Shown here piece after piece: positions 1 to 64,000 of a DNA stretch of 64,000 bases. Within the stretch, counting starts at the first letter, position 1. The number at the start of each line of letters is the position of its first letter. Position numbers and translations under genes: made by a program. The notes beneath the pieces were generated by a model. It did not search any database, was not told the DNA's origin, and saw nothing but the letters and a program-made list of their open reading frames with translations. The stretch is from Bacteroidales bacterium (GTDB lineage: Bacteria > Bacteroidota > Bacteroidia > Bacteroidales > WCHB1-69): positions 84,539-148,538 of the forward strand of contig JAGCUN010000015.1 in NCBI GenBank assembly GCA_017962845.1, in the 5' to 3' direction.

Positions 1-296
1 ACAGCCTTCGGAGCGCCGTCCACCAATTCCTTGGCTTCCTTCAGTCCGAGACCAGTGAGTTCCTTCACAGCTTTCACAACGGCGAGCTTCTGAGCACCAG
101 CTTCTTTGAGGATAACGTCGAATTCGGTCTTTTCCTCTTCAGCGGCGGCGGCACCAGCAGCGGGACCAGCGGCAACTGCAACTGCGGCTGCGGCGGGCTC
201 GATACCGTACTCGTCTTTCAAAATCTGAGCTAACTCGTTAACTTCTTTAACGGTCAAATTAACTAATTGTTCTGCAAATGCTTTCAAATCTGCCAT
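1..296 (-). CDS. rplL: 50S ribosomal protein L7/L12, partial (C-terminal end lies beyond the left window edge)
   Basis: Own translation of the minus strand from the ATG at 296-294 gives [48 protein letters not shown]...[22 protein letters not shown]. The ORF is open-ended and so absent from the ORF track. It lies directly downstream of rplJ. Confidence 0.95.
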
Positions 297-341
297 GATT
301 TCTATTTTTTTAAATGGTTTCTAATTTTGTTGATTTTTTAA

Positions 342-860
342 TTATGCTCTTTCTGACAAAGTTTTTACGATGCCAGCAAGTTTGCCACCACCCGACTGAA
401 GAGCGGAGATGACGTTCTTTGCGGGAGACTGCAACAGACCGACGATGTCGCCGATGAGTTCCTCTCTCGACTTGATGTTGCAAAGATTCTCTAATTGGTC
501 GTCACCAATGTAGGAAGCGCTTTCAATGAATGCGGCCTTTACAATGGGTTTCTTGTTCTTCGCACGGAAGTCCTTGATTAACTTAGCCGGTGCGTTACCC
601 ACGGTAGAGAGCATGATTGCGGTGCTGCCTTCCAATACCGGATAGATTTCCGAGTAATCAGCTTCCGACTGGTCCATAGCGCGTTTCAGCAGGGTGTTTT
701 TCACCACCTTCAGCTTGATCTCGCGTTTGAAGCACTGTCTTCTCAGCTGGTTGACCATTTCAACGGTGAATCCGGAAATATCCGTTACATAAACGTTCGG
801 ATAATTAGCTAAATCTTCAGCAATCGCTTCAATAATCTGAGCTTTTTGTTCTTGTTTCAT
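342..860 (-). CDS. rplJ: 50S ribosomal protein L10
   Basis: 172-aa ORF with an L10-like sequence, positioned between rplA and rplL in the canonical operon order. Confidence 0.95.
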   Translation of the reverse strand: MKQEQKAQIIEAIAEDLANYPNVYVTDISGFTVEMVNQLRRQCFKREIKLKVVKNTLLKRAMDQSEADYSEIYPVLEGSTAIMLSTVGNAPAKLIKDFRAKNKKPIVKAAFIESASYIGDDQLENLCNIKSREELIGDIVGLLQSPAKNVISALQSGGGKLAGIVKTLSERA

Positions 861-879
861 ACTAATTTAGCTTTTTGGA

Positions 880-1575
880 TTAAATGGTAACCGATTTAAC
901 ATCGACTTGTACACCAGGACTCATGGTTGAGGAGATGTAAATGCTCTTGATGTAGGTTCCCTTTGCAGCGGTCGGTTTCAACTTGATAATGGTTGCCATC
1001 ATCTCGCGGGCGTTCTCCACCAGCTTGTCAGCGCTGAAGTTCACCTTGCCGATTCCGGTATGGATGATACCATATTTGTCAACCTTGAAGTCAATCTTAC
1101 CGGCCTTCACATCTGCAACCGCCTTGCCGATCTCCATCGTAACGGTACCGGCTTTCGGGTTCGGCATCAAGCCGCGGGGACCCAAAATCTTACCCAGCGC
1201 ACCAATCTTGGGCATCACGCTCGGCATGGTGATAATCACGTCCACGTCGGTCCAACCTTTCTTGATCTTATCAACGTATTCGTCCAAGCCTACGTAATCT
1301 GCGCCGGCAGCCCTTGCCTCTTCCTCCTTGTCAGGAGTACAAAGTACCAACACTCTCACCACCTTGCCAGTGCCGTGCGGGAGGGTCACAATACCTCTCA
1401 CCATCTGGTTGGCCTTACGAGGGTCAACACCCAGACGGACGTCAATATCGAAGGACGCATCAAATTTGGTGTAGGTGATGTCCTTGACGATATTTACGGC
1501 TTCTACCAACGGGTAAGCTTTGGTCTTATCAAACTTTGCAAAAGCCTCTTTGCGTTTTTTTGATATTTTAGCCAT
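880..1575 (-). CDS. rplA: 50S ribosomal protein L1
   Basis: 231-aa ORF with a typical L1 sequence ([20 protein letters not shown]) in the rplK-rplA-rplJ-rplL order. Confidence 0.97.
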
Positions 1576-1599
1576 TTCGTTTTTACTTTACTTGGTTAA

Positions 1600-2049
1600 T
1601 TAATTTTTCTCAAAAGGATTCGTGCCACCTTTCACCACAATACCCATACTGCGCGCGGTACCGGCCACCATCGACATGGCAGACTCGGTCGTGAAGCAGT
1701 TCAGGTCGGGCATTTTGTCTTCGGCAATCGCCTTCACCTGGTCCCACGTGATCGTGGCCACCTTGTTACGGTTCGGTTCAGCAGAACCCGACTGCAACTT
1801 GGCGGTCTCCTTCAGCTGCACAGCAACCGGAGGGGTCTTGATGATGAAGTCGAAAGACTTGTCCTTGTAAACAGTAATGATGACCGGGATAACTTTTCCG
1901 GCTTTGTCCTGCGTACGGGCATTGAACTGCTTACAGAACTCCATGATGTTCACACCCTTAGAACCCAACGCGGGGCCTACTGGCGGTGACGGATTGGCGG
2001 CACCTCCCTTGATTTGTAACTTAATAAGTCCAGCTACTTCTTTTGCCAT
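1600..2049 (-). CDS. rplK: 50S ribosomal protein L11
   Basis: 149-aa ORF containing the L11 hallmark [19 protein letters not shown]. Confidence 0.97.
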
Positions 2050-2093
2050 TTTTTAACTTTTTTTAATTTGTGTAACAATTTGTCGCCGGCAAA

Positions 2094-2645
2094 CTACAGC
2101 TTCTCAACCTGCATAAAACTTAATTCGAGAGGAGTTTTACGGCCAAAGATCTTCACCATGACCTTCAGCTTCTTCTTCTCGGTGTTGATCTCCTCGATCA
2201 CACCGTTGAAGGTGTTGAACGGGCCGTCCACCACTTTCACTTCCTCACCAATCATGAAGGGGGGAGCAAAGGTCTCGTCTTGCTCAAGCAATTCGTCAAC
2301 CTTCCCTAACATTCTGGTGACTTCTGCAGGGCGCAAAGGAGTCGGCGTGTCTGTCTTGTGCTTGCAACCTACAAAGCCCAAAACGCCCGGAATGCTCAAC
2401 AAAAGATGCAACACATCCGTCAAGTTCATGACTTCCACGAAGACATAACCCGGGAAATAGGTCGTCTCTTTGCTGATTTTCTTCCCGTTGCGGATCTGAT
2501 AAACTTTCTCGGTCGGAATCAGAATGTTCGTGACAAAGTCCCGCAAGTGTGAATTAGAAATCTCATTCTCGATGTTCTGCTTCACCTTCTTCTCGGTGCC
2601 CGTTACAACTCTGATGACATACCACTTTCTCTCAATTTCTGCCAT
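2094..2645 (-). CDS. nusG: Transcription termination/antitermination factor NusG
   Basis: 183-aa ORF with an NGN-like N-terminus (KWYVIRVVTGTEKKV) and a KOW-like C-terminus (GEEVKVVDGPFNTFNGVIEEI). It lies between secE and rplK. Confidence 0.95.
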   Translation of the reverse strand: MAEIERKWYVIRVVTGTEKKVKQNIENEISNSHLRDFVTNILIPTEKVYQIRNGKKISKETTYFPGYVFVEVMNLTDVLHLLLSIPGVLGFVGCKHKTDTPTPLRPAEVTRMLGKVDELLEQDETFAPPFMIGEEVKVVDGPFNTFNGVIEEINTEKKKLKVMVKIFGRKTPLELSFMQVEKL

Positions 2646-2690
2646 ACAGCCAAAGTGTTTACAATAAATTTGCCAACTAATTATTCAACT

Positions 2691-2891
2691 CTACGAAAGA
2701 GGAGGGAACATGAACGAAAGGCCCATGAACCATGAAAAAAAGACATCCATCAACCATACGATTAACGCAATGATTAGGGAAGCAATGGATACTACAACAA
2801 CACTGCTCTGCAGGTCATCAGCCGACGGCCATGTTACCTTGTTTACCAGCTCGTCGTACGTCTCTCTTAAATATCTACCTAACTTTCTCAT
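2691..2891 (-). CDS. secE: Preprotein translocase subunit SecE
   Basis: 66-aa ORF with a single C-terminal transmembrane helix, immediately upstream of nusG (conserved synteny). Confidence 0.85.
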   Translation of the reverse strand: MRKLGRYLRETYDELVNKVTWPSADDLQSSVVVVSIASLIIALIVWLMDVFFSWFMGLSFMFPPLS

Positions 2892-3076
2892 GTTTGAATA
2901 ATTTTTCGTTTTTAATCATTTTTGGAAGTTTTGGGAGTCAATTTTGACATTTTCATCGTCGAGTCTTATGAATTTTCATGGCTTGAGAGAGTATGCCAAC
3001 CGCCTTATAAAGAGTGATTTACAAGGTCTGTTCTGCTTCATAACTCTCCTCCACACACTATACTTCAATAAGCTGG

Positions 3077-3084
3077 CAAATATA
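3077..3084 (-). promoter_or_regulatory. Bacteroidota -7 promoter box (TATATTTG on the minus strand), candidate secE-nusG promoter
   Basis: The plus strand reads CAAATATA, which matches TAnnTTTG on the minus strand. It lies 186 nt upstream of the secE start. Confidence 0.35.
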
Positions 3085-3195
3085 CATTTTTTTTCGCTAT
3101 TATAACCCTGTTGAAAAAAAATGATAAATTTTTTTTTATTTTTCGTTTTTTTTACAATAAACCGTCATTCTCTCATCAAATTGATTTTTTTCATG

Positions 3196-3203
3196 TAATT
3201 TTG
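3196..3203 (+). promoter_or_regulatory. Bacteroidota -7 promoter box TAATTTTG
   Basis: Exact TAnnTTTG match 34 nt upstream of the ATG at 3237. Confidence 0.5.
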
Positions 3204-3236
3204 CACTCTTTTACTTGACGATAATATATATAGGAT

Positions 3237-4055
3237 ATGTTAGATATAGAAAAAATCAAAGAAAGCGCCCTGTTCATCGAACAAAACATCCCCTCCCGCC
3301 CCGAAATCGCCATCGTGCTCGGCTCCGGCCTCGGCGGCCTCGTGGAGGAAATCCAAAATAAAAAAGAAATCAATTATAAAGATATCCCCAACTTCCCCGT
3401 CTCCACCGTGCAGGGCCACCGCGGCACCCTCATCTTCGGCACCCTCAACGGCATCCCCGTCCTCGTCATGAGCGGCCGCTTCCACTACTATGAGGGATAC
3501 TCCATGCAAACCCTCACCTTCCCCATCCAGGTGTTCAGCCAACTCGGCATCAAAAAACTCATCCTCTCCAACGCCGCCGGCGGCCTCAACCCCTCCTTCG
3601 ACATCGCCGACATCATGATCATCACCGACCATATCAACCTCATGGCCAACAACCCCCTCCTCGGCCCCAACAACGACCAGCTCGGTCCCCGCTTCCCCGA
3701 CATGAGCGAGGCCTACTCGCACCGCATGGTGAAACTGGCCAAGAAGGTGGCCGAGCAACACAATATCAAACTTCAGCACGGCATCTATATCGGCGTTACC
3801 GGTCCCTGCTACGAGACACCCGCCGAATACCACGCCTTCCACATTCTCGGCGCCGACGCCGTGGGCATGTCAACCGTGCCCGAAACCATCATGGCCCGCT
3901 ACCTCGGCATGGAGGTGTTCGCCCTCTCCGTCATCACCGACCTCGGCGTGCTCGGACAAATCGAGAAAGCCTCCCACGAGGAGGTGCTCAACGCCGCCCA
4001 TAAGGCCGAACCCAACATGATCAAGCTCGTCAAAGAGCTCGTGCCTCAGCTGTAG
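3237..4055 (+). CDS. Purine nucleoside phosphorylase (trimeric PNP/MTAP family)
   Basis: 272-aa ORF with motifs GHRGTLIFGTLNGIPVLVMSGRFHYYEGY, SNAAGGLN and GMSTVPE. It shows strong C-ending codon bias. Confidence 0.9.
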   Translation: MLDIEKIKESALFIEQNIPSRPEIAIVLGSGLGGLVEEIQNKKEINYKDIPNFPVSTVQGHRGTLIFGTLNGIPVLVMSGRFHYYEGYSMQTLTFPIQVFSQLGIKKLILSNAAGGLNPSFDIADIMIITDHINLMANNPLLGPNNDQLGPRFPDMSEAYSHRMVKLAKKVAEQHNIKLQHGIYIGVTGPCYETPAEYHAFHILGADAVGMSTVPETIMARYLGMEVFALSVITDLGVLGQIEKASHEEVLNAAHKAEPNMIKLVKELVPQL

Positions 4056-4474
4056 ATTCGTAGCCGCCGGCCATCATAACTCGTGTGATACATCTTTAAT
4101 GGATACTGTGATGGCCCGTCAATCATAGAGCCATCCAATATGTTGAACCGTGAACCACAATGCGGGTCCACAATCATCAAACCGCTCTCATCCACCTCCA
4201 ACCATGCCTTCGGATCCTCCCAGTCGTATGGACACGCCCGGTCGTAGGCCACGAAAGTGGTCATGTCAATCCGATAAACGATAATGCCGGCCACTCCGCC
4301 AGTAAAATATTCATAACCACCTATATAATTCAAATTCTGATAGTTTACATTATCAGGATAGATGGTGAAATTGACATGCACATTGGGAATCGTAGAATGC
4401 TCATAGCCATTACAACGCATGAACAGCACCGACAACAGCAGCACAGCAAAGGTCAAATGAATGATTTTTTTCAT
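4046..4474 (-). CDS. Hypothetical exported protein or lipoprotein with a degenerate Rieske-like C-terminal region
   Basis: 142-aa ORF. The signal peptide MKKIIHLTFAVLLLSVLFMRC ends in Cys. CPYDW...DPHCGSRF resembles Rieske cluster-binding motifs but does not match them. Confidence 0.5.
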   Translation of the reverse strand: MKKIIHLTFAVLLLSVLFMRCNGYEHSTIPNVHVNFTIYPDNVNYQNLNYIGGYEYFTGGVAGIIVYRIDMTTFVAYDRACPYDWEDPKAWLEVDESGLMIVDPHCGSRFNILDGSMIDGPSQYPLKMYHTSYDGRRLRIYS

Positions 4475-4498
4475 ACTATATTATATATAGGTGTATTT

Positions 4499-5095
4499 CT
4501 ACTCTTCTTTTACCTTCTCTGCTTTCACACTCAATGATCGGATGCCCGTGAAGGAAAACCGCCCGTGCCCTGGGGCCAACTCCACCTTGAAACGAGCCTC
4601 GCCAGTAGAAGAGAACTTCATCCCTGGGAATATACAGCGGGTGTTCCGCTTCAGGATTCGACCTCCTTCTTTGCCAATCTCTTTCGTCTGTACAGTGTCG
4701 TTGAAAATCAACTTGTACTGCTGCGTACGCCGGCTGGCCGAATCGGGCGAGATGGCTGTCACCACAAACAAACAGTCCTCAACATCCACATTATCATAAT
4801 AATCGGTCACCAAAGTGATGTCGTACGTGGCCTCCGCATCAGGAATCTGTCCTTTCAGCCAAACCTCTGGATGCAAGATGATATCATCGTTGGGCAAAAT
4901 CTCTTTATTGGGTTTGAAGGTGTTGTTGGGGAAAACATACGTGTCAACAAAACCCTCCGCTGCCTCTACTTTCAACTCTGCTTCCGGCGTTTTCTCTTTT
5001 TCTTTTCCTTCCTCTTTCGGCTTACAAGAGCTTGCTACTATACTTATAATCAATATAATAGAAATTATCGAATAGAATGTCAGATTTTTTTTCAT
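4499..5095 (-). CDS. Hypothetical lipoprotein
   Basis: The ORF runs 4499-5140. The internal start MKKNLTFYSIISIILIISIVASSC gives a lipoprotein signal ending in Cys, so the start is placed at 5095. Confidence 0.6.
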   Translation of the reverse strand: MKKNLTFYSIISIILIISIVASSCKPKEEGKEKEKTPEAELKVEAAEGFVDTYVFPNNTFKPNKEILPNDDIILHPEVWLKGQIPDAEATYDITLVTDYYDNVDVEDCLFVVTAISPDSASRRTQQYKLIFNDTVQTKEIGKEGGRILKRNTRCIFPGMKFSSTGEARFKVELAPGHGRFSFTGIRSLSVKAEKVKEE

Positions 5096-5217
5096 CTTCC
5101 AATTTTTTGAATCCTTATTTTTAATACTTTCGCATTCCAAATTGGCTGCAAAATTACATTAAATTTTATAAACACGAACTATCTGTAATTCTATATATTA
5201 ACTAAATCTCAAATTCG

Positions 5218-5853
5218 ATGAAAGTGAAAAAATATTACGTGGTTTGGAACGGGCGCATCCCGGGAATTTACGAAACGTGGAACGACTGCAAAGCCCAGGT
5301 CGATGGGTTCGAGAACGCCAAGTACAAGAGTTTCGAGAGCTTGTCGGAAGCTCATCAACAGTACAAAGCGGGTTATGAAAATTACTGGAAAAACCACCCT
5401 GTGATTCCCAAAACTCCGCCCAAGTTGGATTCTGAAGAGGTTACCCCGCCCATCTGGGAGAGCATCGCGGTGGATGCTGCCTGCAACATGGCCACCCGTG
5501 TCATGGAATACCGGGGGGTGGACACGCGAAGCGGCAAGGAGATCTTCCATGTGGGGCCTTTCCAAAACGCCACCAACAACATGGGCGAATTCCTCGCACT
5601 TGTACACGGACTCGCCTACCTCAAACAGAAAGGCAGCAACATCCCTATTTACTCCGACAGCATTACCGCCATCGCATGGGTGCGGCAGAAAAAACACAAG
5701 TCCACCATCAAGCCCACAGCCGAAAACGCCCGTCTTTTCGACCTGCTCACAAGAGCGGAAAACTGGCTGAAAACCAACACTTTCACCAATCCCATCCTGA
5801 AATGGAATACGCCTGTGTGGGGTGAAATCCCTGCCGACTTCGGACGAAAATAG
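5218..5853 (+). CDS. rnhA: Ribonuclease H with an N-terminal RNase H1-type hybrid-binding domain
   Basis: 211-aa ORF. The N-terminus YYVVWNGRIPGIYETWNDCKAQVDGFENAKYKSFESLSEA is HBD-like. The C-terminal part has an RNase H fold pattern (AVDAAC...NMGEFLALVHGL...IYSDS). Confidence 0.85.
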   Translation: MKVKKYYVVWNGRIPGIYETWNDCKAQVDGFENAKYKSFESLSEAHQQYKAGYENYWKNHPVIPKTPPKLDSEEVTPPIWESIAVDAACNMATRVMEYRGVDTRSGKEIFHVGPFQNATNNMGEFLALVHGLAYLKQKGSNIPIYSDSITAIAWVRQKKHKSTIKPTAENARLFDLLTRAENWLKTNTFTNPILKWNTPVWGEIPADFGRK

Positions 5854-5868
5854 TCGTTTTAAAATGCA

Positions 5869-5898
5869 CCTGCGCCCTCCTTTTCAGGAGCGCGCAGG
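5869..5898. terminator. Hairpin between convergent rnhA and prs (candidate bidirectional terminator)
   Basis: CCTGCGCCCTCC, loop TTTTCA, then GGAGCGCGCAGG. This is a 12-bp stem with one mismatch. Confidence 0.5.
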
Positions 5899-5921
5899 AT
5901 ACTACAACCATAAAAACTCCC

Positions 5922-6866
5922 TTAAATGTTTCCCACCTCGAAATGGGAAGCAATTGAGGTATGATCCATCACACTCCGAATCACATCTGAAACCAAAGGT
6001 GCAATAGAAAGCACCTCCACCTTGTCAGAGGGCCGTTTCAGCGGAATCGTGTCCGTTACAATAATCTTGTCCAAAGAGGATTCCTCCAATCTGTCGAGCG
6101 CATTGCCCGACAACAGCGCGTGGGTACACATGGCATAAACTTTCTGCGCACCCAATGCTTTCACGCGGTCGGCTGCCTTGCAAAGCGTGCCGCCCGTATC
6201 CATGATGTCATCCAACAAAATCACATTTTTGCCTTCAACATTGCCGATAATTTGCAATGCGGAAACCTCATTGGCCTTCACTCTCTGCTTGAAACCAATG
6301 GCGAAATCGCAATCAAGTGCCTTGGCATAGGTGGAAGCACGCTTGGTTCCGCCTGTGTCTGGGGATACGATGCAGAGATTGTCCCAATTCAAGGCACGAA
6401 TGTAAGGCAGAAAAACTGTGGAAGCATAAAGGTGATCAACCGGAACCTCAAAGAAACCTTGGATTTGATCGGCATGTAAATCCATGGTGATCAGACGGTT
6501 GATACCGGCTGCCGTCAAGAGGTTGGCCATCAGTTTGGCGCCAATGGAGGTTCTCGGTTTGTCTTTACGATCCTGGCGCGAATAGCCATAATAAGGAACC
6601 ACGGCCACAATCTCAGCTGCCGATGCGCGCTTGGCAGCATCAATCAGAATCAGCAGCTCGAGAACATTTTCCGCCGGAGAGAAGGTGGGCTGGATGATGA
6701 AAACGTGACGGCCACGGATGGTTTCATTGTAATATGCCTGAATTTCTCCATCCTTAAATTGTACAATTTCCTCATCTAAAAGAGAGGTACCTAAATTCTT
6801 GGCAATCTTTTCGGCCAAATCACGATTGGAACGTCCTGTCACCAATGCGATATCGCTTGTATTCAT
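5922..6866 (-). CDS. prs: Ribose-phosphate pyrophosphokinase
   Basis: 314-aa ORF with motifs DLHADQIQGFF and ILLDDIMDTGGTL. Confidence 0.95.
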   Translation of the reverse strand: MNTSDIALVTGRSNRDLAEKIAKNLGTSLLDEEIVQFKDGEIQAYYNETIRGRHVFIIQPTFSPAENVLELLILIDAAKRASAAEIVAVVPYYGYSRQDRKDKPRTSIGAKLMANLLTAAGINRLITMDLHADQIQGFFEVPVDHLYASTVFLPYIRALNWDNLCIVSPDTGGTKRASTYAKALDCDFAIGFKQRVKANEVSALQIIGNVEGKNVILLDDIMDTGGTLCKAADRVKALGAQKVYAMCTHALLSGNALDRLEESSLDKIIVTDTIPLKRPSDKVEVLSIAPLVSDVIRSVMDHTSIASHFEVGNI

Positions 6867-6910
6867 AATGTATTGATTTTAAGAGATTAAAATTCCCAAC
6901 TGCGGTGAGG

Positions 6911-6918
6911 CAAAAATA
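6911..6918 (-). promoter_or_regulatory. Bacteroidota -7 box (TATTTTTG on the minus strand) upstream of prs
   Basis: The plus strand reads CAAAAATA, 44 nt upstream of the prs ATG at 6866. Confidence 0.45.
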
Positions 6919-6963
6919 AAGGATTTTTCTGAAGTATTATCTCTTTTTTTGAAAATAATCTTG

Positions 6964-6971
6964 TAATTTTG
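6964..6971 (+). promoter_or_regulatory. Bacteroidota -7 box TAATTTTG, 5 nt from the ATG (leaderless-type arrangement)
   Basis: TAATTTTG, then cagcc, then the ATG at 6977. Confidence 0.55.
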
Positions 6972-6976
6972 CAGCC

Positions 6977-7456
6977 ATGAAGAAAGCCCTTGTATTTATA
7001 ATCGCTTTGGCCTCTGCTGTCATTGTTTCATGCAGTTCCCACACCTTTAACTCGCACAGACAGCCTGACAACTTGATTCCCAAAGACACCATGGTGGAAA
7101 TGATTGCTGAACAGCTCATTTACGAAGCTACACTCGACTTTGTCAAACAGGATATTGAACGCGAAGACACCAATCTTTACCAACAAGTGAACCACATGAT
7201 AGGCAACGAAAGCTTGCCCATGGATTCATTCCAAATGGGCTCCATGCACGTGCTCACCAAACTTTCAGGTACTTATTACGGACCTTGGCTCAAAAAAAGA
7301 GGTATCACCTACGAACAATACGAAGAGTCTCTTATTTACTATTTCAATACTGCACAAACCACCGAAGAAATTATGCGCCAGGTGGAAAACCGCATTACTC
7401 AAAAATACGGGAACCTCATCCCGCCCCCCTCTCCCAACCCCGCATTGCCCAATTAG
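6977..7456 (+). CDS. DUF4296-like lipoprotein
   Basis: 159-aa ORF with the lipoprotein signal MKKALVFIIALASAVIVSC. PDNLIPKDTMVEMIAEQLIYEA fits the DUF4296 pattern as I remember it. Confidence 0.6.
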   Translation: MKKALVFIIALASAVIVSCSSHTFNSHRQPDNLIPKDTMVEMIAEQLIYEATLDFVKQDIEREDTNLYQQVNHMIGNESLPMDSFQMGSMHVLTKLSGTYYGPWLKKRGITYEQYEESLIYYFNTAQTTEEIMRQVENRITQKYGNLIPPPSPNPALPN

Positions 7457-7460
7457 CACT

Positions 7461-7955
7461 ATGACAAAATTCAGCATCATCGTAGCCGCCGGTCTCAACA
7501 ACGAAATCGGTCTCAACAACCAGCTACTCTGCCACCTTCCGGCAGACTTGCGTCGCTTCAAAGAACTCACTACCGGCCATCCCATCGTGATGGGCCGTAA
7601 GACCTGGGAGTCTCTTCCCATCAAACCCCTCCCCAACCGAACCAACATCGTACTGAGCCGAAATTTGGCATTATCTATCCCCGAAGCTACCGTCGTTCAC
7701 ACTCTGGAAGAGGTGGGTGAAATAATTGATGATGAGGAAGAAGTGTTTATCATTGGGGGTGAAAAGGTATATCGCGACAGCATAGATTTCGCCCATACCC
7801 TATACCTCACCCGCATCGAAAATACCTTCACCGCAGATGCCTATTTTCCCACTATTGATGAAAAAAAATGGCAGATGGTGGAAGATGTTTTTCGCGCAAG
7901 CGATGAAAAAAATCAATATGATATGCGCTTCCAAAAATGGATTAGAAAGGCGTAA
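7461..7955 (+). CDS. folA: Dihydrofolate reductase
   Basis: 164-aa ORF with IVAAGLNNEIGLNNQLLCHLPADLRRFKELTTGHPIVMGRKTWESLP. Confidence 0.93.
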   Translation: MTKFSIIVAAGLNNEIGLNNQLLCHLPADLRRFKELTTGHPIVMGRKTWESLPIKPLPNRTNIVLSRNLALSIPEATVVHTLEEVGEIIDDEEEVFIIGGEKVYRDSIDFAHTLYLTRIENTFTADAYFPTIDEKKWQMVEDVFRASDEKNQYDMRFQKWIRKA

Positions 7956-8484
7956 CGAACTCCTTCAAGGTAGGCCCCACACTATCTTTTTCCGACAAAA
8001 TAGGATTCTCTACACCCCACTCCACATGGATGTCGGGGTCGTTGTAAACGATGTTTCCCTCAGAAGCTTTGTTATAAAAATTGGAACATTTGTAAGCAAA
8101 AATGGTGTGATCTTCCAACACCGAGAAACCATGTGCAAATCCTTCTGGGATAAAAAGTTGATGATGATTCTCTCCTGTCAGCAAGGCCGACACATACTGT
8201 CCGTAGGTGGCACTCCCCGCCCGGAGGTCAACCGCCACATCCAATACCGCACCCTGCACCACACTCACTAACTTCGCCTGGGCATACGGCGGCCGCTGGA
8301 AATGAAGTCCCCTCACCACGTTTTTCTGCGAAAAGGATTGGTTGTCCTGCACAAACCGCACGTTAATGCCGGCAGCCTTATACCTTTCCTCGTTATAGGT
8401 CTCGTAAAACCAGCCTCTCGCATCTCCAAATATTTGAGGCTTAATCAGTTTCACCCCCTCAATGGGCATTTCTATTACTTCCAT
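7942..8484 (-). CDS. rfbC: dTDP-4-dehydrorhamnose 3,5-epimerase
   Basis: 180-aa ORF with motifs GDARGWFYETY, RGLHFQ and IPEGFAHGF. Confidence 0.93.
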   Translation of the reverse strand: MEVIEMPIEGVKLIKPQIFGDARGWFYETYNEERYKAAGINVRFVQDNQSFSQKNVVRGLHFQRPPYAQAKLVSVVQGAVLDVAVDLRAGSATYGQYVSALLTGENHHQLFIPEGFAHGFSVLEDHTIFAYKCSNFYNKASEGNIVYNDPDIHVEWGVENPILSEKDSVGPTLKEFVTPF

Positions 8485-8498
8485 TTTTCTCTCTTTTT

Positions 8499-9272
8499 TT
8501 ACTCAAAAACCTGGGCCTCTATGCCAATTTTTTTCACACGCTCGGCGATTTTTTCCAATTCGGGCTGGTGTACCTTCACCAATTGCTTCGCCGGCGTCTC
8601 CCGATCCAGCGAGTACAACACCACCTTCCGGGGCTTTACCTCCTCCAAGACCTTCAACCATGCCGCCACGTTCTCTTCCGCCGTGTTGTCGAACTTCACC
8701 CCGTCGATTTCCCCTTTCAGAAACATGCTCTGCATCACAAAGTTACCGTTGAAAGCCCGCATACCTTCCACCGTGTCTTTCATCGTCACGGGAATGGTGG
8801 GACGGTTGATGAGCTTGTACAACTCCGGCAAGCCCGCATCCAACTTCAACATCGGATTCTCAATCTTCAACAAGGCCTTCCGTACCTTCACATCCTGCAA
8901 CTTTGTGGCATTTGATAAGCAAGTGATGATAGCATTGGGATAATATTTATCTCTGAGTATCAGCAAATTGTCGATGATCTCCCCGAATTGTGGGTGCAAG
9001 GTGGATTCGCCATTGCCCGAAAAGGTTATACTGTCGATGTGGGTGCCTTCCGCCTGGCAACTCTGCAATTTTTTTTCAATCGCTTGCGCTACGATGTCGG
9101 CGGTGGCATAGTGCGTGGAGGTGATGTCCTTCTCCAACGTCCAGCCGCACTCACAATAGATGCAGTCGAACGAACAAATTTTCACATCCGTGGGCGAAAT
9201 GTTGATGCCCAACGAACTGCCGAGCCGGCGACTGTGAATGGGTCCAAAAGCGATACTTTCCCAAAGAAACAT
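8499..9272 (-). CDS. Radical SAM protein
   Basis: 257-aa ORF with the CxxxCxxC cluster motif CSFDCIYCECG near the N-terminus. Confidence 0.85.
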   Translation of the reverse strand: MFLWESIAFGPIHSRRLGSSLGINISPTDVKICSFDCIYCECGWTLEKDITSTHYATADIVAQAIEKKLQSCQAEGTHIDSITFSGNGESTLHPQFGEIIDNLLILRDKYYPNAIITCLSNATKLQDVKVRKALLKIENPMLKLDAGLPELYKLINRPTIPVTMKDTVEGMRAFNGNFVMQSMFLKGEIDGVKFDNTAEENVAAWLKVLEEVKPRKVVLYSLDRETPAKQLVKVHQPELEKIAERVKKIGIEAQVFE

Positions 9273-9329
9273 TTTTGATCTGATTTTAAATGACGAAAGA
9301 TAACGATGGTTTTTCTCTAATATTGTAGT

Positions 9330-9884
9330 TTAGCGACGGTCGCGCAACGCTTGATCCACCTGCGCGTACAGCTCCTCCAACGAGCCGTCGTTGGTCAGCA
9401 CCGCCGAGGCGCGACGGATGCATTCCGAAAGGTTCTGCTTGTTGGGGTCGTCGGAGGTCATCTCGCGTTTTTCGTTAGCCATAAAGGTCTCAAAATCAAT
9501 GTGGTCGGTTTCGGAGGCACGCAACACCACCCGCTGGTAGCGAATCTTCGGGTCGGCATTTACCGCCCAGAGACTGAAGTCGGCCTTGCCTTCTAAGGAG
9601 TCGATCTCGCCCGGCGTGCGGATGCTCTCGATGATGGCATTCTGTCCCGATGCCGCCGCTTGAAGATACAGCTGGTCAACAATATACGACGGGGTGTGGT
9701 GCGCCCGCAGGTCGTTGGCCACCGAGGTGAACGAGTCGCGGTTGGGCTCCATACCCCGCTTCAATACCTCGCCGCGCAGAAATTCGCGCACCGAAAAATG
9801 CACAAAGCCATACTTCTCTTTCAAATAGTCCACCACCGTGCCTTTTCCTGCTCCTAATGTTCCTGTAATTCCTATAATGATCAT
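9330..9884 (-). CDS. P-loop nucleotide/nucleoside kinase family protein
   Basis: 184-aa ORF with Walker A GITGTLGAGKGT at the N-terminus and a size typical of small NMP or dephospho-CoA kinase-like proteins. Confidence 0.65.
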   Translation of the reverse strand: MIIIGITGTLGAGKGTVVDYLKEKYGFVHFSVREFLRGEVLKRGMEPNRDSFTSVANDLRAHHTPSYIVDQLYLQAAASGQNAIIESIRTPGEIDSLEGKADFSLWAVNADPKIRYQRVVLRASETDHIDFETFMANEKREMTSDDPNKQNLSECIRRASAVLTNDGSLEELYAQVDQALRDRR

Positions 9885-9896
9885 ATCGTAAGTTTT

Positions 9897-11030
9897 TTAT
9901 TTCCAACATTTTTCTACTATTTTGCCCATCACCTCGCGCACCTTTTCCTGCTCTTGCTCCGTCAGCTCCGTATGCATCGGCAACGAAAGCACGGTGTCGG
10001 CCAGATGCTCCGCCACCGGAAAGTCGCCGCGCCGGTAGCCCAACTCCGCAAACACAGGCTGGAGGTGCAACGGCACGGGATAATACACCATCGTGGGCAC
10101 CCCATCGGCTCGCAACAACTCCTGCAATAGGTCGCGATTGATCCCGTCGGCGAGGCGCACGGTATATTGGTGAAACACATGAGTGCTGTATGAAGCGCGG
10201 TACGGCACCGTCAGCCAGTCGCAACCCGCAAAGAGCGCGTCGTACCGGTCGGCAGCCGCCTGCCGAACCTGCGTGAACTCTCCTAAATGGCGGAGCTTCA
10301 CGTTCAAGATGGCCGCCTGCAGCGTGTCGAGCCGCGAGTTCACGCCCACCCGTTCATGATGATACTTTTTCTCAGCTCCATGGTTGGCTATGCAGGCGAC
10401 CTCTTTCGCCAGTTCTGCATCGTGCGTGAACATCGCACCGCCATCGCCATAACAGCCCAAGTTCTTGGTGGGGAAAAAAGAGGTGCAGCCGAAGGTTCCC
10501 ATCGTGCCGGTCATTTTCCGCTGACCATCGGCAAAAATATACTCTGCGCCTATCGACTGGCAGGCATCCTCCACCACGTACAACCCGTGCTTTTCGGCCA
10601 TTTGCAACAGCGGAGCCATGTTGGCGCTCTGTCCGTACAGGTGCACCGGCAGGATGGCCTTCGTGCGCGGAGTGATGGCCGCTTCGATTTGATGAACGTC
10701 AATATGAAAGGTATTTTCTTCCACATCTACAAACACTGGCTTGACACGCAGCAGGGCCATCACCTCGGCGGTGGCGATAAAGGTGAACGGCGTGGTGATG
10801 ACCTCATCGCCGGGTTGCAGGCCGAGTGCCATCAGCGCAATTTGCAAGGCATCAGTTCCACTGCCGCAGCCGATAACGTGGGGGATGGAAAGAAAACGGG
10901 AAAGATTTTCCTGAAATTCAGTTACTTCCGCACCTTTTATGTACGCTCCAGAGGCCATTACTTTCTCCACGGCCTCATCTATTTCGGCCTTCAGTCGCTC
11001 ATATTGACCATTTAGATCCACCATTTTCAT
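9897..11030 (-). CDS. DegT/DnrJ/EryC1/StrS-family sugar aminotransferase
   Basis: Motifs GSGTDAL and SFFPTKNLGCYGDGGA. The start is placed at MKMVDLNGQY (11030) because a -7 box overlaps the longest-ORF start at 11057. Confidence 0.9.
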   Translation of the reverse strand: MKMVDLNGQYERLKAEIDEAVEKVMASGAYIKGAEVTEFQENLSRFLSIPHVIGCGSGTDALQIALMALGLQPGDEVITTPFTFIATAEVMALLRVKPVFVDVEENTFHIDVHQIEAAITPRTKAILPVHLYGQSANMAPLLQMAEKHGLYVVEDACQSIGAEYIFADGQRKMTGTMGTFGCTSFFPTKNLGCYGDGGAMFTHDAELAKEVACIANHGAEKKYHHERVGVNSRLDTLQAAILNVKLRHLGEFTQVRQAAADRYDALFAGCDWLTVPYRASYSTHVFHQYTVRLADGINRDLLQELLRADGVPTMVYYPVPLHLQPVFAELGYRRGDFPVAEHLADTVLSLPMHTELTEQEQEKVREVMGKIVEKCWK

Positions 11031-11054
11031 CCTTCGTTCATTTTTTTGAAACGG

Positions 11055-11062
11055 CAAAAATA
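11055..11062 (-). promoter_or_regulatory. Bacteroidota -7 box (TATTTTTG on the minus strand) for the DegT-family gene
   Basis: The plus strand reads CAAAAATA, 24 nt upstream of the ATG at 11030. Confidence 0.45.
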
Positions 11063-11112
11063 CTAAAAAAATATAATTTTCTTATAAAGACGATTATTTC
11101 ATTAAAAAATTG

Positions 11113-11120
11113 TATCTTTG
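11113..11120 (+). promoter_or_regulatory. Bacteroidota -7 box TATCTTTG
   Basis: Exact TAnnTTTG match 36 nt upstream of the ATG at 11157. Confidence 0.5.
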
Positions 11121-11156
11121 CCGCCGAAAATCATTTATTAACCAAATTATATTATC

Positions 11157-12536
11157 ATGAAAAAACTTTTTACTCTTGTCGTTGCAATGGCACTGGTTTC
11201 CATGTCATTTGCACAGGGTCTGTTGATTAACACCAACACCCAGGTTCAACTTCCTGAGAACCAGCGTTCCGACTGGTACGGCTTCTATGCCACCTCTGGT
11301 TCTGTTTTCGTAATGGCCGCTGAAAGCGAGTACTGCCTCCGTATTCCCGAAGGTGAAATTCCCGCAGGCGCACAGCTCGAGAGAGTTCGTTTCTATCACA
11401 CCACCAGCGACCACGTAACCGGTAATAATGTTCCTACCTTCAACAACGAAACTTACGTTATCCGTATCTACACCGGTACCGTTTACGATGCTGAAAACAG
11501 CGATATCACTCCCGGTACGCTCGTTTATTCTCAAAACTACACTGTTCCGGATGGCGATGACGGCCTTGGTATCAATGTGTGTGAACTCGCTACTCCTTTC
11601 ACCATGCCCGCTACCGGTGATGTCACCGTTAGTATCTATGCCGCTGAAGCTGCCGCTGTTTGCCTCTGCCCCACCGATGAGGATTGCGCAGATAACAACT
11701 TCGCCCTTTTTGGCGACCGCCCCAACGATGGTTATCATCACTGGGTATTCGGTAGCGAATATGATGAGAACAACCAACTCATCGCTTCCCACAAACCCTT
11801 CCTGTTGACGGTTTACTACAACGACGGTCAGGCTTATCAGCCGAAGAGCGACCTCTATGCTGAAATTTATGACCCGCAGGATGAGCAGACCTATCCGGAT
11901 GAATTGGACGAAGACGACTTCATCGTCGTTGACCAGTACACCGACTCCCTCTATTTCTACGGTGGTGCTTTCAACACTGGCGTTGACCCCGCTATCGGTT
12001 ACTACACTTTGAGCCTCTACATCGATGGTGAAACTCCTTTCTATTTCCCGGATCTCGAAAATGCAGCCATCAACGATGAACCCGATACCCTTGAAATGTA
12101 CTACGGCTGGAGATGGCATTTCAACCTCCTCGACTGGGATCTTGATGCTGACGTGTTGGAGCCCTTCGGATGGCCCACTCAAGATCTGCACCTCTGCATG
12201 CACATCGGTTATGAAAGCACCGCTGAATACAATGGTGTTGACCCGAACCTCAACAACAATACCTTCTGCGCTACCTATCACTATGACAACGGTATCAAAG
12301 AAAGCAACAACACTCTGAATGTTTACCCGAACCCCGCTTGCAACGAAATCACTATCGACAACGCTGCCGGCGCTCAGGTTTCCATCTACAACGTGGCTGG
12401 TCAGGAAGTGATGAGCATCGAAAATGCTAACGCCTCCGCTACCATCAACGTGGCTAACCTCACCGAAGGTTTGTACATCGTTCGCGTTGTGAACGGCAAC
12501 GAAGTGGCTACCAGCAAGGTGAACATCGTTCGCTAA
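11157..12536 (+). CDS. Secreted protein with a canonical T9SS type-A C-terminal sorting domain
   Basis: 459-aa ORF with signal peptide MKKLFTLVVAMALVSMSFAQ. The last 73 aa (12315-12533), LNVYPNPACNEITI...LTEGLYIVRVVNGNEVATSKVNIVR, fit the Por secretion tail pattern. Confidence 0.8.
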   Translation: MKKLFTLVVAMALVSMSFAQGLLINTNTQVQLPENQRSDWYGFYATSGSVFVMAAESEYCLRIPEGEIPAGAQLERVRFYHTTSDHVTGNNVPTFNNETYVIRIYTGTVYDAENSDITPGTLVYSQNYTVPDGDDGLGINVCELATPFTMPATGDVTVSIYAAEAAAVCLCPTDEDCADNNFALFGDRPNDGYHHWVFGSEYDENNQLIASHKPFLLTVYYNDGQAYQPKSDLYAEIYDPQDEQTYPDELDEDDFIVVDQYTDSLYFYGGAFNTGVDPAIGYYTLSLYIDGETPFYFPDLENAAINDEPDTLEMYYGWRWHFNLLDWDLDADVLEPFGWPTQDLHLCMHIGYESTAEYNGVDPNLNNNTFCATYHYDNGIKESNNTLNVYPNPACNEITIDNAAGAQVSIYNVAGQEVMSIENANASATINVANLTEGLYIVRVVNGNEVATSKVNIVR

Positions 12537-12559
12537 TTCTGAACCACTCATTCCTGAAT

Positions 12560-12592
12560 AAAAAAACACCTCCACTGCGGAGGTGTTTTTTT
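12560..12592 (+). terminator. Rho-independent terminator
   Basis: A-run, stem CACCTCC, loop ACTGC, stem GGAGGTG, then a T7 run. Confidence 0.8.
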
Positions 12593-12643
12593 ATACAATA
12601 TTTTCAAGCAAAAGCCGTTGATTGCAATGTAAATCCATCTATC

Positions 12644-13204
12644 ATGCGCCTATTTACTGGCTTCCGATTACAACTTTCAAAAGAGTATGACCCTTTGATG
12701 GCCGAGCTGCAACGCCGCACCTATTACGATACCATCACCTGGGTCAATAATGATCTTTCCCATATCACCCTCCGTTTCATCGGGAAAACCCCGTCCGCTC
12801 AAGTGAAACCTATCGCCGAAGCGCTACAGAATATCGCAACCAATACTCCAGAATTGGATCTCGAAATCAACAAACTTAGAGTTTTCGGTTCACATTACGC
12901 TCCTAAGGTGCTTTGGTTGGGCATCAGCAACACTCCCGAACTCCAGCAGCTCTACAACTCCATCGATGAAGCCCTTCGTCAACTCAAATTTCAACTTCCA
13001 GAAGAGAACTATGTACCGCATATCACATTAGGAAGAATTAAAAAAATCGATAATAAAAACAGATTCTGGCAGATGTTCGAAGATCTTCAACCCTCTTTCC
13101 ACCAAAAATTCCATATCTCCCATATCTCCTTGATACGAAGTCAACTTGAAAAAGAAGGACCTATTTATACTACTTTGTACGACTTTCCTCTTTCTGCCCA
13201 ATAA
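12644..13204 (+). CDS. thpR: RNA 2',3'-cyclic phosphodiesterase (2'-5' RNA ligase family)
   Basis: 186-aa ORF with the two HxT motifs of the 2H phosphoesterase family, HITLRFIG and HITLGRI. Confidence 0.85.
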   Translation: MRLFTGFRLQLSKEYDPLMAELQRRTYYDTITWVNNDLSHITLRFIGKTPSAQVKPIAEALQNIATNTPELDLEINKLRVFGSHYAPKVLWLGISNTPELQQLYNSIDEALRQLKFQLPEENYVPHITLGRIKKIDNKNRFWQMFEDLQPSFHQKFHISHISLIRSQLEKEGPIYTTLYDFPLSAQ

Positions 13205-13239
13205 ATGCCAATAATTGGCAGTTTTCAACCCGTTTCAAC

Positions 13240-14250
13240 ATGAAAGCCAGCAAAACTATTGCTTATATCCTCGCTCCTATTGTGCTGATTGCGACGGCCA
13301 TCATAGCTGCCACCATCGGAGTGGTCTCCATCCCTAATGAAGCAATTGTGGACATTTTAAAAGCAAAGCTTACTGGTGGAGAAGTGACAGAGAACTGGCA
13401 GATTTACGAGATGACGCTTTGGAATCTGCGCATTCCCCGCATCCTGATGAGTCTGCTGGCTGGCAGCGCATTAGCCATCTGCGGCGCCTCCTTCCAGTCC
13501 ATCTTCCGCAACCCCATCTGCGACCCCTATATCCTTGGCATCTCCTCTGGTGCTTCCCTCGGCGCCGCCATCGCCATCATCACCGGACTGTCCGCCTTTA
13601 CCTTCGGTCTGCCCGCCGCCGCAATGGTCTCCGCCCTCGGCACCCTCTTCCTGATCATCGGCATCGCTTTTATCGGACGACAGAAGTCTGTAAAAACCCT
13701 TCTCCTCGCGGGCATTGCCATTAACTTTCTCATTTCCGCCATCATCACCCTGCTAATGGTCGTCCACCAAGAGTCTTTTGAACAGATCATCTACTGGACC
13801 ATGGGTAGTTTCGCCTCCTCCTCGTGGACTTCCACCATCATCCTCTTTTTTATTCTTACAGCTTGTACCATCTTCCTCTTTTTCAATACTAAAAATCTCA
13901 ACATCTTACAATTAGGACGCGATACGGCACAATCTTCTGGAGTGAATGTACAACGAACCACGTTGAGCGTGCTCATCGTTTCTTCCATACTGATTGCCGC
14001 CACGGTAGCCTGCTGCGGTGTCATCGGTTTCGTCGGACTCATCATCCCTCATATCGTTCGCCTCATCTTCGGCAACAACAACCGCACCGTCTTCTTCTTC
14101 TCCCTCTGCTTTGGTGCCATCTTCTGTCTATTTGCTGATACCCTCGCCCGCTCTATCGTTGCCCGTTCCGAACTCCCTGTTGGTAGTATCACAGCCCTCA
14201 TCGGAGCTCCCTATTTTATTTTTCTCCTGCTCTCTAAAAAAAGAAAATAA
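13240..14250 (+). CDS. FecCD/BtuC-family iron-siderophore/cobalamin ABC transporter permease
   Basis: 336-aa polytopic membrane protein with the typical FecCD sequence (RIPRILMSLLAGSALAICGASFQSIFRNPICDPYILGISSGASLG). Confidence 0.9.
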   Translation: MKASKTIAYILAPIVLIATAIIAATIGVVSIPNEAIVDILKAKLTGGEVTENWQIYEMTLWNLRIPRILMSLLAGSALAICGASFQSIFRNPICDPYILGISSGASLGAAIAIITGLSAFTFGLPAAAMVSALGTLFLIIGIAFIGRQKSVKTLLLAGIAINFLISAIITLLMVVHQESFEQIIYWTMGSFASSSWTSTIILFFILTACTIFLFFNTKNLNILQLGRDTAQSSGVNVQRTTLSVLIVSSILIAATVACCGVIGFVGLIIPHIVRLIFGNNNRTVFFFSLCFGAIFCLFADTLARSIVARSELPVGSITALIGAPYFIFLLLSKKRK

Positions 14251-14660
14251 GACATAATTATGAACTCGTAAATGTGGATAAATATTGATAACATTCCCTT
14301 TATCAACACAAAAATTTCTGCTTGTCCTCTCCACTAAAAGTTTTCAATTTTTATCAAAAGATTTCCAACATTGCACAACTCAATTTTCAACATCAAAAAA
14401 ATTTATTACCCTTTTCAATTTTCAACAAAAGCATTTTTCAACAAATTTTGATAGAAATTTATCTCACTTTGGACATCAGACATTTACTCTAAAAATAATT
14501 GTTGAAAAGCAGTTAGTAAATGCTGACAACTTAAAAAGCAAATATTTCTTCAAAAAGTTATCACAATTGTCAACACCAATAATATGTCTATTAAATACCT
14601 TTTTATAAAAAATGAATTTTAGATAATTAATCCCGTTGAAATAATGCTTACTTTTGCACG
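14251..14660. other. 410-bp AT-rich non-coding region with DnaA-box-like 9-mers (candidate oriC or regulatory hub)
   Basis: Perfect DnaA box TGTGGATAA at 14273-14281 and TTATCAACA (1 mismatch) at 14300-14308. TTTTCAACA occurs at 14384, 14419 and 14435, with its reverse complement at 14500. The only ORF here is a low-complexity artefact. Confidence 0.3.
14649..14656 (+). promoter_or_regulatory. Bacteroidota -7 box TACTTTTG, 4 nt from the ATG (leaderless-type arrangement)
   Basis: TACTTTTG, then cacg, then the ATG at 14661. Confidence 0.5.
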
Positions 14661-15446
14661 ATGAAAAAATGGTCTCTATTGTTGCTGCTGCTGCTGCTCA
14701 TCGGAGCTGGGATGGCGCAAACCAAAAGGTTGGTGGGCACTGTCTATAATTCATCAGGTATTGTTCCTATTGTGGGATGTCAGGTTCATAATATCAATAC
14801 AGGAGAGTATGTTTTTGGAGATGAAAAGGGAGTTTATAGAATTACGGTTTCATTGAATGATTCTTTGGTGATCTCTCATTCCGGTTATTCTCAATCTTTG
14901 GAGGTGGTAGACAGTCGAGATTTCACTCGCGGACGCAAAGATGTTATTTTGTATCACAAGGCTTTTATGTTGCCTAATTTTACCTGCTACGGACTCAATC
15001 CCACTTACGAGGGTTTTAAGCGTGATGTGGCTTCCGCCAAACTCCCTGATTCATATAAAAATATTGATGATGTTCATCTTACAAAGGAGGAGAGAAGAAA
15101 TGCCACCTATACTGAAGAAGCACCTAATGTGTTGAAAGGTACTATGTTAGGAAGTCCCATAACTTGGCTATATTCCACCTTCAATAAAAAGGAGAAGATG
15201 AAGAGACTCTATTATGAGATGGAAGGATATGGAGAGGAAATACAGCAAGTACAATTGAAGTATAATCGTGAGCTGGTAGAAGAAATCACAGGTTTGCATG
15301 AACCCGAATTATTGGATTTTATGATGTACTGCCATTTCAGTTATTATAACTTAATTCGTTGGTCTCGTGAAAAAATTATAGATGAAGTTCGTACTAAATT
15401 CTATGAATATCAGTATTTTAAAGCATTAGAAGAAGATGATCAATAA
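14661..15446 (+). CDS. Carboxypeptidase-regulatory-like domain protein (exported)
   Basis: 261-aa ORF with signal MKKWSLLLLLLLLIGAGMAQ. VGTVYNSSGIVPIVGCQVHNINTGEYVFGDEKGVYRITV resembles a CarboxypepD_reg beta-sandwich. Confidence 0.6.
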   Translation: MKKWSLLLLLLLLIGAGMAQTKRLVGTVYNSSGIVPIVGCQVHNINTGEYVFGDEKGVYRITVSLNDSLVISHSGYSQSLEVVDSRDFTRGRKDVILYHKAFMLPNFTCYGLNPTYEGFKRDVASAKLPDSYKNIDDVHLTKEERRNATYTEEAPNVLKGTMLGSPITWLYSTFNKKEKMKRLYYEMEGYGEEIQQVQLKYNRELVEEITGLHEPELLDFMMYCHFSYYNLIRWSREKIIDEVRTKFYEYQYFKALEEDDQ

Positions 15447-15654
15447 AGAATTTTTTCAGAAGAATTTCAATAAATACCATATCATAGGATGTATTCTTTG
15501 TGTCCTGTTGGCCATTGTCTATTGGTGGCTGTCAGGAAGAAACCAGCCGCAGATCTATAAAAGCAACTTGGCACTGGTCATCGTGTGGGGACTTCTGGTA
15601 GGCTGGATTTCATCAGATTTCATCTTCAACGCCCGCAACCGCCACAACGAATAG
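15436..15654 (+). CDS. Small two-helix membrane protein (hypothetical)
   Basis: 72-aa ORF with two hydrophobic segments. It overlaps the upstream gene by 11 nt, which suggests translational coupling. Confidence 0.45.
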   Translation: MINKEFFQKNFNKYHIIGCILCVLLAIVYWWLSGRNQPQIYKSNLALVIVWGLLVGWISSDFIFNARNRHNE

Positions 15655-15690
15655 CCCCTTCCCCCTTCCCAAAATCAACAAATTATCCCC

Positions 15691-15737
15691 TAATCTTTTA
15701 ATCTTTTAATCTTTTAATCTTTTAATCTTTTAATCTT
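15691..15737. repeat. Tandem 8-nt microsatellite (TAATCTTT) x5.9
   Basis: Read directly from the sequence: taatctttTAATCTTTtaatctttTAATCTTTtaatctttTAATCTT. Confidence 0.95.
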
Positions 15738-15757
15738 ATCCTCACATCCTCACATCC
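15738..15757. repeat. Tandem 8-nt repeat (ATCCTCAC) x2.5
   Basis: atcctcacatcctcacatcc lies directly after the first microsatellite. Confidence 0.9.
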
Positions 15758-15762
15758 CCCTC

Positions 15763-17727
15763 CTAAAACCCCACAATCTTAAACTCCGTCCGGCGGTTCA
15801 AAGCTCTACCCTCTTCAGTTTCATTCGTGGCGATAGGCTGACTCATCCCATAGCCCTTAAAGCTCATTCTGTTTTTATCTATTCCTTTGGAAATCAAATA
15901 ATTATAAACGGATTGTGCTCTTTCAAGAGAGAGTTTTTCGTTGTATTCGGCCCTGCCTTGATTATCGGTATGTCCGCCAATTTCAATCTTGATGGTTTTA
16001 TTTTCTTGCAGATAGGAGGCTAATTTATCCAATTCGATGTTGGACTCCTTTTTGAGCGTACTCTGGTCAAAATCGAAGAAAACGTTGCGCAAAACGAAAG
16101 TTTCGCCCACTTCCGGACGACGCAAGGGTATATCTTTGCGGTAAGGTTCGAGTTCGGTGTAATTTTTCTCCAATTGGAAGTTTTCAGAATAGAAGGGATA
16201 ATAGGGATGCGAAACACTCATGCCGATATTGGAACCGGTACGAATACAGGCCAAAAACTCGCCAGTGGCAGGATCCGAAAAGGTGGAGGTGATGACGGTA
16301 CTATCCACTAAATCAATTAATTCAATAGAAGCTTTGAGTGGCTGGTGGGTCACCTCATCATACACTTTTCCTTTAATGTAGGTGACTGGTGTAGGACGAA
16401 GCCGCTCGTCTAACGGAGTAAAGTAATAGAGATCCTGACCGCCGTAGCCCCCTTCACGGTCAGATGAGAAATAGGCGGTAGTACCTCCAGCATTGATGAC
16501 AAAATCAATTTCATCATTTTCTGTGTTGATGGGGTATCCAAGATTGACTGGTTGTGTCCATCCAGTGTCAGTAAGAGTGGTGAAGAAAATGTCATAACCG
16601 CCCATTCCAGGATGTCCATCCGATACAAAGTAAAGCGTTTTTCCATCTGCATGAATAAAAGGACCAGCTTCATAGCGTTCAGTGTTGATTTTAGGTCCGA
16701 GATTTTCAGGAACGGTGAAAACTCCCTCTTCAATCATTTCTGTTTTCCAAATGTCCATCTCTCCGTATCCACCAGGCCGCTTGGACAAAAAGTAAATGGT
16801 TTTACCATCTGGTGCTATTGTAGGTTGTGATTCCCAGTATTTTGTATTGACAGGTTCACCAAAATTTTGAGGTCTGGACCAACGATTTCCAATCCGTTTT
16901 GCCCAGTAAAGATCGCAACTTCCTGAACCCGTTTCTTTCACGTTACAAATTGTATAGAACAGATATTTTCCATCTGGCGAGATGCAATGGGCTCCCTCAT
17001 TGTAGCCAGTATTGAGGGGATAGGGCAATTTGTAACGTGGCTGCCATTCCCCATCCTTTTTCACGCTGCCATAAAAATCCTCTTCTGTTATGCATGTCCA
17101 ACACTGCGTTTTTTTATCTCGGGGCCTTCTTACCGTATAGATGATTTCCTCCTCGTCGGCAGTGACTGCCGGCAGGTATTCATCGTATTCCGAATTGACA
17201 TTGGGACCCATATTAATAGGCGCGAAATTCACAGGATCTTTCAAGGCCAACAAGGCAAATTTGCAGTTTTGGATGCCAAAAAGAGTCTCTTTTTGTAAGG
17301 GGTCGTTAGGTTGGGTGCGATTTAAATATTCTTCAAAATGAAGTATGGCTTCCTGATACATGGCGGCTTTCCACTCCTCATTCGCCGTAATGTAGAATAA
17401 GAGAGGTTTGGGATCTATCGCTAAACGGATGGCCTTATTGTAGCATTCTACCGCTTTTTTTGATTCTAATGAAAAATTATAAATGTCTCCTTCGATAATG
17501 TAAATATCCGCAAATGTGGAGTCTATTTTTTTAGCTTTTTTAAGATAGCTTTGTGCCTTGTCGAAGTTGTGAGAGTTAATCTCATGTTTGGCCTTTTTAC
17601 ATAGGTCAACTACTTTAGGATTAGCATTTTCCTGTGAAAAACCATAAAAGGATAAGCCGATGAAAAACACAAAAATCGACAAGATTTTGCCGATTTTTTT
17701 CATAATGTAAGAATTATTTTTTTTCAT
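15763..17727 (-). CDS. OmpA-family outer-membrane/peptidoglycan-associated protein with TPR and TolB-like (PD40) repeats
   Basis: 654-aa ORF. The C-terminus has an OmpA_C pattern (IEIGGHTDNQGRAEYNEKLSLERAQSVYNYL...NRRTEFKIV). Repeated xPDGKxxYF segments are present, and the N-terminus is TPR-like. Confidence 0.85.
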   Translation of the reverse strand: MKKNNSYIMKKIGKILSIFVFFIGLSFYGFSQENANPKVVDLCKKAKHEINSHNFDKAQSYLKKAKKIDSTFADIYIIEGDIYNFSLESKKAVECYNKAIRLAIDPKPLLFYITANEEWKAAMYQEAILHFEEYLNRTQPNDPLQKETLFGIQNCKFALLALKDPVNFAPINMGPNVNSEYDEYLPAVTADEEEIIYTVRRPRDKKTQCWTCITEEDFYGSVKKDGEWQPRYKLPYPLNTGYNEGAHCISPDGKYLFYTICNVKETGSGSCDLYWAKRIGNRWSRPQNFGEPVNTKYWESQPTIAPDGKTIYFLSKRPGGYGEMDIWKTEMIEEGVFTVPENLGPKINTERYEAGPFIHADGKTLYFVSDGHPGMGGYDIFFTTLTDTGWTQPVNLGYPINTENDEIDFVINAGGTTAYFSSDREGGYGGQDLYYFTPLDERLRPTPVTYIKGKVYDEVTHQPLKASIELIDLVDSTVITSTFSDPATGEFLACIRTGSNIGMSVSHPYYPFYSENFQLEKNYTELEPYRKDIPLRRPEVGETFVLRNVFFDFDQSTLKKESNIELDKLASYLQENKTIKIEIGGHTDNQGRAEYNEKLSLERAQSVYNYLISKGIDKNRMSFKGYGMSQPIATNETEEGRALNRRTEFKIVGF

Positions 17728-17751
17728 TTTTTAAGCAAAACAAATTCAACA

Positions 17752-18522
17752 TTAAGGCTCCAATGATTTGGCCTGCTGCCACAATTGTTCCATCTCGTCA
17801 AGATTAAGTTCAGCAATGGAGCGGCCTTGTGCGCGGGCAGTGTCTTCAATATATTTGAACCTCCTGATAAATTTCTTGTTGGTCTTTTCCAAAGCGTCTT
17901 CCGGATGAATGCCACTATGGCGGGCGTAGTTGATGAGCGCAAACATCAGATCGCCAAACTCCTCTTCCCTTTTCTCGGTGTCGTTGTTCATTTCCGCCTT
18001 GAACTCGGCCATCTCCTCTTCTACCTTGTCCCACACTTGGTTAGCATTGTCCCAGTCGAAACCCACCCCGTGGGCTTTGTCCTGTATGCGGTAGGCTTTC
18101 ACCATGGCCGGCAGCGATTGCGGTACGCCGCCCAACACTGATCGGTTACCCTCTTTCAGCTTGATTTTTTCCCAATTCACCTTCACATCTTCTGCATTTT
18201 CCACATGAGTAGTGCTGAAAATGTGGGGATGCCGGCGAATCAGCTTTTCGCAAATGCCATTAAGTACATCCGTAATATTGAAAAGATGCTGTTCATCAGC
18301 GATTTTAGCATAGAAAACGAGATGAAGCATCAGGTCGCCGAGCTCGCCACGCATGTCGTCGGTTTTGTTCTCCAAGATGGCATCCGTGAGTTCGTAAGTC
18401 TCTTCGATGGTAAGGCAGCGAAGCGTTTCAAAGGTCTGTTTCTTGTCCCACGGGCATTTCAGACGCAGCTCGTCCATAATATCGAGCAGACGTTTGAAAG
18501 CTTCTAAACGGGGATCTTCCAT
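17752..18522 (-). CDS. mazG: Nucleoside triphosphate pyrophosphohydrolase MazG
   Basis: 256-aa ORF with tandem MazG domains (CPWDKKQTFETL..EETYE; EEFGDLMFALINYARHSGI). Confidence 0.92.
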   Translation of the reverse strand: MEDPRLEAFKRLLDIMDELRLKCPWDKKQTFETLRCLTIEETYELTDAILENKTDDMRGELGDLMLHLVFYAKIADEQHLFNITDVLNGICEKLIRRHPHIFSTTHVENAEDVKVNWEKIKLKEGNRSVLGGVPQSLPAMVKAYRIQDKAHGVGFDWDNANQVWDKVEEEMAEFKAEMNNDTEKREEEFGDLMFALINYARHSGIHPEDALEKTNKKFIRRFKYIEDTARAQGRSIAELNLDEMEQLWQQAKSLEP

Positions 18523-18545
18523 GGGAAACCTTTTAAAAAAAAGAG

Positions 18546-18618
<73 letters not shown>

Positions 18619-18651
18619 AAAAGGTTGACAAGCAACCTTGTATTTTCTAAA

Positions 18652-19278
18652 TTATTTTTTGCAATCTTTCTTGCAGCCGCCGTCTTTGCAGCAACCCTCT
18701 TTGCAGGTGCAATCCTTGCAACCGTCTTTGCAGCAGTTACCATCTTTGCAGCATTTGCCGTCCTTGCAGCATTTGCAATCTTTGCAACCATCCTTGCAGC
18801 ACTTGCAATCTTTGCAGCAATCTTTCTCGCAGCAGCCTTCTTTCTCAGCGTTGCAGCATTTCTCAGGCATCACGGCATGTTTCCAATGAGCATTGTCGAA
18901 CTCATCGATGAGGGCTTTCTTGCCGGCGAGGTCAGCTTTTTCGAAACCTTCCCATTTGGTCTGGAATTCCTGGATAGCCTGTTTTGCATTGGGGCATTCC
19001 ACCTTTTCCAAATCAACTTTGGAAAGCATGTCGGTGATGAAGCCGCCCTTCATTTCCACCAACTTGGTCTGCTCTTCGGTAGTAAGGTTGTCGAAGTTGT
19101 TCCATTTCTCCATCATCTCTTTGCAGCAGTCCTTCTTTTGGCATTCGGTCTGCTCGCACTGAGTCTTTTCTTCGTTGGCAACCTCTTCGGTTTTCTGATT
19201 GTTGCAAGCCACAAACATCATGCAGCAAGCGGTAAGCATCAAAAATAATTTCTTCATTTTGTTGAAATTTTGATTCAT
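18652..19278 (-). CDS. Lipoprotein with an extremely cysteine-rich, metallothionein-like C-terminal tail
   Basis: 208-aa ORF with signal MNQNFNKMKKLFLMLTACCMMFVAC. The last 71 aa contain 24 Cys (CCEKDCCKDCKCCKDGCKDCKCCKDGKCCKDGNCCKDGCKDCTCKEGCCKDGGCKKDCKK). A -7 box lies 12 nt upstream. Confidence 0.8.
   Translation of the reverse strand: MNQNFNKMKKLFLMLTACCMMFVACNNQKTEEVANEEKTQCEQTECQKKDCCKEMMEKWNNFDNLTTEEQTKLVEMKGGFITDMLSKVDLEKVECPNAKQAIQEFQTKWEGFEKADLAGKKALIDEFDNAHWKHAVMPEKCCNAEKEGCCEKDCCKDCKCCKDGCKDCKCCKDGKCCKDGNCCKDGCKDCTCKEGCCKDGGCKKDCKK
18655..18867 (-). repeat. Imperfect tandem ~15-nt coding repeats (TGC TGC AAA GAT GGn) encoding CCKDG-type units
   Basis: The plus strand shows reiterated ctttgcagca / ccttgcagca units across this interval. 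Confidence 0.85.
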
Positions 19279-19290
19279 AATTTAAGCGTG

Positions 19291-19298
19291 CAAAAATA
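19291..19298 (-). promoter_or_regulatory. Bacteroidota -7 box (TATTTTTG on the minus strand) for the Cys-rich lipoprotein gene
   Basis: The plus strand reads CAAAAATA, 12 nt upstream of the ATG at 19278. Confidence 0.5.
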
Positions 19299-19369
19299 CA
19301 CTTTTATTTCGGATTTTTAGGGGGAAAGAAAAAATTTTTTCTGAAAGCGAGGATATTGGAAATTTTTTG

Positions 19370-19377
19370 TATTTTTG
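19370..19377 (+). promoter_or_regulatory. Bacteroidota -7 box TATTTTTG for tRNA-Cys (and possibly aroK)
   Basis: Exact TAnnTTTG match 12 nt upstream of the tRNA 5' end at 19390. Confidence 0.5.
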
Positions 19378-19389
19378 CAGCCTCAATCA

Positions 19390-19460
19390 GGTCGTGTGGC
19401 CGAACAGTCAGGCACAGGTCTGCAAAACCTGCTAAAGCGGTGCGACTCCGCTCGCGACCT
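19390..19460 (+). tRNA. tRNA-Cys (anticodon GCA)
   Basis: Hand-folded, 71 nt: acceptor GGTCGTG/CGCGACC, anticodon arm CAGGT-CTGCAAA-ACCTG, T arm AGCGG-TGCGACT-CCGCT. The T loop has G where the conserved U55 is expected. Confidence 0.8.
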
Positions 19461-19504
19461 CAACAAAACCTGTTGTATTTCAATGCAATAGGTTTTTTCT
19501 TTTT

Positions 19505-20023
19505 ATGGATAAAATCTTCATAGTCGGTTTTTCAGGTGCGGGAAAAAGCACCGTCGGTAAGCGGTTGGCTTCGCGCTTGGGCTGGCAATTTTACGACACC
19601 GATTCTTTTATTGAACGTAAATATCATCTTTCCATACCCGATTTTTTTGAAAAATATGGAGAAAATGCGTTCCGAATTTGCGAAAATGCCGCTTTGAAGG
19701 AGTTACTCCACGAGCAGCAGGCAGTCATCGCTACGGGCGGCGGAACCCCCTGTTTTTTTGACAACATGGACGAGATGTTGCAACATGGCTGGGTAATCTA
19801 TTTGAAACTCTCTGCAACATCGCTTTTTACCCGTTTGCAGCATTCGCACAAGGCACGTCCGCTGACCGCCGGCAAAGACAATGCCCAGTTGCTGGAGTAT
19901 ATTGAATCGACCTTACAATTACGCGAAACATATTATAATAAAGCGCACTTCAACATGAAAGGCGAGAGTTTATCATTACCCTCTTTGGTGGAAATTGTGA
20001 AAGAAAAGGTTTTGGAAAAGTAG
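19505..20023 (+). CDS. aroK: Shikimate kinase
   Basis: 172-aa ORF with Walker A GFSGAGKSTVGKRLA followed by the DTD motif. Confidence 0.92.
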   Translation: MDKIFIVGFSGAGKSTVGKRLASRLGWQFYDTDSFIERKYHLSIPDFFEKYGENAFRICENAALKELLHEQQAVIATGGGTPCFFDNMDEMLQHGWVIYLKLSATSLFTRLQHSHKARPLTAGKDNAQLLEYIESTLQLRETYYNKAHFNMKGESLSLPSLVEIVKEKVLEK

Positions 20024-20092
20024 CCCCGCCGGGAATCGAACCCGAATTTAAAGTTTAGGAAACTTTCGTTCTATCCATTGAACTACAAGGCC
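20021..20092 (-). tRNA. tRNA-Arg (anticodon CCT)
   Basis: Hand-folded, 72 nt: D arm GTTC..GAAC, anticodon arm AAAGT-TTCCTAA-ACTTT, T arm TCGGG-TTCGATT-CCCGG. The acceptor stem GGCCTTG/CGGGGCT needs three G-U pairs. The tRNA overlaps the aroK stop codon. Confidence 0.7.
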
Positions 20093-20156
20093 AGTTTCAG
20101 GCTGCAAAAATACGGAATTTTTACGTCCCGTGCTGCCGCACTTCCCCAATTTTCTG

Positions 20157-20164
20157 TATTTTTG
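20157..20164 (+). promoter_or_regulatory. Bacteroidota -7 box TATTTTTG for ybeY
   Basis: Exact match 15 nt upstream of the ATG at 20180. Confidence 0.5.
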
Positions 20165-20179
20165 CCGAAATTTTTCATT

Positions 20180-20605
20180 ATGGTACTTTTTCACTCCGAG
20201 ACCCGTTTCCAGCTCCATCATAAGATGATGTACAAAAAGTGGTTGGCCGCCCTCGCCGCCACTCACGGAAAAAAGTTGGGCGACATCAATTACATCTTCT
20301 GCGACGACGACTATCTGCTCCAACTCAACCTTCAGTATCTGCAACACGACACCCTCACCGACATCATCACGTTCGACTATGTGGAGGGTGACCTCCTAAA
20401 TGGCGACATCTATATCAGCGTGGAACGCGTGCGCGAAAATGCCGACATCTTTGGGGTGACTTTTGATGAGGAAATGCTTCGGATTCTCGCTCACGGGCTA
20501 CTCCACCTTTGCGGTTTTAAGGATAAGTCGAAGAAGGATGCGGCGGAAATGCGCCGACAGGAAGCTGCTGCCATGACGCTTTTTTATAAGTTATCAAACA
20601 ATTGA
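20180..20605 (+). CDS. ybeY: rRNA maturation endoribonuclease YbeY
   Basis: Zinc motif HGLLHLCGFKD. The longest ORF (from 20078) would overlap tRNA-Arg and the promoter box, so the start is placed at MVLFHSE (20180). Confidence 0.88.
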   Translation: MVLFHSETRFQLHHKMMYKKWLAALAATHGKKLGDINYIFCDDDYLLQLNLQYLQHDTLTDIITFDYVEGDLLNGDIYISVERVRENADIFGVTFDEEMLRILAHGLLHLCGFKDKSKKDAAEMRRQEAAAMTLFYKLSNN

Positions 20606-20626
20606 TAATCAATATATTATATAAAA

Positions 20627-20638
20627 TTTCACGTGAAA
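20627..20638. promoter_or_regulatory. Perfect 12-bp palindrome TTTCACGTGAAA (copy 1), overlapping the mnmG GTG start
   Basis: Read directly from the sequence. One of three identical copies within 3 kb. Confidence 0.35.
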
Positions 20639-22516
20639 ACTGACACAAATTTTGATGTTTTGGTGGTGGGTGCTGGCCACGCGGGCTGTGAAGCAGCCGT
20701 GGCCGCCGCCAAGATGGGGGCCCACACCCTGCTCGTGTCGATGAACCTCTATCTGGTTGCTCAGATGTCGTGCAACCCCGCTATCGGCGGCATCGCAAAA
20801 GGTCAGATCGTGCGCGAAATTGATGCCCTCGGCGGAATGACCGGCATCGTGACCGACAACACCATGATCCAGTTCAGGATGCTCAACAGCTCGAAAGGTC
20901 CCGCCATGTGGAGCCCCCGCGCCCAGTGCGACAAACAGCAGTTCACCCTCTTCTGGAAGTCCATCCTCGAAAACCAGGAGAACCTCTCCCTCCGCCAAGA
21001 TACCGTCACCTCCCTCCTGATTCACGACAATGAGGTCTGTGGGGTGCAGACGATGCAAGGCCAAACCATCACCGCCAGCAAGGTGATCATCACCGCCGGC
21101 ACCTTCCTCAACGGCCGCATCCATATCGGGGAGGTCAACTTCTCAGGTGGCCGCCTCGGCGAAATGGCCGCCCCCCTCCTCTCCGACCAGCTGCAGGCCG
21201 CAGGTATCACCACCCGCAAACTCAAAACCGGAACCCCCGTCCGCATCGATGGCCGCTCCGTCCACTTCGACCGCATGACGCCACAGCCCGGCGACGAACA
21301 ACCCGCCAAGTTCTCATTCACCGACACCCCTCCCCTCACCCACCAGTTGCCCTGCTACATCACCTATACCAGTCCCGAAGTCCACGACATTCTCCGCACC
21401 GGATTCGAAAAATCCCCCATGTTCCAAGGTCGTATTCAAGGTGTCGGACCGCGCTACTGCCCCTCCATAGAAGATAAAATCGAACGCTTCGCCGACAAAG
21501 ACCGGCACCAGCTCTTCCTCGAGCCCGAAGGAAGAAACACCCACGAGTACTACCTCAACGGCTTCTCTTCCTCCCTGCCCGAAGAGGTGCAAACGGAGGC
21601 CCTTCATCACCTTCCCGGACTTGAAGATGCTGTGGTGCTCAAACCCGGATACGCCATCGAGTACGACTACTTCGACCCCACCCAGCTCCACTTCACACTC
21701 GAATCAAGGGTTCTGCCCAACCTCTATCTGGCCGGACAGGTCAACGGCACCACTGGCTACGAGGAGGCGGCCTGCCAAGGCTTGATGGCTGGCATCAACG
21801 CGGTGCTGTCCCTACGCCACGAACCGCCCTTCATACTCACCCGCAGTCAGAGCTATATCGGCGTCCTTATTGATGACCTCATCACGAAAGGTGTGCAAGA
21901 CCCCTATCGTATGTTCACCTCCCGCGCCGAATACCGTATTTTGCTCCGTCAGGATAATTCCGACTACCGTCTCACTCCGCTCGGCTACCAGCATGGTTTG
22001 ATTTCACGTGAAAGATATGAGGCCATGCAGCAGAAATATGCCGTTCAGAACAATATAGTGGAATGTTTGAAAACCACCGCCGTAGTCCCTCACCAAATCA
22101 ACGACTACCTCACTCTAATCAATTCCCCTACCCTCTCCCAGAAAGTGAAGCTGGAAGTGCTGCTCCGCCGACCGGAAATTCGACTAGAAGACCTGCTTCA
22201 GCACCTTCCCGAAATTCAGGCGACTATTGCCGCCATTACTTCCGACAGGCAACTGTTTCTTCAGGCCGAAACCGACATCAAATATGCCTCCTATATCGAG
22301 AAGGAGGAGGAATTGGCCAAGCGAATGGAAAATCTGGAGGGGGTGAAGCTGCCCGCCGACATCGAGTACGATCCGCTATCCTTCCTTTCAAAGGAGGCTC
22401 GCGAAAAACTCAATCGCATCCGGCCCCTCAATCTCGGACAGGCATCCCGAATCAGCGGAGTGAGCCCCGCCGACATTTCAGCCCTTCTTATCTTTCTCAG
22501 TCATCCAGCAAAGTAG
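20633..22516 (+). CDS. mnmG: tRNA uridine 5-carboxymethylaminomethyl modification enzyme MnmG (GidA)
   Basis: 627-aa ORF with FAD motif DVLVVGAGHAGCEAA and GidA-like sequence throughout. It has a GTG start with no in-frame ATG before the Rossmann motif. Confidence 0.97.
   Translation: MKTDTNFDVLVVGAGHAGCEAAVAAAKMGAHTLLVSMNLYLVAQMSCNPAIGGIAKGQIVREIDALGGMTGIVTDNTMIQFRMLNSSKGPAMWSPRAQCDKQQFTLFWKSILENQENLSLRQDTVTSLLIHDNEVCGVQTMQGQTITASKVIITAGTFLNGRIHIGEVNFSGGRLGEMAAPLLSDQLQAAGITTRKLKTGTPVRIDGRSVHFDRMTPQPGDEQPAKFSFTDTPPLTHQLPCYITYTSPEVHDILRTGFEKSPMFQGRIQGVGPRYCPSIEDKIERFADKDRHQLFLEPEGRNTHEYYLNGFSSSLPEEVQTEALHHLPGLEDAVVLKPGYAIEYDYFDPTQLHFTLESRVLPNLYLAGQVNGTTGYEEAACQGLMAGINAVLSLRHEPPFILTRSQSYIGVLIDDLITKGVQDPYRMFTSRAEYRILLRQDNSDYRLTPLGYQHGLISRERYEAMQQKYAVQNNIVECLKTTAVVPHQINDYLTLINSPTLSQKVKLEVLLRRPEIRLEDLLQHLPEIQATIAAITSDRQLFLQAETDIKYASYIEKEEELAKRMENLEGVKLPADIEYDPLSFLSKEAREKLNRIRPLNLGQASRISGVSPADISALLIFLSHPAK
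22002..22013. promoter_or_regulatory. Perfect 12-bp palindrome TTTCACGTGAAA (copy 2), inside the mnmG coding sequence
   Basis: Read directly from the sequence (ggtttgaTTTCACGTGAAAgatat). Confidence 0.3.
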
Positions 22517-22649
22517 TCTATCTTGTTGATAAATAGAGTAGAATTAAAAAAAATGCGATTTTACGCCACACTCCTTTTCCTTGAACTCTTCTATTAAAAA
22601 ATTCCTTTTACTCTTTCATTCTCCATATTCTATAATACGATGTTGTTTA

Positions 22650-23465
22650 TCAGCATTTTATTTCGTCGTTTGAAGCAAGGAGCTTTCTTTTGAGAAGAGC
22701 ATTCTTCCCAAAAGAGTTTTTTCGGATAAAATCTCTTAAAGCAGGAGCATAAATTCTCGACAATTCAAAAGATTTTTTCCGCACATAAATCGTATTCTGC
22801 TCCACCTTCTCAATATGCATCATGTTTACAATGACCGATTTGTTGATCCGGATGAATAAGTCATCCGGCAGCAACTGGCCAAAATTTTTGATGGTGGAGT
22901 TGTGATAGGCCACCCTTCCCCTTATTGACTCTACTTTAAGACCCAATGGGGTTTTTACCACTAACGCGATATCCTCTATCGCCATCCTGCATTGTGTTTT
23001 CTTATAGTTGAGGAAAATATTGGTGTGTTCCACCTTTTTCTTTGCCTTTCGCGAATATCCACCTTCAGATTCTTTGACGAGATAGGACGTGTCACAGGTC
23101 AATGCATTTTTGATATTCAAAACCTTACTCACCTTTTTACAAAATGTTTCCAAATCCAGTTTAGGGGAAAGATAGTCGAAGAAGCCATTGTCGAGCAGCT
23201 CTGGAATTCGCAATTTGTTGTGGGTAATGGCAAAAATGAAAGGCGGACGATGTACCATTTTTAATACTTCCAACACATTGAATTGCGCCTGGTCCACATT
23301 GATGAACAGAATATCGGGTCTTTCATGATTTAATGTTTCAATCATTTCAATATGATTGTTGAACACATTAGAGATTTCTAAAGAATCAAAGAAGTCAATT
23401 CTCCCGGTGATTTCCTTTTGGGTGCGCGGGTCACCCATAAAAATTGCACAGCTGATTTTTTTCAT
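22650..23465 (-). CDS. LytTR-family DNA-binding regulator with a degenerate receiver-like N-terminal domain
   Basis: 271-aa ORF. The C-terminal region looks LytTR-like (IALVVKTPLGLKVESIRGRVAYHNSTIKNFGQLLPDDLFIRINKSVIVNMMHIEKV). The N-terminus is receiver-like, but the acidic pair reads GD. Confidence 0.75.
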   Translation of the reverse strand: MKKISCAIFMGDPRTQKEITGRIDFFDSLEISNVFNNHIEMIETLNHERPDILFINVDQAQFNVLEVLKMVHRPPFIFAITHNKLRIPELLDNGFFDYLSPKLDLETFCKKVSKVLNIKNALTCDTSYLVKESEGGYSRKAKKKVEHTNIFLNYKKTQCRMAIEDIALVVKTPLGLKVESIRGRVAYHNSTIKNFGQLLPDDLFIRINKSVIVNMMHIEKVEQNTIYVRKKSFELSRIYAPALRDFIRKNSFGKNALLKRKLLASNDEIKC

Positions 23466-23493
23466 AATGTAATTATAATGTTAAGATTGCGTA

Positions 23494-23501
23494 CAAAATT
23501 A
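23494..23501 (-). promoter_or_regulatory. Bacteroidota -7 box (TAATTTTG on the minus strand) for the LytTR regulator
   Basis: The plus strand reads CAAAATTA, 28 nt upstream of the ATG at 23465. Confidence 0.45.
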
Positions 23502-23554
23502 AATATTATTTCGTTTGAAAAACACAGAAAATCTAAAATTCTCATTTATGACAG

Positions 23555-23570
23555 ATTTTCACGTGAAAAT
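23555..23570. promoter_or_regulatory. Perfect 16-bp palindrome ATTTTCACGTGAAAAT (copy 3, extended) in the LytTR/comEC divergent intergenic region
   Basis: Read directly from the sequence. It contains the same TTTCACGTGAAA core. Confidence 0.4.
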
Positions 23571-23699
23571 GGCAGGATTTTAATAGTTTGTGTTTTTGAA
23601 GCAAGAAATGTCATTTTTTTTCTACTTTTTTGCCATTTTTCGATAATTATAGTGGTCTTTTTTAATTCCAACAAATCATCTTATTTCGAGATTTCCTTT

Positions 23700-23707
23700 T
23701 AACTTTG
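23700..23707 (+). promoter_or_regulatory. Bacteroidota -7 box TAACTTTG for comEC
   Basis: Exact TAnnTTTG match 19 nt upstream of the ATG at 23727. Confidence 0.45.
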
Positions 23708-23726
23708 TACAAAATCTTCCCCGACT

Positions 23727-25808
23727 ATGAAATGGCTCAAATACCCTGTGCTCAAAATGCTCCTCCCCTATCTTGCTGGGATCTTTATTTCTTATTTTTT
23801 TATAACCATTGGTCTTAATCCACTGATTTTCTTTTCATTTTGCTTTCTATTGCTGATATTGGCAATCGTCCTGCGATTTCTTTTCCCTTTGCGAGGACAA
23901 CAGTTCGCCCTTCTCTTCCTCTGTTTGGCTTTTTTTCTCTTCGCTGTCATCCAGACTAATGTGCGTTACTATCCTCCGCATTATGCTAAGGTTAAAAATA
24001 TGGTACAAAACAGCGACTTTTTTACCGTCCAAATTTCAGAAAATATAGTAGAAAAGGAAAAAAGTGTCAAGGCGATTGTCAATTTATTGTCAGATAAAGA
24101 TGGGAATCCCCTCCGCACAAATGCGGTGCTCTATCTTCAAAAATGTTCTAAAGCTTCTTCTCTTCGTCCAGGCGACAAACTTATTGTCCATACAAAATTT
24201 AATGATTTTTCCCCTCCACAAAATCCACACGCATTTGATAATCAAAAGTATATGAGATTAAAAGGGATTTTTTTCACCGCATACGCTTCCTCCCAACAGT
24301 GGGAATACCTCTCCCACTCTCCTATTCACCCACTTCGAACCTGCGCTTCCTATGCCCAGCATCACTTTTCAGCACTCTTCGCACGAAACGGACTTCAAGG
24401 TGAAGAATACGCCGTTATCACTGCCGTTCTGCTTGGCAATGATGAAACGATGGACGCTGACCTCAAAGCCCATTTCGCCGCCGCAGGGGTCAGCCATATT
24501 CTCTGCGTGTCTGGAATGCATGTGGGCATTATCTTTATGATTATCAACTTCATCCTAAAACCATTTGATAACTTTCCACGCCTGCGAATACTGAAAGCTA
24601 TTATTCTGCTCCTTCTGATTTGGACCTACGCCCATATTACCGGCCTCGCGCCGTCTGTAAAACGCGCTGCCACAATGTTTACCTTTGTCTCGCTCGGATC
24701 ACTCCTACATCGTCCCACCTCCATCTACCATAGCCTTTTCGCATCTATATTTATTCTTCTGTTAATCAACCCTTTACTAATCTTTGAGGTGGGTTTTCAA
24801 ATGAGCTACCTCGCAGTATTCGGCATTGTGATCATCCAACCTCAGCTCACCCGTTTGTGGACTCCTAAATATAAGATCGTCAACTATTTTTGGGAGTTGG
24901 CCACAGTATCGGTTGCCGCACAATTGACCACTTTCCCACTGTCACTCTTCTATTTCGGACAATTCCCTAACTATTTTCTGCTCTCAAATCTCTCCGTCAT
25001 CTCGCTCTCTTTCCTCATTGTCATGACTGGGATAGTTCTTCTCGTTTTCTCGTGGGTCCCTCCCCTTTCCCGCCTCATAGGTGTCCTCCTCACTTACGAA
25101 ATTCGCCTCCTGAATACTATTGTTAAAGGAATTGAATCGCTTCCGGGCTCTGTCACCGATAATATTTCGATAACAGTCCTTCAGATGATGCTAATTTATG
25201 GCATAATCATTGCCATTTTTCTCTACTTGAACAAAAAATCATTTCTATTGAAAACCCTTGCTCTATCTACATTTCTTGCGTTGGGCATCACCTTTTTCTT
25301 CGATAAATTTTTTTCCAAAAACACCAACCAACTCACCTTTTATTCCATCGATAAAATGAGCGCAGTTGAATGTAATGCCGGCACCTGTGGCGTTCTTCTT
25401 CTTGACTCCACTGCGCAAAATAACCTCAATGCCTATGAATTCAATATCCACAATCATGTTCGCAAGCAACATATTGAAAACATGATAGTTCCATTGGATA
25501 CCATTGCCTATTCCTGTCCAACTTTGGCCAAAAAGGGAAATTTTTTGCGGTTTGATAAGCATACAGTTTTCTTCCTCTCAGGAAGGGAGTGGCTTTACCC
25601 TATGCCCCAACCTATTCAAGTGGATGTGGTCTGCATTCAACATAATCCCCGCATTCCTATGGGTAAACTTCTTCAAACGGTGCAATTCCGTGAAATGCTG
25701 ATAGATGGTTCAAATTCCCGCTATTGGGAGCAACGGTGGATCGACTCCTGCCAAGCCTATCGCATCCCCTATCATTCTACCCGTCGAAATGGTTATTTTT
25801 CACTGTGA
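23727..25808 (+). CDS. comEC: ComEC/Rec2-family DNA internalization channel protein
   Basis: 693-aa polytopic membrane protein with the competence-domain motif AAAGVSHILCVSGMHVG. Confidence 0.88.
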   Translation: MKWLKYPVLKMLLPYLAGIFISYFFITIGLNPLIFFSFCFLLLILAIVLRFLFPLRGQQFALLFLCLAFFLFAVIQTNVRYYPPHYAKVKNMVQNSDFFTVQISENIVEKEKSVKAIVNLLSDKDGNPLRTNAVLYLQKCSKASSLRPGDKLIVHTKFNDFSPPQNPHAFDNQKYMRLKGIFFTAYASSQQWEYLSHSPIHPLRTCASYAQHHFSALFARNGLQGEEYAVITAVLLGNDETMDADLKAHFAAAGVSHILCVSGMHVGIIFMIINFILKPFDNFPRLRILKAIILLLLIWTYAHITGLAPSVKRAATMFTFVSLGSLLHRPTSIYHSLFASIFILLLINPLLIFEVGFQMSYLAVFGIVIIQPQLTRLWTPKYKIVNYFWELATVSVAAQLTTFPLSLFYFGQFPNYFLLSNLSVISLSFLIVMTGIVLLVFSWVPPLSRLIGVLLTYEIRLLNTIVKGIESLPGSVTDNISITVLQMMLIYGIIIAIFLYLNKKSFLLKTLALSTFLALGITFFFDKFFSKNTNQLTFYSIDKMSAVECNAGTCGVLLLDSTAQNNLNAYEFNIHNHVRKQHIENMIVPLDTIAYSCPTLAKKGNFLRFDKHTVFFLSGREWLYPMPQPIQVDVVCIQHNPRIPMGKLLQTVQFREMLIDGSNSRYWEQRWIDSCQAYRIPYHSTRRNGYFSL

Positions 25809-25829
25809 AAACGATTTCCAAAAAAAGTG

Positions 25830-25837
25830 TATATTTG
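25830..25837 (+). promoter_or_regulatory. Bacteroidota -7 box TATATTTG, 4 nt from the ATG (leaderless-type arrangement)
   Basis: TATATTTG, then caag, then the ATG at 25842. The box sits inside the longest-ORF extension, which argues for the 25842 start. Confidence 0.55.
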
Positions 25838-25841
25838 CAAG

Positions 25842-26831
25842 ATGGAAAATTTTAAAGGATTTTCAAGAATAATGCTGATTTTCAGCGTGTTGTGTACTTT
25901 GCTATGGGGCGGAAGTGTGTCTGCTAATGGCAAAAGTTTTCATTTTGTCAGGCCCGCACTCCCCTCCTCCACATCTGCGGCTATCTTGCCCATTGTCAGT
26001 GACTATCCGCCTATTGACACGACAAAACAGAAGGGTAAGAAGAAATCTACCCAACCGAAAAACAAAAAAGTGACCTTTGAAACCTATGAGGATAATTATA
26101 AAAAAGCTGTGCAACTCTATAATAATCAGCTTTATATAAGCGCTGCTAGACTTTTTGAAGAACTCTACCCCCTCTCCCTCGGCACCCCCCGCGCCGACAC
26201 GGTACTCTTCCTCTTCGCCGATTGCTACTATAACAACCAAGACTATGAGATGGCCGCCTTCCATTTCAAAGAATATGCTGGTAAATACTCTTCAAACCCA
26301 AGAGCCGAAGAAGCTCATTATAAGGCCATTCTCGCATTATCTTATATCTCCCCAGAATATAGCCTTGACCAAACTGAAACTTATTATGTCATCGAGGAGA
26401 TACAACTTTTTATCCGCACTTACCCCACCAGCATACACATGGAAGAGTGTAACGAGTTGTTGGATAGAATGCGTAACAAGCTGGCGCGCAAAGAGTTCGA
26501 GATACTTAGCCTCTACTATAACACCGAAAATTATAAGTCAGCTCAAGTCATTGCCCGTAATTTTTTCAAAGATTACAGCTATTCAGAATACTGTGACGAT
26601 GCATATGCCATTTTAGTCAAAAACAATTTCGAATATGCCCGTCATAGTGTAGAGAACAAAAAAGTAGAACGCTATTCGGAATGCGTTGAAGCATACCAAA
26701 ATATGAGAATTAACTGCCCTACTTCCGACCTCCTGAAAGAGGCCGGTAAGTATGCGGAGGAAGCCCAAAATTTTATCGATAAGAAAGAATTCAAAAAATC
26801 AAAAAAGAAAGAGAAAAAGCATGAAGACTGA
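25842..26831 (+). CDS. bamD: Outer membrane protein assembly factor BamD (TPR lipoprotein family)
   Basis: TPR-like repeats (YKKAVQLYNNQLYISAARLFEEL, YYNNQDYEMAAFHFKEY). Conserved Bacteroidota synteny with the rpoZ-like gene, coaBC and recN. Confidence 0.85.
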   Translation: MENFKGFSRIMLIFSVLCTLLWGGSVSANGKSFHFVRPALPSSTSAAILPIVSDYPPIDTTKQKGKKKSTQPKNKKVTFETYEDNYKKAVQLYNNQLYISAARLFEELYPLSLGTPRADTVLFLFADCYYNNQDYEMAAFHFKEYAGKYSSNPRAEEAHYKAILALSYISPEYSLDQTETYYVIEEIQLFIRTYPTSIHMEECNELLDRMRNKLARKEFEILSLYYNTENYKSAQVIARNFFKDYSYSEYCDDAYAILVKNNFEYARHSVENKKVERYSECVEAYQNMRINCPTSDLLKEAGKYAEEAQNFIDKKEFKKSKKKEKKHED

Positions 26832-27162
26832 TTTCAAACACAGCAATGCGGAAACAATGGCCATTACCCGCAACATCCGCGAATTTGACAAGGAAACCAA
26901 CAACATCTATGAGACTGTTGTCATCATGTCGAAACGCGCCGACCAGATCTCCCTCGAAATCAAAGACGAGATGCAGAAGGAGATGCAGGAGTTCGCACCC
27001 GCACAGGATACCCTCGACGAGGTGTATGAAAACCGCGACCAGATTGATTTGGCCAAGTCTTACGAGCGCCTTCCGAAGCCTACTTTGATGGCTATCAAGG
27101 AGTTCGAGGATCATAAGATTCATTACAAGCTCAACGACGAGCCGAACGAAGAAAATGCCTAA
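26821..27162 (+). CDS. rpoZ: RNA polymerase omega (Rpb6)-like subunit
   Basis: The start is placed at MKTDFKHS. NIYETVVIMSKRADQISLEIKDEM matches the Bacteroidota omega-like pattern as I remember it, and the gene sits in the conserved position after bamD. Confidence 0.7.
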   Translation: MKTDFKHSNAETMAITRNIREFDKETNNIYETVVIMSKRADQISLEIKDEMQKEMQEFAPAQDTLDEVYENRDQIDLAKSYERLPKPTLMAIKEFEDHKIHYKLNDEPNEENA

Positions 27163-28366
27163 TCAACCGCTACACATCGTACTCGGAATTTCAGGAGGGA
27201 TAGCTGCTTATAAGTCGCTATCCCTCATACGCTTATTCCAAAAGAATAATGCGGAAGTAAAAGTGGTGGTCACCCCCAATGCCCTCCATTTTGTCACACC
27301 ATTGTCCCTGCAAACACTCTCCCAAAATAAGGTCTATACAGATCCGTTTCAAATTCTGGAAAATGTTGATGTAGAGCATATTGCGTTAGCAGAATGGGCC
27401 GATGCGTTGGTGGTCGCCCCCGCTACAGCCAACATCATCGGAAAGTTTGCCCACGGCATAGCAGACGATGCTCTATCCACCCTTTTCTTGGCTTGCTCTA
27501 AACCAGTGTTCCTCGCTCCCGCGATGAATACCAAAATGCTGCACCACCCCGCAGTTCAGCAGAATATCCATACTTTAAGACAACGCGGATGCCTTATCTT
27601 AGAATCAGGAGCTGGCTACTTGGCCTGCGGCACCACCGGCGACGGGCGGATGCAAGAACCAGAACAATTGTGTGATGCCGTGATGCAAGCACTCACCCGC
27701 CCGGCTCTATTCACCGGTAAGAAAGTCTTGATAACGGCTGGACCTACTTACGAACCTATTGATCCTGTGCGCTTTATCGGCAACTTTTCGTCCGGACTGA
27801 TGGGCTTTCGCCTCGCAGAAACTTTCGCCTCTCTCGGTGCGGATGTTACCCTCGTGACAGGCCCGACCCACCTCACCACAGCCCTCCCTAACATTCACAG
27901 AATCAACGTGCAAACCGCTGCACAGATGCTGGAGGCGTGCCAAAAAGAATTCCCCTCTGCTCATATTGCAGTCATGGCCGCCGCCGTGGCCGACTACACC
28001 CCCACCAATGTGGCGCCCGAAAAGATTAAGAAGTCTGCCAAAACTTTGCAGATTTCCCTCCAAAAAACAACTGATATTTTAGCAACGCTATGTAAGCAAA
28101 AAACTAAAAATCAGTGCGTTGTGGGCTTCGCACTCGAAACAGAACACGAGCTCGAAAATGCCAAGGCTAAATTGAAAAATAAAAAGGCCGACATCATCGT
28201 TCTTAATTCACTGCGCAACGAAGGCGCCGGCTTCCAACATGCTACCAATCTCGTTACCCTGATCGATAAAAATGGAAATGTTCAAACGGGAGAATTAAAG
28301 GATAAGTCAGAGGTGGCAGAGGATATTGTTCGTTATATTGCTGATTATCTGAAAATAACAAAATAA
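27155..28366 (+). CDS. coaBC: Bifunctional phosphopantothenoylcysteine decarboxylase / phosphopantothenate-cysteine ligase
   Basis: 403-aa ORF with flavoprotein N-domain GISGGIAAYK and DFP C-domain ITAGPTYEPIDPVRFIGNFSSG. Confidence 0.95.
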   Translation: MPNQPLHIVLGISGGIAAYKSLSLIRLFQKNNAEVKVVVTPNALHFVTPLSLQTLSQNKVYTDPFQILENVDVEHIALAEWADALVVAPATANIIGKFAHGIADDALSTLFLACSKPVFLAPAMNTKMLHHPAVQQNIHTLRQRGCLILESGAGYLACGTTGDGRMQEPEQLCDAVMQALTRPALFTGKKVLITAGPTYEPIDPVRFIGNFSSGLMGFRLAETFASLGADVTLVTGPTHLTTALPNIHRINVQTAAQMLEACQKEFPSAHIAVMAAAVADYTPTNVAPEKIKKSAKTLQISLQKTTDILATLCKQKTKNQCVVGFALETEHELENAKAKLKNKKADIIVLNSLRNEGAGFQHATNLVTLIDKNGNVQTGELKDKSEVAEDIVRYIADYLKITK

Positions 28367-28381
28367 CTAATCAATTTTGCT

Positions 28382-29281
28382 ATGAAAAAAATAGGCATAT
28401 TCTGGATGTTTTTGCTGATGGTTTTCTCACTTTCCGCACAAGATTTCCAGTGCCAGCTTTCTATCAATTCAACCGCTGTGGCAGGTTCTAACAGAAATAA
28501 ATTCAACACGTTACAGCAGGAATTGTACAAGTTTGTCAATGACCGTAAATGGTGTCAATATACGCTGAAGACCAACGAGCGAATCGAGTGCGCCATCATG
28601 ATCGTTCTTACTGGTGCTCAGGGTGATACCTATACTGGTGAGATGAACATCCAGCTCCAGCGCCCCATCTATAATACCAGTTATAAGTCCCCCGTCCTTA
28701 ATATGAAGGACAATGATATCAAATTCACTTATGAAGAAGGCACCCCGTTGGAATATTCTGAAAACCAGAACCTTTCCAACCTCACCTCACTGATAGCCTA
28801 CTATTTGAATATCTTTTTGGGATTGGATTTCGACACCTTTTCTCTCAATGGAGGTGACCCCTATTTTTCATTGGCTCAAGGCGTGGTAAATGCCTGCCAG
28901 AGCGCGACAGAAGCAGGATGGAAATCCTACGAAAACGCCCAGCGTAACCGCTACTGGCTGATGGAAAACCTGACCAATCCCACTTATAGCAAAATTCACG
29001 ATTTCTTGTACAAATACCACCGTCTGGGCCTCGACATGATGTCTGAATCTGTGGACGTGGGCCGCGCCTCTATTTTGGATGCTATCAGAGATTTACAGAA
29101 AGTAAATTCCCAAAAATCAAATCTTTACATTGTTCAGATTATGGTGCAGGCAAAAGCTGACGAGATTGTCAACATCTTCAAAGAAGCTACCCCGGTGGAA
29201 AAAACAGAGATCATCCGCTTAATGAAACAAATCGATCCCTCCAATTCTGCCAAATATAATACGATTAATCAATCTAACTAA
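28382..29281 (+). CDS. DUF4835-like exported protein
   Basis: 299-aa ORF with a signal peptide, located between coaBC and recN as in other Bacteroidota (call rests on synteny). Confidence 0.65.
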   Translation: MKKIGIFWMFLLMVFSLSAQDFQCQLSINSTAVAGSNRNKFNTLQQELYKFVNDRKWCQYTLKTNERIECAIMIVLTGAQGDTYTGEMNIQLQRPIYNTSYKSPVLNMKDNDIKFTYEEGTPLEYSENQNLSNLTSLIAYYLNIFLGLDFDTFSLNGGDPYFSLAQGVVNACQSATEAGWKSYENAQRNRYWLMENLTNPTYSKIHDFLYKYHRLGLDMMSESVDVGRASILDAIRDLQKVNSQKSNLYIVQIMVQAKADEIVNIFKEATPVEKTEIIRLMKQIDPSNSAKYNTINQSN

Positions 29282-29284
29282 CTT

Positions 29285-30940
29285 ATGCTGAACTCGTTGC
29301 ACATCCAAAATTATGCACTGATCTCCTCCTTGCAAATTCGTTTCGACAAGGGGTTTACAGTGATTACGGGTGAAACGGGTGCCGGTAAGTCTATTATCAT
29401 GGGGGCTCTCTCCCTTATTTTGGGACATCGCGCCGACTCCTCCGCTCTTTTCGACAAGACTAAAAAGTGTATCGTGGAGGCCAGTTTTGATGTGTCAGGG
29501 TTGGATTTAGATGTTTTTTTTATTGAAAATAATCTTGATTATCAAGAAGATACCATCGTAAGAAGAGAAATCGCCGTCACTGGAAAAAGCCGCGCTTTTA
29601 TCAACGATACTCCCGTCACCCTCCCCATGCTGAAGGAGTTCTCTTCCCGAATGATTGATATTCATTCCCAACACCAGAATTTACTTTTCCAAAATGCCGA
29701 TTTTCGGACAGATGTGGTGGATTTATTTGCAGGTATAAAAGGTCAAGTTACAGAATATCAATCAGTTTTATCAGATCTTAAAAATTCAGAACATCAACTT
29801 TCTGAATTACAACAGCAGCATCAAACCGCTCTCGAAAGGCAGGATTTCCTTCAGTTTGTACTGAAAGAAATTGAAGAGGCTCATTTGAAAGAAAACGAAC
29901 AAGATGAATTGGAGCAAAATATTGAATTTCTGACACATACAGAAACAATAAAGTCCAATCTCTTCCAGATTCTGCAAATCCTTTCTGATGAAGAGCCTTC
30001 TGCGGTTTCTTCCCTCCGGGATGCCAAGAATTTAAGCGCCTCCATCGCTCCCTATCGCGCCGATCTTGATGAGATGAATCAGCGCATCAATTCCTCCTAT
30101 ATCGAGCTAAAAGATATTGCTAATGAGCTTAACTCTTTGAATGATAGAATCGAATACAATGCTGATGAGTTGGAAACCATGCGCCAACGCCTTGACTTTA
30201 TTTACTCTTTAGAACAAAAACATCACCTGACCTCTGTGAGCGAGTTGTTGAATAAGTATCAGTCTGTAAAAGAGGAACTTGACAACTTTTCAGAGGATGA
30301 GGAGCAGCTGAAAAATTTGACTTTACGCTGTCAGCAGATGCAAGATAAAGCCCATCAATTGGCCGAACAGCTGCACCAAAATCGAAAGAAAGTCCTTCCA
30401 TCTCTACAGACTCAAGTTCTCGAATATGTCCATTCTCTTGGAATGCCTGATGCTCAGTTTGTTATAAAATTAGCACCCACTAATACTCTGCTAAAAAATG
30501 GCATAGACGAGGTTAAATTTCTTTTTTCTGCGAATAGAGGAGTAGATGTTGCCGAACTCGAGAAAGTGGCCTCCGGAGGAGAAATTTCTCGTCTGATGCT
30601 GGCCGTAAAATCCACATTATCAGAGAAATCTGTTCTTCCTACGGTAGTGTTTGATGAAATTGATGTGGGAATTTCGGGCGAGATGGCAGGAAAGGTAGCC
30701 GCGCTGATGCAGAAAATGGCCCAGCGTCGCCAGCTTATGGTCATCACCCATCTCCCTCAGATTGCCGCTAAAGGCAATTGTCATTATCTTGTATATAAAG
30801 AAGTTGATGAGAATACCAGTCGCACGAAGGTCACTTTGTTAAGCCCCGATCAGCGTGCTGTAGAAATCGCCAAAATGATGAGCGGTGAAAAGTGGGGAGA
30901 AGCCACACTGAAAGCCGCGCAAGAACTTATAGAACAATAA
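29285..30940 (+). CDS. recN: DNA repair protein RecN
   Basis: 551-aa ORF with Walker A TGETGAGKSI, a long coiled-coil middle region and the signature ASGGEISRLMLA. Confidence 0.95.
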   Translation: MLNSLHIQNYALISSLQIRFDKGFTVITGETGAGKSIIMGALSLILGHRADSSALFDKTKKCIVEASFDVSGLDLDVFFIENNLDYQEDTIVRREIAVTGKSRAFINDTPVTLPMLKEFSSRMIDIHSQHQNLLFQNADFRTDVVDLFAGIKGQVTEYQSVLSDLKNSEHQLSELQQQHQTALERQDFLQFVLKEIEEAHLKENEQDELEQNIEFLTHTETIKSNLFQILQILSDEEPSAVSSLRDAKNLSASIAPYRADLDEMNQRINSSYIELKDIANELNSLNDRIEYNADELETMRQRLDFIYSLEQKHHLTSVSELLNKYQSVKEELDNFSEDEEQLKNLTLRCQQMQDKAHQLAEQLHQNRKKVLPSLQTQVLEYVHSLGMPDAQFVIKLAPTNTLLKNGIDEVKFLFSANRGVDVAELEKVASGGEISRLMLAVKSTLSEKSVLPTVVFDEIDVGISGEMAGKVAALMQKMAQRRQLMVITHLPQIAAKGNCHYLVYKEVDENTSRTKVTLLSPDQRAVEIAKMMSGEKWGEATLKAAQELIEQ

Positions 30941-30943
30941 ATT

Positions 30944-31582
30944 ATGAAGAAAAAACTGCTCGCTGCCGTCCTGTTGTTTGTTTTCGCCGTTTCAGCGGTG
31001 AATGCTCAGAATATGCAGAACACCAAGCACTATCGTTCTCATTTTATTTACCATACAGGCCTCGCCTTTAACGCAGGGGTAGGGGAGTTGAAGTTCGAAA
31101 ACCGCCACCTGCCCAACAAGCTCCCGAATTTCTGCGTGGATCAAATTATTGGCTATCAGTTCAATCCCTATTTCACCCTCGGTGTGGATTTAGGGTTGAA
31201 TGTTTGGAAAAAGACGGCCTTTATTCCTGTGGCACTGCACCTTAGCGTTGATTTTATGGACTATACCGTAAGCCCCCATTGGTATGCGAATGGAGGATAC
31301 TCTTTCAAGTGGTATGTTAGCTCCAAACCTGAAAAGATGACCAAGGTAATATACGGAGCACAGCCTGGCTGGTATGCCAATACCGGTCTGGGTGTGAAAA
31401 TCCGCCTGAAAGACCAGATCCATCTCATGATCGCCGCCGACTATAAAATGCAATATTCCACCATCCAATACTCAGTTACTGACTATACAGCAGATTTCGA
31501 TTATTCACAAGTTTCCACCAACCGCACCAAAAAACTCTGCTACCACTTCGTAGGAGTAAAATTTGCTCTCCTCTATTGGTAA
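30944..31582 (+). CDS. Small outer-membrane beta-barrel protein (hypothetical)
   Basis: 212-aa ORF with signal MKKKLLAAVLLFVFAVSAVNAQ, alternating beta-strand pattern and an aromatic C-terminus (...FALLYW). Confidence 0.6.
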   Translation: MKKKLLAAVLLFVFAVSAVNAQNMQNTKHYRSHFIYHTGLAFNAGVGELKFENRHLPNKLPNFCVDQIIGYQFNPYFTLGVDLGLNVWKKTAFIPVALHLSVDFMDYTVSPHWYANGGYSFKWYVSSKPEKMTKVIYGAQPGWYANTGLGVKIRLKDQIHLMIAADYKMQYSTIQYSVTDYTADFDYSQVSTNRTKKLCYHFVGVKFALLYW

Positions 31583-31653
31583 ACTTTTATTCTATCTATC
31601 AGTCAGACCCTTTGTTTCCCAAATTATAACAGAAAAACCTAAAACCAGATACC

Positions 31654-32205
31654 ATGAAACGTTCCATCCTTATTGTTCTTTTGCTCTCTGTAGTGACGTT
31701 GGGGTTCGCCCAAAAGAAAAACACTCCAGCACCACCAGATATGCCTATCGATGACAAATCGCAACTGATTACTTATCAAGATGTTGTTCAGGAAAATGCT
31801 ACAGCCAAAGATTTGTACGACCGAGCATTGAAATGGGTAAAGTCCTTCTATCATAATCCTTCTGAGGTGATTAAAAGCCAGGATCCCACTAATTATGTGC
31901 TGAAAATGCGGAGCTCTGTGAGAATCTATTCTCATCTGAAAGATGGTAGTAAGATAACGAAAAATGTGGTGTATTACAATTTTACTCTCCAATGCCGAGA
32001 GGGTCGCTATCGTTATATCATCACCGACTTCAATGAGAAAGCTACTGCCGCTTCTCCGATTGAGAAATGGATGAATCCTGAAGATCCCAAGTGGGATCCC
32101 GAGTGCTATGTCAATCTCCAAGAGGTCGATGAGCAAATTAGAGCCTTGATAGATTCCCTTATGGATGGTATGCTTCCCGAGGTGGATCAAGAAGATGACT
32201 GGTAA
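31654..32205 (+). CDS. DUF4468-like exported protein
   Basis: 183-aa ORF with a signal peptide. LITYQDVVQENATAKDLYDRALKWVKSFY fits the DUF4468 pattern as I remember it. Confidence 0.6.
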   Translation: MKRSILIVLLLSVVTLGFAQKKNTPAPPDMPIDDKSQLITYQDVVQENATAKDLYDRALKWVKSFYHNPSEVIKSQDPTNYVLKMRSSVRIYSHLKDGSKITKNVVYYNFTLQCREGRYRYIITDFNEKATAASPIEKWMNPEDPKWDPECYVNLQEVDEQIRALIDSLMDGMLPEVDQEDDW

Positions 32206-32963
32206 TGAGAAAGATCCCCATTTTTCTTCTGCTCTTATTATGCGTAGCCTGTGCCAAAAAACAGCATAGTGGGGATGTGATAATCCACTTTGAGATTCAA
32301 GTTGATGGAGAGAATCTCCATTACCATCAGATGGAGTACCAAAACGCGGCGGGCAACCGTTATCAAGTGGATGAGGTGAAGTTCTTCATTTCAGATGTTT
32401 CTTTTGTGTCCAGGGGAGGGGAGAGGTTCGCCGTCCCCGACCACGACGGCATCCACTATTTTGATTCAGATATTACTTCATCTTTCAATTGGTTGATTTC
32501 TAAAGTTCCTGATGGTCAGTTTGATAGCATCTCTTTTGTGTTCGGACTGCTTCCGGCACAGAATGTTACCGGCTACTTTGTCAACCCGCCCGAAAACAAT
32601 ATGGCTTGGCCCGACGCATTAGGCGGTGGGTACCACTACATGCAAATCAACGGTAAGTGGCTGGCATCCAACGATACGGTGCGCCCCTTTAATCTTCATA
32701 CGGGCATCGGCCAACGCTACGAAAACGGCCAAGTCACAGAATTTGTTCCCAACCATTTCAGGATGACTCTTCCCTTAAAGGATTTTGTCGTGCATCAGGA
32801 TGCGAATACCCAATTGGATTTTGTGATGAATGTAAATGGCTGGATGGCAGAGCCTAACATCTATAATTTTGATGTGATAGGCGGCAGCATTATGCAGAAC
32901 CAAGCGGCACAGGATATGCTGCGTGAAAATGGCCCTCATGCGATTTCAGTGAAAGTTCACTGA
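32205..32963 (+). CDS. Lipoprotein, possibly MbnP-family-like
   Basis: 252-aa ORF with lipoprotein signal ...LLLCVAC. VDEVKFFISDVSFV and MAWPDALGGGYHYMQINGKW resemble MbnP-family motifs. This is a weak call made from memory. Confidence 0.4.
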   Translation: MRKIPIFLLLLLCVACAKKQHSGDVIIHFEIQVDGENLHYHQMEYQNAAGNRYQVDEVKFFISDVSFVSRGGERFAVPDHDGIHYFDSDITSSFNWLISKVPDGQFDSISFVFGLLPAQNVTGYFVNPPENNMAWPDALGGGYHYMQINGKWLASNDTVRPFNLHTGIGQRYENGQVTEFVPNHFRMTLPLKDFVVHQDANTQLDFVMNVNGWMAEPNIYNFDVIGGSIMQNQAAQDMLRENGPHAISVKVH

Positions 32964-32966
32964 TTT

Positions 32967-35579
32967 CTAACGCTTTTTCTTCTCTTTGATGAGCAGATTT
33001 TTGATGTCGTTCAGCTTCATCAACGCCTCCACGGGTGTGAGAGAGTTGATGTCCAAATCCACAATCTGATTCTTCACATCCAACAATAGCGGATCATCCA
33101 AAGCGATGAAACTCAACTGGTAACCCGGGTCAGCCCTTTTCTCAATGTGCTTCTCGACCTTGTTGTCGTGGTGCTCTTCCAACTGTTTGAGCACCTCCTC
33201 GGCCCTCCGCAGTACGCTCGCTGGCATCCCCGCCATACGAGCCACATGAATACCGAAACTGTGTTCGCTCCCACCTGCTTCTAATTTTCTCAAAAACAGA
33301 ACTTTGTTGTTGATTTCTTTGACCGAAACGTGGTAGTTCTTGATTCTTGGGAATTGTGCCGCCATGTCGTTCAGCTCGTGGTAGTGCGTGGCAAACAGCA
33401 CTTTCGCCCGGTGCCGCGGGTGGTCGTGCAGGTATTCGGCAATCGACCATGCAATGGAAACTCCGTCGTAAGTACTTGTACCACGGCCAATTTCATCCAA
33501 CAGAACCAAACTCCGGTCGGAGATATTGTTGAGAATGCTCGCCGTCTCGTTCATCTCCACCATAAAAGTGGATTCGCCGGTGGAAATGTTGTCGGAGGCC
33601 CCAACACGTGTGAAGATCTTGTCAATGAGACCGATGCGGGCCTCCCGTGCAGGAACGAAGCAGCCCATCTGCGCCATCAGCACAATCAGAGCCGTTTGAC
33701 GAAGCAGCGCCGACTTACCCGACATGTTCGGACCCGTGATGATGACAATCTGCTGTTGGTCGTTGTCAAGATAGACATCATTGTCGATGTACGGCTCCCC
33801 GGGCTGCAGCTGCGTTTCAATAACAGGATGCCGTCCCGCCTTGATCTCCAGCGCAGTACCCTCATTAATCTCAGGGTGCGAGTAACGGTTGGCCTCCGCC
33901 ACATTGGCAAAACAGGCCAGCACATCCATTCGGGCCACCAACCGGGCATTCAGCTGAATCATAGGGATATAGTCCATCAAGGCCAGAACCAATTCGTTGT
34001 ACAGCCGCCCTTCAATGTTCAGAATCTTGTCCTCCGCCCCTAAAATCTTGTTTTCCAGCTCCTTCAACTCTTCCGTAATATATCTTTCCCCGTTCGTTAA
34101 GGTTTGTTTGCGAATCCAGTCGCCCGGCACTTTGTTCTTGTGCGCGTTGGTCACCTCGATATAGTAACCGAACACATTGTTGAAACCAATCTTGAGGGAG
34201 GGAATGCCCGTATTGGCGGATTCGCGCTGCTGGATTTCTGCCAGAATGCCTTTGCTGTTGCTGGCCAGCTCGTTCAGCTCATCCAACTCCTGGTCCACCC
34301 CGCGGTTGAAAACTCGCCCTTTGTTCAAGGCCACGGGAGCATCTTCACTAATCTCTTTTTCAATGCGCTGGCAGATGGTCATGCAGGCATTCAGCTGTTC
34401 CGAAATCTTTTGGAATGCGGGCTGTTCCTGTTTCTGACAGAGATTTTGCAGCTGCTGTATGGAGCGTAAAGCCTTGGCCAACTGGAGCATCTCGCGCGGG
34501 TTGATTTTGCCGGTTGCGATTTTCGACCCGATGCGCTCAAGGTCGCCGATGCTGCGGATGCAAACCTCCGCATCGTTCTTAAAGGATTCGTTATCAATAA
34601 AATATTGCACAGAAGCGAGCCGTTCCTCGATAAGAGATTTCACCTTGAGCGGCATCAAAATCCATTTTTTCAGCAATCGTCCGCCCATCGGCGTGAGTGT
34701 TTGGTCAAGGATTTGCAGCAGAGTGACAGCATTTTCATTGGGTGAATGGATGAGTTCGAGGTTGCGGATGGTGAAACGGTCAAGCCACATATATAGCTCC
34801 TCTTCAATCCGGCTTATTTTATTGATGTGCTGAATTTTGTGATTCTGAGTTTCGCTCAGATAGTGCAGGGCGGCCCCCGCCGCAATGATACCATAAGTGA
34901 GGTTCTCTATGCCAAATCCTTTCAGGGAGTTGGTCTGGAAATGCTGGGTAAGAAAGGGGAGGGCATAGTCGGTGGTGAAAACCCAGTCGTCAAAGGTGGT
35001 GAGGAGGATTTTCTCACCGAAATGTTCCCGGAAATCCGCACTTTTCCCTTTCTGAATCACCATCTCCGCCGGCTTGAAATTCTGAAGCAGCTTGTCGATA
35101 TACTCCATATCGCCTTCTGCGATATAGAACTCCCCAGTAGAGGCATCAATAAAAGCAATGCCGATATTTTTATCGGAGTAATGGATGGCACCAAGAAAGT
35201 TGTTCTCTTTCTGTTCCAGTATTTTATCATTGGTGGCGATACCAGGAGTCACCAGTTCGGTGATGCCCCGCTTGACAAGCGTTTTGGTGAGCTTGGGATC
35301 TTCCAACTGGTCACAGATGGCCACCCGATAACCTGCCCGTACCAACTTGGGAAGGTAGGTATCAATGGCATGGTGGGGAAATCCAGCCAAATCCATATCC
35401 GCCGCCGCTCCATTCGACCTTTTCGTCAGCACAATCCCCAAAATCTTTGAGGTTTTCACCGCGTCTTCTCCAAAAGTTTCGTAGAAATCGCCCACCCTAA
35501 ACAGCAAAATCGCATCCGGATATTGGGATTTGAACTGATTGTATTGTTTCATCAAGGGAGTTTCGCTCTGTTTCGCCAT
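32967..35579 (-). CDS. mutS: DNA mismatch repair protein MutS
   Basis: The start is placed at [36 protein letters not shown] (35579). Walker A is GPNMSGKS. The 78-codon upstream extension of the ORF is non-homologous and contains the promoter box. Confidence 0.95.
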
Positions 35580-35597
35580 GTCATCAAATTTTGAGTG

Positions 35598-35605
35598 CAA
35601 AGATA
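35598..35605 (-). promoter_or_regulatory. Bacteroidota -7 box (TATCTTTG on the minus strand) for mutS
   Basis: The plus strand reads CAAAGATA, 18 nt upstream of the ATG at 35579. Confidence 0.45.
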
Positions 35606-35650
35606 CCACTTTTATTCTAAAATCATGGTCCGCTGTTACGAAAAAAGATG

Positions 35651-35658
35651 TACTTTTG
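35651..35658 (+). promoter_or_regulatory. Bacteroidota -7 box TACTTTTG
   Basis: Exact match 21 nt upstream of the ATG at 35680. Confidence 0.5.
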
Positions 35659-35679
35659 CACCCTAATACTACAGTACGC

Positions 35680-36066
35680 ATGTTATACATTCTGATTGCC
35701 ATTTTTATTGTCGCCATTTTTATGAGCACGAGGAGAAAACCCAAAAAATCGCCTGTAGCCTCCTCTGCCGAAATACCAGATGGGGACAAGCCGAACCCAG
35801 GTCGTTCACCCAAATTTAAACAACCGAAAATGCGGAAATCTGAACAAAATTCTCCGAAAAATGAGAGTTATTTCACGTATGAGACTTTGGAACCAGAAAA
35901 CCTCACCGACCCTGTTTCTCCTTCTACTTATCCCAATTCATCCATTGAAAATGAACAACAAATCATTGAAAATGAGCAACAAAATACTATTGATTTGAAA
36001 TTTGACGAGGAAGAAATTAAAAAAGGACTCATATATTCTATTATTTTAGAAAAACCTGATTTTTAG
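35680..36066 (+). CDS. Small N-terminally membrane-anchored protein with a disordered, charged linker (hypothetical)
   Basis: The start is placed at [16 protein letters not shown], a transmembrane helix downstream of the -7 box. The middle region is rich in Pro, Lys and Ser, and there is a duplicated IENEQQ. Confidence 0.45.
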
Positions 36067-36183
36067 TTAGTTAAAGTTATTTATAATTATTTTAAATATT
36101 TAAAGGGTGGTGCGCTGATTTTTTTGTAAATTAGCGCGCTAATTTTTATGGTGAAAATAATGTTTAATATAAATTAGTTTGAT

Positions 36184-39100
36184 ATGGTAAAAAAGTTACT
36201 CTTGACGCTCTTAGCGGTCATTCTCTGTAGCAGTTTTGCGCTCGGTCAAGGTACGATCAAAGGAACCGTAAAGGATCATACGGGTGTAGCGTTGGGCTAC
36301 ATCAATGTGTCCTTGAAAAAAGAAGGCCTTGACGTGAATTACACGATGACTGATGCCGAAGGTAAATATCAGTTGCACGGCGTGGCAGCTGGTACCTACG
36401 ACTTGGTGTTTGATGCGACCCTCAACCAGTGTGGTAAAACATACGAGATCAAAGGCATCAAGTACAATGGACAGACGATGATTCAGGATGCGAAAATCAA
36501 CTGCGATGTGACAGTACTCGATGTTGACTTCTCTGTCGTCTACCAACGGCCCCTCATCGATGTTGACGGTACAGCCACCACCACCATCCTCGATGCCGAT
36601 GATGTACGCAAACAACCCGGACACGATGTAACTGCAGCTATCTCCACCGCTGCTGGTGTTACCGCCATCGATGGTAAAATGCAGTCCGTTCGTGGTAACC
36701 GTTCCGATGGTCAGAAAACCGTGATCGACGGTATGACCGTCCGCGGTACCGGCGGTGTATCTATGGCCTCTATCGAACAGGTTGAGCTGATCCAGGGTGG
36801 TATCCCGGCAGAATATGGTGATGGTAACTCCTTCACCATTATTACTACCAAGGGTATCTCCAAAGACCTCCACGGATCTGTGGAGTTCATGGGCGCTCTC
36901 GATGGCTATAACAACTTCTTGGGATCCGTCTCCCTTACAGGCCCTCTGGCTAAACCCAAAATTCAAGGCGAACCCGCCCGCGTCGGTTTCCTCCTCACGG
37001 GTGATATTAGCTATGACAAGGATGCCAGCCCCGCACAAGGTGGAACGTGGAGAGCTACCCAAGAGGCTATCGACTACCTCATCCAAAATCCCTATCGTTA
37101 TAGCCCGACTGAATTTGGCGCCCATTATTCCAATGCTGAATATATGCAGGCGGAGAACTTCAAAAAACAGCGCGTCAGAGATAATGCCGGCCAGCTGAAC
37201 TACTTGATCCAAGCCAAACTTGACTTCCTCATAGGTGAGAAAAAAGCTATCAATCTCTCCATCGGCGGTATGTATGAGTTCACCCGTTACAAAAATTGGG
37301 GAATCACCTCCGCACTCTTCAACGCTCAAAACAATAGTCAGACCCAAATCAACACCTGGCGTGTCAATGCCCGTTGGCAACACCGCATCCAGCCCAAGAA
37401 TGACTCCATTATTAAAAATATAATGTATAATATTAATGTTAACTATACTCATTATGATACATGGACCCGCGACATGCGTCATAAAACCAACCTCTTCGAG
37501 TATGGTCACATCGGATATTATAAAACTACCAAAGCCCGCTCCTTCGTCAGAGACTCCATTACCATTGATGGAATCACTTTGTATGATGTGAACATCCTGG
37601 CTAACATCTATGACTCTATCGTCGATTATAGCGCCACTCCTTGGGGAAGCAACGATGAGTCCCTCATCTCCAACCCCGACCTCGTTCCCTATGTCACCAC
37701 ATTTACGAATGCATACAGTCCTCAAACTATCTATGATTACTTTGGTGTGGTTCCCTATAACAAAACTCTCTACCAACAGTTCGGTGCCCTCCTCAATGGT
37801 GACTCCCCAGAGTCTGTATATAGCATGTACTCCGCACCTGGCTCCGTCTCCAGCGGCTACAATAAGTCAGAGGAGTCTCAGATTGGTGCCAACGCAAGCC
37901 TCTCCCTCACCATTAAAGACCATGATATCAAATTGGGTTACATCTTTGAAAAACGTGCCTCCCGCTATTTCGGCGTCGCTCCTTACGGTCTGTGGACTCT
38001 GATGCGAAGCAGCGCTAACTATCATATCAGCGAGTTGGATAAAGACCATCCTTACCTCATTGGCGAAGACACCGTTCTGTATGATCGTCTGTTCGATGCA
38101 GAAGCACAGACCACCTTCGACAGAAACCTTCGTAAATCCCTTGGTCTTGACCCCAACGGTACGGATTGGATCGATATCGACAATATGTCCCCCGATCAGT
38201 TCTCTCTTAGCATGTTCTCACCCGAAGAGCTGTTCAATGGTGGTTCCGCTTACATCTCCTACTATGGCTATGACTACACTGGCACTAAGAAATATACCAA
38301 GAAGACCGACATTAACGACTTCTTCAATAAAACAGATGAAAATGGTGATAAGCTGTATAATGTAGGTGCCTATGAGCCTGTTTACATGGCTATGTACATC
38401 CAGGATAAGTTCTCCATCAATACGATGATGTTCAATGTCGGTATCCGTGTTGACCGCTTCGACGCTAACCAGTATGTGTTGAAAGACCCCTACCTCTTCC
38501 GCGAAGCTTACCAAGTGGGCGAGCTGAGAGGAACCTTCCTCGATGGTAATGGTCACGACATGATCGCTTCTAACGCCGAAGATGATTGGGTGGTGTATGT
38601 GAACCAAATGGATAAAACCCTTGACCCCGAAAACACCAACATCATCGGTTATCGTAAAGGTCATAACTGGTACGATGCTAATGGTGCTATCGTTACTGAC
38701 CCCTCCAGCGTATTGGGTGCTACCGGTGGTCCTATCTTGAAAAACGCCCTCGACGATAAGGCAGTTTCTAAAGTAGAAGGTGGCGCATTTGAGAAATATG
38801 CTCCCGCTTGGTCAGTCATGCCTCGTCTCTCATTCTCCTTCAACGTGTCAAGTAAGTCCCTTTTCTATGCCCACTATAACATCATCACGGTACGTCCTAC
38901 TGACCTCCGTCTTGACCCGATCAGCTATTTGTGGATCGAAAAATTGGGCCCCAACCAGAATAACGTTATCAATAACCCGCGTCTGAAACCTTCCAAGAGC
39001 ATCGATTATGAAATCGGTTTCCGTCAGATGATCGGCGAAACTTCTGCCATCAGCCTCTCGGCTTACTATTCAGAGAAACGTGACCAGGTACAGTGCTACC

Positions 39101-39912
39101 GTTATACTGGTGCATATCCGTCCACTTATTATTCATACGACAATATCGACTTCGGTACGGTTCAGGGTTTCACGGTCAGCTACGACCTCCGCAGCAACAA
39201 GAATGTGACCCTCCGCGCCAGCTATACCCTCCAGTTTGCTAAAGGTACTGGTTCCAGCGAAACTTCCAGCTTGGCCATCATCCAGTCCGGCCAGCCGAAC
39301 CTGAGAACTCTTACCAACCTGAGCTTCGACCAGCGTCATAAATTGAGCGCTAACCTTGACTATCGCTTCGGCTGGGGTCCCCAATATAACGGTCCTAAGA
39401 CCCAGAAGGTAACCAAAGAAGGAACGACCAAAGAAATTAATTGGTTAGAAAACTTTGGTGTTAACATCAACTTCTCCGCAGGTTCAGGTCTCCCGTACAG
39501 CCGTTCCAGCAAACCTTACTCCACCATCGTTAGTGCCGGTAAGAGCCAGCTCTCAGGTACAATCAATGGCTCTAACATGCCTTGGATTTATCAATGTGAT
39601 ATTCGTATTGACAAAACCTTCATCTTCGCTCTCAAGAAAGATAAAGAATCTGGTAAGCCGATCAAAAGAGGTTTCCTCAACATCTATCTTGACGTGATGA
39701 ATCTCTTCAATTTCAAGAACGTGATTTATGTCTATGAATACACTGGTAATGCTGACGATGATGGTTACCTTACCGCTACTGAATACCAACAGCAGATCAA
39801 TTCACAAGTTGATGTCTCTGCTTACACCAACTATTATAGAATGAGAGTTGCGAACCCGTATAACTACACTATGCCTACCCGCGTGCGTTTGGGTGTTAAC
39901 TTCTCCTTTTAA
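36184..39912 (+). CDS. Oversized TonB-dependent-receptor-like outer-membrane barrel with a carboxypeptidase-regulatory-like N-domain
   Basis: 1242-aa ORF with signal MVKKLLLTLLAVILCSSFALGQ. It has a CarboxypepD_reg-like segment (GTIKGTVKDHTGVALGYINVSL...GKYQLHGVAAGTYDLVF), a plug-like segment (SVRGNRSDGQKTVIDGMTV...IEQVELIQGGIPAEYGD) and an OMP-type C-terminus (GVNFSF). Confidence 0.85.
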   Translation: MVKKLLLTLLAVILCSSFALGQGTIKGTVKDHTGVALGYINVSLKKEGLDVNYTMTDAEGKYQLHGVAAGTYDLVFDATLNQCGKTYEIKGIKYNGQTMIQDAKINCDVTVLDVDFSVVYQRPLIDVDGTATTTILDADDVRKQPGHDVTAAISTAAGVTAIDGKMQSVRGNRSDGQKTVIDGMTVRGTGGVSMASIEQVELIQGGIPAEYGDGNSFTIITTKGISKDLHGSVEFMGALDGYNNFLGSVSLTGPLAKPKIQGEPARVGFLLTGDISYDKDASPAQGGTWRATQEAIDYLIQNPYRYSPTEFGAHYSNAEYMQAENFKKQRVRDNAGQLNYLIQAKLDFLIGEKKAINLSIGGMYEFTRYKNWGITSALFNAQNNSQTQINTWRVNARWQHRIQPKNDSIIKNIMYNINVNYTHYDTWTRDMRHKTNLFEYGHIGYYKTTKARSFVRDSITIDGITLYDVNILANIYDSIVDYSATPWGSNDESLISNPDLVPYVTTFTNAYSPQTIYDYFGVVPYNKTLYQQFGALLNGDSPESVYSMYSAPGSVSSGYNKSEESQIGANASLSLTIKDHDIKLGYIFEKRASRYFGVAPYGLWTLMRSSANYHISELDKDHPYLIGEDTVLYDRLFDAEAQTTFDRNLRKSLGLDPNGTDWIDIDNMSPDQFSLSMFSPEELFNGGSAYISYYGYDYTGTKKYTKKTDINDFFNKTDENGDKLYNVGAYEPVYMAMYIQDKFSINTMMFNVGIRVDRFDANQYVLKDPYLFREAYQVGELRGTFLDGNGHDMIASNAEDDWVVYVNQMDKTLDPENTNIIGYRKGHNWYDANGAIVTDPSSVLGATGGPILKNALDDKAVSKVEGGAFEKYAPAWSVMPRLSFSFNVSSKSLFYAHYNIITVRPTDLRLDPISYLWIEKLGPNQNNVINNPRLKPSKSIDYEIGFRQMIGETSAISLSAYYSEKRDQVQCYRYTGAYPSTYYSYDNIDFGTVQGFTVSYDLRSNKNVTLRASYTLQFAKGTGSSETSSLAIIQSGQPNLRTLTNLSFDQRHKLSANLDYRFGWGPQYNGPKTQKVTKEGTTKEINWLENFGVNINFSAGSGLPYSRSSKPYSTIVSAGKSQLSGTINGSNMPWIYQCDIRIDKTFIFALKKDKESGKPIKRGFLNIYLDVMNLFNFKNVIYVYEYTGNADDDGYLTATEYQQQINSQVDVSAYTNYYRMRVANPYNYTMPTRVRLGVNFSF

Positions 39913-39934
39913 TTAACCGTAGCAAAAAAATATC

Positions 39935-42900
39935 ATGAATATGAAAAATATATGTAAGATCTTATTTTTGGCAATTTTGCTGCTTGCCTCCGGTTCGCTG
40001 TCTGCTGAAAAATATAAAGGCTCAACAGCTGTTCCGAAGAGAGTACAAACACGTGCAGCTTCTACGTGTTTACCTGCAACAAACTCCAATGAGTTGATAG
40101 TCAACAATGTGAGAGCTTATTTGGAGACCAACGGTACGATGTGGTTCAACGAAATCGCACAATACGAGGTACCTTATGGTTCGGGTAAGACCTCCATGTT
40201 CGCTGCAGCACTTTGGATTGGTGGTAAGGATATCAATGACCAGTTGAAACTGGCCGCCGTTCGTTTCCGCCAAAGAGGTGATGACTTCTGGACAGGACCG
40301 CTGACCCTGAATGGAGCTTCTGTCACACAGGAGACCTGCGCCGCATGGGACAAACATTTCAAAATCACCCGCGCGGAGGTTGAAAACCATATCGCTAATT
40401 GGATGAACGCAGATTATGTGATGCCGAACAGCATCCGCAACTGGCCCGCCCACCCCATGGATCTTTCTGCAGGTCAGTCATATTATCTCGCTCCTTTCTA
40501 CGATAATGATGGCGATGGTGACTACAATCCTGAGAATGGTGACTATCCTTACTATGACCTCGACAATGAACTCTGTCCTTGGACTGAAAAGAACCGTGCC
40601 CTTGCCGCTGCCGACCAGCTTCCGAAAACTCCTGAAGAAAGAATGGGCATCTCTAAAGGTATGGTGTATGCAGACCATGTTCTCAAAGGTGATGCTACCC
40701 TTTATTGGATTTTCAATGATAAGGGAGGTCCCCACACTGAGTCCCAGGGCGAACCCATCGGTCTCGAAATCAGAGCACAGGCCTTCGGTTTCGCTACCAA
40801 CGATGAGTTAAACAACATGACTTTCTATTCATACGAAATCATTAACCGTTCAACTTTCGACTTGACCCAAACCTATTTCTCTCAGTGGGTTGACCCCGAT
40901 TTGGGTTATGCCGACGATGACTATGTGGGTTGCGATGTGGCCCGTGGTTTGGGTTACTGCTACAATGGTCGTAACATCGATGGTCAGGGCTTGGCTCAGC
41001 ACTATGGTTCTCAGCCGCCTGCGGTAGGTGTTGACTTCTTCCAGGGTCCCTACCTTGACCCCGATGGTTATGACAACCCCTCCTTCAATGGCCGCGCCGA
41101 ATTTGGTCCTACCATGGAAGGAAGCTGCGACATCGTCGCCAATGACGGTCAGCTTGGTCTTTTCAGCTGGGATCCCAATCCGGATGCTGAAGAAGAACAT
41201 GAAATGATTGTTGACTCCCTCGTCCTCATTCGTTCGGAAGCCATCAACGGTGTGAACTTTGGTGATGGTATTAAAGATAACGAACGTTTCGGTATGAGAA
41301 GATTCGTTTACCACAACAACGACAACTCTGTTGTGGGTGACCCTGACGTTGCTTATGGTTACTACAACATGTTGCGTGGTATTTGGGCAGATAACTTGAA
41401 AATGAAATATGGTGCTAACGCCCACCCGCTGAATGGTGCTACCGGTCCTGATTGCGACTTCATGTTCCCGGGTCTCTCCGATCCCTGTAACTGGGGTACC
41501 ATGGGTGTCGTTCCCGATGCTTCCACCTACAACAATTCCGCTGACGGTTGGACCGAAGCAGCTGTGGGTAATGCTCCCGCTGACCGCCGTTTCATGCAAT
41601 CAGCTGGTCCCTTCACCCTCCGCGCAGGTGCCGTCAACTACATTACTGTCGGTATTCCGTGGGCTCGTGCTACGAGCGGTGGCGCTCAGGCCTCCGTCGA
41701 CGCCCTGAAAATCGCCGACGACAAGTGCCAGTCACTTTTCGAAAACTGTTTCAAGGTTTTGGATGGCCCGGATGCTCCTACTGTTTACATCGAAGAATTG
41801 GAGAACGAGCTCATCCTCTATCTTACCAACCTCGAAACTAGCAACAACTATGCCGAAGGTTATGAAGAAGAAGACCCCACCATCCCCGTTGATCGTTTGG
41901 ATGAAACCATTACGGTATCTTATGATACGGTTTGGTGCACCATTTCAGGTATCGATACCTTCATTCTTCAAGCTCATGACGTTTCTACCTTTGATACCAT
42001 TCAGTTTGACAATAAATATCATTTTGAAGGTTATATGATTTATCAGTGCGCCAGCGCAGACGTGAGTGTTACTGATATCGGTGACTTGAACAAAGTACGT
42101 CTGATTGCCCAGTGCGATATTCAGAACGGTATCACTCAGCTGGTGAACTGGATCCATGATGACGCTATCGGAACCTCCGCTCCTCATGAAATGGTAAGAG
42201 GTGAAGACTTGGGTATTCGTCACTCCTTCGTGGTTACAGAAGATAAATTTGCAACCACCTCTACTCAGTTGGTTAACCACAAGAAATATTACTTCCTCGT
42301 TCTGGCCTACGCTCAGAACAACTACTGGCCCTTCTCTATTGAAGAGAACTCCGACCACGGCTTGACGGGTCAGAAAACCACCTTCCTTGCAGGTCGTCGT
42401 AATATTGGTGATCAAGAGAATAGCGGTAGCCCGTATGTGGGCATTCCTCACAATCCGACTCCTGAAAACGGAGGTACCGTGACTAATTCCGTCTATGGAA
42501 CCCAGCCTATGATTACTCGTATCGAAGGTCAAGGAAACGGTGGATTCTATCTCGATATGACCGATGAGTGCCGTGACGAGATCCTCAAAAACGGCCGCAT
42601 CGACCAGATTACCTATTTGAATGACCATGGTCCGATCAATGTTAAGGTTGTCAATCCTCTGAAGATTCAGCCTTACGACTATGTAGTACGTTTCATTCCT
42701 TCAGACACGGCTACATTAGATGTTACTCCTGAAGATACTTGGGTATTGGAAGTTGTGGATGAAAACGGTAACGTGAAGATGGATTCGCTTGGTTTCCCCA
42801 TGCAGTACGATGCACAGACTTCTATCTCTATCAATAATGAGCAACTCTTCCTTGACCTCGGTCTTTCTCTGACTATTTTGGATTACAACTTTGCTATCCA

Positions 42901-44614
42901 TCAAGATAATCTTGCAACTTATGTTGCCAATAATGGTGGTTATACTTATAAGAATGTGTCCACTCACGCTCAGGTTGATTTCCTCGGTTCTGAAATCACC
43001 TATGCTGATGAGAGCAAGCCTTGGTTGGGCGGTGTAGTAGATAATGAAGGTGACCTTCCGGATAACTGGATCCGAAGCGGTATTCAGGAGGCTGGTCCCT
43101 GGGATGAAGCATCTGGTACACAAAATGGTGTCGAAGATGAGTATGCCAAGTGGAAAACAGAAGACTTCTTCTTCCTGATGCCCGGCGGTACCCTTTCAAG
43201 CAGTACTTGGTCAAGCCGTGCTTGGAAAGACCCCAACCAGCAATTTGAAAAAGTAATCAATGGCACATGGGCTCCCTACGTGTTGAGTTCTCCGTATTAT
43301 GGAGGCCCCATGGCTCGTTTCATCACGCCGGATAATAACCGAGACGAAGCAGCTAACGCACCTAGTCCTATGTATTGGGATATTAATAAGATGAAAACTA
43401 CGCAAGGTTCTCCTGGTTTCAATCAAACTATGACCAACCTTTATTCCGTAGATATCATCCTCACTCCTGATAAAGACAAATGGACTCGTTGCGTTGTACT
43501 CGAATCCTGCGACGATGCCACCAAGTCAGAAGGCGGTGCCCTTTGCCATGAACCTCGTAAACATGCATCTGTCGATAAGAACGGTAACCCCGACGGTACA
43601 GGTGAAGGTATGGGCTGGTTCCCGGGCTATGCCATCAACGTCGAAACGGGTGAACGTCTGAACATCATGTTTGCTGAAAACTCATCAGATCCTGAAAACA
43701 ACGGTAATGATATGCTTTTCAACCCCACCAATGTTTTTGCTGTTGACCGTGATGGGAATACGATAGAACAAGCAGTCTATGACTACTGGTTTGCTAATCG
43801 TCCTGACTTATACAATGATTTGTATTTCAATCCTTGCTGGGGTGGTAAACACTTTGTTTATATTGTTGGAAGCTCAGGTAATACGAACTCTGTTTATTAT
43901 CGTACCAACTCTATGAATCGTAACTTCGACTCTCAGTACGACTGTGGAGCTTACGATGAAGGTCAATGGTTGATGAATAAATTCAATACCTTTGTTGGAA
44001 ACTCTAATACTGGAGACCAGACGAGAATGAATAGAAAAATGCAGCTCTTCAACAATGTGATGTGGACGAGCATCCCGATGCCCGCTTCCATGCACGAAGA
44101 TGAATGGCTTTCCAATGATGTTACCATCAAAATCCGTGTGAGCCGTCCCTATAAACGCTATTCATCAGGTATGAATATGGGACCTGAAAATCCCCAGAAC
44201 GACAACTTCCCGATGTATAGCTTCACTACCAAAAACATTGCGGTACAGCACAATGTTGCAGAAACTCACCAGAGTATTTTGGACAAAATCAATATTGTTC
44301 CGAATCCGTACTACGGCTATTCAACCTACGAAGGTTCAGCCCTGGAGACCTACGTCAAGATCGTCAATCTGCCCACCTATGAAGATGGTGTAGAGGGTGC
44401 TGTTACCATTTCCATCTTCACCGTCAGCGGTGTCATGGTTAGAAGAATCACCAAGGGTGGTTCAGATACCTTCGTGGATTGGGATTTGAAGAACTCTGCG
44501 AACATTCCGATTGCTAGCGGCATTTACATCATCCATGTGAAAGCTCCTGGAATCGGCGAAAGAACCTTGAAGTTCTTCGCGGGTATGCGTCCTACTGACT
44601 TGAATGCGTTCTAA
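39935..44614 (+). CDS. 1559-aa secreted protein of unknown function with an atypical T9SS-CTD/FlgD-Ig-like C-terminal beta-sandwich tail
   Basis: Signal MNMKNICKILFLAILLLASGSLSA and acidic loop DNDGDGDYNPENGDYPYYD. The tail (44291-44611) reads NIVPNPYYGYSTYE...ISIFTVSGVMVRRI...WDLKNSANIPIASGIYIIHVKA. I saw no C25 peptidase-like GHG motif. Confidence 0.8.
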   Translation: MNMKNICKILFLAILLLASGSLSAEKYKGSTAVPKRVQTRAASTCLPATNSNELIVNNVRAYLETNGTMWFNEIAQYEVPYGSGKTSMFAAALWIGGKDINDQLKLAAVRFRQRGDDFWTGPLTLNGASVTQETCAAWDKHFKITRAEVENHIANWMNADYVMPNSIRNWPAHPMDLSAGQSYYLAPFYDNDGDGDYNPENGDYPYYDLDNELCPWTEKNRALAAADQLPKTPEERMGISKGMVYADHVLKGDATLYWIFNDKGGPHTESQGEPIGLEIRAQAFGFATNDELNNMTFYSYEIINRSTFDLTQTYFSQWVDPDLGYADDDYVGCDVARGLGYCYNGRNIDGQGLAQHYGSQPPAVGVDFFQGPYLDPDGYDNPSFNGRAEFGPTMEGSCDIVANDGQLGLFSWDPNPDAEEEHEMIVDSLVLIRSEAINGVNFGDGIKDNERFGMRRFVYHNNDNSVVGDPDVAYGYYNMLRGIWADNLKMKYGANAHPLNGATGPDCDFMFPGLSDPCNWGTMGVVPDASTYNNSADGWTEAAVGNAPADRRFMQSAGPFTLRAGAVNYITVGIPWARATSGGAQASVDALKIADDKCQSLFENCFKVLDGPDAPTVYIEELENELILYLTNLETSNNYAEGYEEEDPTIPVDRLDETITVSYDTVWCTISGIDTFILQAHDVSTFDTIQFDNKYHFEGYMIYQCASADVSVTDIGDLNKVRLIAQCDIQNGITQLVNWIHDDAIGTSAPHEMVRGEDLGIRHSFVVTEDKFATTSTQLVNHKKYYFLVLAYAQNNYWPFSIEENSDHGLTGQKTTFLAGRRNIGDQENSGSPYVGIPHNPTPENGGTVTNSVYGTQPMITRIEGQGNGGFYLDMTDECRDEILKNGRIDQITYLNDHGPINVKVVNPLKIQPYDYVVRFIPSDTATLDVTPEDTWVLEVVDENGNVKMDSLGFPMQYDAQTSISINNEQLFLDLGLSLTILDYNFAIHQDNLATYVANNGGYTYKNVSTHAQVDFLGSEITYADESKPWLGGVVDNEGDLPDNWIRSGIQEAGPWDEASGTQNGVEDEYAKWKTEDFFFLMPGGTLSSSTWSSRAWKDPNQQFEKVINGTWAPYVLSSPYYGGPMARFITPDNNRDEAANAPSPMYWDINKMKTTQGSPGFNQTMTNLYSVDIILTPDKDKWTRCVVLESCDDATKSEGGALCHEPRKHASVDKNGNPDGTGEGMGWFPGYAINVETGERLNIMFAENSSDPENNGNDMLFNPTNVFAVDRDGNTIEQAVYDYWFANRPDLYNDLYFNPCWGGKHFVYIVGSSGNTNSVYYRTNSMNRNFDSQYDCGAYDEGQWLMNKFNTFVGNSNTGDQTRMNRKMQLFNNVMWTSIPMPASMHEDEWLSNDVTIKIRVSRPYKRYSSGMNMGPENPQNDNFPMYSFTTKNIAVQHNVAETHQSILDKINIVPNPYYGYSTYEGSALETYVKIVNLPTYEDGVEGAVTISIFTVSGVMVRRITKGGSDTFVDWDLKNSANIPIASGIYIIHVKAPGIGERTLKFFAGMRPTDLNAF

Positions 44615-44646
44615 CAGATTGATTAACTGCAAAAAAATTAGAGACT

Positions 44647-45840
44647 ATGAATAAGTTCCAAAAAACATTAATGATTTGCACGCTGATTGGCCTCTTTTGT
44701 GCAATGTCGGTCAATCTGTATGCCGGTAATAGAGACCGTTCCGGTCAGGCAGGTGCACAGCATCTTCTGATTGACCCGTGGGCTCGCTCCACTGGTTGGG
44801 GAACCGCCGGTGTTGCTGAAATCCGCGGTTTGGAAGCTATGTATTCCAATATCGGTGGAATGGCTTTTGTCAACAAAACCGAATTGGCCTTCTCCCATAC
44901 CCGCTACTTAGTAGGTTCGGGCGCAGGTATTGGTATTAGCTCTTTTGCTATCGCCCAGCACCTTCGTTCTACTGATAAAGATACTAAACGTGTACGCGAC
45001 TTTGGTGTCTTGGGTCTCTCTTTCTTCACCATGGGCTTCGGTAACATTGAAGTCACTTCTGAAGAATTACCAGAAGGTAACCAAGGTACTTTCTCTCCGA
45101 AACTCTCCTATCTTTGCTTGCACTATGCCAAGAGTTTCAACCAGTACATTCACGGTGGTGTTTCTTTGAAAGTGGTCACTGAAACCGGTGCTGATGATGC
45201 AAAAGCTACGGGTTTTGCTATTGATGCAGGTGTTCAGTATCTCACGGGCGCTTTCCAAAACTTCAAGATTGGTATCACCTTGAAGAATATCGGACTTCCG
45301 ATGCATTACAAAGGTGATGGTTTTGGCGTGAGAGCTGTGGCTGGAGACCTCGATTGGGAACAGACCCTTGAGAGCCGTTCTGCTTCTTACGAGCTTCCTA
45401 CCATGTTGGTATTGGGCCTCTCTTACGACTTCCTAATCTGGGGTAAAGAATATGAGGGTTGGGATAAAATCGACAAAGTTGATGAAGGTCTCACCCGTGA
45501 CGATGCCGCCCACAGAATTACGTTGGCAGGTTCTTTCACCGCTAACTCTTTCTCCCGTGACATCGCCACCGTCGGTATTGAATATGGGCTTGGCCAAATT
45601 TTCATGATCCGTGCTGGCTATAGCGTAGAGCTGGGTAAGGGAATGTTCAAGACAGAAGAACAAACTACTTGGTACACCGGTCCCTCACTGGGCGCATCTC
45701 TTGGTATTCCTATGATGAGCAAGAAAAAAATGGAAGAAAAGGGCACCAAGAATCCCCCGAGACTTTATCTTGACTACTCCTATCGTTTCACGAATAGATG
45801 GGGTGGAAACCACTGCGTTGGTTTGAAACTCGCCCTTTAA
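44647..45840 (+). CDS. PorV/PorQ-family-like outer-membrane beta-barrel protein
   Basis: 397-aa ORF with a signal peptide. GAQHLLIDPWARSTGWGTAGVAEIRGLEAMYSNIGGMAF follows the PorV N-terminal pattern (LxIxPxxRxxGxGxAGVA...N..g.aF), and the size is typical of PorV. Confidence 0.65.
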   Translation: MNKFQKTLMICTLIGLFCAMSVNLYAGNRDRSGQAGAQHLLIDPWARSTGWGTAGVAEIRGLEAMYSNIGGMAFVNKTELAFSHTRYLVGSGAGIGISSFAIAQHLRSTDKDTKRVRDFGVLGLSFFTMGFGNIEVTSEELPEGNQGTFSPKLSYLCLHYAKSFNQYIHGGVSLKVVTETGADDAKATGFAIDAGVQYLTGAFQNFKIGITLKNIGLPMHYKGDGFGVRAVAGDLDWEQTLESRSASYELPTMLVLGLSYDFLIWGKEYEGWDKIDKVDEGLTRDDAAHRITLAGSFTANSFSRDIATVGIEYGLGQIFMIRAGYSVELGKGMFKTEEQTTWYTGPSLGASLGIPMMSKKKMEEKGTKNPPRLYLDYSYRFTNRWGGNHCVGLKLAL

Positions 45841-45866
45841 TATTCGTTAAACCTTATTACTCTTAA

Positions 45867-45895
45867 CTAAAGAGGCCTCTTGCGGGCCTCTTTAG
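45867..45895 (+). terminator. Hairpin terminator closing the three-gene operon
   Basis: CTAAAGAGGCC, loop tcttgcg, then GGCCTCTTTAG (11-bp perfect stem), followed by a T-rich tract. Confidence 0.7.
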
Positions 45896-45929
45896 TGTTG
45901 TTTTATAATGTTGTAAATAAATTATTATC

Positions 45930-46403
45930 ATGAGTGAAATTAAATATTATTCTGCTGAAAGCCTCGCTGCTCTCAAAGCTGAACTGGCTCATCTTGAATC
46001 TGTGGAACGCCCCCGAATATCTGCTATGATTGCAGAGGCTCGTGACAAAGGCGACCTTTCTGAAAATGCTGAATATGATTCCGCTAAAGAGGCACAGGGT
46101 CTTCTTGAAATGAAGATCGCCAACCTTCAAACCACGATCGCTAATGCCCGCATCCTCGACGAGACAAAATTGGATACCTCTAAAGTTCTACTGTACTCCA
46201 TCGTGACGGCAAAAGACCTGAAACGTAACAAGGAGATGATTTACACGATCGTGCCTGAATCTGAGGCCGATTTCAAGTCGGGTAAGATATCTGTAACCTC
46301 ACCCATCGCAAAGGGTTTTTTGGGCAAAAAAGTGGGCGAAATAGCCGAAGTTCAAGCCCCGGTTGGTATCCTCAAATTCGAAATCCTTAAAATTGCTCGC
46401 TAA
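45930..46403 (+). CDS. greA: Transcription elongation factor GreA
   Basis: 157-aa ORF with the motif LSENAEYDSAKEAQ in a coiled-coil N-domain and an FKBP-like C-domain. Confidence 0.93.
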   Translation: MSEIKYYSAESLAALKAELAHLESVERPRISAMIAEARDKGDLSENAEYDSAKEAQGLLEMKIANLQTTIANARILDETKLDTSKVLLYSIVTAKDLKRNKEMIYTIVPESEADFKSGKISVTSPIAKGFLGKKVGEIAEVQAPVGILKFEILKIAR

Positions 46404-46801
46404 TGGACACGATTTTCACTAAAATCATTAAAGGAGAGATTCCGTGTTATAAGATTGCGGAAGACGACCAGTTTTTCGCATTCCTCGACATCAATCCTCT
46501 TGCAAAAGGTCACACTTTGGTTGTGCCAAAACTCCAAAATGATTATATTTTCGACCTCGATGACAAAATGCTGGCGGATATGATGGTGTTTGCCAAAAAA
46601 GTTGCGAAGGCGATTGAGGCCAATGTGAAGTGTATGCGAATTGGAGTCGCCGTAATCGGCATCGAAGTTCCTCATACTCACATTCATCTTGTGCCCATCA
46701 ACAGAGTGGGAGACCTGAATTTCGCCAACCCGAAATGTCAGCTCTCCCCTGAAGAAATGGCTGAAATTGCAGATAAAATTTCTAAATCTGTTCAATATTA
46801 A
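46403..46801 (+). CDS. HIT-family (histidine triad) nucleotide hydrolase
   Basis: 132-aa ORF with the histidine triad HTHIHLVP. Confidence 0.9.
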   Translation: MDTIFTKIIKGEIPCYKIAEDDQFFAFLDINPLAKGHTLVVPKLQNDYIFDLDDKMLADMMVFAKKVAKAIEANVKCMRIGVAVIGIEVPHTHIHLVPINRVGDLNFANPKCQLSPEEMAEIADKISKSVQY

Positions 46802-46802
46802 T

Positions 46803-47324
46803 ATGTTAAAGAAAATTTCTGAAAACCAAATAACAGGCGTCCAACTCATTAAGCCAGATGTGTCCAAAAAATTCTATCATATCGCATCTGATAATGATAT
46901 TTATGCCACCATTGATCTGATTCACGGTCAAGGTTCTCTGGCAAGACTGGAAACCCCAGAAGGCTCTTATACGATTAAGCGTCAGGGTTTTTTTGTGCCT
47001 TACATCAGTGTCAGAAAAGAGAATGAAGAGACAGACTTGGGTGAGCTTTTTTTGGATTTGTATGGAAAGTCCAGTCTCCGCCTTGATGATGCCTCTCTCT
47101 CTTTCAAGCCTTTAGCTCTTTGGAAAAACCATTGGGGGTGGACGACAGAAAAGAATCGCGTGGTGATCAAATATATGCTCACCATCTCTGGTCAGGTAAG
47201 AGGTGACATGGAGTTTTCGAAAGACTTTTTCTATTTTCCAAATTTGGAACTTTTGGCGGCTCTCGGAGGTTATCTCCTGCTTCAATTGGAAGATGAACTT
47301 AGTCGATTGTCGGAAAACAGATAA
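46803..47324 (+). CDS. Hypothetical protein
   Basis: The ORF runs 46767-47324, and the start is placed at MLKKISENQ just after the HIT stop. No recognisable motif. Confidence 0.45.
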   Translation: MLKKISENQITGVQLIKPDVSKKFYHIASDNDIYATIDLIHGQGSLARLETPEGSYTIKRQGFFVPYISVRKENEETDLGELFLDLYGKSSLRLDDASLSFKPLALWKNHWGWTTEKNRVVIKYMLTISGQVRGDMEFSKDFFYFPNLELLAALGGYLLLQLEDELSRLSENR

Positions 47325-47352
47325 TGATACAGATATCCATAAATCTTTGAAT

Positions 47353-48201
47353 ATGAAAACGGTAGAAGAATTAAAAGAAATTGCGGCTCAGGTGCGTCGC
47401 GATATCATCAGAATGGTTTATAATGCCAAGTCTGGTCACCCGGGTGGTTCTCTGGGCTGCACAGATTTAGTCACTGCTTTGTATTTCGAGGTAATGGATA
47501 TTGAACCGGCAAACTTCACCCGAGAGGGCAGGGGGGAGGATATGTTTTTCCTCTCAAATGGCCATATCTCTCCCATGCTGTACAGCATTATGGCCCGCCG
47601 TGGCTATTTTCCTGTCAGTGAGTTGGCTACCTTTAGAAAATTAGGTACAAGACTTCAAGGGCACCCCACTCCGGTGGAGAAACTCCCCGGCCTCCGCATT
47701 GCCTCCGGATCACTCGGACAAGGCGTTTCGGTGGCTATAGGTGCTGCTATTGCCAAAAAACAGAACAACGACCCGCATACCGTGTTCGTGCTCACAGGCG
47801 ACGGCGAGCTTGAAGAAGGCCAGATATGGGAAGCTTTCATGTTTGCTGGCGGCAAACAGGTTGATAATCTTATCGCCATCATCGACCATAACAAAAAACA
47901 GATTGATGGCTCTACCGATGATGTTATGCCGCTCGGTTCCCTCAAAGCCAAAATGGAGGCTTTCAATTGGACCGTTATGGAGATGGATGGCAATGATATG
48001 CAGCAAGTTGTGAATACCTTGCGCGAGGCTAAATCCAAGCTGGGACAAGGGAAACCTGTGGTGATTGTCATGAAGAGCGAAATGGGCATGGGTGTTGATT
48101 TTATGATGGGCACCCACAAATGGCACGGAACGCCCCCCAACCAAGAACAGGCTGAGGCGGCCCTTCAACAACTGCCTACCACTTCGCTTGGCGATTTCTA
48201 A
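47353..48201 (+). CDS. Transketolase, N-terminal (TPP-binding) subunit of a split enzyme
   Basis: The start is placed at MKTVEELKEIAAQVRRD. Motifs are SGHPGGSLG and GDGELEEGQIWEA. At 282 aa it covers only the N-terminal half. Confidence 0.9.
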   Translation: MKTVEELKEIAAQVRRDIIRMVYNAKSGHPGGSLGCTDLVTALYFEVMDIEPANFTREGRGEDMFFLSNGHISPMLYSIMARRGYFPVSELATFRKLGTRLQGHPTPVEKLPGLRIASGSLGQGVSVAIGAAIAKKQNNDPHTVFVLTGDGELEEGQIWEAFMFAGGKQVDNLIAIIDHNKKQIDGSTDDVMPLGSLKAKMEAFNWTVMEMDGNDMQQVVNTLREAKSKLGQGKPVVIVMKSEMGMGVDFMMGTHKWHGTPPNQEQAEAALQQLPTTSLGDF

Positions 48202-48211
48202 CTGTTGAGCT

Positions 48212-49702
48212 GTGAAACCCCGACCTAAGGTAAAAAGACACTTTTTCGACATCTCCTTCACCAAAATCGTTTATCGATACTTGGTCAAGAAGTTTGTATC
48301 CCCCTTTTTCCTTACCTTTTTCCTGGCTTTGCTCATCATCGACATGCAATTCTTGTGGAAGTATGTGGATGATTTGGTAGGGAAAGGATTGGAGTGGTAT
48401 TTGATCTTGGAATTGTTGTTCTATGTGTCTGCTACTTTTGTCACCTTGGCCATGGCTTTGGCTGTGCTTCTCTCCTCGTTGATGACATTTGGGAATTTGG
48501 GCGAAAAATACGAGATTGTTGCGCTGAAATCAGCGGGAATTTCTATCACTAGTCTGATGAAGCCATTGGCTCTTATTTCATTGCTATTGGCTGTTTTTTC
48601 CTTCTGGTTCTCTGATAATGTGGTGCCCGCCGCATACGTGAAGTGGCGTACGATGATGTATGAAATAGCTGAACAAAAACCCACCCTCAGTATGGATGAA
48701 GGCGTATTTTATGATGGAATTGACGGCTATATCATACGCATTGGTAAAAAACATCGCGATAATGAAAATATTGAAGATGTGCTTATTTATGACCACTCCA
48801 AACATATGGGAAATATCACGGGCACCTATGCCAAACGAGGCACGATGACCATTACTCCCGATAAGAAATTCTTTGTCTTTACGTTGTATGATGGCTATTT
48901 ATGGGATGAGAGCCGAAACCAAAACAGCCGAGGAGCCCACTATCCCTATTTTTTCGCAAGATTCAGCAAGCAATATATGAAAATGGACATCTCTTCTTTT
49001 GAGATGCAGAATGTTAGCGACGAGTTCTTCAAGGAGAATAGTAAAGCTTCTAAGCTCCAAAAGATTGGAGAAGAAATCGTAATTAAAAAATCCGAGATGA
49101 ATGTCATTTCCGAAGATGTGTTCAGAAAATATGAAGCAGCATTTTATAAAGATTTGAAAGTCAGAGGTGAAGGGTGGAGAGACAGGCCAGTTACTTCACA
49201 GACTTTCCAATTCGAAGAGTTATCTCCGGCCATGCAAGAACAAGTATATTATCGAGCCCTTGCTAAGGCCGATAATCTGCTGGGTAGTCTTTCACAGTCT
49301 CATCTTATTACAGAATTGAAAGAAAGGGAGTTAAGAGAGTTTCAGATTGAATACCACCAACGATTGGTATTGCCTCTTGCCTGCTTCTTGTTCTTCTTTA
49401 TAGGAGCACCTCTGGGTACAATTATTCGTAAGGGCGGTATAGGCATTCCTTTGGTTATAACGGTGGTCTTCTTTGCCTTCTATTTTGTCATCTCTATCTT
49501 TGGCGAAAAAATGGCGAAAAATGGAGATACCCCCGTGTGGTTCGGAATGTGGCTTTCTACTTTTGTCACAGTTCCTATCTGTGTTTTTTTGACATACAAG
49601 GCTGCGGTGGATTCGGCAGTGATGTCACCGGACGCATACGCCAATTTCTTCAGAAAAGCAAAGACTTTATTACATAAAAAATCCCGAAAAACCCAATCAT
49701 AA
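48212..49702 (+). CDS. LptF/LptG-family (YjgP/YjgQ) permease
   Basis: 496-aa ORF with N-terminal IVYRYLVKKFVSPFFLTFFLAL, six predicted transmembrane segments flanking a large periplasmic domain, and a GTG start. Confidence 0.85.
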   Translation: MKPRPKVKRHFFDISFTKIVYRYLVKKFVSPFFLTFFLALLIIDMQFLWKYVDDLVGKGLEWYLILELLFYVSATFVTLAMALAVLLSSLMTFGNLGEKYEIVALKSAGISITSLMKPLALISLLLAVFSFWFSDNVVPAAYVKWRTMMYEIAEQKPTLSMDEGVFYDGIDGYIIRIGKKHRDNENIEDVLIYDHSKHMGNITGTYAKRGTMTITPDKKFFVFTLYDGYLWDESRNQNSRGAHYPYFFARFSKQYMKMDISSFEMQNVSDEFFKENSKASKLQKIGEEIVIKKSEMNVISEDVFRKYEAAFYKDLKVRGEGWRDRPVTSQTFQFEELSPAMQEQVYYRALAKADNLLGSLSQSHLITELKERELREFQIEYHQRLVLPLACFLFFFIGAPLGTIIRKGGIGIPLVITVVFFAFYFVISIFGEKMAKNGDTPVWFGMWLSTFVTVPICVFLTYKAAVDSAVMSPDAYANFFRKAKTLLHKKSRKTQS

Positions 49703-50919
49703 TGAAGATTCTACAAATTTGTCATAAACCTCCTTTCCCTCCTTCTGATGGCGGCACAATTGCGATGAACAACGTCACACAAGGGCTCCTTCATGCCGGT
49801 CATCAGGTGAAGGTGTTGGCAATTGAAACCCCCAAGCACAGGGTAAACCGCAATGCTTTGCCAAGCGAATATCTCTCTGCTACAGGCTTCGAATCTGTAT
49901 TTGTGGACACCTCCATCTCTTATACTGCGGCTTTTAAGACAGTCTTTACCCGCAAGGCTTATCAAGTGAGTCGTTTTTATTCAAAAAACTTCGCCAAAAA
50001 AATCGCAGAAGTGCTGAAAAAAGAGCATTTCGACATTATTCATCTCGAATCTCTCTTCACAACTCCTTATATTTCAATTATCCGACAATTTTCTAATGCC
50101 AAAATCGTTCTCAGAACCCACAATATTGAGCATCAAATCTGGAAGAGGGTGGCAAAAAACGAGAGAAATTGGATAAAAAAATGGGCTATCCGATATATGT
50201 CCAATCAGTTAGAACGATACGAATGCGGATTAGCGGGGCAGATTGATGCTTTTGCCGCGATTTCGGAACCCGACTACCACTTTTTTTCAACCCTTTATGG
50301 CTCTCTACCGGGCACGATTCTCCCCTTGGGCATAGATATAGATGACTATCCAGATAATGAGGAGTATATGCCTTCTGATGTTCCTGAATTGTTCCATGTG
50401 GGCAGCATGAATTGGCGGCCGAATGTGGAAGGAATCGAGTTTTTTTTGGATGATGTATGGCCATTGGTGCTGGAGCGTTTCCCCGAAATTACCTTTACCA
50501 TTGCGGGTCGCAGCATCCCTCCCACCATCGCCCACCGTACCGACAAAAATCTTATCATTGCAGGCGAAGTGCCCTCTGCCAATGAGTTTATCCTTTCAAA
50601 AGATATTATGATTGTTCCCATTTTGTCGGGAAGTGGAGTTAGGGTGAAAATCATTGAAGGAATGGCTCTTGGTAAAACCATCATCACCACTACCATCGGT
50701 GCTGAAGGCCTTGCAGTGGAAAATGGAAAGAATATTTTGGTGGCCGATACGCCAGAAGAATTTGTAGAAGCGATAGCCAAATGTGTACACACCCCTGATA
50801 TTTGTGCAATTCTTGGGGAAAATGCCCGCAACTTTGTGGCTCTTAACCATAATAATGAGGTGATAACCCAAAACCTCGTAGATTTTTATGATGCATTGAT
50901 ACATAATGAGAACCAGTAA
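49702..50919 (+). CDS. Glycosyltransferase (GT4 family-like)
   Basis: 405-aa ORF with N-terminal MKILQICHKPPFPPSDGGTIAMNNV and a C-terminal GT-B motif, KIIEGMALGKTIITTTIGAEG. Confidence 0.85.
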   Translation: MKILQICHKPPFPPSDGGTIAMNNVTQGLLHAGHQVKVLAIETPKHRVNRNALPSEYLSATGFESVFVDTSISYTAAFKTVFTRKAYQVSRFYSKNFAKKIAEVLKKEHFDIIHLESLFTTPYISIIRQFSNAKIVLRTHNIEHQIWKRVAKNERNWIKKWAIRYMSNQLERYECGLAGQIDAFAAISEPDYHFFSTLYGSLPGTILPLGIDIDDYPDNEEYMPSDVPELFHVGSMNWRPNVEGIEFFLDDVWPLVLERFPEITFTIAGRSIPPTIAHRTDKNLIIAGEVPSANEFILSKDIMIVPILSGSGVRVKIIEGMALGKTIITTTIGAEGLAVENGKNILVADTPEEFVEAIAKCVHTPDICAILGENARNFVALNHNNEVITQNLVDFYDALIHNENQ

Positions 50920-52804
50920 ATACCATTATCTCTCTCAGATTAACTCTCCTGCCGATCTCAGAAAACTTCAAGTGTCGGAATTGCCGAAATTATGTGAGGA
51001 GTTAAGGGATTATATTATTACCGAGACGGCAGAGAATCCAGGGCATCTTGGCTCCTCGTTGGGAGCCGTGGAATTAGCCGTGGCCATCCATTATGTGTTT
51101 GACACCCCCTCCGATAAGTTGGTATGGGATGTGGGGCACCAGGCATACGCGCATAAGATTCTGACAGGACGGAAAGAACAATTTCATACCAATCGCAAGT
51201 ATCATGGTATCAGTGGGTTCCCGAAAATGTCGGAAAGCGAATACGATGCATTTGGAACAGGACACTCCTCCACTTCCATTTCCGCCGTTTTGGGAATGGC
51301 TGTGGCAGGGAAACTGTCTGGAGATGAAGAAAGTAACTATATCGCAGTTATTGGCGATGGCTCCATCGGCGGGGGAATGGCTTTTGAGGCCCTTAATCAC
51401 GCTGCCGAGACAAAAGCCAACGTGTTGATCATTCTTAATGACAACAAAATAGCCATTGATAAGAATGTCGGCGCGATGAGCCGGTATCTGCTGCATATCA
51501 CCGCGTCTCCTGGCTACAATCGTGCTAAAAATCGCCTTTGGAATTTCCTTTCGGCCAGTAAGCCTGTAAGAAATCGGTTACTACGCTTTTTCAGCAAGAT
51601 GGGAAATGCCATCAAAGGAACAATTTTGCGAGGAAGCAATCTCTTCCAGGCTTTGGGTTTCCGCTACTTTGGTCCAGTAGATGGTCACAATGTGGAGTAT
51701 TTGGTGAAGGTGCTCAGAGACTTGAAACCTATTAAAGGAGCCCGTCTGTTGCATGCGATTACAGTGAAAGGAAAAGGATTGCCCGCAGCAGAGCAAAACC
51801 AGACCACCTACCATGCCCCAGGTAAGTTTGACCCCGATACAGGAAAACGTATAGCTTCCTCAGAAGATGGACAAGCACCTAAATATCAAGATGTTTTTGG
51901 AGAAACCATTCTTGAATTAGCTCAACAGGATGAACGGGTGGTGGGTATCACACCAGCGATGGCTACAGGTTGCTCTTTGACAATTCTGGCCAAGGAATTC
52001 CCTGATCGCGCCATTGATGTGGGTATTGCGGAACAACATGCTGTTACTTTTGCCGCAGGATTGGCTGCACAGGGCATGGTTCCTTTTTGTAATATCTATT
52101 CTTCTTTCCTGCAACGGGCTTACGATCAAATCATTCATGATGTTGCTCTCCAAAAGTTGCCCGTTATCTTCTGTATCGACCGCGCGGGACTGGTGGGAGA
52201 AGATGGGGCCACCCACCATGGCGTTTTTGATCTGGCATTCTTGCGTTCCGTACCCAACATTATCATCTCATCTCCCATGGATGAAGTTGAATTGAGAGAT
52301 TTGATGTACACCGCGTATGGTTACCGCGAACTTCCTTTTGCTATAAGATATCCTCGGGGTAGGGGAGTGTGTGCAGATTGGAGACAGCCGATGAAACAGA
52401 TGATGATAGGGAAAGGACGCGTGTTGCAAAAAGGAGAAAAAATGGCAGTTCTGTCCATCGGAAAAATGGGACAGCATGTTCAGCAGGCTTTAGTATTGAT
52501 GAGAGAGGCTGGCCTCAATCCCACACATGTGGACATGCGCTTTCTTGCGCCATTGGACACCCAGCTTGTGCAAGAAATGGCAGCCACCCATGAGATCCTT
52601 TTCACGGTGGAAGATGGCGTGGTGCATGGTGGACTCTTCTCAGCAGTATCGGAAGTGGTCGCCCAAAGCCAGTCCCCCGTACCAGTAATTCCTATCGCCG
52701 TTCCTGCCCGCTTTGTGGACCATGGCGATATGACCTCCCTTTACGAAGAGTGCGGATTGTCCCCAGAAAAAATCGCACAAACACTTTTACAATATAACAA
52801 TTAA
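50906..52804 (+). CDS. dxs: 1-deoxy-D-xylulose-5-phosphate synthase
   Basis: 632-aa ORF with motifs GHLGSSLGAVEL, GHSSTSISA and GDGSIGGGMAFEALN. Confidence 0.96.
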   Translation: MRTSKYHYLSQINSPADLRKLQVSELPKLCEELRDYIITETAENPGHLGSSLGAVELAVAIHYVFDTPSDKLVWDVGHQAYAHKILTGRKEQFHTNRKYHGISGFPKMSESEYDAFGTGHSSTSISAVLGMAVAGKLSGDEESNYIAVIGDGSIGGGMAFEALNHAAETKANVLIILNDNKIAIDKNVGAMSRYLLHITASPGYNRAKNRLWNFLSASKPVRNRLLRFFSKMGNAIKGTILRGSNLFQALGFRYFGPVDGHNVEYLVKVLRDLKPIKGARLLHAITVKGKGLPAAEQNQTTYHAPGKFDPDTGKRIASSEDGQAPKYQDVFGETILELAQQDERVVGITPAMATGCSLTILAKEFPDRAIDVGIAEQHAVTFAAGLAAQGMVPFCNIYSSFLQRAYDQIIHDVALQKLPVIFCIDRAGLVGEDGATHHGVFDLAFLRSVPNIIISSPMDEVELRDLMYTAYGYRELPFAIRYPRGRGVCADWRQPMKQMMIGKGRVLQKGEKMAVLSIGKMGQHVQQALVLMREAGLNPTHVDMRFLAPLDTQLVQEMAATHEILFTVEDGVVHGGLFSAVSEVVAQSQSPVPVIPIAVPARFVDHGDMTSLYEECGLSPEKIAQTLLQYNN

Positions 52805-52858
52805 CCGTATTCAAAAAATTTCATGTATTTTTGCCACATTAACCTAAAAACAGAAAAA

Positions 52859-53812
52859 ATGAATCGGTATAGATGGGCCTGCACACTGGGAATCGTGGCA
52901 ATAAGTATATTGCTCTTAGGCTCTTGCAAAAAAAGAGTGACTCCGCCCGTTGAGCAGCCAAGAGCATCCGCCGAATGTCCGTTGAGCACGATTCCTTCCG
53001 ATTTTGCCGATTTGGATGCCTCCACCCCAACCTATCCTCTGCCGAAAGCATTTTTCAACGACTTCATGAAATACGCCCAACAATATGAAGGCACCCATAT
53101 CACCATCCCCGCACAGCTTCCCCAAGACTGGGTGCTGTTGTGCCGAGAACCCCTTCCTGCCAGTCAGGAGCTGTGGCTTATACAGTCCGCCGACAAAGAC
53201 TGGACTTACCTCCTTGTGACAGCCGGTCAGCATGTGCGAGACGCTCTTCCAATAGCCCTTGACCTTGCCTCTCCAGGCGATGTGATAGAGACGGAAGTGT
53301 GGACCTGGCACCGAGATGAAGATGGCGCCTTCCTCGTGACCAAACATTATGAAAAACGTCCCGATGCCAATGACACCACCCAGCGTCAGCGTAAACTTGA
53401 AGCCCTCGACCGGTATGTGGTTAGCGAGTCGGGCCAGTTCAAATGCACCCCGCAGAGCCTGACAGAAGGCACTCCCTATCAAGCGGTCATTCTCTTTAAC
53501 TTGGCATCAGAGAGGCCAGATTCTTGGTACGATATGATGAGCTATATCGCACCCTACTGTGAGGAAAATAATATCTATTTCGCGACAGTGGCCTCCGCCT
53601 CTGAAGACTTGCACCACGTGGTCATAGAAGATTATCAGCTTAACTACATCACTACTATTGACCTTGTCCCTTTGCTTGACAACGTTGAACAAGGTCTGGT
53701 CCTGCTGCAGAATGGAGCAGAACCCCGAGTTGAGAACTATTCCGATAACGAACGTTATCTTCAAATGAAAATCAGAAATTATTTTAATTCTATCAGCAAT
53801 ATAAATTTGTAA
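52859..53812 (+). CDS. Hypothetical lipoprotein
   Basis: The start is placed at MNRYRWACTLGIVAISILLLGSC (lipoprotein signal). No recognisable motif. Confidence 0.5.
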   Translation: MNRYRWACTLGIVAISILLLGSCKKRVTPPVEQPRASAECPLSTIPSDFADLDASTPTYPLPKAFFNDFMKYAQQYEGTHITIPAQLPQDWVLLCREPLPASQELWLIQSADKDWTYLLVTAGQHVRDALPIALDLASPGDVIETEVWTWHRDEDGAFLVTKHYEKRPDANDTTQRQRKLEALDRYVVSESGQFKCTPQSLTEGTPYQAVILFNLASERPDSWYDMMSYIAPYCEENNIYFATVASASEDLHHVVIEDYQLNYITTIDLVPLLDNVEQGLVLLQNGAEPRVENYSDNERYLQMKIRNYFNSISNINL

Positions 53813-53815
53813 GTT

Positions 53816-55321
53816 ATGAAAGAAGAGCAGAACATGAACATGAATCAGATTGCGGCTTATCTCAAGAAATCTCCTAAAGATTTTACAAAAGCCGACATGA
53901 TTCGATTTGTTGAAGAAAATGATATTCAGATGGTCAATTTCCGCTATGTGGCAGGAGATGGACGTATCAAGACACTGAATTTCGTGCTCAATGACCACGA
54001 TTATCTCGAACAGATTCTCTCCTGTGGCGAGCGTGTCGACGGATCCAACATATTCCCCGACTTTATTCATGCCGACTCTAGCGACATGTATGTCATCCCG
54101 CGTTTTTGTACTGCATTCGTGGATCCCTTCGCTACCATACCTACCCTCTCTTTCCTGTGCTCCTATTTTAATAAGGACGGACTCCCGATGGAAAACTCTC
54201 CGGAATACATTCTCCGCAAAGCTGTAAAATCATTCAAGCAGGTTACGGGTTATGACTTCCAAGCTATGGGTGAGCTTGAATATTATGTAATTGGTGATAA
54301 AGACGAACTATACCTCACCCCCGACCAGAAGGGTTACCACGAGTCGGCACCTTTCGCCAAATTCGAGGAATTCCGCACCCAGTGTATGCTCTACATTTCA
54401 CAGGTGGGTGGACTCATCAAATATGGACACTCCGAAGTGGGTAACTTTACGCTTGATGATAAAATTTATGAACAAAATGAAATAGAATTTCTCGTTACGG
54501 ACGTACAGGATGCAGCTGATCAGTTGGTGTTAGCCAAGTGGATTATCCGAAACCTTGCCTACCAGTACGGTCTCGATGTGACCTTCGCCCCCAAAATCAC
54601 CACAGGCAAAGCAGGCAGCGGTCTCCATATTCACACCCGTATTGTGAAAGATGGCAAGAATCAGATGGTGACCAAAGGAAAACTCAATTCTATCGCCAAG
54701 AATGCCATTGCCGGTTATATGACTTGCGCCTCTTCGCTCACCGCTTTCGGAAATACAAATCCCACGTCCTATTTCCGCTTGGTGCCGCATCAAGAAGCCC
54801 CAACTTCCATCTGCTGGGGAGACCGTAACCGCTCGGTGCTTGTACGAGTGCCGCTCGGATGGACCAGCGCCAAGGACATGGTCGCGTTGGCCAACCCCAA
54901 GGAAAAAGCCAATAATGTGGACCATTCACAAAAACAGACCGTTGAGTTCAGATGCCCCGATGGCTCTGCTGACATCTACCTCTTGCTGGCTGGTCTCGTC
55001 GTGGCCGCCCGCCATGGTTTCGAAATGGAGAAACCACTCGAATTAGCCGCCGCTACCTATGTGGATATCAATATCCATAGACCCGAACATAAGGCACGCC
55101 TCGAAACGCTTGCCCAACTCCCCGCCTCCTGTTCCGAGTCAGCAGACCAACTTTCCATCCATAGAAGCATTTTTGAGAAATATGGCGTTTTCAATGCCGA
55201 TATGATCGACGATATTATCAAGCAGCTTAAATCTTACAAAGATGCTGATATCCGTCAGCGCATCGAAAAGAACCCGCAACTGATGATGGATATCGTAAAA
55301 GAGCATTTCTATTGCGGATAA
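53816..55321 (+). CDS. glnA: Glutamine synthetase family protein
   Basis: 501-aa ORF with GS catalytic-domain patterns (GSGLHIHT, NRSVLVRVP, EFRCPDGSADIYLLLAGLVVAARHG). Confidence 0.85.
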   Translation: MKEEQNMNMNQIAAYLKKSPKDFTKADMIRFVEENDIQMVNFRYVAGDGRIKTLNFVLNDHDYLEQILSCGERVDGSNIFPDFIHADSSDMYVIPRFCTAFVDPFATIPTLSFLCSYFNKDGLPMENSPEYILRKAVKSFKQVTGYDFQAMGELEYYVIGDKDELYLTPDQKGYHESAPFAKFEEFRTQCMLYISQVGGLIKYGHSEVGNFTLDDKIYEQNEIEFLVTDVQDAADQLVLAKWIIRNLAYQYGLDVTFAPKITTGKAGSGLHIHTRIVKDGKNQMVTKGKLNSIAKNAIAGYMTCASSLTAFGNTNPTSYFRLVPHQEAPTSICWGDRNRSVLVRVPLGWTSAKDMVALANPKEKANNVDHSQKQTVEFRCPDGSADIYLLLAGLVVAARHGFEMEKPLELAAATYVDINIHRPEHKARLETLAQLPASCSESADQLSIHRSIFEKYGVFNADMIDDIIKQLKSYKDADIRQRIEKNPQLMMDIVKEHFYCG

Positions 55322-55328
55322 AAACTTA

Positions 55329-55856
55329 ATGATCAAATCTATGCCAACAGCCATCATCATTATCATCGCCATTGTGCCTTCGCTGATTCTTGCGGCTACA
55401 GCCTATCTTATCATTCGCTATTTCATTGAAAATGACCAGAAAAAGCGCATCCTTGAATTGAAGTATGAATCACAATCCCACGTACTACCGATGCGCCTCC
55501 AAGCTTATGAGAGAATGGCTATGTTCCTTGAACGCATCGAGCCCAACCAGCTCATATTCAGAGTCAATAACCCAGAACTTACGGCCTACCAGATGCAAAC
55601 AATCTTACTGGCCACGATCCGTAGTGAATACGAACACAACTTGTCCCAGCAGATTTATATTTCTGCTGAGGTGTGGGATGCCATCAAAAACGCTAAAGAA
55701 CGAGTGGTCAACATTATCAACCTCTCCGCTGGCAAACTGCCCGATGGGGCTATGGCTACAGACCTTCATACCCAAATCTTTGAGGCCGTGGCCGAAAACT
55801 CTCCAACCGCTACCGCCATGCAACGACTAAAAAAGGAAATAAGCCTCCTTTATTAG
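55329..55856 (+). CDS. Hypothetical membrane-anchored protein
   Basis: 175-aa ORF with the N-terminal transmembrane helix AIIIIIAIVPSLILAATAYLII. No recognisable motif. Confidence 0.5.
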   Translation: MIKSMPTAIIIIIAIVPSLILAATAYLIIRYFIENDQKKRILELKYESQSHVLPMRLQAYERMAMFLERIEPNQLIFRVNNPELTAYQMQTILLATIRSEYEHNLSQQIYISAEVWDAIKNAKERVVNIINLSAGKLPDGAMATDLHTQIFEAVAENSPTATAMQRLKKEISLLY

Positions 55857-55900
55857 TTATATATATACATATTTCTTTTTGTTGAAATATGATACGGATA

Positions 55901-55935
55901 CATGCTCCCCTCTGAAGGGGGAGCATGTTTTTTTT
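55901..55935 (+). terminator. Rho-independent terminator
   Basis: CATGCTCCCC, loop tctgaag, then GGGGAGCATG (10-bp perfect stem), followed by T8. Confidence 0.85.
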
Positions 55936-56034
55936 CGGGGAGAAAAAATTGCAAAAAAAATTTATCAAAAAAGGGGTGTTAATTAAAATCAAAGTAAAAT
56001 TTGTAAATTCTTGAATAAGAAAAAAATAGGAAAT

Positions 56035-56055
56035 TGTTGAAAACCTGTTGAAAAG
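56035..56055 (+). promoter_or_regulatory. Direct repeat of TGTTGAAAA (2 copies, 12-nt period) upstream of the giant surface-protein gene
   Basis: aatTGTTGAAAAccTGTTGAAAAgtc. The same 9-mer recurs at 3109 and four times in 14384-14508. Confidence 0.3.
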
Positions 56056-56126
56056 TCATTTTTTGTTAGAAACCACAATGATTTCAAAAAAAATAATGGA
56101 AGTGAATGTACATCGAGAAATTTTTG

Positions 56127-56134
56127 TATTTTTG
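56127..56134 (+). promoter_or_regulatory. Bacteroidota -7 box TATTTTTG (distal candidate promoter of the giant gene)
   Basis: Exact TAnnTTTG match 158 nt upstream of the ATG at 56293. Confidence 0.4.
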
Positions 56135-56235
56135 CAAGTTCATATATTAAAACGAAAAATAGGGTTTGAATTTTGAATTCGACTGAAACATTTATTGGAA
56201 AAACGAGTATAACTGATTTAATATCAGTGTAGTTA

Positions 56236-56243
56236 TAAATTTG
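56236..56243 (+). promoter_or_regulatory. Bacteroidota -7 box TAAATTTG (proximal candidate promoter of the giant gene)
   Basis: Exact TAnnTTTG match 49 nt upstream of the ATG at 56293. Confidence 0.4.
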
Positions 56244-56292
56244 AATTTTGGAAAGAAAATAAAAATAAATAGTAATAATTAAATTCTAAGCA

Positions 56293-59200
56293 ATGAAAAA
56301 ATTTACGATTTTTTTCCTGATGGTGTTCATGTTTTTAGGATATCAGGCAAAATGCGAGACGGTTTTGGTGTCGTCGGGAGACGATGCGACCGCCGGTCGT
56401 AACCATGCCTCCTGGATTTTACACCATGGTAGTGTCACTCCGAATGCCTCGGGAATGATTGCTTCTGATTATACAAGCCGCTCAGGCGGAGTGTATGAGA
56501 CCAGTCGTGTGAATGCCACACAGAGCTTGCAGGTGCATATCGAAGGTCCTTCGTATGCCTGCTCCTCAGCAATGGTGACATTGCATGCAGTTGTGTCTGA
56601 CGATCCCGTCACGGCCAACACCACTTACTCCTATACTTGGATGAGTAGTACCAACCATGGTGCCGGTTATAGCGGCGCCGCGGGTGCTACCAACAACCAG
56701 GAGCTCGTGGTCAACATGTCAAGCACTAGTCCTGTCATGTATTACAAGGTGATCGTACAGCGCTACGAGGCAGGTGCCTGCCAGGGTCCCGCCGACACAT
56801 CGGCTGTGTTCACCCTCACCCGCGTGGCGCGTGGCACCGTTACCGTAACGGCCGCCCCGACTACGGCATGCTCCCAACAAACCCTGACCGCCACCACCAA
56901 CAGTCCCGCAATGGTGGCAAGATGGATTTGGTTGAAGGACGGTAACTATATTGCCAACACCGGAACCAACAACACGTATGTGGCTACCGCAGCCGGTAAC
57001 TATAAGGCCGTGGCTGAGTATGAGGGTTCGGATATGTGTAACGATACCTCCGAAGCAGTAACTGTGAGCTTCTCGGCTTCTATACTTCATCTTGCAGCCT
57101 CAAATGCCACGGGGCTCCCTGCTCCCATGGGCAATGACTTTGTCTGTCTTGGAGGTCAAGTGCGCTTAAAAGCAACCAACGGTGCAGCTCCTTATAGCTT
57201 CTATCGCGGTACCACCCTCATCGGTACTTCCAACGACTCCATCTTTGATGTTCCCCCTACTGCAGGAACCATTACCTATTCTGTAGTTGATGCAGGTGGC
57301 TGCTCCGCAGATACCACCTTTACCGTTTTGGATGGTGCAGGGATAGAAATTTATTCCAATTCAGGTACGCATTTCTGCCAGCCCACCTCCATCGCTCTTA
57401 CCATTTTTTCATCAGCAACGCAGTTCAATGCTCTGGGCCCCGATGCCTATCATTGGATAAAAGATGGTAATGTATGGTCTGATGGTACTTCCATTTCAAC
57501 GTTCTCATCAGCTGTTCCCTCCATCAGCGATGCGCCGCATACTTATACTCTCGAAATCTATGATCCCGGCCGTAACTGTTTTTACAGAAGTAATACTCTT
57601 GAAATCTATGTTTATCCCCAACCGACTGCCACTTTGATCGCCGATTCAGTATGCTCAGGTAATGCAGCTACTTTGACCGTTGAGACGGATGGCTATTTGG
57701 GAGATAACCCCACTTATACTTGGAGCACCAATGCTCACGGAACGACAGCAACAGCTGTTACGGACGAACTCACCAGTGACGCTACAGTTAGTGTCACCAT
57801 TGTCGGTCTCACCCCCACTCAGTCATGCTCCGTTACAGCTTCCACCACCGTCAAGGTTGTGAACACCGTGGCATCCGGCGAAATTACCGCCGAACCCGCC
57901 CTGGTCTGCAACGGCGACTCTGTGCTGTTCTCAGCCGAGGCGATCGGTGCAGGCTTCACCAACCCCACCTACACTTGGGGAGGTGACGCCAGCGGCAGCG
58001 CTGCTACCGCCCTCGTCACAGGAGTGACCGCTCCGGTGACTGCCACCGTGACCGTCACGGGCGGCGACGCACCGTCCACCGCATGCTCGGTGACCGCCAC
58101 CAAGACCGTCGAGGTGACTACCGCACTGCCCACCGCAGCCAGCGTGACCATCCACACCTACCTCCAAGGTCAGCCCGTGGATGCACTTGGTGCTTGTATC
58201 GGTGGTGCCATTGATGTGGTCGCCACGGGAATCACCCCCAGCGATGAGTATATATATACATGGTATAGAAACGGTATCGAACTTCCTGCCCACGACACGG
58301 CCTTCACCGACAACCTTGAAGACCTCGGCGAAGCTGATCCGTTCTATTCATTGATCTATACTCTCGTCATCTCCCATATCAACGGTTGTGGTTCGGTGTC
58401 AGTAGAAAGCGATACCTTGGGCGTCTTCACTCCCGGTGAGATCACCCTCAGCAGCGACCGCCGTGTCTGCTCGGGCACTGATGTCACCGTCGTGGCCATG
58501 AGTCCTTACCTCCCCATTATCGGTGCTCAATATGCTTGGTTTTTGGATGGAAATGAAGTCACAGGACCCACCATGGGGCCAGGTTATAGTACACAACTCT
58601 TCTCCGCAGCTGATGGCTTGACCGCTCAGTTGGCTCCCCATGTTATCACTGCAGTGGCTTATTACGACCCGATGACCTATGCCGGTTGTACCGCATTGGC
58701 TTCCGCTACTATCGAGATTCAAGTCGATACGCTGCCGACGGTTAGAATCGTGGCAAGCGACTCCGTCCTTTGCGAAGATGGTGAGGTTACCTTGACTGCT
58801 ATCCCCTCCACTGACGATATTCCTGCAGTAGTTTATGCTTGGAATACTCTCGACTCTACTGCCACCATCACTGTTGATGCTGCTGGTACCTACGTGGTCA
58901 ACCTCACTCAAATTTATTCGAACCCCTCTTGTACCGCTACCGCTTCTTACGAGGTGAAGACCGCTACCAAGCCCACCGTTACTCTCGCTGCCGATCACGA
59001 CACCATCTGCTCTGGCACTCAGGTCACACTGACCGCCACCGCCACTTTCGATCCCGCAGCTGGCGACTCTACCTATACTTGGTATAGAAACGGTGTTGAA
59101 ATCGCTACCACCACCACGAACACTTATACTGAAAGCCTGACCACTGGTGCGCAGGTTTCTACATATATATATAATGTAGTAGCTGGACAGACCACCAGCG

Positions 59201-62200
59201 GCTGTGTTTCTGAACCCGCCGCCGATACGGTTAGCGTTTATCCTGCTCCTACGGTTATGATCAACGGTGACAATATTCTTTGTTCCGCTGGTACAGTTAA
59301 TCTGACTGCTGAAGCTAACGATACTATTGCTGGTGTTACTTACACCTATTCTTGGAGATTGGATAATGCTTCTGTAGGTACAGGTAAAACTTATAGTACT
59401 GCTCTCTCTCTCCGCGACAATCCGTACATCTTTACGGTTCAGATCACCAATGAAGCTACTGGATGTGTCACTACCAGCGCAGAGTTCCCGGTTTATGTTG
59501 ACACGCTTGGTAGCATTACCGTTAACGCTTCTGAAGCTGAAATCTGCGTAGGTGGAGATGTGGTCTTGACCACCACCTTCCTCGGTTCTTCTAATAACGA
59601 TATTATTTATCAGTGGTATCACACTGCCATCGATGACGCCAATATAATTGCTGGTGCTAATGCCAACACTTATACTGCCACAAATGTTACTACAGCTACC
59701 ATTTATTACTTGCAAGCTACTCAGATCTCTACTTCTTGTGCAGTGAGCGGATATGCTAAAGTTGAAGTTAGCGCAGTTCCTAGTGTAACTCTTGCACTGA
59801 ACTCTGCCGAAACGATTTGTTCTGGTGGACAAGCTTCACTCACCGCTACTGCTACTCAAGGTGTATCAGGAATTCCTTATACTTACACTTGGTATAGAAA
59901 TGGTGTTGAAATTGACGGCGCTAACGGAGCTTCTCTTACCGAGACCCTTACCGCCGAAAATACAAGCACGATTTATGCTTACACAGTGGTTGCTTCCCAG
60001 GAAGCCAGCGGCTGTGAGTCTCAGCCCAGCGATCCCAAGAAAGTGACCGTGGTTCCCGCTCCTTCTGTTTCAATTGAAGGTGATGCTTTGATTTGCGCTG
60101 TTCCGGGTACGGTTACCTTGACGGCTAACATCAATGATACGATTTCTGGTGTGACTTACAATTATCAGTGGAGAAGAAACAATGCTGATATCGCTGGTGC
60201 CACCACCGCTACCCTTTCTGATGCGGTGACTTACCAAGAGGAACCGTATATTTATACAGTGGAAGTTGAAAATACCACCACGGGTTGCCGCACTATCAGT
60301 GAAGCTTATCCGGTGTATGTCGATACCCTTGCAGGTGTTGTGGTCTCAGCAGATGATACCATCATTTGTCAAGGTGGTGATGTGGTTCTTACCGCTAATC
60401 TCGTTGACAACAATGCCCAGAACCTCACTTATCAGTGGTATAGCGACGATAGCTACACCCAGCCGATTGCTGGCGCTACACAAAGCGAGCTCACGGTTCA
60501 GAACGTGACCGCCACCACTACATATGGCGTGGTTGTTACTCAATCTACCACGGGTTGCAGCGTTAAGAGTAACCGTGAAATCACGGTCAACAATGATCCT
60601 CTCGTTGAGAGCGTGACCATCACTCCTGCTGCTGATACCGTGTGTACAGGTACTGCCATTACCGTTGAAGCTACTATGAATACGGGTACTGGTTATGGCG
60701 ACGGCACTGATTACACCTACACTTGGTACAGAAATGGTGTTGAGGTGGCTGGTGCTAACGCTGCTACTCTGAATGATGTGGTTACCGCAGAAGGCATCAT
60801 CACTCCTTATATCTATACCGTGGTCGCTACTCAGGCTTCCAGCGGCTGTGCCTCTACGGTTGCTAAGTATGACACGGTCAAGGTGGTTCCGATGCCGACA
60901 GTGGCAATCAATGGAGACAACCTCCTTTGCGCAGCAGGTACGGTCAATCTGACAGCTGTTGCTAATGATACTATTCCGGGTGTTGCTTACACCTATTCTT
61001 GGAGAATGGATAATGTGACTGTTGGTACAGGAAATACCTATAGCACCACTCTCGATCTCCGCGATAATCCTTATATCTTTACGGTTCAGATTACCAATGC
61101 CACTACGGGTTGCACTGCTACCAGCGGTGAATTTCCGGTCTATGTTGACTCTCTCGGCAACATCACGGTTAGTGCTTCTGAAACCGAAATCTGCGAAGGC
61201 GGTGATGTCGTTCTGACCACTACCTTCTTGGGTGCTGCTAATTCAGATATCGTTTATGAATGGTACACCGGCTCCATCAGTCCTACTACCTTGATTTTGG
61301 GAGCAAGCGACAATACTTATACTGCTTCTAATGTCACCACGACTACTACTTATTATGTACAAGCTACCCAAATTTCTACTGGCTGTGTGGTCAACGGTAA
61401 TGTGAAGGTGAATGTCAATCAGGATCCGAAGCCTGTACTTACTATGACAACTCCGGAAGTGATTTGCTCCGGCACGCAGGCTTCCTTCACCGTTACTTCT
61501 TCTCTCGGTGTGGATGGTATGCCGTATACCTATACTTGGTATAGAAACGGTGTTGAGATTGAGGGTGCTACTGTCGCTTCTCTTACCGAAGAACTCACCA
61601 CCGAAGGTGAAAGCACGCTCTATTCTTACACTGTTGTGGCTTCACAGGATGCTAGCGGTTGTGTGTCTCAACCCAGCGATCCCCAGAAAGTGACTGTGGT
61701 TCCCGCTCCTTCTGTTTCAGTTGAAGGCGACGCTTTGATTTGCTCTGATCCAGGTACTGTTACTTTGACCGCCCATATCAATGATACGGTGTCGGGAATG
61801 ACCTATAATTATCAGTGGAGAAGAAACAATGCTGATATCGCGGGTGCTACCAGCGCCACGATGACGGAGACGGTTACTTTGCAGGATGAGCCTTATCTCT
61901 ATACAGTGGAAGTGGTGAACCTCACTACGGGTTGCCGCACTATCAGCGAAGAATATCCTGTGTATGTGGATACTTTCGCAAGCGTTATTGTTACGGTTGA
62001 TGATTCAGTTATCTGTAATGGCGGTGAGGTTACGCTGACTGCTAATATTGGTAACTATAACACTCAAAATCTTACCTACCAGTGGTTTGATGATGCAACT
62101 TATACCCACGCTATCCCGGGTGCTACCCAGCGTGAACTCACGGTTCAGAATCTTACCACTACTACCACTTACGGAGTCCAAGTGGTTCAAACTACTACGG

Positions 62201-64000
62201 GCTGTAATGCTAAAGGCAATAAGGAAGTCACTGTGAAATCTGATCCTGTTGTCCAGTCTGTGGTTATCACACCTTCTACTGATACGGTTTGCACAGGTTC
62301 AACGATTACTGTTACCGCTACTATGGAAACGGGTACCGATTATGGTGATGGCAATGCTTACACCTATACCTGGTATAGAAATGGCGTAGAAGTTGAAGGC
62401 TCTCACGAGGCTACCCTCACTGAGGTTGTTACCGCAGAAGGTTTGGTTACTCCTTATATTTACACTGTAGTAGCATCTCAGCCCTCTAGCGGTTGTGCTT
62501 CTACCACTTTCGTTTATGATACTGTCTTTGTCCGCCCGATGCCGACCGTTACCATCGAAGGTGATCCGATCGTTTGCACCGGTACAAAGAACGTCCAACT
62601 CCAGGCTCGCGTGAACGATAACTTCGCCACAGCTAACTTGCATTATCAGTGGAGATTATTCAATGCTAATATTGGTACTGACGATGCCGAATTGTTGGAT
62701 ACCCGTAACGCTAGCGACAATGAGTACGTTTATAATGTAATCATTACGGATGCTACTCTCGGTTGCCAGGCAGTCAGCGAACCCTTCTCTGTCAGAGTGG
62801 ATACCGCTGCTGTTATTACCTTCCTGCCTGTTGAACCCATCTGCGTTGGTGGTACGGCTACTATCACAGCTAGCTTGAATGATTACAATGTTGATGACTA
62901 TACCTTCCAGTGGTATGATGGTACCACACCTATCGCAGGTGCTACCTCCCTCACTTACACCACCCCGGTTTTGGATGCCACCACTACTTACACCTTCAAG
63001 GCTATCCGCACCGCTTCTGGTTGCGAAGGTTCTGCTGATGTTGATGTAACTGTGGTTTCTGATCCTGTTTCAAAATTCACGGTTAATCCCAAGAACATCT
63101 GTCAGGGTGGCCAAGTTACCTTGAATTCTACTGTTGTTATTCCTGCTGGTATCACCAATCCTAACATCCATTACTTCTGGTACAGAAATGGTCAGTTGCT
63201 GGAAGGTGTTGACACAGCATCTTTCGTTGACAATCCGACCATCGAAGATATGGATTCCAACATTGTTGTTTACTCTCTCTATGTGACCTTCGACAACGCT
63301 GGTTGCGCTTCCAACCTCACTTATGATACTGTAAACATTTATCAGAATCCTACTATCACCGTTACTGGTGATCAGCTGCTCTGTGGTAATGCAGATCAGA
63401 ATGTGGTCAACTTGACAGCTACTCTGAACGACACTATCGCTGGTACTTACACTTTCATGTGGCGTGAAGATAACGTCAATACGGATGTGACCACCCGCGT
63501 ATATAGCCAGGCTAAACAATATCGTCAATATCCTTATGAATATACCGTTGTTGTAACTGGTCCTAACGGCTGTTCTGTTGTGAGCGAGCCTTATCTCGTT
63601 TATGTCAACGATACACTCGTTGTGGGTGTTGATGCCACCACCGACAGAGTTTGCGCTGGTGAGGAAGTGATTCTTACCGCAGCTGTTGCTGACAACTACG
63701 AAGCTCTCACCTACAGATGGTACACCGTTGAGGGCGCCACCGAGACTGAGCTTCCCAATGAATACAACAACACTCTTACTACTTATCCGACTGCTACCAC
63801 CCACTACCGTGTGAGAGTGATGCAGAACAATACTTTCTGTACTGCCGTTGGCGATACTACCATCACGGTAGTAACTGCGCCGAACCTCGCTCTCGAAATC
63901 CTGCCTGCTGGCACCGATTCTATCTGCGAAGGCGGTCAGATTACGCTGGCTTTGAATCCGGCCACTGCTCCTGCCGGTACTTACAGCTGGTATAGAAACA
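56293..64000 (+). CDS. Giant repetitive cell-surface protein (Ig-like/SprB-type repeat adhesin), 5' part only; the ORF runs off the right edge
   Basis: Own translation from the ATG at 56293 (MKKFTIFFLMVFMFLGYQAK...) stays open for 2569 codons to the window end. It is absent from the ORF track because it has no stop. There are about 28 modules of about 90 aa, each with iCxGG..v.LtA ... Y.Y.W(Y/R)..g ... GC. The WYRNG motif is in frame at 58261, 59080, 59890, 60724, 61537, 62371, 63178 and 63988. Confidence 0.9.
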   Translation, partial: MKKFTIFFLMVFMFLGYQAKCETVLVSSGDDATAGRNHASWILHHGSVTPNASGMIASDYTSRSGGVYETSRVNATQSLQVHIEGPSYACSSAMVTLHAVVSDDPVTANTTYSYTWMSSTNHGAGYSGAAGATNNQELVVNMSSTSPVMYYKVIVQRYEAGACQGPADTSAVFTLTRVARGTVTVTAAPTTACSQQTLTATTNSPAMVARWIWLKDGNYIANTGTNNTYVATAAGNYKAVAEYEGSDMCNDTSEAVTVSFSASILHLAASNATGLPAPMGNDFVCLGGQVRLKATNGAAPYSFYRGTTLIGTSNDSIFDVPPTAGTITYSVVDAGGCSADTTFTVLDGAGIEIYSNSGTHFCQPTSIALTIFSSATQFNALGPDAYHWIKDGNVWSDGTSISTFSSAVPSISDAPHTYTLEIYDPGRNCFYRSNTLEIYVYPQPTATLIADSVCSGNAATLTVETDGYLGDNPTYTWSTNAHGTTATAVTDELTSDATVSVTIVGLTPTQSCSVTASTTVKVVNTVASGEITAEPALVCNGDSVLFSAEAIGAGFTNPTYTWGGDASGSAATALVTGVTAPVTATVTVTGGDAPSTACSVTATKTVEVTTALPTAASVTIHTYLQGQPVDALGACIGGAIDVVATGITPSDEYIYTWYRNGIELPAHDTAFTDNLEDLGEADPFYSLIYTLVISHINGCGSVSVESDTLGVFTPGEITLSSDRRVCSGTDVTVVAMSPYLPIIGAQYAWFLDGNEVTGPTMGPGYSTQLFSAADGLTAQLAPHVITAVAYYDPMTYAGCTALASATIEIQVDTLPTVRIVASDSVLCEDGEVTLTAIPSTDDIPAVVYAWNTLDSTATITVDAAGTYVVNLTQIYSNPSCTATASYEVKTATKPTVTLAADHDTICSGTQVTLTATATFDPAAGDSTYTWYRNGVEIATTTTNTYTESLTTGAQVSTYIYNVVAGQTTSGCVSEPAADTVSVYPAPTVMINGDNILCSAGTVNLTAEANDTIAGVTYTYSWRLDNASVGTGKTYSTALSLRDNPYIFTVQITNEATGCVTTSAEFPVYVDTLGSITVNASEAEICVGGDVVLTTTFLGSSNNDIIYQWYHTAIDDANIIAGANANTYTATNVTTATIYYLQATQISTSCAVSGYAKVEVSAVPSVTLALNSAETICSGGQASLTATATQGVSGIPYTYTWYRNGVEIDGANGASLTETLTAENTSTIYAYTVVASQEASGCESQPSDPKKVTVVPAPSVSIEGDALICAVPGTVTLTANINDTISGVTYNYQWRRNNADIAGATTATLSDAVTYQEEPYIYTVEVENTTTGCRTISEAYPVYVDTLAGVVVSADDTIICQGGDVVLTANLVDNNAQNLTYQWYSDDSYTQPIAGATQSELTVQNVTATTTYGVVVTQSTTGCSVKSNREITVNNDPLVESVTITPAADTVCTGTAITVEATMNTGTGYGDGTDYTYTWYRNGVEVAGANAATLNDVVTAEGIITPYIYTVVATQASSGCASTVAKYDTVKVVPMPTVAINGDNLLCAAGTVNLTAVANDTIPGVAYTYSWRMDNVTVGTGNTYSTTLDLRDNPYIFTVQITNATTGCTATSGEFPVYVDSLGNITVSASETEICEGGDVVLTTTFLGAANSDIVYEWYTGSISPTTLILGASDNTYTASNVTTTTTYYVQATQISTGCVVNGNVKVNVNQDPKPVLTMTTPEVICSGTQASFTVTSSLGVDGMPYTYTWYRNGVEIEGATVASLTEELTTEGESTLYSYTVVASQDASGCVSQPSDPQKVTVVPAPSVSVEGDALICSDPGTVTLTAHINDTVSGMTYNYQWRRNNADIAGATSATMTETVTLQDEPYLYTVEVVNLTTGCRTISEEYPVYVDTFASVIVTVDDSVICNGGEVTLTANIGNYNTQNLTYQWFDDATYTHAIPGATQRELTVQNLTTTTTYGVQVVQTTTGCNAKGNKEVTVKSDPVVQSVVITPSTDTVCTGSTITVTATMETGTDYGDGNAYTYTWYRNGVEVEGSHEATLTEVVTAEGLVTPYIYTVVASQPSSGCASTTFVYDTVFVRPMPTVTIEGDPIVCTGTKNVQLQARVNDNFATANLHYQWRLFNANIGTDDAELLDTRNASDNEYVYNVIITDATLGCQAVSEPFSVRVDTAAVITFLPVEPICVGGTATITASLNDYNVDDYTFQWYDGTTPIAGATSLTYTTPVLDATTTYTFKAIRTASGCEGSADVDVTVVSDPVSKFTVNPKNICQGGQVTLNSTVVIPAGITNPNIHYFWYRNGQLLEGVDTASFVDNPTIEDMDSNIVVYSLYVTFDNAGCASNLTYDTVNIYQNPTITVTGDQLLCGNADQNVVNLTATLNDTIAGTYTFMWREDNVNTDVTTRVYSQAKQYRQYPYEYTVVVTGPNGCSVVSEPYLVYVNDTLVVGVDATTDRVCAGEEVILTAAVADNYEALTYRWYTVEGATETELPNEYNNTLTTYPTATTHYRVRVMQNNTFCTAVGDTTITVVTAPNLALEILPAGTDSICEGGQITLALNPATAPAGTYSWYRN
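58970..62265 (+). repeat. Two tandem ~1.65-kb (548-549 codon, six-module) super-repeats inside the giant gene, flanked by more diverged copies
   Basis: Anchor motifs recur at offsets of 1644-1647 nt. For example, the 33-nt exact match ttatcagtggagaagaaacaatgctgatatcgc occurs at about 60162 and about 61809, and cccagcgatccc.agaaagtgac.gtggttcccgctccttctgtttca occurs at about 60025 and about 61672. Confidence 0.85.

Follow-up and report, generated by a model that had tools for sequence, protein, structure and literature searches.

Analysis of a 64,000-nucleotide stretch of DNA from a rumen Bacteroidales genome (hereafter the window) revealed the 5' part of a giant gene that, in our judgement, probably encodes a T9SS-exported fibre or adhesin of Ig-like repeats, with a stem like that of the grappling-hook protein GhpA and not of the SprB type. 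The full gene is predicted from orthologous loci to span ~28 kb and to specify ~9,400 aa (~1 MDa) in ~100 modules, the window containing the first 27% of it.

Translation of the plus strand reproduced the reading given in an earlier note on this DNA, in which the frame starting from the ATG at 56293 stays open to the window end, giving 2,569 codons without a stop (56293-64000, +). At a GC content of ~48%, where ~4.5% of random codons are stops, a run of this length has a chance of about e^-118. A TAA in the same frame lies two codons before the start (56287-56289), and ATG 56293 is therefore the earliest start available. Over the same interval, the ORF listing contained one 80-aa plus-strand fragment, and its antisense entries include 58399-59832 (-) and 63070-63804 (-). 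As had also been noticed, it has no plus-strand ORF in the giant frame, because the listing leaves out ORFs that run off the end. Upstream lies an AT-rich intergenic region of 436 bp (55857-56292, +), in which direct reading of the sequence located a hairpin and T-run terminator of the preceding DUF7935 gene (~55900-55936, +). A search for TAnnTTTG, the Bacteroidota -7 promoter motif, gave matches at 56127 and 56236 (+), two sites that may constitute the promoter of the giant gene.

The N terminus, MKKFTIFFLMVFMFLGYQAKCE, combines a KK n-region with a hydrophobic core of 13 residues (mean Kyte-Doolittle value, 2.8), after which comes Y-Q-A. On the basis of this heuristic test and of the upstream TAA, the start codon and a Sec-type signal peptide were assigned to residues 1 to about 21, MKKFTIFFLMVFMFLGYQAKC (56293-56355, +), in line with the signal peptide proposed earlier. 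The same N terminus recurs in P0001 and P0002 and is conserved as MKKF[TM]IF[FL]L... in the intact family members P0145, P0283, and P0290. Residues 22-78 (56356-56526, +) form a non-repeat segment with no cysteine-pair module and no family match, and would represent the distal tip of a T9SS cargo that is anchored by its C terminus. Residues 22-350 gave a poor AlphaFold model (pLDDT 52, and below 50 across model residues 1-158).

The remainder of the window protein consists of 28 Ig-like modules of ~91 aa each (56527-64000, +), defined by cysteine spacing, Pfam matches, and a structural model; the window end truncates the final module, and the ORF is still open at 64000. The product holds 56 cysteines, and from Cys90 onward their spacing alternates between ~64 and ~27 residues, giving 28 modules with a period of ~91 aa, each with one Cys near its start and one near its end. 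Alignment A2 defined seven successive three-module (A/B/C) units of ~274 aa (58156-63885, +), located at 58156-58968, 58969-59778, 59779-60600, 60604-61425, 61426-62250, 62251-63060, and 63061-63885, with units 2 and 4 sharing 70% identity. The consensus of the seven units contains the motifs tICxG..v.LtA, YtYtW(Y/R), and sGC, and together with the cysteine spacing agrees with the ~28 two-cysteine modules of ~90 aa, and their motifs, described in the earlier note. A higher-order repeat comprising two copies of 1647 nt (549 aa, six modules) spans 59260-62504 (+). The copies were 73.6% identical in DNA when the gene was compared by blastn with its 98.8%-identical counterpart in locus L001, and autocorrelation of the protein peaked at an offset of 549 aa (26% self-identity). 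Tandem Repeats Finder reported no repeats in the DNA; identity between the copies does not exceed 74%, and the 1647-nt period is above the limit of the program. The Bacteroidota O-glycosylation motif D-[ST]-[AILVMT] was enriched twofold in the protein (32 sites versus 15.8 +/- 3.6).

Pfam searches of the window protein matched Ig_7 (PF19081) at 217.7 bits over 11 stretches, passing the gathering threshold (cutoff, 27.3), with further matches to Ig_3 (94 bits) and Ig_2 (73 bits); NCBIfam gave no match to the 2,569-aa fragment. The structure of one three-module unit of ~270 aa, which the earlier note had suggested as a check, was predicted with a pLDDT of 91 and is all-beta. When this model was compared with the PDB using Foldseek, the best seven matches were all fragments of GhpA (E 1.8e-13 to 9.4e-12), with 20-24% identity and TM scores of 0.59-0.66 for the best six and 0.47 for the base fragment. 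An hmmsearch with the profile of A2 matched GhpA at E 1.6e-94 (319.5 bits) over ~25 stretches, which share the Cys, Y.W, and GC motifs. Structure and profile searches thus both identify the modules as homologous to the Ig-like stem of GhpA, and the closest solved structure is that of the stem repeats of this Aureispira grappling-hook protein. GhpA of Aureispira sp. CCB-QB1 is a protein of 5,898 aa, represented by PDB entries 9flp, 9fls, 9flu, 9flw, 9flx, 9fly, and 9g8b.

The predicted length of the full gene comes from orthologous loci. A scan of a genome collection that lacked the genome of the window gave a best locus 80% identical in DNA to the window gene, and L001 (98.8% DNA identity) carries the gene on beyond 4,800 aa. 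Four loci from rumen MAGs keep the frame uninterrupted over 21 kb, corresponding to 7,007 codons and ~77 modules. Locus L013 has overlaps with the 3' part of the gene in L006 (99% identity at its end) and in L002-L005 (~80% at theirs), and its stop falls 3,762 nt past the ends of the L002-L005 and L006 loci. This agrees with L009, which shares with the window the upstream gene order GreA, transketolase, LptF/G, GT4, DXS, GlnA, and DUF7935, and in which the gene comprises 1806 + 7544 aa, split by a TAA at codon 1,807. The earlier note's statement that such proteins can exceed 5000 aa was an underestimate, the gene having ~9,400 codons by this reckoning. L010, which is 96-99% identical to L002, was tried as a walk to the 3' end and rejected as an assembly artefact, with its blocks in scrambled order. 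When representatives were searched exhaustively using the C-terminal fragment P0138 as the query, intact giants were recovered, and single proteins such as P0145 (7,407 aa) and P0283 (7,683 aa) combine a window-like N terminus with an orthologue-type C terminus.

The L009 nonsense codon and a frameshift near codon 3,516 of L001 break otherwise orthologous genes, as would be expected of a decaying or nonfunctional gene, or of one whose product is released, either as truncated N-terminal fragments without a sorting domain or as soluble or vesicle-borne fibres. Release would have precedent in Flavobacterium, in which many type A cargo proteins are released and not anchored. However, the frame is intact for 7,007 codons in the four MAGs and for 2,569 codons in the window, relatives of 7,400-7,700 aa are intact, and comparison of the giant gene with L001 gave a dN/dS of 0.33. 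The break in L013 is an N-gap only, and those in L001 and L009 may mean either that some copies are broken or that the repeats were misassembled, as they visibly were in the scrambled L010. Taken together, these data make decay or release very unlikely. The giant gene has diverged faster than its flanks, with 49-75% amino acid identity versus 87-96% for most flanking genes (72% for hyp329). Within the comparison with L001, residues 341-450 (57313-57642, +) stand out as a divergent tract with a dS of 0.48, against 0.00-0.02 elsewhere in the gene, and this tract is probably a recombination import.

The C-terminal architecture was read from orthologues (~70-80% DNA identity) and family members, the 3' end of the window gene itself being placed ~20 kb farther on. 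Collinear orthologues and intact relatives of 4,000-7,700 aa carry, after a family-specific domain, a terminal type A sorting domain of the T9SS (TIGR04183; cutoff, 23 bits), which scored 27.7 bits in L011, 34.8 in L012, 31.9 in L013, 26.6 in P0142, and 23.0 in P0141, and just under the cutoff in the distant intact members P0148 (21.6) and P0151 (20.3). The sorting domain that the earlier note had placed beyond the window is thus present in collinear orthologues at 27.7-34.8 bits. At E<=1, the orthologue C termini matched only TIGR04183 and PF18962, with no type B domain (TIGR04131 / PF13585 CHU_C). This C-terminal architecture was found in 111 representative clusters at E<=1e-30, and the C-terminal 299 aa had no sequence match in the PDB. 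Some relatives are already named "T9SS type A sorting domain-containing protein" by NCBI, for example, MCR4857605.1, MBO7587792.1, and HPT52198.1. These and the unnamed intact relatives have in common with the window-type protein the signal peptide motif, Ig_7/Ig_3 modules, and a conserved C-terminal region of ~220 aa, and they share a type A domain ending ...GTYFGRIxTGTNEIKTVKFVIVK; at 4,000-7,700 aa, they are shorter than the ~9,400 aa of the window orthologue group.

In four of four loci (L011, L012, L013, and L014), the next gene 3' encodes an OmpA-family protein of 503-536 aa, beyond which the gene content differs. The OmpA domain is C-terminal, the PorE model matches solely over that domain, and the N-terminal 420 aa have no Pfam, NCBIfam, or PDB match. 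Of the four copies, that of L011 was scanned against Pfam, and at E<=1 it showed no match to PorP_SprF (PF11751). The stop codon, sorting domain type, and downstream gene to which the earlier note had looked for confirmation were all found in orthologues, the domain being type A and the gene OmpA-family; the 3' end of the window gene itself was not recovered.

The host encodes a T9SS, as judged from three genes within the window: a PorD equivalog (28382-29281; 343.8 bits, cutoff 170), a PorV/PorQ-family gene (44647-45840; 112.6 bits, cutoff 90), and a second type A cargo gene of 459 aa with a Por_Secre_tail domain (11157-12536; 54.2 bits). The description of the locus as a giant repetitive surface-protein gene of a T9SS-bearing member of the Bacteroidota is supported. 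No gld gliding motility genes were seen among the scanned ORFs of the 64-kb window.

The earlier note had favoured a T9SS-exported adhesin or gliding-surface filament with Ig-like/SprB-type repeats, any sprF/porP-like partner lying beyond the window. SprB of Flavobacterium johnsoniae is a gliding adhesin of 6,497 aa that contains SprB repeats (PF13573), carries a type B sorting domain, and has SprF as its PorP-like partner. The window-type protein resembles it as a giant Ig-like repeat T9SS cargo of the class that forms surface filaments in Bacteroidota, and its best Pfam match, Ig_7, is described as "CHU_C associated", that is, often found alongside type B sorting domains. However, HMM searches returned Ig_7, Ig_3, and Ig_2, and neither SprB (PF13573) nor HYR (PF02494) was found in the window protein (2,569 aa; E<=1) or among the 7,954 aa scanned from orthologues, which comprise 7,007 aa of L002 and a 947-aa tail of L013. 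Moreover, the sorting domain is type A, and in 4/4 loci the OmpA-family gene occupies the position at which an SprF/PorP-like neighbour was expected. Type B cargo such as SprB binds a PorP-like partner (PMC9143113; PMC12618676). T9SS export remains probable, whereas a gliding adhesin of the SprB type, which the gliding machinery would propel over the cell surface, is extremely improbable.

The homology to GhpA raises a different possibility, in which several proteins would associate in parallel to form a hollow and rigid structure, a "grappling hook" or spear, that the OmpA-like protein anchors in the outer membrane and that catches other cells or particles, instead of serving as a single flexible adhesin. 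A hook of the GhpA type would be expected to be heptameric, with homologues of PorP (GhpB) and PorE (GhpC) encoded downstream. Like the window-type protein and its orthologues, GhpA combines a signal peptide with ~90-aa Ig-like repeats that show Cys, Y.W, and GC motifs; it ends in a T9SS sorting domain, and its gene is followed by one with an OmpA-type domain. In the orthologues, the sorting domain is type A, and the gene is ~60% longer than that of GhpA, with ~100 modules versus 52 repeats. GhpA is reported to be a giant T9SS substrate with disulfides in its Ig-like stem repeats and with probable O-glycans, the gene that follows being of OmpA type and PorE-like (bioRxiv 10.1101/2024.01.29.577165). 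Its strong profile match, its place as the closest solved structure, and the conservation of the OmpA-family neighbour in 4/4 loci all favour a multimeric hook. Nevertheless, the orthologous loci have this single OmpA-domain neighbour and no adjacent PorP homologue (GhpB), in place of the downstream PorP and PorE pair. A distinct N-terminal hook module of ~1,400 aa was not recognised, since Ig modules begin after residue 78 and the tip model is poor. The hosts also differ, being anaerobic rumen Bacteroidales with no evidence of ixotrophy or T6SS and not marine predatory Saprospiria, and oligomeric state is unreadable from sequence. We consider a multimeric hook unlikely, and we favour a GhpA-like stem within a giant T9SS-exported fibre.

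According to the model that we favour, the Sec signal peptide would carry the giant protein into the periplasm, where the T9SS would recognise the type A sorting domain encoded beyond the window and export the protein through the outer membrane. The ~100 tandem two-cysteine modules would then extend from the cell as a fibre, with the window-encoded N terminus as its distal, presumably binding, end. An Ig domain is ~4 nm long; at this length per domain, ~100 modules would give a fibre of a few hundred nanometres. Type A cargo normally has no need of a dedicated neighbour gene. Its expected route is via PorV to the attachment complex (PMC9143113, PMC12618676), and by analogy the fibre would be handed to PorV. 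Two modes of anchoring can be envisaged: the sorting domain could be removed and the fibre covalently joined to surface lipopolysaccharide, or the conserved downstream OmpA-family protein could help to hold the fibre. The type A cargo of Porphyromonas gingivalis (gingipains and others) likewise combines a Sec signal peptide with a TIGR04183/PF18962 domain; these proteins are enzymes and adhesins of 300-2,000 aa without a dedicated neighbour gene, whereas the window-type protein is ~1 MDa, contains Ig modules only, and has a conserved OmpA-family neighbour. The pairing of a type A signal with such a neighbour departs from the simple scheme in which type A implies lipopolysaccharide anchoring and type B a PorP partner. 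The likely role of the fibre, as we infer it, is adhesion to plant particles or other cells.

It is conceivable, though improbable, that the protein represents a new class of T9SS-assembled appendage in rumen Bacteroidales: a GhpA-like, possibly multistranded, rigid fibre of ~0.4 micrometre built from a 1-MDa protein, which carries a type A signal yet relies for its anchoring on a dedicated OmpA-type protein of the outer membrane that binds peptidoglycan, instead of, or besides, lipopolysaccharide, and which tethers cells to plant fibre or captures microbes. Our literature search found no paper specific to a giant Ig-repeat family in rumen Bacteroidales and no experimental study of the relatives. 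Such genes vanish from annotation when contigs end within them, when misassembly of the repeats splits them, or when spurious antisense ORFs take their place. At ~9,400 residues, the protein would exceed both characterised giant T9SS cargo proteins, SprB (6,497 aa) and GhpA (5,898 aa). Stem repeats of the GhpA type are widespread among uncultured gut and rumen Bacteroidales, and fibres of this kind could matter in the rumen for attachment to plant particles.

Translation of the plus strand from the ATG at 56293 to the end of the window at 64000 gave 2569 codons with zero stops, in agreement with the earlier note, and this ATG is the first possible start because an in-frame TAA lies two codons 5' of it. 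The window's ORF list has no plus-strand ORF in this frame because by design it leaves out ORFs running off the source, in line with the earlier expectation for an ORF with no stop inside the window. Over the giant gene, the list contains only a small plus-strand fragment and long antisense ORFs. Two of these, 58399 to 59832 (477 aa) and 63070 to 63804 (244 aa), resemble eight minus-strand gene calls at 1 to 9710 of the related locus L011, none of which has a Pfam match. The DNA of that stretch aligns at 75 to 80% identity to the open plus-strand giant ORF of another locus, L007, and the eight calls are probably antisense artifacts within it. The N-terminus of the window protein (MKKFTIFFLMVFMFLGYQAKCE) had, by heuristic assessment, the signal-peptide features ascribed to it. 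Immediately 3' of the upstream DUF7935 gene, at 55900 to 55936, a GC-rich, perfectly paired hairpin (acatgctccccctc...gggggagcatgt) precedes a T-run, and the two look like an intrinsic terminator; with this putative terminator in place, the giant gene would be its own transcription unit.

The window protein is 16% Thr and contains 56 Cys residues, the spacing of which alternates between approximately 64 and 27 residues, starting at Cys90. By this spacing we counted 28 modules with a period of approximately 91 aa, the last cut by the window end, matching the earlier count of about 28 modules of about 90 aa with Cys, Y.Y.W(Y/R), and GC motifs; all elements of the earlier observation were confirmed. 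The modules form A/B/C triplets of approximately 274 aa (consensus motifs tICxG..LtA, YtYtW(Y/R), and sGC), and a higher-order repeat spans 549 aa, or six modules, with copies 73.6% identical in DNA. Pfam placed 11 stretches of the protein in Ig_7 (217.7 bits), which it describes as "Ig-like domain CHU_C associated," and also matched Ig_3 and Ig_2, with a marginal match to K319L-like PKD; the SprB and HYR repeat families suggested previously had no Pfam match in the window protein. The structure prediction proposed for one unit of approximately 270 aa, performed with AlphaFold, yielded three tandem beta-sandwich domains at a pLDDT of 91. Matches to D-[ST]-[AILVMT], the motif for O-glycosylation in Bacteroidota, were twofold enriched in the window protein (32 sites versus 15.8 +/- 3.6).

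In a Foldseek comparison of this three-module model with the PDB, each of the top seven matches was a piece of the Aureispira grappling-hook protein, GhpA (E values of 1.8e-13 to 9.4e-12; 20 to 24% identity), with TM scores of 0.59 to 0.66 for the top six and 0.47 for the base fragment. A profile of seven aligned units matched GhpA with an E value of 1.6e-94, in approximately 25 stretches along the neck and stem, and the Cys, Y.W, and GC motifs are common to both proteins. [quoted passage not shown]

In L001, a metagenome contig with 98.8% DNA identity, the same gene runs on beyond 4,800 aa and has one frameshift. Seven further loci, in Bacteroidales MAGs and mostly labelled rumen derived, came from a scan of species-representative genomes; in four of the seven the frame stays open throughout the 21 kb of the locus, giving 7,007 codons with 155 Cys and approximately 77 modules. 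The 7,007 aa of orthologue sequence and the tail taken from L013 contain Ig- and PKD-type domains only, and no enzyme, lectin, or SprB repeat was found in them. Locus L013, which has a scaffold gap (a run of N at approximately 2843 to 2852), shares overlapping sequence with L006 at its end (99% identity) and likewise with L002 to L005 (approximately 80%). By this overlap the stop codon falls 3,762 nt past the ends of those loci, and locus L009 predicts the same distance; together they put the predicted whole gene at approximately 28.1 kb, encoding approximately 9,400 aa and 100 modules, of which the window would hold the first 27%. In L009, the gene is in two pieces (1,806 and 7,544 aa) parted by a single TAA, a single-base nonsense change at 15419 to 15421 at the conserved Tyr of a YNYQW motif. 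In L001, a deletion at approximately 10640 to 10670, not a multiple of three in length, removes approximately 8 codons. These may be real variants or assembly errors; as a frameshift and a nonsense codon in two related contigs, they make a broken or merely released product a minor possibility. The bovine rumen metagenome contig L010 (10,137 nt) consists of blocks 96 to 99.7% identical to L002 in reversed order, with nine short genes called on it. It is a scrambled short-read assembly of repeats and illustrates the fragmentation of such genes in public data.

The 3' end of the window gene lies outside the window, and the sorting domain was therefore read from orthologue C-termini. Those of L011, L012, and L013 passed the NCBIfam type A model TIGR04183 (27.7, 34.8, and 31.9 bits; cutoff, 23) and had no match to a type B domain, which supports the anticipated C-terminal sorting domain beyond the window, predicted to be of type A. 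Just N-terminal of it is a conserved family-specific region of approximately 220 aa with no match in Pfam or PDB. An exhaustive search with the C-terminal fragment gave 111 representative clusters at E<=1e-30. Intact members, of 4,000 to 7,700 aa, have N-termini (MKKF[TM]IF[FL]L...) similar to that of the window protein and the same C-termini as the fragment. Several members are named [quoted passage not shown] by NCBI; relatives of the giant protein are already filed under this generic name, and the gene is a very large addition.

Instead of the expected sprF/porP-like partner, the next gene downstream at all four loci where it is visible encodes an OmpA-family protein of 503 to 536 aa with its own signal peptide (L011, 19267 to 20877; L012, 2252 to 3862; L013, 4479 to 6071; L014, 3924 to 5435), and the copy scanned against Pfam had no PorP/SprF match. 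Its C-terminal end is a peptidoglycan-binding OmpA domain. The N-terminal 420 aa matched no known family, are highly conserved (81% mean column identity in three copies), and are rich in alternating patterns, suggesting a beta-barrel. They include a CxxC-containing segment (DTCNACD ... VPxCP), located after the putative barrel and ahead of the OmpA domain. Genes further downstream vary from locus to locus, which argues that the giant gene and the OmpA-family gene are functionally linked. This conserved neighbor and the GhpA homology of the modules would also suit a GhpA-like multimeric appendage, which we consider unlikely. Type A cargo is recognized by PorV and, in Porphyromonas, attached to anionic LPS, whereas PorP/SprF-like partners are needed by type B cargo such as SprB, the gliding adhesin of Flavobacterium johnsoniae (PMC9143113; PMC12618676). 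The T9SS part of the earlier reading is therefore supported by the orthologues' type A domain and the T9SS genes in the window, and its SprB/gliding part is not. We consider a SprB-type gliding adhesin very unlikely given the type A rather than type B domain of the orthologues, the lack of SprB repeats in the window protein and the orthologue sequence, and the lack of a PorP/SprF match in the scanned copy of the neighbor.

The gene content of the window indicates that the host has a T9SS, since it encodes a PorD equivalog (DUF4835; 28382 to 29281, plus strand; 343.8 bits, cutoff 170), a 397-aa PorV/PorQ-family protein (44647 to 45840, plus strand; 112.6 bits, cutoff 90), a 459-aa protein with a clear Por_Secre_tail (11157 to 12536, plus strand; 54.2 bits, cutoff 27), and a PorE/CHU_0125-related PD40 beta-propeller and OmpA protein (15763 to 17727, minus strand) that scored below both cutoffs (PorE, 333 bits, cutoff 600; CHU_0125, 329 bits, cutoff 620). 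The 459-aa protein is predicted to be another T9SS type A cargo; an antisense ORF overlapping its gene (11205 to 12575; 456 aa) is probably spurious. The PorV/PorQ-family gene ends a three-gene plus-strand cluster (36184 to 45840) that also encodes a 1,242-aa protein resembling TonB-dependent receptors, in which a CarboxypepD_reg domain is present, and a 1,559-aa protein that matched nothing in Pfam and has only a subthreshold type A sorting domain (19.4 bits; cutoff, 23). This cluster may pair a second T9SS cargo with a PorV-like partner of its own.

Upstream of the giant gene, 46 to 56 kb of the window and 1 to 10000 of L009 share the gene order GreA, HIT, transketolase N, LptF/G, GT4 glycosyltransferase, DXS, 329-aa hypothetical, GlnA, and DUF7935. 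Most flanking proteins are 87 to 96% identical between the two, versus 49 to 75% for the giant protein; the 329-aa hypothetical (52823 to 53812), which had no family match, is only 72% identical. Compared with L001, the giant gene has a dN/dS of 0.33. In a 330-nt tract (57313 to 57642; residues 341 to 450), dS is 0.48 (dN, 0.11) versus 0.00 to 0.02 elsewhere in the gene, which suggests a segment imported by recombination inside a single Ig module. The pattern as a whole is consistent with a surface protein that evolves fast yet remains under constraint.

The best-supported reading is that the giant protein is a T9SS type A cargo forming a very long fiber of Ig beads on the cell surface, the distal end of which would be the N-terminus encoded in the window; we infer its secretion, anchoring, oligomeric state, and binding function. 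We found no experimental study of this protein family in the literature. Worth following up are the size of the protein, which would be larger than SprB and GhpA, the two characterized giants among T9SS cargo proteins, and the occurrence of a dedicated OmpA-type neighbor beside a cargo with a type A signal.
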